Source: a virus (taxonomy: Duplodnaviria; Caudoviricetes). Taken from it: a DNA stretch of 26,709 bases. The notes beneath the pieces were generated by a model, which was given only the letters and a program-made list of their open reading frames with translations, had not been told where the DNA came from and made no database searches. Location: positions 1 through 26,709 of IMG/VR virus record IMGVR_UViG_3300044724_006057; one strand, 5' to 3'. Both the position numbers and the translations under genes were made by a program. Below are positions 1 to 26,709 of the stretch, piece after piece. Each line of letters opens with the position of its first letter. The first letter of the stretch is position 1.

Positions 1-1155
1 ACTCAATGGGTACAGGCTGCTGTACCTGGAGCTACTGGAGCAGCTGGAGCTGATGGCTCATCTGTAACTAGTTATGCCAATACATCAGCATTTCCATCAT
101 CAGGCAACTCAGTTGGCGACTTTGCATTTGCTACTAATACTAAAACCGTTTATATTTGGGACGGATTAGAGTGGGACCGAATTTCAGCTGGTGTAGATGA
201 GAGTCCAGTAATTATTACAGACCCGACTACGACTCACGCTCTGACTAATGATGGAAGTACTAGTACAGTAACAATGCTAGCACAAGATCCCGAAGGTTTT
301 GATATTACTTACGGAATTGCTTATAAAACAACAAATAATGCAAGACCCTCACAACTCTCTTCTGACACTACAATTAATCAAGCAAATGGAGTCTTTACAT
401 TTACACCATCATCAAATACTTCAAATGCAGGATCGTTTAGAGCTAGATTGAGTGCATCAGACGGCGCTAGAACCACGACTCGTTTTGTAGATTTTAGTTT
501 ATCTTTTTATGATTCCTTAGATGCTTTAAATGATGGTAGCTGTATAGCTTTGTATAAATTAAATGGAAATGGTGACGATGTTAGCGGAAATCATAATGCT
601 ACTGGATACTTTTCCGGGAGTTCTTCTGGATTCGATAACTCGATTTATAAGTATGATAGTTCATTGGATGCTAGCTCTACAGTTCTGGACCTTCCGGATG
701 TAAGAACTTCTTATCCAATTACAGTTAGTGCATGGATGAGGCCAAATAATATTTCGGCAGCTTTTGGTCATCTTTTAAACATGACAATGGGATCTAGTCA
801 ACGTCTCGTTACTGGATTTGCTCCTCGCGGAGGCGTTTACGGGCTAATAATTGCTTATGGCGGAAGTAACCATTGGTACTTTACACCCACCACAGCATTT
901 GTAGTGAATACTTGGTATCATATAATTTTTTCTATTGCTGGAAATAATGACTCTAATCATGCAGTATATATAAATGGCTCCCCTTCAGTTACTGCTTATA
1001 ATGACGGAGGTTCCGCAGGAGGTTCCGCAGGTTGGGCACTTGGCGGAGGCTCTAATGGAGCAGAAAGATTCTCGGGGCATATAGATCATGTGCGTGTTTT
1101 CAATAAAGCTCTTTCATCCACTGAAGCAGCAACTCTATATAATGGTGGAGGTTAA
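1..1155 (+). CDS. Putative virion fibre/adhesin, 5'-truncated: short collagen-like stretch, cadherin/Ig-like domain, C-terminal LamG/ConA-like domain
   Basis: Frame 1 is open from base 1 (TQWVQAAVPGATGAAGADGSS...), so the ATG at 274 is internal. It has a DPEG...FTFTP...ASDG cadherin-like motif and LamG hallmarks (ITVSAW, NTWYHI, VYING, FSGHIDHVRVFNKALS). The N-terminal part is paralogous to 3715..5532. Confidence 0.8.
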   Translation, partial: TQWVQAAVPGATGAAGADGSSVTSYANTSAFPSSGNSVGDFAFATNTKTVYIWDGLEWDRISAGVDESPVIITDPTTTHALTNDGSTSTVTMLAQDPEGFDITYGIAYKTTNNARPSQLSSDTTINQANGVFTFTPSSNTSNAGSFRARLSASDGARTTTRFVDFSLSFYDSLDALNDGSCIALYKLNGNGDDVSGNHNATGYFSGSSSGFDNSIYKYDSSLDASSTVLDLPDVRTSYPITVSAWMRPNNISAAFGHLLNMTMGSSQRLVTGFAPRGGVYGLIIAYGGSNHWYFTPTTAFVVNTWYHIIFSIAGNNDSNHAVYINGSPSVTAYNDGGSAGGSAGWALGGGSNGAERFSGHIDHVRVFNKALSSTEAATLYNGGG

Positions 1156-1157
1156 TA

Positions 1158-3707
1158 ATGGCAATTAACTTTCCATCAAATCCATCTAACGGTCAAACCC
1201 ATTCCGGGTTTACCTATAACTCGTCCGTTGGTGCTTGGGAATCAACTGCCTCTACTCCAGTAACCCAAGCAACACTAGATGGATACTTACAGGTAGCAAA
1301 CGTAAGCAGTACCACTACTGTATACACTGCCCTGTCTGATCTACCTATGTCTGGTAATGATACTGGTGCACAAGCGTATGTTTCTGGTACGAATAGACTA
1401 TATTTGTGGAACGGTACTGGGTGGTATAACATTGCATTAATCAATACTAACCCAACTATCAGTGGTGCTAGTGCAACTTATAACCTTAACACCGATGGTT
1501 CTAATACTGTCGTAACTCTAGTAGCAAGTGACCCAGAAGGATTACCAATCACCTTTACAGCATCACATACGGGTTTGGGTGTAGGTGCAAATGCCATTGC
1601 TACTGTTACCCAATCTAATAATATCTTTACATTTACTCCTACAACTAATACTGCTTTGGCAGGTACGTTTACTACTACATTTACAGCTAGTGACGGGGTA
1701 AATCTTGCTGGAGCGAATAGTTCGTTTACACTGGCATTCATTGTTAATATCGACAATAGTAACTACACTACAGCTTTAATTACATCAGTAGGTGGTAACA
1801 ATGCTGATAACAACGACTTTGTAGATTCAAGCACAAGCAGTCATACAATTACTGCTGCTGGTAATGCAACACAAACTACTTTTAGTCCTTATCGAAATGG
1901 CGGGTATTCCACTTATTTTAATGGAACAGAGTATTTAAAAACAAATTCAAGCATTTCTCTTGCAAATGATTTTACTATGGAGTTTTGGATTTATAGAGTC
2001 GCCTCCGGTAATGACTACATGGTTTGTGTAGGAAATACTAACACGACCTCGGGAATCGAGGTATATATCGGATCAAATGGAGGTCAGTTTAACTTATATC
2101 ACAATGGGATGTGGAGAATTTATTCCACTTCGTCTATTCCTGCTCTGTATGAATGGAGTCATATTGCTGTAGTAAGAGACTCGGGAACAATTACTATGTA
2201 TTTAAACGGTACTTCATTAGGTACCTATAGTATGACGGATACAATTAGCGGAGAAGTCTATGTAAATGCAGAACTATATAATTCTAGTGTAGCAAGCGGG
2301 GGTGACGGCTATATGAGAGATGTTAGAATTGTAGACGGTACTGCCATCTACACTTCTAATTTTACTCCTCCCACAGAAAAACTTACAGAAGTATCAGGAA
2401 CAGAAGTTTTACTTTGTAACCTTCCGTATATTGCGGATAGTTCTTCAAATGGCTTGGCGCTAACTATTACAGGAACTCCAGAGACACAACCATTCTCACC
2501 ATACGACTACGAAACATACTCTGCTACAGACAATGGCGGGTCAAATTTCTTTACTACCTCGAACGATTATTTTACAGTACCATATTCATCTACATTAGAT
2601 TTTGGCTCCAATGATTTTACGATTGAATGGTGGATGAATCCAACGACTACTGCTGGAGATCAAAACATCTTAGCACAGTCTAATAACTTAGGAATTTATG
2701 GGCCTCTTTGGATTCGATACAACGGTGGTGTTTTAAAAGCGTGGGCAACTACCGCTGGCGGTACATTTAATATATTTAATAGTACAACTATTTCTGGGTC
2801 TATTCCAGCAAATCAATGGACCCACGTAGCTATCACTAGAACATCTTCAGGGGTATGGAAGACATATTTAAACGGGGTACAGTCATATACTAGTACTGTG
2901 GCAGGATCCTTGTATGTAAATTCTAACGATACTGTTATCGGAGGATCCTCTACTGCTAATTATGATTTTGAAGGAAGTTTGTCGGACTTTAGAATAGTAA
3001 ACGGTACAGTCGTTTATACAGCAGACTTTACTCCACCCACAGCACCACTAACAGCCATCACCAACACTTCTCTGCTTCTTAGTGGTACGAACGCAGGTAT
3101 TATTGATAAGTCACAGTCAGTAAAATCATTGACTTTAAACGGTGACGCGAAGTCATCTACTACTCAGACAAAGTATTTAAGTTCGTCAATGTATTTTGAC
3201 GGGTCTGGGGATTATTTAGCTTTTACAAGCGACTTGTACGGCTGGACTGGAGATTTCACGATAGAGGCTTGGGTGTATCACACTTCATTTGGTACATACT
3301 CAAACCCAATCTACACCACTGGCGCCACCAGTAGCCTAGGGGCGGATTTCTTTGAGCTTGGGGCGAATTCAAGCGGAGCGTATCAAGTATTTTGGGCAGG
3401 TAGCAGCCCTCTAATATTAGCGCCTTCGGGCCATTATGTTTCTACAAACACTTGGTCGCATATAGCTCTGACAAGATCGGGATCCACTTTAAGATTATAT
3501 GTAAACGGAACTCTGGCAACGTCAGCGACTAAAAGCGGCGCTCTTCCTTCTTCAACAACAGATCGATCTTTTATAGGAACTCAATCCTATGGCCCCGGGG
3601 TTACTACTCGGTCATTTTATGGATACATGAGCGACGTTCGCCTTACCAAAGGCTTAGCCCGCTACACAGCAAACTTTACACCACCCACTGCAGCGTTACA
3701 AGGGTAA
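1158..3707 (+). CDS. Putative virion fibre/adhesin: MAxNFP module, cadherin-like domain and three LamG/ConA-like domains
   Basis: 849-aa ORF with GGAGG upstream. Three repeats of DFT(M/I)ExW...W(S/T)H(I/V)A..R...Y(L/V)NG...D(V/F)R...YTxxFTPPT. Full-length paralog of 18063..20633. Confidence 0.85.
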   Translation: MAINFPSNPSNGQTHSGFTYNSSVGAWESTASTPVTQATLDGYLQVANVSSTTTVYTALSDLPMSGNDTGAQAYVSGTNRLYLWNGTGWYNIALINTNPTISGASATYNLNTDGSNTVVTLVASDPEGLPITFTASHTGLGVGANAIATVTQSNNIFTFTPTTNTALAGTFTTTFTASDGVNLAGANSSFTLAFIVNIDNSNYTTALITSVGGNNADNNDFVDSSTSSHTITAAGNATQTTFSPYRNGGYSTYFNGTEYLKTNSSISLANDFTMEFWIYRVASGNDYMVCVGNTNTTSGIEVYIGSNGGQFNLYHNGMWRIYSTSSIPALYEWSHIAVVRDSGTITMYLNGTSLGTYSMTDTISGEVYVNAELYNSSVASGGDGYMRDVRIVDGTAIYTSNFTPPTEKLTEVSGTEVLLCNLPYIADSSSNGLALTITGTPETQPFSPYDYETYSATDNGGSNFFTTSNDYFTVPYSSTLDFGSNDFTIEWWMNPTTTAGDQNILAQSNNLGIYGPLWIRYNGGVLKAWATTAGGTFNIFNSTTISGSIPANQWTHVAITRTSSGVWKTYLNGVQSYTSTVAGSLYVNSNDTVIGGSSTANYDFEGSLSDFRIVNGTVVYTADFTPPTAPLTAITNTSLLLSGTNAGIIDKSQSVKSLTLNGDAKSSTTQTKYLSSSMYFDGSGDYLAFTSDLYGWTGDFTIEAWVYHTSFGTYSNPIYTTGATSSLGADFFELGANSSGAYQVFWAGSSPLILAPSGHYVSTNTWSHIALTRSGSTLRLYVNGTLATSATKSGALPSSTTDRSFIGTQSYGPGVTTRSFYGYMSDVRLTKGLARYTANFTPPTAALQG

Positions 3708-3714
3708 ATAGATC

Positions 3715-5532
3715 ATGGCACGAATAGATTTTCCAAGTAACCCATCCAACGGACAGACTCTTACTGTTACCGTTGCCGGGGCTAATACTGTTTATACTTA
3801 CAACAGTACTTACAGTGTATGGAGATCAAAAGGTACTGCTACGACAATTTCTTCAGGCGGTGGTGCTTCAGTAACAACATCTAACTCAGCACCGTCCAGT
3901 CCAAGCTCTGGCGACCTTTGGTGGAACTCAATGGACGGTAATATGTACGTCTATTATAACGATGGTGATTCCAACCAATGGGTTCAATCTAATCCAGCCC
4001 AACAAGGACCAGCTGGTGCTGCTGGCCCTGCTGGTGCTTCTGCTAATCTTACAAGTATATCTTCTAACCTTATTCCAAGCGCTAATGTTACCTATGATAT
4101 AGGAACCTCAACGAGCTCTTGGAAAGATCTGTACCTAAGCGGTAATAGCATATACCTAGCCGGTGCACAGATTTCTAGAAACGCATCTGGTGGTATTGAT
4201 TTACCGTCTGGGTCTAAGGTAGGAGGCACCGCTATAGGTACAGGTAGTGGTGGCACGTCTGTGACCGTGTATTCTAGTAACTCAGCATTTCCTACAGCCG
4301 GTAACACCCGAGGAGATTTTGCTTTTGCTAATAATACAAGCGTACTACACGTTTGGAATGGCAGTCAGTGGGACGTCATTTCACACGGCGTAGACGAGAG
4401 CCCAATTATAGTTACAGAACCTACTACTTCAGTAACTTTGGCTGGCAACGGCAGTCCATCAACGGTGACTATGGTCGCGACCGACCCAGAGGGTTTTGAT
4501 ATTACGTATGGCGTTGCTTATAATACAACAGGCAGCGTGTTACCAGATCAACTGGGAACAAATACTACTGTAAATTCAAATGGAGTGTTTACTTTTACCC
4601 CTACATCAAACACTAGCTTACCTGGATCATTTAAAGCTAGGTTAAGTGCTTCTGATGGAGTAAGATCAGTTACTCGTTTAGTAGACTTTTCTTTAGTTTT
4701 CCAAACAAATGAAATAAGTGTTTCTCCTTCACTAAGTGGATCTGCTACTTTAAATAGATCAGACGGAAATATTACTGGCTTTACTCCTGGAACCGTGTAT
4801 ACTCTTACAAACAACGGTGACCAAGACGTTGTATTTGATTGGACGTTGAAAGGGGCCGGTGGAGGCGGTACAGGTAACAATTCCGGAGGCGCTGGAGGTG
4901 AGACTACAGGCAGGTGGTCTCTTGCTGGTGGCGGTGGTACTGTTAATTTAATAGTTGGAAATGCTGGTACTAGTTCTACTGCTACTAACCATGGTGGCGG
5001 CGGTGGCGGTGGTACGGGAGTATATACTGGTACTCTTGGTTCCGATACACCTATACTTGTAGCTGGAGGTGGAGGCGGAGCAAGTTGGAACGCTGCAATT
5101 AGTACTTTTGGTCAAGGTGGCGGTTCCAGCGGTACAGGAGGCTCTACTGCAAACCAAACTTCTGGTGCGGGAGCAGGTACTCAGAGTGCAGCAGGGTCAG
5201 GAGCTGCTGGTAGCAGGGGAAACGGTTCTTCAGGCTCGGGCCACAATGGAGGAAACTCCGCAGGTAACAGTACCCAATATGCTGGAGGTACTGGATACGG
5301 TAATGGAGGCTATGGAGCTCACCAAGGTGGAGATGGTGGCGCCGGCGGCGGTGGCGCAGGCTACTACGGTGGAGGCGGCGGCGCTATTGGTAACGGAGGT
5401 GCTGGATCAACTGGTGCTGGAGGCTCCGGCTATATTGGTGGCTCAGGTGTATCAAGTGGCGCCACAACTGCAGGTAGTGGATCAGCTTCTGCTACAGACG
5501 GCTCTATAACTATCGAATGGATTTCTGTTTAA
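3715..5532 (+). CDS. Putative virion fibre/adhesin: MAxxFP module, GDLW domain, short collagen stretch, cadherin-like domain, C-terminal glycine-rich domain resembling the ALK/LTK type
   Basis: 605-aa ORF. Motifs: APSSPSSGDLWW...QWVQ; GPAGAAGPAGA; fibre-shaft-like LIPSANVTYDIGTSTSSWKDLYL; DPEG..ASDG; C-terminal GAGGG..GGAGG..LIVG..GGGGGGG..ILVAGGGGG. Confidence 0.8.
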   Translation: MARIDFPSNPSNGQTLTVTVAGANTVYTYNSTYSVWRSKGTATTISSGGGASVTTSNSAPSSPSSGDLWWNSMDGNMYVYYNDGDSNQWVQSNPAQQGPAGAAGPAGASANLTSISSNLIPSANVTYDIGTSTSSWKDLYLSGNSIYLAGAQISRNASGGIDLPSGSKVGGTAIGTGSGGTSVTVYSSNSAFPTAGNTRGDFAFANNTSVLHVWNGSQWDVISHGVDESPIIVTEPTTSVTLAGNGSPSTVTMVATDPEGFDITYGVAYNTTGSVLPDQLGTNTTVNSNGVFTFTPTSNTSLPGSFKARLSASDGVRSVTRLVDFSLVFQTNEISVSPSLSGSATLNRSDGNITGFTPGTVYTLTNNGDQDVVFDWTLKGAGGGGTGNNSGGAGGETTGRWSLAGGGGTVNLIVGNAGTSSTATNHGGGGGGGTGVYTGTLGSDTPILVAGGGGGASWNAAISTFGQGGGSSGTGGSTANQTSGAGAGTQSAAGSGAAGSRGNGSSGSGHNGGNSAGNSTQYAGGTGYGNGGYGAHQGGDGGAGGGGAGYYGGGGGAIGNGGAGSTGAGGSGYIGGSGVSSGATTAGSGSASATDGSITIEWISV

Positions 5533-5584
5533 TAAATTCGTTTAATTTTTTTTCCAAAAAAAATGTTTTTAGAACAACAAAAAA

Positions 5585-5592
5585 AATAAATA
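5585..5592 (+). promoter_or_regulatory. Possible variant T4-type late promoter (AATAAATA)
   Basis: 7/8 match to TATAAATA, about 50 nt upstream of the 5642 start. The AT-rich context makes a chance match likely. Confidence 0.35.
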
Positions 5593-5641
5593 TCTTTGTC
5601 CACTAGGATTAAATAAAAACAACAATCGCGGGAGCAAACTA

Positions 5642-6364
5642 ATGGCAGTTAATTTTCCCAGTAGTCCATCAGGCGGTGATCAGGTAACCTTTGAAGGTGT
5701 TACCTATACATATAATGCCACTAAAGGCGTTTGGCAGTCAACATCAGCTGCTGCTAATGCTTATTCGAGATTTTTTGTAGGATCTTCACAGTTAGTAGCT
5801 GGTAGTGCAAATGCTGTTTTCACAGTAGCTGCTGGATCAGGTATTTCTCTTGATGGTCATGCCAACAACGACACCTTAACTATTACTGCAACTGGCGGAG
5901 ACACGGATCAGTATCTTCAAGTTGCCAACCTTCAACCACAATTAGACAAGTACTTACAAGTAGCAAACAGCACGTCCTTTGCTACTACTAGCTCACTTGA
6001 CGCATATTTGCAAGTAGCAAACAGCACAACTTTTGCTACTACTACGCAGCTAGATGCGTACTTACAAGTTGCTAACAGTACTTCTTTCGCCACTACCTCA
6101 CAGTTAGATGCGTACTTACAAGTTGCTAACAGTGCTAGCTTAGGTTCTGGCAATACTAACTTGACTCAGTCTGACAGTCCTCCAGGAGGCCCATCTGTTG
6201 GTGACCTGTGGTTCGATACGTCTGACCCTAGATTATATGTTTACTATTCTGACGGCTCGTCTAACCAGTGGGTACAAACTAACCCATCTAGTTCTGGTGG
6301 TAGCTCGTCGAGCAGCGCATCAACCGGTACTATTATTGCCTTAAACTATTTCTTCGGAGGATAA
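5642..6364 (+). CDS. Short fibre stalk/adaptor protein: MAVNFP module, LQVAN repeats, GDLW domain, hydrophobic C-terminal peptide
   Basis: 240-aa ORF with GGGAG SD. Five YLQVAN repeats. Ends STGTIIALNYFFGG with no globular head. Confidence 0.75.
   Translation: MAVNFPSSPSGGDQVTFEGVTYTYNATKGVWQSTSAAANAYSRFFVGSSQLVAGSANAVFTVAAGSGISLDGHANNDTLTITATGGDTDQYLQVANLQPQLDKYLQVANSTSFATTSSLDAYLQVANSTTFATTTQLDAYLQVANSTSFATTSQLDAYLQVANSASLGSGNTNLTQSDSPPGGPSVGDLWFDTSDPRLYVYYSDGSSNQWVQTNPSSSGGSSSSSASTGTIIALNYFFGG
5942..6133 (+). repeat. Coding tandem repeat, 54-bp unit, about 3.5 copies (LDxYLQVANSTxFATTxx)
   Basis: Units start at 5942, 5996, 6050 and 6104. Differences are mostly synonymous. Confidence 0.9.
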
Positions 6365-6365
6365 C

Positions 6366-6719
6366 ATGGCAGGTCCAAATATTGTAAGCGTAGCAACGCT
6401 TTCAGCTCAGACGGCTGTACAGGCAGTATCTACTACCGCTACAGCCATTGTAACCAACTCAGCAGCTTCAGGCCGCGTTATTAAAGTAAATGCTTTATAT
6501 GTCAGTAACGTCGATGGAACTAACAATGCAGATGTTAACGTTGATGTGTACAGAAACAGCACAGCATATCACGTTGCAAAGACTGTAGTTGTTCCTGCAG
6601 ATGCTACTCTTGACGTAGTCTCAAAAGCTCTCTATCTTGAAGAAGGAGACGCGTTGCGTCTTACTGCAAGCGCTAACAGCGATCTGGAGGCAGTTTGTTC
6701 GTTTGAACAGCTTAGTTAA
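6366..6719 (+). CDS. Small beta-rich phage protein, putative fibre adaptor
   Basis: 117-aa ORF with GGAGG SD, starting 1 nt after the upstream stop. Motifs PNIV.V, NVDG.N.AD, VPADATL and YLEEGD resemble small proteins I recall next to glycine-rich genes in aquatic phages. Function is inferred. Confidence 0.65.
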   Translation: MAGPNIVSVATLSAQTAVQAVSTTATAIVTNSAASGRVIKVNALYVSNVDGTNNADVNVDVYRNSTAYHVAKTVVVPADATLDVVSKALYLEEGDALRLTASANSDLEAVCSFEQLS

Positions 6720-6730
6720 GGAGATAGGCT

Positions 6731-7630
6731 ATGTCTCGTAAAACACCATTTGGCCGGATGGGTAAGAAGAATACGCCTTCTACTCTGGCTTTTTCTGGAA
6801 TGTTTACGTTGGCTGAAAACGCTCTTGAGAACACAGATTCGTCCTGGCCGCTATCGCCTAATGATGTACAAGTCGACTATTTAATTATTGCTGGTGGAGC
6901 TTCTGGTGGCGGTAAGAGCGGTTATCTTGGAGGTAACGGCGGTGGCGGCGGTGCAGGAGGCTGTATTGAAGCTAATGCTGCCGTTCTTACCGTGGGCACT
7001 ACATATTCTATTACTGTAGGAGGCGGCGGCGCTGGTTCACAAGGTACTGGTACTAACGGCTCTAGCACTACTGCGTTTGGCCTAACGGCTACAGGCGGTG
7101 GTGGCGGCGGTATGTGGTATCCACACGGTGGTGGTAATGCAAAAGCTGGAGGCTCTGGAGGCGGTGGCGGGAGCGATGGTGCTTCAACAGCTGGTGGCGC
7201 TGGGACATCCGGACAAGGACATCCTGGCGGTAGTGGTGCCAAACTGTCTGGTTACAATGGTCGCGGTGGCGGCGGCGGCGGTAAAGGCGGCCCAGGCGTC
7301 GATTCCGCAGCAGGACCAGGTATCACCAGATCTATTACTGGCAGCAGCGCAGAGTATGCAGAAGGTGGTGGCGGTCATAACGGTAGTGTGGCTGGTATAG
7401 GTGGCGGTGTAGTCTCTGGAACCACAGGAGCTGTAAATACTGGCGGCGGCGGAGCTGGAGACGGTCCAAGCGGTGGCGGTACCTCATATACGTCTGGTGC
7501 TGGAGGCAGTGGTGTAGTGATTTTACGAACTACCTCTACTGCGCAAGCTACTACTGGTTCTCCCACCACTTCCACTGATGGGTCTTATAATATCTACCAG
7601 TTTACTGGTTCCGGATCCATTACTTTTTAG
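6731..7630 (+). CDS. Glycine-rich putative adhesin, paralog 1 of 5
   Basis: 299 aa, AAGGAG SD. N-terminal GKK..SGxF..WP leader, poly-Gly tracts, C-terminal GSGVVILR...TDGSYNIYQFTGSGSITF. Confidence 0.8.
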   Translation: MSRKTPFGRMGKKNTPSTLAFSGMFTLAENALENTDSSWPLSPNDVQVDYLIIAGGASGGGKSGYLGGNGGGGGAGGCIEANAAVLTVGTTYSITVGGGGAGSQGTGTNGSSTTAFGLTATGGGGGGMWYPHGGGNAKAGGSGGGGGSDGASTAGGAGTSGQGHPGGSGAKLSGYNGRGGGGGGKGGPGVDSAAGPGITRSITGSSAEYAEGGGGHNGSVAGIGGGVVSGTTGAVNTGGGGAGDGPSGGGTSYTSGAGGSGVVILRTTSTAQATTGSPTTSTDGSYNIYQFTGSGSITF

Positions 7631-7638
7631 AGGTAGAT

Positions 7639-8634
7639 ATGCGTAGAGCAAACCCTTTTGGTAAAAAAACTTCTACATCTGATACTGCTGCATCAGGGGT
7701 ATTTGATTTAAACACGGTCGCTGCAGAAAGAAACGAAGATAACTGGCCATCAGCAACCCTTCCAATGTCGATGGAGTTTTTGGTTGTTGCAGGTGGCGGT
7801 GGAGGCAGTGGCAGTCCCAATAACCGACACGGAGGTGGTGGTGGCGCCGGCGGTTTCAGAACTTCCACACATCCAGTAGCCGTAGGTCATGTGTATACAG
7901 TAACGGTTGGTTCAGGCGGTGTAGGTGGTGCTTCTGCTACGCAAGGAGTTAATGGAGCTAACTCAAGTATAGTTGGTCCCGGCAGTCTCAATTATATTTC
8001 TGCAGGCGGAGGTGCCGGCGGTGTAGCTAGAGTTGATACAGGTAACGGCAATGGTACCGGTGCTGGTAATGATGGTGGTAGCGGCGGCGGTGGCGGCGAA
8101 TCCTTCGGCGGTCCTGGTTTTGGTAACGGTAACGTCCCTTCTACAAGTCCTTCACAAGGTAACCCAGGTGGCACTACAATAGGATCGACTAACGCAAGCG
8201 GTGGCGGTGGTGCTGGCTCGATTGGAGCAAACAATACTACATTGGCACCTAGCGGATCCGCCAGCAGCGCTGGGCCAGGCGGCGCAGGCCTGTACTCGTC
8301 CATAACAGGATCCAATACTGCGTATGCAGGTGGCGGCGCCGGAGGAAACGATCAATATTATGGCGTTTCTGTAGGCGGTGTTGGCGGCGGAGGAGGTGGC
8401 TCTGGTACCAATGGCTTCTCGCGAGGAACTTCGGGCACAGTGAACACTGGCGGTGGTGCTGGTGGGTCTTGGAATGACGCGGGTGGTGGCGGCTACACGC
8501 CCAACGGCGGCTCTGGTATTGTAGTTATACGTACTAGTTCTACTGCAGCAAGTACAACTGGTTCGCCTACGATTAGTACCGATGGTTCATATAATGTCTA
8601 CAAATTCACCGCTTCCGGATCTATTACTTTTTAG
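7639..8634 (+). CDS. Glycine-rich putative adhesin, paralog 2 of 5
   Basis: 331 aa with the same leader and GSITF C-terminus. GAGG SD overlaps the upstream stop. Confidence 0.8.
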   Translation: MRRANPFGKKTSTSDTAASGVFDLNTVAAERNEDNWPSATLPMSMEFLVVAGGGGGSGSPNNRHGGGGGAGGFRTSTHPVAVGHVYTVTVGSGGVGGASATQGVNGANSSIVGPGSLNYISAGGGAGGVARVDTGNGNGTGAGNDGGSGGGGGESFGGPGFGNGNVPSTSPSQGNPGGTTIGSTNASGGGGAGSIGANNTTLAPSGSASSAGPGGAGLYSSITGSNTAYAGGGAGGNDQYYGVSVGGVGGGGGGSGTNGFSRGTSGTVNTGGGAGGSWNDAGGGGYTPNGGSGIVVIRTSSTAASTTGSPTISTDGSYNVYKFTASGSITF

Positions 8635-8765
8635 GAAATAGAATGAGACGTAATAAAGGTACATTTGGAAAGAAAGCACTGGTAGCTAACACTAGTTCTG
8701 CTAGTGGGTTGTTTTCTTTGAATGACGTTGGAGACGAACAACGCGATAGTAATTGGCCTACCATG
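8577..8765 (+). repeat. Direct repeat copy 1 (189 bp) spanning the paralog 2/3 junction
   Basis: Matches 9548..9736 at an offset of 971 with 7 mismatches by manual alignment. 8651..8761 is identical to 9622..9732 (111 bp). Confidence 0.9.
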
Positions 8766-9605
8766 GTTACTGGTGCTACATTAATGGATATTTTAACCGT
8801 GGCCGGAGGCGGCGGTGGTGGTACTGGTGACAACGGTTCAAACGGTGGTGGTGGCGGTGGGGGCGCCGGAGGATATCTACTCAACTCTGGCGTGTCCATT
8901 TCTAGTGGTATTACCTATACAGTTGCAGTAGGTAGCGGCGGATCTGGCGCAGCTTATTTTTCTAATCCTGGCGATGGAGTGGTAGGCGCAGACAGTTCAT
9001 TATCTGGCTCGGGCCTTACAACAATTACTGCTGCGGGTGGTGGATACGGGGGTGGATTTTCATATCGACCTGGCGGCGATGGTGGATCAGGTGGGGGCTC
9101 AGGTGGCCGAGATGAAGGTACTGGTCAACCAGCTGGTTCTGCATCTCCGGCCGGGCAAGGTAATCCAGGTGGTAAAGGCGGATCTAGAAACGGATTCTAT
9201 GGTGGCGGCGGCGGTGGTGGCGGCGCCGGAGCATCTGGTGGCAACAACTCTCACCATAACGGTGGCGGCGGTGGAGGCGGTTCATATTCGTCGATAACCG
9301 GAGCAAACACTGCTTATGCCGGTGGCGGAGGTGGTGGAGGCAATGGGCCTGGCACTAATGGAGGCGGCGGCGCCGGCGGCGGTGGCGCTGGTGGCAATGG
9401 ACTTGGAGGTACGGTAAATACAGGTAGCGGCGGTGGTGGCCAACGCGCAGGTAATAATCCCAATGGTGGTGGTAATGGTGGCAGTGGTGTTGTAATAATT
9501 CGAGCTAACGGACCTGCAACTGCAGTCACCGGCTCTCCAACGGAAACTACCGATGGTTCATATAATGTCTATAAATTTACTGGTTCCGGATCTATTACTT
9601 TTTAG
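8643..9605 (+). CDS. Glycine-rich putative adhesin, paralog 3 of 5
   Basis: 320 aa with the same leader and GSITF C-terminus. Confidence 0.8.
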   Translation: MRRNKGTFGKKALVANTSSASGLFSLNDVGDEQRDSNWPTMVTGATLMDILTVAGGGGGGTGDNGSNGGGGGGGAGGYLLNSGVSISSGITYTVAVGSGGSGAAYFSNPGDGVVGADSSLSGSGLTTITAAGGGYGGGFSYRPGGDGGSGGGSGGRDEGTGQPAGSASPAGQGNPGGKGGSRNGFYGGGGGGGGAGASGGNNSHHNGGGGGGGSYSSITGANTAYAGGGGGGGNGPGTNGGGGAGGGGAGGNGLGGTVNTGSGGGGQRAGNNPNGGGNGGSGVVIIRANGPATAVTGSPTETTDGSYNVYKFTGSGSITF

Positions 9606-9736
9606 GAAATAGAATGAGAATTAATAAAGGTACATTTGGAAAGAAAGCACTGGTAGCTAACACTAGTTCTGCTAGTGGGTTGTTTTCTTTGAATGACGTT
9701 GGAGACGAACAACGCGATAGTAATTGGCCTACGATG
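9548..9736 (+). repeat. Direct repeat copy 2 (189 bp) spanning the paralog 3/4 junction
   Basis: Partner of 8577..8765. Confidence 0.9.
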
Positions 9737-10486
9737 CCACCTGCTTCAGCAACGGTTGAATTACTACTTGTTGCCGGCGGAGGTGGTGGTGGCACTGGCT
9801 TAGGTTGGCAATTGGCAACCGGTGGAGGCGGTGGTGGAGCCGGTGGTATGACTTCCAATAGCTCAGTTACGCTATCCGGCTCAGTAGTATATACTGTAGC
9901 CGTAGGTGCAGGAGGTGCTACGGGTGTTAACGGCAGTAATACTTTTATATCTGGCACTGGTCTTACCACTATATCTACATTAGGAGGTGGTACACAGGGT
10001 GCAGCAGGTGGATCTGGTGGCGGTCAAAACGTAGGATTTGCTGGAGGAGCAGGAACTCCTGGCCAGGGTAACCCAGGCGGAGGCGGTGGTGGACAATACA
10101 GCCCTGCAGGGGGCGGCGGTGGAGCTGGATCTGCTGGTACAGGATCAGACAACGTAAATGGTGGTCCAGGAGGCTCCGGACTCAGTAGTAGTGTAACGGG
10201 TTCGGCCGTAACGTACGCTGGTGGCGGAGGCGGCGGTACTGGTGGTACGGGAGGTACTGGAGGCGGTGGTAATTCCGGAGCTCCTGGATCTGCAGGAACT
10301 GCCAATTTAGGTGGTGGCGGCGGTGGTGGTAATACTAATAATGGTACCGGCGCCGCTGGTGGATCAGGTGTCCTAATTCTAAGAACTTTATCTACAGCAA
10401 CTGCAACTACAGGCTCGCCTACCATCAGTACTGATGGGTCTTATAACATTTACCAGTTCACTGGTTCAGGATCAATTACTTTTTAA
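9614..10486 (+). CDS. Glycine-rich putative adhesin, paralog 4 of 5
   Basis: 290 aa. The first 41 aa match paralog 3 except at one residue, then the two diverge. Confidence 0.8.
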   Translation: MRINKGTFGKKALVANTSSASGLFSLNDVGDEQRDSNWPTMPPASATVELLLVAGGGGGGTGLGWQLATGGGGGGAGGMTSNSSVTLSGSVVYTVAVGAGGATGVNGSNTFISGTGLTTISTLGGGTQGAAGGSGGGQNVGFAGGAGTPGQGNPGGGGGGQYSPAGGGGGAGSAGTGSDNVNGGPGGSGLSSSVTGSAVTYAGGGGGGTGGTGGTGGGGNSGAPGSAGTANLGGGGGGGNTNNGTGAAGGSGVLILRTLSTATATTGSPTISTDGSYNIYQFTGSGSITF

Positions 10487-10487
10487 G
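10397..10487 (+). repeat. Direct repeat (91 bp) shared by the 3' ends of paralogs 4 and 5
   Basis: Matches 11393..11483 at an offset of 996 with 7 mismatches by manual alignment. Confidence 0.8.
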
Positions 10488-10495
10488 GAGTTACC

Positions 10496-11482
10496 GTGTC
10501 TCGTAGAAATTCAGGTACCGTTGGCAAAAAAGCAATTGCAGCTAATACTAGCTCTGCAAGTGGTATTTTTACAGTAAATGACGCCGCATACGAAAACGCT
10601 GCCGGCAATTGGCCATCGATGCCACTGTTAATGGACGTGTTAGTTATCGCGGGCGGTGGTGGTGGTGGCGGCGCTGGGTATAATTCTGCCGGTGGCGGCG
10701 GAGGCGGTGGTGCTGGTGGTATGGTTTATCAGACTGGGCTAGCTGTTTCACCAGGAGACATATTCGATTGCGTCATAGGTAGTGGCGGTACCGCAGGTAG
10801 TCAAACAAATTCCACTAGTGGAACTAACAGTCAGATGTCTGGCGGTAGCATAACTTCAATATATGGTTACGGTGGTGGCGGTGGCGGTATTGGCTATTTA
10901 AACAATCAAAGCAGTGCTGCAAGTAATGTAAAGGCTGGTGGTTCTGGTGGAGGAGCCGGCGGATATGCTGGTGCGTTCTGGCAAACTCCTGGTGGCGCCG
11001 CATCACCAGCTGGCCAAGGTAATCCGGGTGGACCATCACATACGGGCCCCATCGACGGTGGCGGCGGCGGTGGTGGTGGAGCCGGCGGCTCAGGTTCAGG
11101 CGGTACGCAAGCAGGAGCTGGAGCGAACGGCGGTATAGGTATGACGTCTTCTATTACTGGTTCTGCAGTATACTACGCCGGCGGCGGTGGCGGAGCTGAG
11201 GCAAGAGATGGTTATGGAGGTAACGGTAATGGTGGTGCAGGCGGCGGCGGTACCGGTAATGTCAACTTTATTGGAATGACTGGCGCTGTAAATACTGGTG
11301 GCGGTGGTGGTGGCCAAGTTGGCTTCCGTGGTACAACTCCTCATCCCGGTACCGGTGGTTCGGGTGTAATTATTATTCGAACAGGGGCTACTGCAACTGC
11401 AACTACAGGCTCGCCTACCGTCAGTACTGATGGGTCTTATAACATATATAAGTTCACCGGATCTGGATCAATTACTTTTTAA
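10496..11482 (+). CDS. Glycine-rich putative adhesin, paralog 5 of 5
   Basis: 328 aa, GTG start with AAGGAG SD. Same leader and GSITF C-terminus. Confidence 0.8.
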   Translation: MSRRNSGTVGKKAIAANTSSASGIFTVNDAAYENAAGNWPSMPLLMDVLVIAGGGGGGGAGYNSAGGGGGGGAGGMVYQTGLAVSPGDIFDCVIGSGGTAGSQTNSTSGTNSQMSGGSITSIYGYGGGGGGIGYLNNQSSAASNVKAGGSGGGAGGYAGAFWQTPGGAASPAGQGNPGGPSHTGPIDGGGGGGGGAGGSGSGGTQAGAGANGGIGMTSSITGSAVYYAGGGGGAEARDGYGGNGNGGAGGGGTGNVNFIGMTGAVNTGGGGGGQVGFRGTTPHPGTGGSGVIIIRTGATATATTGSPTVSTDGSYNIYKFTGSGSITF

Positions 11483-11494
11483 GAGGAAACAAAA

Positions 11495-11860
11495 ATGGCA
11501 CATTTTGCTGAACTAGGCATAGATAATATTGTCAATCGAGTTATTGTAGTTCACAACAACGAATTATTAGACGGTGACGGCGTAGAGCAAGAGCACTTGG
11601 GTGTTGCATTTTGTAACAATTTGTTTGGTGGTACGTGGATTCAAACTTCGTACAACGGAAATATTAGAGCTCGATTTGCAGGCGTAGGTTACACTTATAA
11701 TAGCTCACTAGATGCTTTTATCGCTCCTAAGCCTTACGACAGTTGGGTACTTAATAACGAAACCACTGTGTGGGAAGCTCCAGTAGCAATGCCTGATGAT
11801 GGCCAGGAATATGATTGGGACGAAGAGAATACTCAATGGGTGGTAAGACCGTCCGAATAA
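11495..11860 (+). CDS. Acidic small phage protein (MAHFA...WIQTSYN...WEAPV type), possible fibre chaperone or accessory protein
   Basis: 121 aa, GAGG SD. I recognise the motif pattern from phage proteins that follow glycine-rich genes. The chaperone role is inference from position. Confidence 0.6.
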   Translation: MAHFAELGIDNIVNRVIVVHNNELLDGDGVEQEHLGVAFCNNLFGGTWIQTSYNGNIRARFAGVGYTYNSSLDAFIAPKPYDSWVLNNETTVWEAPVAMPDDGQEYDWDEENTQWVVRPSE

Positions 11861-11863
11861 ATA
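11856..11863 (+). promoter_or_regulatory. Possible variant late promoter (AATAAATA) overlapping the upstream stop
   Basis: 7/8 match to TATAAATA, 30 nt upstream of the 11893 start. Confidence 0.4.
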
Positions 11864-11892
11864 ATTAGTAACCTTGAAATTATGGATCATGA

Positions 11893-13575
11893 ATGGCGGT
11901 CAACTTTCCAGACAATCCCTCAAGCGGCCAGACGGTAACCTTTGGTTCGACAACCTATACCTACAATTCCACAAAAGGTATATGGACGTCTGGCTCGTCT
12001 AGCTCAACAAGCACGGACAATTATTTAGAGGTAGCTAACAGTGTCGTCTTTGTAACGAAGCCCGATGCTGTTGCCTCTAATAATGCTATTAAGGTTCTTA
12101 TAGACGATCGTCTTCAAGTAGCAAACCTCCAGCCTCAGTTAGACAAGTATCTACAGGTAGCTAACGTATCAAGCTATGCCTTTTCTAGCGAAAAAGTGTT
12201 TACTGTTACTAACAGTGGTTCAGGCGCATACAAGTTCTATGGCGTTGGTACTGGTGCAGATGCATCCCAAGCCAACAGTAACCCTACTTTATATTTGTCT
12301 CGTGGTGAAAAGTATACATTTAATGTAAATGCTTCCGGTCACCCTTTCTACATTAATACTACAAACGCTACCGGTACAGGTAATGCTTTTGCTAACGGCG
12401 TAATAAACAACGGCGCTGCAGTTGGTAACGTAGTGTTCACAGTGCCAATGAACGCACCTGATACTCTGCATTACAACTGCCAATACCATTCAAGCATGAA
12501 TGGAACGATCTATGTTTTATCCCAGACGTCGACAGATACAGCCAGCTTTCAAACTAAGGCGGATGCTACTGCAGCTAACAACGCTCTATTGTCTCTAATA
12601 CAAGATAGATTACAAGTTGCAAATCTTCAACCGCAACTAGACAAATACCTACAAGTAGCAAATGGAATTTCACTCACCGCCTTCGATGTAATCACGGCTA
12701 CTCCTAGTGGCAACGGCTCTTTAATCTACACTAGTGCAAATGGATCGTTTACCTTTACACCTGCCAACGCTACTCAAGGTAGCGGCGGTGGTGCCTCAGT
12801 AACTGTATCAGATGCTGCCCCAAGTAGTCCGTCCGATGGTGATCTTTGGTTTGATTCTGAAGATCTGATCATGTACGTATACTACAATGATGGGAGTTCT
12901 AGTCAATGGGTCAAGACAAGTCCGTCTAGTTCTACCGACTTATCAGGTTACCTACAAGTAGCCAATGCCGTAAATTTGACCTCTCTTGACGTCATTACAT
13001 CTACACCAAGCGGTAATGGTTCATTAATATACAACAGCTCCAATGGCTCGTTTACATTTACACCTGCCAATGCTACCCAGGGTGGTGGAGGTGGAGGCGG
13101 TGCTTCTGTAACTTCATCCGATACAGCACCATCTAGTCCAAGCGCTGGTGATCTTTGGTTCCACACTACCCAACTAAAACTGTACGTATACTATTCAGAC
13201 GGATCGTCTAACCAATGGATTCAGACTAATAGTGGTGTAGGAAACAGGGTTGATGAGTTTATTAAAGCATATAGATATCAGGGCACACTTGCAATAAATA
13301 CAGGTGATACTAGATTATACCTACAAGATAGTTACATACTAAAGGGTATACACGCTTATGTTGACGCTGCACCGACAGGTTCTAGTGTCATTGCAGATGT
13401 AAAGAAAAACGGTAGCTCGTTACAAACGATTACAGTTGCTGCTGGAGCAACTACTGCATCTAATACTAGTTTAAGCCATACGTTTCTAAGTGGTGATTAC
13501 CTTACAGTTGATATCACCCAAGTAGGTTCATCAACTGCTGGCACAAATCTGTACATGGTTTTTACATTTAACTAA
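11893..13575 (+). CDS. Putative virion fibre: MAVNFP module, LQVAN stalk, cupredoxin-like domain, two GDLW modules, C-terminal beta domain
   Basis: 560 aa. NPTLYLSRGEKYTF..GHPFYI..LHYNCQYHSSMNGTIYV. Duplicated GNGSLIY..NGSFTFTPANATQG..APSSPS.GDLWF unit. Confidence 0.8.
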   Translation: MAVNFPDNPSSGQTVTFGSTTYTYNSTKGIWTSGSSSSTSTDNYLEVANSVVFVTKPDAVASNNAIKVLIDDRLQVANLQPQLDKYLQVANVSSYAFSSEKVFTVTNSGSGAYKFYGVGTGADASQANSNPTLYLSRGEKYTFNVNASGHPFYINTTNATGTGNAFANGVINNGAAVGNVVFTVPMNAPDTLHYNCQYHSSMNGTIYVLSQTSTDTASFQTKADATAANNALLSLIQDRLQVANLQPQLDKYLQVANGISLTAFDVITATPSGNGSLIYTSANGSFTFTPANATQGSGGGASVTVSDAAPSSPSDGDLWFDSEDLIMYVYYNDGSSSQWVKTSPSSSTDLSGYLQVANAVNLTSLDVITSTPSGNGSLIYNSSNGSFTFTPANATQGGGGGGGASVTSSDTAPSSPSAGDLWFHTTQLKLYVYYSDGSSNQWIQTNSGVGNRVDEFIKAYRYQGTLAINTGDTRLYLQDSYILKGIHAYVDAAPTGSSVIADVKKNGSSLQTITVAAGATTASNTSLSHTFLSGDYLTVDITQVGSSTAGTNLYMVFTFN

Positions 13576-13585
13576 AGGGTTTACA

Positions 13586-14854
13586 ATGTACGCACATCTA
13601 TATTTTGACTCAGGCACGGCCACCGGTGAAATCGTTAGAGATATAGTTAGGTTAATTACTAGCTCTACGTCTACTACTGCTAGTCTTGCTGGTCTAGAAT
13701 TTATTAATACTGGTAGCTCTACGGTCGTTGGTGGTAACAGTGGTTGGAGTCTAAATTCAAACTCACCAACTATTCCTTCTTCGGGCACAGCGGTTAGTAC
13801 TAGTGATGCTTATTTTATTCTAGAAGCATCGTGTACTACAGTTTCTAAAACTAAGTATTGTAGTATTCAATCTAATTGTGATTGGACTTCCTCTGACGTT
13901 ACACAGGCCACCCCAACAACTATTGGAGGCGGAGCTACTGCTTTCAATATGTCCAACGTACTAGATCCTGGCGCTGCTACTGAAATGTACAGCGCTGGAT
14001 ATGACGGTACTGGTGCTAACTATACAGATGTAAATGGTATTGTAGCAACCGCAGATTTTTCTGATAACGGTATCCACATCTTTGCCGACTCTACTCGAAT
14101 ACTAATACACGGTAAGGATGGTAATCAAAATACGGTACTTTTGGGTAACGCTGAGTTTGCAGAAACATCTACTACCACTCATCAGAGTCTTGTACCACAG
14201 TGTAATTTTCTTGTTAACGAACAAAGGATTATCAATGGATTAGACTTGGCCAGTTACAGAGGAGAGGCGGCTTCGATATGGTTGGTTGAACAGGCCTCTA
14301 CCAGTTTCTTTCAATTAAGTGAAGCCACATATTCATATAATCCAAACTTTTTAGGTAAAATACGAACTGCTGGCTGGATGGAAAAAAGTGGTAGTGTCGC
14401 TAACTATGGAGGAGCTTATCGAGGTACTGCTTACCTAGATGACGGTACAACGACTGGCAGTACTACTAGTTCAACCACTGTAGGTTATGGCACACAACAA
14501 AACCAAGGTATGATAGGAACTGCTGCTGCTTTAAGTTTGTTTGGTACAGGCTTCATGGATACTACGGTTAACGATAACACCGGTTATGATAATCTGTGGG
14601 GCAGAAGTACGGCTCTAGCATATGATTCTTCAGGTAATGTAGGCCTCGCTTTGAGAAAAGTGTTTTGGGAAGTAGATCCAAACTGGAATAATGACGTGCT
14701 GGATATAAGCGGTATCAGTAACTTTTGGAGATGCGCTGCTGCATTGGGTTCAGATGGTGATACTATCACAATAGGTTCAGACGTATATGTTTATCTTAAT
14801 ATGATACCATCAGCTCCGGAAACATTAGGTGCATTCTTAGTCAAGAGAACTTAA
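13586..14854 (+). CDS. Hypothetical protein, probably virion-associated
   Basis: 422-aa Thr/Ser/Gly-rich ORF, tightly packed and co-oriented with the fibre genes. No motif recognised. Confidence 0.6.
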   Translation: MYAHLYFDSGTATGEIVRDIVRLITSSTSTTASLAGLEFINTGSSTVVGGNSGWSLNSNSPTIPSSGTAVSTSDAYFILEASCTTVSKTKYCSIQSNCDWTSSDVTQATPTTIGGGATAFNMSNVLDPGAATEMYSAGYDGTGANYTDVNGIVATADFSDNGIHIFADSTRILIHGKDGNQNTVLLGNAEFAETSTTTHQSLVPQCNFLVNEQRIINGLDLASYRGEAASIWLVEQASTSFFQLSEATYSYNPNFLGKIRTAGWMEKSGSVANYGGAYRGTAYLDDGTTTGSTTSSTTVGYGTQQNQGMIGTAAALSLFGTGFMDTTVNDNTGYDNLWGRSTALAYDSSGNVGLALRKVFWEVDPNWNNDVLDISGISNFWRCAAALGSDGDTITIGSDVYVYLNMIPSAPETLGAFLVKRT

Positions 14855-14855
14855 C

Positions 14856-15050
14856 ATGGCCGCTTTACAAATTACAGTTAGTGGTTCAGCGCAGGACGTA
14901 ACAGCGTTACACATAGTAGAGTTTAATGCAGCTAACACCGTTGTATTTTTAGCAAATACTTTTTCAATTAATAACAAGTACGATCGTTTAATTGAAGTAG
15001 GTCCAGCTATTACAGCAACAGCTGCAGCAGATCCAGAGAGTTGGGAATAA
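14856..15050 (+). CDS. Hypothetical protein
   Basis: 64 aa with 1-nt spacing to both neighbours (TAAcATG junctions), consistent with translational coupling. Confidence 0.6.
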   Translation: MAALQITVSGSAQDVTALHIVEFNAANTVVFLANTFSINNKYDRLIEVGPAITATAAADPESWE

Positions 15051-15051
15051 C

Positions 15052-15303
15052 ATGGAACAGCTAACTATAAACAAACATTATACGGACAGTACTGGTAAAG
15101 TTCTGTATCTTGATGTAACCTTAAGTTTGACACAAGGTGGATTGACCAAATCTGCTAATAATATTTTTTCTGTGAATCTTAATGAATATAGTGAAGACGT
15201 GGCTAAGAAGATAGTAATATCAAAATATCCTCAGTACCCAATGCTTCAAACGAAAGTACATTATTTGTTTCATCTGGCTAATCTAACGGAAACAGAAGTG
15301 TAA
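15052..15303 (+). CDS. Hypothetical protein
   Basis: 83 aa; tiles the gap between neighbours exactly. Confidence 0.55.
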   Translation: MEQLTINKHYTDSTGKVLYLDVTLSLTQGGLTKSANNIFSVNLNEYSEDVAKKIVISKYPQYPMLQTKVHYLFHLANLTETEV

Positions 15304-15306
15304 TCT

Positions 15307-15915
15307 ATGGCTGTTAACTTTCCAGATAGTCCCACTAACGGACAAGAGTTTACAACTAACGGTACTACGTTTGTCTATAACTCTACAGACGGAAGATGGG
15401 ATGCGACACAGACACCTGTTTTCGATCAGTACTTGGAAGTAGCTAACAGTACTGGTTTTATTACTCAGTCTACGCTAGACGGATACTTGCAAGTATCTAA
15501 CACATCTAGTTTTACAACATTAACTTCGTTTAATGTTCTGACTAGTACCGCTAGCGGCAATGGTTCATTGTCCTACAGTAGCTCAAATGGCTCATTCACT
15601 TTTACTCCAGCGAACCTAACTGAAAATAGTCCGTCAGTTGTGTACGCACTAAGCGGTACAGATATTGATCCAACTAACGGTGGAATACAAACTAAAACAT
15701 TATCTGCAGACACTACATTTACTGAATCTTTGACTAACGGTGATAGTGTTGTGCTTATGCTTAATGCTGGAGCTTCTTACACTGTTACTTGGCCTACTAT
15801 CACTTGGGTAACGAGCAACGGTAACGCGGCACCAACTTTGACTGCCAACGATACACTTGTATTCTGGAAAGTGGGTTCTACTCTGTACGGAGCCTACGTA
15901 GGTAGCTACACGTAA
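15307..15915 (+). CDS. Short fibre stalk/adaptor: MAVNFP module, LQVAN-type repeats, C-terminal beta domain
   Basis: 202 aa. C-terminal IDPTNGGIQTKTL...TVTWPTITW...APTLT domain. Stop overlaps the next ATG (TAATG). Confidence 0.75.
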   Translation: MAVNFPDSPTNGQEFTTNGTTFVYNSTDGRWDATQTPVFDQYLEVANSTGFITQSTLDGYLQVSNTSSFTTLTSFNVLTSTASGNGSLSYSSSNGSFTFTPANLTENSPSVVYALSGTDIDPTNGGIQTKTLSADTTFTESLTNGDSVVLMLNAGASYTVTWPTITWVTSNGNAAPTLTANDTLVFWKVGSTLYGAYVGSYT

Positions 15916-17600
15916 TGGATAACTTAGCAGTATCGTTACGAGCCGCTGCCGGCAATGTAAGTACAGGTGGAGGCGCAACCAATCCTAATGCATGGGACAT
16001 TTCGTATGCAGAGTTAGATCATACTAACTCATCCAATTTTTTTGATATAGATGAAATGTTACTTGCAAGCAGTACTGGTGTAGGCACACAGGAAGCAAAC
16101 CCAAGAGGATTATTCTTTAAGCCTGATGGTACTAAAATGTACATTACCGGAAATTCTGGTGATGATGTAAACGAATACGATTTAAGTACTGCGTGGGATC
16201 CAGCTACAGCTACCTTCAATCAGGTCTTTTCCGTATCTTCACAAGAAGCCACGCCATCAGGTGTCCACTTTAAACCCGATGGTACTAAAATGTATATTAT
16301 AGGATATACTGGCGATGATATAAACGAATACGACCTTAGTACAGCTTGGGATGTTAGCACCGCTAGCTATCAGCAAAATTTTTCTGTAGCCTCACAAGAA
16401 GCTACTCCGGAAGATTTGTGGTTCAAGCCGGATGGTACTAAAATGTATATAACTGGCACAACATCCGATATTGTGAGGGAATACGATTTAAGTACTGCTT
16501 GGGATATCAGTACGGCTAGCTATTCTCAAGGTTTCAACTTAATATCACCAACTAACTACGAAGGTGGTTCTAGAGGCTTATGGTTTAACTCTGATGGTAC
16601 TGGAATGTGGGTATCTGGAACATCTGGCGATGGAGTTGATGAATTCTCATTAAGCACTGCATGGGACGTGACCACTGCTAGTCACGTTCAGTACTTAAAT
16701 TTATATAGCACTAGCATTTTTACATCTGCTGGAGCTACTGGTACTGCCGAGACCAATCCAATGGCAATCTTTTTTAAACCTGAAGGTGATAAGTTCTTTA
16801 TGGTAGGTAATGGCCAGGATAAAGTACATACTTATAAAGTTGGTGTTAAATATCTAGATGTAAGCAGTGAAGAACTAACCCCAAACTCAATATCTTTCAA
16901 ATCTAATGGTACTAAAATGTACATATTAGGTAGCAGTGGCGATGATATTAACGAGTATGATTTAAGTACTGCTTGGGATGTATCAACGGCGACTTACTCA
17001 CAAACTGGATCTGTAAAATCAGATAATAGCGTCATGACAGCTCCACAAGGAATGTTTTTTAAAGATGACGGAACTAAAGTTTATGTAACAGGTCAATCTA
17101 GTGATGTCGTAGGTGAGTACGACCTTAGTACAGCTTGGGATATAAGTACTATGAGTCACAATCAAAACTTCTCAGTAGCATCACAAGAGGCTACTCCTGC
17201 AGGCGTTTGCTTTAAAGATGATGGTACTAAGATGTATGTTACTGGATATACCAGTGATAATGTTCTAGAATATGATTTAAGTACTGCTTGGGATGTTAGT
17301 ACTGCTAGTTATTCTCAGGCGTTTAGTGTCAATTCACAAGAAGCTGCACCGAGAGGCGTGGTTTTTAAAACAGATGGCACCAAGATGTATATTGCTGGAT
17401 CTAATGGTGATGAAATTAATGAATACGACCTTAGCACTGCATGGGATGTTAGTACTGCTACGTTTAACCAAAATTTTAAAGAATCCATAGTGCAAGAAAC
17501 TGTTTTAACTGATGTATTCTTTAAACCAGATGGCACAAGGTTTTGGATAACAGGCAGAACAAATGATAACGTATACCAATACAATATACGGAGTAGTTAA
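15915..17600 (+). CDS. Beta-propeller repeat protein, putative adhesin head (10 repeats)
   Basis: 561 aa. Ten F(K/N)x(D/E/N)G(T/D)-type repeats of roughly 50 aa, eight followed by LSTAWD. Confidence 0.8.
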   Translation: MDNLAVSLRAAAGNVSTGGGATNPNAWDISYAELDHTNSSNFFDIDEMLLASSTGVGTQEANPRGLFFKPDGTKMYITGNSGDDVNEYDLSTAWDPATATFNQVFSVSSQEATPSGVHFKPDGTKMYIIGYTGDDINEYDLSTAWDVSTASYQQNFSVASQEATPEDLWFKPDGTKMYITGTTSDIVREYDLSTAWDISTASYSQGFNLISPTNYEGGSRGLWFNSDGTGMWVSGTSGDGVDEFSLSTAWDVTTASHVQYLNLYSTSIFTSAGATGTAETNPMAIFFKPEGDKFFMVGNGQDKVHTYKVGVKYLDVSSEELTPNSISFKSNGTKMYILGSSGDDINEYDLSTAWDVSTATYSQTGSVKSDNSVMTAPQGMFFKDDGTKVYVTGQSSDVVGEYDLSTAWDISTMSHNQNFSVASQEATPAGVCFKDDGTKMYVTGYTSDNVLEYDLSTAWDVSTASYSQAFSVNSQEAAPRGVVFKTDGTKMYIAGSNGDEINEYDLSTAWDVSTATFNQNFKESIVQETVLTDVFFKPDGTRFWITGRTNDNVYQYNIRSS

Positions 17601-18052
17601 TGTACGTAAAAGTAGAAAATAATGAGATAGTCCAGTACCCGTATAGCATCGAGCAATTTCGTGCGGACAATAGAAACGTGTCCTTTCCGTCAGACTTAAC
17701 TAATGATATATTAGCTAGTCATGGAGTCTATCCTGTTACCAACGATCCAGCTCCAACATACGATCCTGCTACTCAAAGAGTGGAAAAATCTACTACACCT
17801 GTGCTGAGAGATGGTAGCTGGGTGTTAACTAAATCTGTATTACAGCTTACTGCAGATCAAATTACCTCATACACTAACACTATAGCGAAAAAAGTGAGAG
17901 CTACAAGAACCCAACTATTACAAGAAACAGATTGGTGTGCATGCAGTGATGTAACAATGTCTACAGAAATGAATACATATAGACAAGCATTACGTGATGT
18001 GCCTGCTCAAGAAGGCTTTCCGCACACAATAACTTGGCCCACCAAACCATAA
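17600..18052 (+). CDS. Tail-fibre assembly chaperone-like protein
   Basis: 150 aa. C-terminal R..R..LL.ETDW...YRQALRDVP.QEGFP..I.WP.KP is the pattern of Tfa-like phage fibre chaperones. TAATG overlap with the propeller gene. Confidence 0.8.
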   Translation: MYVKVENNEIVQYPYSIEQFRADNRNVSFPSDLTNDILASHGVYPVTNDPAPTYDPATQRVEKSTTPVLRDGSWVLTKSVLQLTADQITSYTNTIAKKVRATRTQLLQETDWCACSDVTMSTEMNTYRQALRDVPAQEGFPHTITWPTKP

Positions 18053-18062
18053 AGGTTAAACG

Positions 18063-20633
18063 ATGGCAGTTAATTTTCCAAGTAATCCATCAGACGGCGA
18101 TACAGTACTAACCGGTACCAAGCTGTACACCTATCATTCGTCTAAAGGTGTGTGGAAAGATTCTGATGGAGATGATGTCACTCAGTCCACTTTAGACAAT
18201 TATCTCGAAGTAGCAAATAGCTCATCGATTGGTGTTACTACGTACTCCGCGTTGTCTGATTTGCCATTGTCAGGACAATCTACAGGTAAGATGGCTTATG
18301 TGTCAGGTACAAACAGATTGTATCTGTGGGCTGGTAGTGGGTGGTATAATATTGCGCTTGTTAATACAGACCCAAGCATTAGCGGAGCTAGTTCAACATA
18401 TAATCTTGATACAGGTGGCGCCAACACAGTTGTTACATTAGCTTCTTCTGACCCAGAAGGACTACCTATCAGCTTTTCAGTAAGTCATTCAGGAATTGGT
18501 GTCGGTGCTAATGCTATTGCAACAGTTACTCAATCTAATAACATATTCACATTTACACCTACCACTAATACCGCTTTGGCAGGTACATTCACTACTACCT
18601 TTACAGCTAGCGATGGTGTAAACGTAGCCGTTGCCAACAGTTCGTTTACACTGACGTTCACTGTCAACAACAGTAATTATACTACAGCTTTAATTACATC
18701 AGTAGGCACCAATAATCAAGTCAACAATACTTTTGTAGATTCAAGTACCAATAGTCATACTATTACTGGATCTGGTGATGTAACACAAACTACGTTTAGC
18801 CCGTATCGGCATGGTGGGTATTCAGTTTATTGCGATGGAAGTGATGCAGTTAAATTTAATGAGACAGCCTCCGATGAATTTACCTTTGGGACTGGAGATT
18901 TCACTTTAGAAGGTTGGTTTTGGATTGATTTAGCCTCTATCGCTGCGGGGGGTGAGCATACGCTTATTGGTAACAATGGTACAGATGGAGAGCTATGGTT
19001 TAGTATTATTGGCTCAAATTGGAGCGGGCCAAAATATAACTTTCAAACAGGCACCGGAAGCGGTTGGAATACCACAGTTTCTTCTAGTACGAACACAGTT
19101 ACATTAAAAGAATGGGTGCACCTAGCTGTCGTAAGAGATAGCGGAACTGTAACAATTTATGAAAATGGCACGTCAGTCGCAAGTGGAAGTAACTCAGACA
19201 ATATTCCAAACACCAATAGCATGTTGTCCTTTATGGGCAGACCACAAACCTATGGTCAGTATGCTACTGGTTATATTCATGACGTTAGAATAACCAAGGG
19301 AGAAGCGGTATATACATCGTCCTTTACCCCTCCTACAGAAAAAATGAGCGCAGGGGCTAATACAAAATTACTTGCTTTTAGAAAACCTTATATTATTGAT
19401 GAATCTAGTAGTTCTTTGTCCGTAACTCTTGATACGGGAGACCCGTCTGTTGAAGCTTATGCCCCCTACGACTACGAAACATATTCTGCTACTGATAATG
19501 GCGGGTCGATGTATTTTGATGGCAATGGTGATGGGGTATCGGCAGCAAATCATACTTCTTTCGATATAGGTTCAGGGGACTTTACTATAGAGACCTGGTT
19601 TTATTCTAGTAATCCTGACAATGGATATATTTTTGGAAAAGGCGACTCGACTACTGCTTCCGGAACTTCGTTTTGGATGAGCGGTGGTTCCGGCACCGGC
19701 CTTTATCTTTTTCATGGAGGAAGTTATACTGTTATGCAGACCGGCGCGTTGCCTGTTAATCAGTGGACTCATTTAGCTTTTGTACGAAATGGAACTAATT
19801 TAAGTACCTATATTAATGGTACAAGTGTGCACAGCACTACAGCTTCTATTACGGTAAATACAACTTCAAATGAATTAGATATAGGGTACTATCCTGCTAC
19901 GGCTTGGATAGGTAATCTTGAAGACTTTAGATTTGTCAAAGGCACCGCTGTCTACACATCTAACTTCACACCACCCACAGCACCACTAACAGCAATCACC
20001 AATACGTCTTTGCTCCTACAAGGGACCAACGCTGGCATTATTGATAAGTCGCAGTCAGTAAAATCATTGACTTTAAATGGTGACACCAAGTCGTCTACGA
20101 CTCAGAGTAAGTACCTTACTTCGTCAATGTATTTTGATGGTACAGGAGATTATATAACGATTCCTGATAATAATCTTCATGAAATGGGGAGTGCTGATTT
20201 CACTGTTGAAGTATGGGTTTATTGTACTGGCGATCCGGGGACTTGGCAGGTCCTAGTCGGCAAGGGCGCTAGTGGCATTTATTCTCCGTTCGCTCTATAT
20301 AGAAACTCAGATGGCAATGGTTACTTATTCGGATCTACAAATGGAACTAGTTGGGCTGTTAGTAATAGTTTTGGTGCGCTTTCAACAAACACTTGGTATC
20401 ACCTAGCTTTAACTAGAAGCGGGAATACTTGGACAGTTTATAAAGATGGTGTAAGCAGTTATAGTACCACTATAAGTGGATCTGTATATAATAATTCTAC
20501 CGCTCTTGGAATAGGCGGTAGATCCGACAACACAGAGTTGTTTCAAGGATATATGTCTGATGTCCGCATCACCAAAGGTCTAGCACGATACACGTCTAGC
20601 TTTACACCACCCACCTCAGCTTTGTTAGGCTAA
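18063..20633 (+). CDS. Putative virion fibre/adhesin: MAVNFP module, cadherin-like domain and three LamG/ConA-like domains
   Basis: 856 aa; colinear paralog of 1158..3707. Confidence 0.85.
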   Translation: MAVNFPSNPSDGDTVLTGTKLYTYHSSKGVWKDSDGDDVTQSTLDNYLEVANSSSIGVTTYSALSDLPLSGQSTGKMAYVSGTNRLYLWAGSGWYNIALVNTDPSISGASSTYNLDTGGANTVVTLASSDPEGLPISFSVSHSGIGVGANAIATVTQSNNIFTFTPTTNTALAGTFTTTFTASDGVNVAVANSSFTLTFTVNNSNYTTALITSVGTNNQVNNTFVDSSTNSHTITGSGDVTQTTFSPYRHGGYSVYCDGSDAVKFNETASDEFTFGTGDFTLEGWFWIDLASIAAGGEHTLIGNNGTDGELWFSIIGSNWSGPKYNFQTGTGSGWNTTVSSSTNTVTLKEWVHLAVVRDSGTVTIYENGTSVASGSNSDNIPNTNSMLSFMGRPQTYGQYATGYIHDVRITKGEAVYTSSFTPPTEKMSAGANTKLLAFRKPYIIDESSSSLSVTLDTGDPSVEAYAPYDYETYSATDNGGSMYFDGNGDGVSAANHTSFDIGSGDFTIETWFYSSNPDNGYIFGKGDSTTASGTSFWMSGGSGTGLYLFHGGSYTVMQTGALPVNQWTHLAFVRNGTNLSTYINGTSVHSTTASITVNTTSNELDIGYYPATAWIGNLEDFRFVKGTAVYTSNFTPPTAPLTAITNTSLLLQGTNAGIIDKSQSVKSLTLNGDTKSSTTQSKYLTSSMYFDGTGDYITIPDNNLHEMGSADFTVEVWVYCTGDPGTWQVLVGKGASGIYSPFALYRNSDGNGYLFGSTNGTSWAVSNSFGALSTNTWYHLALTRSGNTWTVYKDGVSSYSTTISGSVYNNSTALGIGGRSDNTELFQGYMSDVRITKGLARYTSSFTPPTSALLG

Positions 20634-20646
20634 GGTAATTTATTTT

Positions 20647-20654
20647 TATAAATA
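20647..20654 (+). promoter_or_regulatory. T4-type late promoter TATAAATA
   Basis: Exact gp55 consensus in the intergenic gap before the head genes. Confidence 0.85.
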
Positions 20655-20674
20655 CTATGATCAAGGAGTATATT

Positions 20675-20902
20675 ATGCCAGAAGTAAAAGACGCGATTGA
20701 TCAACTTGCTAATAAGCAGTACGATCAGTTTCGCTCAACCGTCAGTGACCTTTTAATGGATCGCCTTAAAGGTAGAATTGATAACGAAAAGTATGCTGTA
20801 GGGCAATCTATTTTTGCCGACGAGCAGCCCGAAGAAGTTGATGCGGAACTTGAGGTCGACGAATTAGAACAACCAGAGGAGACTTCTGATGAAGAAGTTT
20901 AA
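20675..20902 (+). CDS. gp67-like small acidic prohead core protein
   Basis: Very acidic C-terminus and position upstream of g21. Start moved from 20657 to 20675 because 20657 is only 2 nt after the late promoter, while 20675 follows AAGGAG. Confidence 0.6.
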   Translation: MPEVKDAIDQLANKQYDQFRSTVSDLLMDRLKGRIDNEKYAVGQSIFADEQPEEVDAELEVDELEQPEETSDEEV

Positions 20903-21527
20903 GGACCTGTTTGAAGATAGTCCTGCAAAAGACTATACTCCAAACAAGGAAAAGGACAAGCAGGAGTACAAGCCCCGCTCAAAAGGTGAGCAGGACTTTG
21001 CTAATATGCACATGGTTAGTAAAGTAGGTCACCCAGTAGCTATGGACCATCAGTTTTCCGGTGATGTTTCTGGCAACGAGCGCCTGCCAATGGGTGAGCC
21101 AGAAAAGCATGTAGGTGGTATCAAGCATGCAGATGGCGACAGTAAGCCATTAAAGCAAGGAACTTCTGAAACTCAACCAGGTGGATCTGCTTTTAAAGAA
21201 CCCAAGCAGTATAGTCGAGGCGGTGAAAAGTCTCCTGTAATGCAGGGCTCGTCCAAGATTAAAGAAAGTAGAAAGTTTAGCGATTTCAGAACCGTACTTG
21301 ACGAAGGGGTCGTCGATACTTTAAAAAAGATTAAAAGCCGTAAGCAAGCAATGCCTGTAAAGTTTAAGAACAACAAGACTTTAAAGGTTGACCTGTTTAC
21401 GGCTAGTAAACTTATTTCAGTACATGATGCTCTTAAGCCCGCCAACGCTAAGAAGTTTAGAGATAGTTTAGAAAAGGGCGAGACGTCATTTATGACGATG
21501 GTCGATTTCGCTATGCAGAACGCATAA
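20889..21527 (+). CDS. Putative prohead core or internal head protein
   Basis: 212 aa, highly charged, GAGGAG SD. Occupies the g68 position and carries L/I-x-E motifs (LFE, IKE, LDE). Confidence 0.55.
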   Translation: MKKFKDLFEDSPAKDYTPNKEKDKQEYKPRSKGEQDFANMHMVSKVGHPVAMDHQFSGDVSGNERLPMGEPEKHVGGIKHADGDSKPLKQGTSETQPGGSAFKEPKQYSRGGEKSPVMQGSSKIKESRKFSDFRTVLDEGVVDTLKKIKSRKQAMPVKFKNNKTLKVDLFTASKLISVHDALKPANAKKFRDSLEKGETSFMTMVDFAMQNA

Positions 21528-21538
21528 GGACAATAAAA

Positions 21539-21802
21539 ATGATATTTAAGGTTTTAGGCAACTCCGTTGCTCTTAACTCAGCCACAGATGTAAGTTCTGC
21601 TACATTGGTGCGTGTCGTAAACACTAACGCAGGTGAGCAAACTGTTACAGTAGCCAATACAGTTTCAAAAGTTAATGGTGGTGGTGATCCAGGTACTTTT
21701 GTACTTGAAGCTGGTGCCACAGCTTTCCTTGCTAAAAGGTCTACTGACACAGTAGCAGCAGGAAGCGCTGATGTAAAAGGCACCCCGGTAGCGAGGGCAT
21801 AA
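21539..21802 (+). CDS. Small beta-rich hypothetical protein upstream of g21
   Basis: 87 aa, AAGGA SD; tiles between neighbours. Confidence 0.65.
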   Translation: MIFKVLGNSVALNSATDVSSATLVRVVNTNAGEQTVTVANTVSKVNGGGDPGTFVLEAGATAFLAKRSTDTVAAGSADVKGTPVARA

Positions 21803-21803
21803 A

Positions 21804-22454
21804 ATGAAACTTATTACCGAGATTACAGAGACTGTAGAGTATCTTTCTGAAGCTAAAGAAAACGGTGGTAAGGATTATTTTATCCGTGGTCCGTTTATGC
21901 AGGCTAACATTAAGAATCGTAATGGACGAGTTTACCCTGCAGAGGTACTCGAAAAAGAAGTAAACCGTTACACAACCGAAAATGTTAACAAGAACAGAGC
22001 ATATGGCGAACTTGGACATCCAACTAGTCCAACAATTAATCTTGATCGTGTCAGCCATATGATCAAAGAACTTACTAGAGACGGTGATAACTTTATCGGT
22101 AAGGCTAAAATTATGACAGAGACTCCTATGGGTCGTATTGTGAAGAACTTGATGGACGAAGGTGCTAGTTTAGGTGTTTCGTCTCGTGGTATGGGATCGC
22201 TTAAGAACAAAAACGGTGCAGCTGAAGTACAGAACGATTTCTATCTTGCAACTGCAGCCGATATTGTTGCAGATCCATCAGCTCCAGATGCTTTCGTTGA
22301 AGGTATCATGGAAGGTAAAGAATGGATTTGGGATAACGGCGTTATCAGGGAAGCTACCATTAACGACTATAAACAGACTATAGCGGAAGCCCCTAAAAAA
22401 GATTTGACAGAAGCCAAACTAAAAGTTTGGTCTGACTTTCTGTCCAAGCTATAA
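21804..22454 (+). CDS. g21: Prohead core protease (T4 gp21 family)
   Basis: NRNGRVYP, GELGHP (catalytic His), GVSSRGMGS (catalytic Ser), DIVADPSAPDAFV. Confidence 0.95.
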   Translation: MKLITEITETVEYLSEAKENGGKDYFIRGPFMQANIKNRNGRVYPAEVLEKEVNRYTTENVNKNRAYGELGHPTSPTINLDRVSHMIKELTRDGDNFIGKAKIMTETPMGRIVKNLMDEGASLGVSSRGMGSLKNKNGAAEVQNDFYLATAADIVADPSAPDAFVEGIMEGKEWIWDNGVIREATINDYKQTIAEAPKKDLTEAKLKVWSDFLSKL

Positions 22455-22458
22455 TTTT

Positions 22459-22466
22459 TATAAATA
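22459..22466 (+). promoter_or_regulatory. T4-type late promoter TATAAATA
   Basis: Exact consensus between g21 and g22. Confidence 0.85.
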
Positions 22467-22494
22467 ACATTAGACCACTCAAAGGAGTTTTAAA

Positions 22495-23634
22495 ATGTCT
22501 GGACAAGATATTCAAGAAGTGGAGCTTCAGGAGACTGAGCAGCAGGTTGAAGAATCTGTTGAGACAGTAGAAGAAGAGCAACTTGACGAGTTTAAAGCGT
22601 CAATGGGCGATCCTTCAGAAGTGCCTGAGCCAACTTCAACTAAGGCAAAGCCACGTAAGGGCGACAAAAAGGTAGTTGATGATCCTCAGGATTCTCCTAC
22701 TGCTGTTAAAGTCCCTGGCACTAAGGCTGGTATCATTAACGCCATGATGTCTAAGATGAATGAGATGCCTACAAAGCAACTCAAAGCATCTTATGGCAAA
22801 ATGATGGCCGGCCTCCATAAGGAAGATGTAGAATTCGAAGATGAAACTATTGAAGAAGTTCATAGTGTCCGCGATCTTCCAAAGATTACCTCTGAAGATG
22901 TATCAGTAGCTGAAGACGTAAACGCTATGTTCGAAGGCGCTGATGATCTTAACGAAGAGTTTAAAGAGAAAGCTGCTACGATCTTTGAAGCAGCAGTTGT
23001 TGCTAAGGTAAATGAGCAGCTGGAAAAAATCTCAACTAACTTTGAAGCTGAGCTTGCAGAAGAAGTAGAAAATCTGCAAAAAGAAATGAGCGAAAATCTT
23101 GACCAGTACCTCGACTATGTTGTCGAGCAGTGGATGGAAGAGAATCGTCTTGCTGTAGAGCAGGGACTCAAAGCTGAAATGGTTGAGGACTTCTTGAAAG
23201 GCCTTAAGGGCTTGTTTGAGGAGCACTATGTAGAAATCCCAGACGAGAAGGTTGACGTAGTCGAAGAGCTCGCAGCTAAGACTGAAGAATTGGAGTCTAG
23301 GCTAAACGAGCAAATCGAGAAGAATGTTGAACTTCACGGTGTTGTTGAGCAATATAAGAGGGATCAGCTGATTGAGTCAGTAAGCGCAAGCCTAACTGAT
23401 ACTCAAAAGGCTAAATTTGAGACCTTAGCTGAAGGAATTGATTTTAGTGATGAAGAGACCTTCGTTAATAAACTTAGTGTTATTAAGGAAAGTTATTTTG
23501 GCAAAGGTGAGGATAAGACTTCATCATATGAGTTGGACGACGATGAGCCATTAACAGAAGAGACTGCTGAAAAGCCAGTTCCTGCTGAGATGGCAAATTA
23601 CGTAAATGCCATTTCTAGGTCCATAAAGAAGTAA
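22495..23634 (+). CDS. g22: Prohead core scaffolding protein (T4 gp22 family)
   Basis: Acidic coiled-coil protein with EEFKEKAATIFEAAV, YLDYVVEQWMEEN and LFEEHYVEIP. Lies between g21 and g23. Confidence 0.93.
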   Translation: MSGQDIQEVELQETEQQVEESVETVEEEQLDEFKASMGDPSEVPEPTSTKAKPRKGDKKVVDDPQDSPTAVKVPGTKAGIINAMMSKMNEMPTKQLKASYGKMMAGLHKEDVEFEDETIEEVHSVRDLPKITSEDVSVAEDVNAMFEGADDLNEEFKEKAATIFEAAVVAKVNEQLEKISTNFEAELAEEVENLQKEMSENLDQYLDYVVEQWMEENRLAVEQGLKAEMVEDFLKGLKGLFEEHYVEIPDEKVDVVEELAAKTEELESRLNEQIEKNVELHGVVEQYKRDQLIESVSASLTDTQKAKFETLAEGIDFSDEETFVNKLSVIKESYFGKGEDKTSSYELDDDEPLTEETAEKPVPAEMANYVNAISRSIKK

Positions 23635-23637
23635 TAT

Positions 23638-23645
23638 TATAAATA
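23638..23645 (+). promoter_or_regulatory. T4-type late promoter TATAAATA
   Basis: Exact consensus upstream of g23, followed by a GAGGAG SD. Confidence 0.88.
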
Positions 23646-23672
23646 ACTTTAGATAGATTAGAGGAGACTATC

Positions 23673-25055
23673 ATGTTATCTGAACAACTTATCGAGAAGT
23701 GGCAGCCAGTGCTCGATCACGGCGATCTCGGCGAGATCAAAGATTCTCATCGTCGTGCTGTAACTGCTCAACTTCTGGAAAACCAAGAACGCTCTGCTCG
23801 TGAGCAAGCTATGGGTTCAGGCGGATACCAAATGCCATCGCTGTTGGGTGAGGCTTCGCCTACCAACGCAATGGGTGGTTCTTCTGCTCCTAGCGTTTCA
23901 CCATCGGGCAACATCGATCTGTTTGATCCAGTATTAATTTCACTGGTACGACGATCAATGCCAAACCTGATTGCATACGACGTGTGTGGCGTACAGCCAA
24001 TGACTGGTCCAACAGGACTAATCTTTGCTATGCGTGCACGTTACGCTAATCAGACTGGTACAGAAGCTCTTTTCAACGAAGCTGATACTTCAGTATCTGG
24101 TTCTGCTTCTGGTAACACAGCTTCACTTGGCGTAATCGATTCTACTACTGACAACCGTCAGGCTGGTAGCGACCCAACGACTCGTGCTCTTGCTAACAAC
24201 TATTCAGTACAAACTGGTATGTCTACCACGGCTGCTGAAGCTTTGGGTGACGGCGATGCTAACGCTTTCCAAGAGATGGCGTTCTCAATCGAGAAAGTTG
24301 CTGTAACGGCTGTTTCACGTGCTCTGAAAGCTGAGTACACTATGGAACTGGCTCAGGACCTGAAAGCTATCCACGGCCTCGACGCTGAGACTGAGCTTTC
24401 TAACATCCTGTCAGCTGAGATCCTGGCTGAAATTAACCGTGAAGTTGTTCGAACGATCAACTACACTGCTTCAGCTGGTGCTCAGGAGAACGTTGCTTCG
24501 CAAGGTACTTTTAACCTCGACGTTGACTCTAACGGTCGTTGGTCAGTAGAGCGCTTCAAAGGTCTGATTTTCCAGATCGAGCGTGACGCTAACCAAATCG
24601 CTAAAGCAACTCGTCGCGGTAAGGGTAACATCATGATCTGCTCTTCTGACGTAGCTTCTGCTCTTCAGATGGCTGGCGTTCTTGATTACACCCCAGCTCT
24701 GTCAGTCAACCTGAATGTAGATGACACTGGTAACACCTTTGCTGGTGTACTGAACGGTCGGATTCGAGTCTACATCGATCCATACTTCAGCTCTTCAGCT
24801 GGTAACCAGTACTACACTCTTGGCTACAAGGGCTCTAGCGCCTTTGATGCTGGTATCTTCTACTGCCCATATGTACCTCTACAGATGGTACGTGCGGTTG
24901 GTGAGGACACCTTCCAGCCTAAGATTGGCTTCAAGACTCGTTACGGCATGGTTGCTAACCCATTTGCACAAGGCGCTACAGCCGGCAATGGTACAATCAG
25001 CTTCAACAACAAGAACGTATACTACCGACTTGTTGCAGTAGCGAACCTGATGTAA
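23673..25055 (+). CDS. g23: Major capsid protein (T4 gp23 family)
   Basis: EKWQPVL, LLENQE, DPVLISLVRR, GVQPMTGPTGLIFA, SRALKAEYTMELAQDLKAIHGLDAE, YCPYVPL, FQPKIGFKTRYG. Likely gp21 cleavage at LGE60/A61. Confidence 0.98.
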   Translation: MLSEQLIEKWQPVLDHGDLGEIKDSHRRAVTAQLLENQERSAREQAMGSGGYQMPSLLGEASPTNAMGGSSAPSVSPSGNIDLFDPVLISLVRRSMPNLIAYDVCGVQPMTGPTGLIFAMRARYANQTGTEALFNEADTSVSGSASGNTASLGVIDSTTDNRQAGSDPTTRALANNYSVQTGMSTTAAEALGDGDANAFQEMAFSIEKVAVTAVSRALKAEYTMELAQDLKAIHGLDAETELSNILSAEILAEINREVVRTINYTASAGAQENVASQGTFNLDVDSNGRWSVERFKGLIFQIERDANQIAKATRRGKGNIMICSSDVASALQMAGVLDYTPALSVNLNVDDTGNTFAGVLNGRIRVYIDPYFSSSAGNQYYTLGYKGSSAFDAGIFYCPYVPLQMVRAVGEDTFQPKIGFKTRYGMVANPFAQGATAGNGTISFNNKNVYYRLVAVANLM

Positions 25056-25082
25056 TAAAAAGACCCGTAAGGGCGATTTTGG

Positions 25083-25109
25083 ACGGGAGCTTCGGCTCCC
25101 GTTTTTTTT
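25083..25109 (+). terminator. Rho-independent terminator with C(UUCG)G tetraloop
   Basis: ACGGGAGC-TTCG-GCTCCCGT followed by a T run, directly after g23. Confidence 0.92.
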
Positions 25110-25114
25110 GTCTG

Positions 25115-25122
25115 GATAAATA
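25115..25122 (+). promoter_or_regulatory. Probable variant late promoter (GATAAATA) for g3
   Basis: 7/8 match to TATAAATA, just after the terminator and before the AGGAGG SD of g3. Confidence 0.6.
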
Positions 25123-25137
25123 GATCAGGAGGAATAT

Positions 25138-25665
25138 ATGGCTACTACACAACCTAAAACTAAGAGCTACCTATCACCGCTTGGGTTTAGGTTTCTTCTT
25201 AACAGAACTCCTAATACTAACTATTTCGTACAAAACGTACGTCTTCCTACTCTTTCACTAGGACAGTTTGATATTGAAGATCCGTTTGTTAAGTTGCCAA
25301 TGCCAGGCACAAAACTTACCTTTGAGCCTCTTGACATTACGTTCCTAGTAGATGAAGATATGACTAACTATTTGGAGATCTTTAGTTGGTTAGAAGGCTT
25401 AGGCTTTCCAGAATCATTTGATCAATACCGTAATTTGGTAAGGAGCAATCAAACTTCTCCATCTCAAAAAAATGCTTCGGTGTTTAGTGACGGGGACCTT
25501 ATCATTCTTTCTAGCCATCAAAATGCCAACATCAAAGTAAAATACAAAGATATGTTCCCAATATCGTTGTCTGATCTTGCATTTGATAGTACACTGACCG
25601 ATGTAGAGTACCTGCGTGCTACAGTAACCTTTAGGTATAGATCGTATACAATTGAAAAATTTTAA
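25138..25665 (+). CDS. g3: Tail tube terminator / tail completion protein (T4 gp3 family)
   Basis: LSPLGFRF..R.P...YF.Q.V.LP, L.ITFLVDEDM.NY.EI..WL, D.FP.SLS.L.F, ATVTFRY. Lies between g23 and uvsY. Confidence 0.85.
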   Translation: MATTQPKTKSYLSPLGFRFLLNRTPNTNYFVQNVRLPTLSLGQFDIEDPFVKLPMPGTKLTFEPLDITFLVDEDMTNYLEIFSWLEGLGFPESFDQYRNLVRSNQTSPSQKNASVFSDGDLIILSSHQNANIKVKYKDMFPISLSDLAFDSTLTDVEYLRATVTFRYRSYTIEKF

Positions 25666-25668
25666 AGT

Positions 25669-26109
25669 ATGAAGATAGAACAAGTGATTGAAATGTGGCA
25701 GCAAGATGCCAAGATAGATGATGTTGATTTGGATACCGAGTCGCTTAATGTCCCCGTGCTGCATGGTAAGTATCTCAAACTATTCTATGAGCAGAAGCTC
25801 AAACTTAAAAAGTATAAGATTCAATATAAGACACTTAGCAAAGTGCTTAGTGAGTATTATCGTGGTGAATTGAATAATCCGGAAGACCTTCAACAGATTG
25901 GACGCGAACCATGGGAAAAGCATGTTCTCAAGGCAGACGTGTCTCAATACATTGAGGGTGATCGGGAGATGGTTGATCTTGTTACACGTATGGTGTATCA
26001 GGAACAAGTAGTTTCGTTATTGGAAGATATTATGAAAAGTATAAACAACAGAGGCTTCCATATTAATGCAGCTATCAACTGGAGGAAACTCACCCAGTTC
26101 GGCGTATAG
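25669..26109 (+). CDS. uvsY: Recombination mediator UvsY
   Basis: W..D.KID...LD.ESL..P.LH.KY, EYY.G, I.NRGF.I.AAI.W. Directly upstream of uvsW. Confidence 0.9.
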   Translation: MKIEQVIEMWQQDAKIDDVDLDTESLNVPVLHGKYLKLFYEQKLKLKKYKIQYKTLSKVLSEYYRGELNNPEDLQQIGREPWEKHVLKADVSQYIEGDREMVDLVTRMVYQEQVVSLLEDIMKSINNRGFHINAAINWRKLTQFGV

Positions 26110-26113
26110 AGAA

Positions 26114-26709
26114 TTGTTAGTAATTGATAAAGTGAATGAGACCTTCTTAAAGGTCAACTGTAACCAGGGTATTGCACAGGAGCTGAATGAGTTCTTTTCA
26201 TTCTTTGCAACTGGGTATAAGTTTATGCCTGCCTTTAAGAGAAGGCAATGGGATGGGCGTATACGTTTGTTTAATAATCGCAACAACGGACTGTATGTTG
26301 GGCTACTTCCTTATCTAAAAAGTTTCTGCGACGAAAGAGACTACGATATTGAGTTTGATCCTAGCTTAGAGCTCCAAGAAGAGTTTTCGTTCCAAGAGTC
26401 TATAGAATTTTCCAGCGAGATTAAACTACCGTTTGAACCACGCAAGTACCAATTAGAAGCATTTACACATTGCATACGTAACAATAGGTCAATGATACTT
26501 TCTCCGACTGGGTCTGGCAAGTCGTTGATCATATATTTACTGTCAAGATTCTACAATGAGAAGACCTTGATAGTAGTACCAACAGTATCGCTGGTTCGCC
26601 AAATGTATAGTGATTTTAAGGACTATGGATACACAGAAGAGTGTAAACTAATTAGTGCAGGAGTCGATAAAGAGGTTATCGATGAAGACATTACCATTAC
26701 AACGTGGCA
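26114..26709 (+). CDS. uvsW: SF2 DNA helicase UvsW, 3'-truncated, start uncertain; absent from the supplied ORF track
   Basis: Manual translation: LLVIDKVNETFLKV...GYKFMPAFKRRQWDGRIRLF...PRKYQ...LSPTGSGKS (Walker A at 26501)...LIVVPTVSLVRQMYSDF. Open to the end of the window. Confidence 0.93.
   Translation, partial: MLVIDKVNETFLKVNCNQGIAQELNEFFSFFATGYKFMPAFKRRQWDGRIRLFNNRNNGLYVGLLPYLKSFCDERDYDIEFDPSLELQEEFSFQESIEFSSEIKLPFEPRKYQLEAFTHCIRNNRSMILSPTGSGKSLIIYLLSRFYNEKTLIVVPTVSLVRQMYSDFKDYGYTEECKLISAGVDKEVIDEDITITTW

Follow-up and report, generated by a model that had tools for sequence, protein, structure and literature searches.

The T-even fibre-end protein gp38 is encoded by one gene per phage. 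In the adapter and anchor-branch systems of phages K1-5 and G7C and of Klebsiella phages, the docking site is a T4gp10-like domain and every binder forms its own homotrimer. Receptor-binding proteins are generally homotrimers (PMC12143355), and gp24 of phage Pam3 is described as a glycine-rich fibre that trimerizes via its N-terminal helices (PMC9608196; PDB 7YPX). Here we analyzed a 26,709-nt stretch of phage DNA (the window; IMG/VR record IMGVR_UViG_3300044724_006057), in which a stalk gene, a small adaptor gene, five glycine-rich head genes and a gene for a 121-aa protein lie in a row. At the level of sequence, the cassette of stalk peptide, adaptor and leader-bearing heads is a conserved gene grammar of hundreds of aquatic phages. 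No description of these joints was found in the literature searched, and supplements and closed papers might contain one.

Gene layout of the cassette in the window

The cassette carrier is an estuarine T4-like phage. The sequence-only reading had drawn eight genes in this region, with the stalk gene coupled to the next, and the ORF table places all eight on the + strand exactly where that reading had them. The stalk gene (5642..6364, 240 aa) and the adaptor gene (6366..6719, 117 aa) are separated by a single nucleotide. They are followed by five head paralogs of 299, 331, 320, 290 and 328 aa (6731-11482), and the gene for the 121-aa protein closes the row (11495..11860). Alignment and ORF starts confirmed that the five paralogs share a leader and lack the F-P module with which the stalk begins. 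Heads 1 (6731..7630) and 2 (7639..8634) consist of a leader, residues 1-40 and 1-37, respectively, and a following PF21722 domain. Head 3 (8643..9605) has a leader core identical to that of head 4 (9614..10486), and head 5 (10496..11482) has a GTG start. Head 3 is flanked by a 149-nt direct repeat on the + strand (8613..8761, second copy 9584-9732, two mismatches), which spans the gene junction and the leader and was collapsed into one contig in sequencing runs X1 and X3. In runs X1, X3 and X4, each a possible source, the array was tiled by contig pieces showing 0-3 differences; the pieces listed for run X5 cover four of the five heads in part. Joints within sequencing runs were rejected as cross-matches, their sides being only 18-26 letters long and lying in Gly codons. 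No RNA data set with the cassette was listed.

The motif ATAAATA, which we take to be akin to the T4 late promoter consensus, was found on the + strand ahead of the stalk gene (5586..5592) and again at 11857..11863, where it opens the next fibre gene and thereby places the cassette boundary. All seven matches in the window are on the + strand and six of them fall at gene junctions, while the count of seven is by itself not above chance (mean 6.2). Sigma-70 and terminator scans gave chance-level matches only, and 5600-11900 contains no inverted repeats that reach 25 nt. The Pfam scan detected no invertase or reverse transcriptase among 27 proteins from this record, which is only 17% complete.

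Glycine-rich heads and the 121-aa partner

Heads 2-5 are 47-52% identical to head 1 in the alignment, and all five heads matched PF21722 (Gly_rich_2) above the cut-off, with a Gly content of 29-36% and 11-14 Gly runs per head. They had been likened to T-even gp38. However, neither the GP38 domain PF05268, searched in the window at E 1 and in the Pfam scan, nor the three-helix attachment domain Gp38_N (PF21721), searched in the window at E 1, was matched, and among solved structures trimeric Pam3 gp24 appears to be a closer counterpart of the heads than gp38. Pam3 gp24, which combines a TNF-like with a Gly-rich domain, itself matches PF21722 at E 5e-5, just under the cut-off, and the profile comparison of the heads with gp24 is weak (probability 6.5%), with no PDB sequence match. 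Profiles of the adaptor, the heads, the 121-aa protein and the leader, and the sequence of head 5 alone, found no credible match in PDB sequence searches. Head 5 also gave no match in a tblastn search of phage records run with the low-complexity filter. ESM Atlas searches returned unnamed viral clusters only.

The 121-aa protein belongs to phrog_7759, a family of unknown function with at least 7992 homologue clusters. It had been read as an accessory protein of the cassette. One of the three genes preceding its own is Gly-rich in 54 of 58 cases, the immediate neighbour in 43, compared with an adaptor in 22 of 58. The families co-occur, as proposed, far above chance and in a fixed order, but the 121-aa protein follows the Gly-rich heads, not the adaptor. 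Among 48,161 chains, the best match of its predicted model was Pam3 gp25 (7ypx_a; Z 5.4, rmsd 2.1, 53 aligned; runner-up 3.1), a weak match with a Z below the level that unrelated models reach, a Foldseek E of 1.4 and a profile probability of 0.1%. The Mu chaperone scored Z 2.6. No Pfam family matched the protein, including the C-terminal helical trimerizing domain PF16778, which is present in a 150-aa gene at 17600, and past residue 44 the model contains no helix of four residues or more, its second half showing nothing but short strands. The 121-aa protein is likely a fibre chaperone helping Gly-rich heads fold, of the Tfa type, or else a cap.

Stalk peptide, adaptor and leader

The stalk comprises the N-terminal F-P module, four 18-aa repeats spaced 54 nt, a small fibre module, a Ser/Gly linker and a C-terminal hydrophobic peptide (6320..6361, + strand) that diverges from the family motif KAIAMAIVFG. 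The Pfam scan found no domain in it, and residues 163-218 match PHROG tail-fibre families 9729 and 3304. The F-P module also opens six other fibre-region genes and none of the five heads. The peptide pattern was C-terminal in all 119 unique matches, the adaptor was the next gene in 70 of the 74 pattern matches with room, and, conversely, the motif lay directly upstream of 53 of 56 unique adaptors. The proteins upstream of adaptors range from 67 to 1931 aa and fall into 28 groups at 60% coverage; the same terminal peptide ends unrelated stalks. In addition, the peptide co-varies with the putative N-terminal arm of the adaptor. Of 17 adaptors paired with a deviant peptide, 14 were altered at arm position 7, 9 or 12, positions picked after inspection of the data, as against 1 of 167 paired with the canonical peptide, whereas 24 other conserved adaptor positions changed equally in both groups (6.6% and 6.4%, respectively). 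In a maximum-likelihood tree (quick mode), a single origin of the deviant-peptide label is all that the starred branches require.

The adaptor is predicted to fold as one jelly roll, preceded by an N-terminal arm modelled at low confidence. Its homologues number at least 4705 clusters; the Pfam scan assigned no family to it. The model has the fold of oligomeric jelly rolls, one of them a phage cement protein that is trimeric (Z 9.5, rmsd 3.1, 105 aligned), in a tie of top matches that also includes pentamers (nucleoplasmin, Z 9.8).

The leader is about 35-40 aa long (37-40 aa and free of Cys in the window), has about three conserved hydrophobic anchors, and in the alignment of the five heads keeps G-K-K, S-G-x-F, E and W-P invariant. 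Across 23,164 reading frames, its profile matched 184 places, every one of them on the coding strand; the opposite strand gave no match. As the leader alignment was too variable for the locus scan, DNA patterns were substituted. An adaptor lay within 4 kb upstream of all 27 leaders at loci chosen by the 121-aa gene, and within 4.5 kb upstream of 84 of 86 leader matches found by DNA pattern, compared with 0 of 38 chance pattern matches; both exceptions were cut contigs. Locus L551 gave up to three leader matches and no adaptor match. The idea that the leader is a common module of heads was borne out beyond the window, where it is attached to Gly-rich, LamG and other domains. LamG domains make up 10 of 21 non-Gly passengers, and unnamed domains also occur. 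Twelve genes among those listed keep the first half of the leader at the N-terminus and have the second half moved to the C-terminus. The leader is thus a portable module carrying unrelated heads. Many adaptors precede heads without a full leader, and no adaptor position was found to track the leader cleanly. The only positions differing with leader type, P77, A78 and A80, were set aside as too weak, being confined to a single clade of 12.

Leader numbers and the proposed tip

Among completed cassettes, 39 have one leader gene, 11 have two, eight have three and none has four or more, with five more scored as zero. In the held-out set, each of 125 loci likewise has at most three. The cassette of the window, with five leader genes, is the only one examined that breaks this ceiling. 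The window's closest relatives whose cassettes are complete (L001, L002, L284 and L290) have one head each, and no new multi-head relative was found among 55 matches to the window-type peptide and six to the window-type leader, mostly chance. Leaders of trios were sorted into subtypes A, B and C, defined after inspection of the data, and 10 of 14 trios, from one lineage, contain one of each. With the rule unchanged, one-of-each was found in 17 of 24 held-out cassettes and other arrangements in seven. The gene orders ABC, BAC, CBA and ACB all occur, and 7 of 51 heads in the held-out one-of-each cassettes bear non-Gly passengers. Helix charges are -1.1 for A, -1.5 for B and +3.7 for C. The window's five leaders are outside these subtypes, with all helices acidic (-2 to -3). 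The ceiling of three and the one-of-each subtypes are new here, and they suggest a three-slot, often heterotrimeric tip. The earlier proposal that each fibre takes any one of five tips fits these counts and subtypes less well than three leaders acting jointly.

We therefore favor, with a probability of about 60%, a modular tip in which the stalk peptide holds an adaptor trimer, three heads dock via their leaders and the 121-aa protein aids folding. The terminal peptide would probably grip the predicted trimer through the N-terminal arm of the adaptor, the heads would probably dock on its far face, and the 121-aa protein would probably assist the glycine-rich heads in folding; the tip would be displayed on the virion and bind receptors. 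The window's five heads may combine in mixed sets of three, or else give five homotrimers.

A single leader could instead cap the adaptor oligomer in the manner of gp38, with the five heads as alternatives. Five genes then require no special account, single-head cassettes are indeed the commonest (39 of 58), the hydrophobic anchors of the leader number about three, and gp38 is described as a monomer capping trimeric gp37 via three tryptophans (PMC6851490). We consider this unlikely, because it leaves unexplained both the ceiling of three genes in other cassettes and the retention of one each of A, B and C in four orders despite changing passengers, and because Gp38_N was not matched. Alternatively, leaders may trimerize the heads, as in Pam3 gp24, giving one homotrimer per adaptor, with A, B and C inherited from a triplication and maintained for some other purpose, for example to fit different sockets at other places on the virion. 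In Pam3, N-terminal helices hold gp24 together as a homotrimer, single-head cassettes must rely on one leader type, and the window's five leaders have no complementary charge. Moreover, the trios are related to each other: adaptor identity is 74-99% in the first trios and 17 held-out adaptors form nine clusters at 90%, so inheritance from an ancient triplication could account for some of the one-of-each pattern. This reading is nevertheless improbable, given that one-of-each is still kept through four shuffled orders and swapped passengers, that B-type leaders stood alone in none of 16 new complete cassettes, and that the strongly basic C helices suit pairing with acidic A and B. Finally, structure comparison of the model shows a fold common to capsid cement, turret and spore-appendage proteins, but an adaptor acting as assembly chaperone or as capsid or collar decoration, co-travelling in the operon with no chain in the virion, is highly improbable in view of a peptide that is always terminal and co-varies with the adaptor arm and of a leader found only behind the adaptor.

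Within the modular tip, we tentatively propose, at somewhat less than even odds, that a three-letter leader code sets three different receptor-binding domains on one adaptor trimer, the window's five heads being dealt three at a time. If so, one operon could yield up to 35 tip compositions without DNA rearrangement, and one virion could bear mixed host-binding tips. Combining several binders within one trimer would be a new route for phages in dilute water to gain avidity or breadth, and it would account for part of the 'hypothetical protein' arrays in host-recognition regions of marine phages; the peptide, adaptor and leader, all unnamed, and one unannotated family would gain a function. Cassette parts were found in podophage-size and T4-like genomes, including those of the cultured Pelagibacter phage HTVC033P and of phage DSL-LC04, which makes the claim testable with existing isolates and small proteins.

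Among described systems, Pam3 is like the window in that its gp24 is Gly-rich, with a PF21722 match just under the cut-off, and in that a small gene, gp25, lies directly behind the fibre; the N-terminal domain of gp25 is what the model of the 121-aa protein matched best, though weakly. An N-terminal helical region both keeps the gp24 trimer together and docks the fibre, and the leader would be its counterpart here (PMC9608196, PMC9942802). Unlike the cassette, Pam3 has a single homotrimeric fibre, attached to the baseplate wedge through disulfides, and lacks a stalk peptide, a separate adaptor and an array of paralogs. The long N-terminal helical bundle of gp24 with its docking Cys is not matched by the short, Cys-free leaders, and the C-terminal helical trimerizing domain described for gp25 contrasts with the short strands of the 121-aa model. 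T-even gp37-gp38, as in Salmonella phage S16 (PDB 6F45; PMC6851490), also has a separate Gly-rich fibre-end protein with a short N-terminal part containing conserved tryptophans; however, one gp38 monomer binds gp37 directly through three helices, whereas an adaptor gene intervenes here, and the leader also carries LamG domains. ExsF/BxpB of Bacillus spore fibres (PDB 9H3D) is a small jelly roll binding a fibre terminal peptide (Foldseek E 2e-3, TM 0.40), an analogy only, as it acts on a bacterial spore surface, binds an N-terminal peptide and is 10% identical to the adaptor. The K1-5, G7C and Klebsiella phage systems (PMC6872550) similarly attach different binders by short conserved N-terminal peptides and display several at once. 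The adaptor here is a free 117-aa predicted jelly roll with no Pfam match, coupled to the C-terminal peptide of the stalk, and our data suggest different heads inside one trimeric tip.

The stalk peptide and its adaptor

The eight genes that the sequence-only reading had placed at 5642–11860 (240-aa stalk, 117-aa adaptor, five glycine-rich heads and a 121-aa protein, all on the plus strand), the 1-nt gap coupling stalk to adaptor, and the N-terminal leader of the heads were all borne out by the ORF table and the head alignment. Adaptor homologues fall into at least 4705 clusters, with no Pfam match and no PDB sequence match. Among the best 80 of 297 viral loci, representing 56 unique adaptors, the hydrophobic peptide that ends the stalk lay directly upstream of 53 and a near variant upstream of two more; at the remaining one (L071), an endonuclease VII gene was inserted between peptide and adaptor. 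A gene was also inserted there in L359 and L362, where the peptide lies 400–800 nt upstream. The upstream proteins ranged from 67 to 1931 aa and formed 28 groups at 60% coverage, or 5 by any local hit. In the reverse search, 120 of about 1800 stretches matching a DNA pattern built on the peptide were retrieved; the peptide was C-terminal in 119/119 unique matches, and the adaptor was the next gene in 70 of the 74 with 400 nt of room.

Of 184 adaptors whose stalk peptide could be recognised, 17 were accompanied by a deviant form. Adaptor position 7, 9 or 12, chosen after a prior look at the data, was changed in 14 of these 17 but in only 1 of 167 with the canonical peptide, a comparison for which the adaptor tree requires no more than a single origin of the deviant-peptide label; 24 control positions did not differ between the two groups, and the substitutions varied among groups bearing different peptides. 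The AlphaFold2 model of the adaptor is one jelly roll (pLDDT 88.6), in which residues 1–10 score 54, as would be expected if this N-terminal arm became ordered on binding. Its best fold matches are tied at Z 9–10 and comprise pentameric nucleoplasmins, a trimeric phage cement protein, a viral turret and subunits of spore appendages, so the oligomeric state cannot be read from the fold. Adaptors of 225 aa, about twice the usual length and with more than one profile match each, were found in L087, L161, L165 and L225. A collection of bacterial and archaeal genomes gave only three matches (L365, L366 and L367), each an adaptor followed by leader-type heads on metagenome-assembled genome contigs; they are likely phage DNA.

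The leader module and the 121-aa protein

A profile seeded with the five window leaders gave 184 matches, all on the coding strand. An adaptor was present within 4 kb upstream of all 150 unique leaders in three locus sets, including 27/27 in loci picked by the 121-aa gene. Two later pattern scans of 125 loci yielded 86 leaders and 38 chance matches; an adaptor lay upstream of 84 of the leaders, both exceptions being cut contigs, and of none of the 38. The profile missed one further leader-like start, which likewise accompanied an adaptor. Among 176 complete matches, 143 preceded a glycine-rich body and 21 another domain of 100 aa or more (LamG in 10), and 12 of the genes listed carried a split leader, with its first half at the N-terminus and its second at the C-terminus. 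The leader is thus a portable, splittable module. In L170, L189, L218 and L239 the leader is divided between neighbouring genes, one head carrying its first half and the next head its second. The window leaders begin with a basic part (+4 to +5), and the adaptor is acidic (−5). Its conserved D50, D79 and D106 lie on loops that, judging by strand alternation, would face away from the arm; their retention in adaptors whose downstream heads lack the full leader shows that they are not leader-specific.

Of the four families whose co-occurrence the earlier reading proposed to check, peptide, adaptor and leader go together, and the 121-aa protein, whose homologues form at least 7992 clusters, is tied to glycine-rich heads rather than to the adaptor. 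In 58 unique loci with room, from the best 80 of 600, a glycine-rich gene lay within three genes upstream in 54, whereas an adaptor was present in only 22. These glycine-rich genes have many other N-termini. Eight loci (L103, L112, L114, L120, L121, L125, L128 and L144) showed, upstream of the 121-aa gene, other recurring pairs of stalk ends and head starts before glycine-rich heads without the 117-aa adaptor, which appear to be further plug-and-socket types. The 121-aa model (pLDDT 92) was closest in fold to gp25, the fibre chaperone of Pam3 (Z 5.4, against 3.1 for the next match), with a weak Foldseek match and none by profile comparison. In Pam3 itself, gp25 is described as binding the glycine-rich trimer 3:3 and as missing from virions (PMC9608196). 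The 121-aa protein is likely a chaperone or cap for glycine-rich heads.

Leader number and the head array

Completed cassettes outside the window had one, two, three or more than three leader genes in 39, 11, 8 and 0 cases (21, 3, 8 and 0 with 5.5 kb of room), counts in which de-duplication masked some identical adaptors; five and three cassettes, respectively, scored zero. The pattern-scan loci never exceeded three, and the window, with five, is the exception to this ceiling. In 14 cassettes with three leader genes, the leaders form three subtypes (A, B and C). Ten of the cassettes have one of each, and for only 6 of the 42 leaders was the closest match in the same cassette. When the unaltered rule was applied to 24 new complete cassettes, 17 were exactly A+B+C, in four gene orders, with glycine-rich or other passengers and with helix charges of −1.1, −1.5 and +3.7 for A, B and C. 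The metagenome-assembled contig L366 carries subtypes A, C and B. Because these 17 represent few adaptor clusters (15 at 95%, 9 at 90%), they are related and descent contributes. Nevertheless, the retention of one of each despite shuffled order and swapped passengers is the pattern that three cooperating leaders would produce.

Alongside the observed gene order, coupling, co-variation, leader portability, three-gene ceiling and subtype pattern, we propose that the stalk would attach via its N-terminal module, that its three C-terminal peptides would hold three adaptors by their arms, and that three leaders would dock on the far face of the adaptors, presenting heads that may bind the host. The five window heads might combine in mixed sets of three or as five homotrimers; a single head on each tip is the less likely alternative.

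The five heads match PF21722, are 42–57% identical pairwise (BLAST), and have four leader types (core identity 40–50%, all with acidic helices). The leader common to heads 3 and 4 lies within a 149-nt repeat whose copies differ at two positions. In L283, the adaptor is 97% identical to that of the window, DNA likeness stops at the adaptor end, and the first head is only 41–50% identical to each window head; other near relatives have a single head. These comparisons indicate rapid turnover of the head array downstream of a joint that stays stable. The head 3 contig (8732–9613) was shallower than its neighbours in two sequencing runs (X4, 11.5 versus 26–32; X5, 11 versus 16–19); in X1 and X3, depth is reduced over head 2 as well. 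Since head 3 is flanked by two near-identical 149-nt repeats, loss by recombination is possible; contig depth, which cannot rank genes, gives no more than a hint of it.

Genomic setting and known systems

The source phage is T4-like, with prohead protease, scaffold, gp23 and UvsY at 21804–26109; the 26.7-kb record is about 17% complete, and its sequence is best represented in estuary metagenome runs. Fibre-type genes fill the first 20 kb, six of them opened by the N-terminal F-P module. ATAAATA, a site resembling the T4 late-promoter consensus, occurs before the stalk gene and again where the 121-aa gene ends, which suggests that the cassette probably forms a single late unit. A second stalk-head-chaperone set lies at 15307–18052: a 202-aa F-P stalk with a beta-rich terminal domain, a 561-aa beta-propeller protein that opens with a short, apparently helical segment, and a tail assembly chaperone of 150 aa (PF16778). 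At 11893–15303, a 560-aa F-P fibre whose terminal domain matches phrog_27064 precedes 422-, 64- and 83-aa genes without Pfam or PHROG matches, possibly a third socket set.

We conclude that the peptide-adaptor-leader joint system, carried also by cultured HTVC033P and DSL-LC04, is real, widespread and uncharacterised; literature searches, covering paper listings and the papers cited here, found no description of its joints. In domain tests against T-even gp38, the parallel drawn earlier, the window heads gave no match. The underlying principle is already familiar from gp37-gp38 (PMC6851490), the K1-5 and G7C adapters (PMC6872550) and Pam3 (PMC9608196; PMC9942802).
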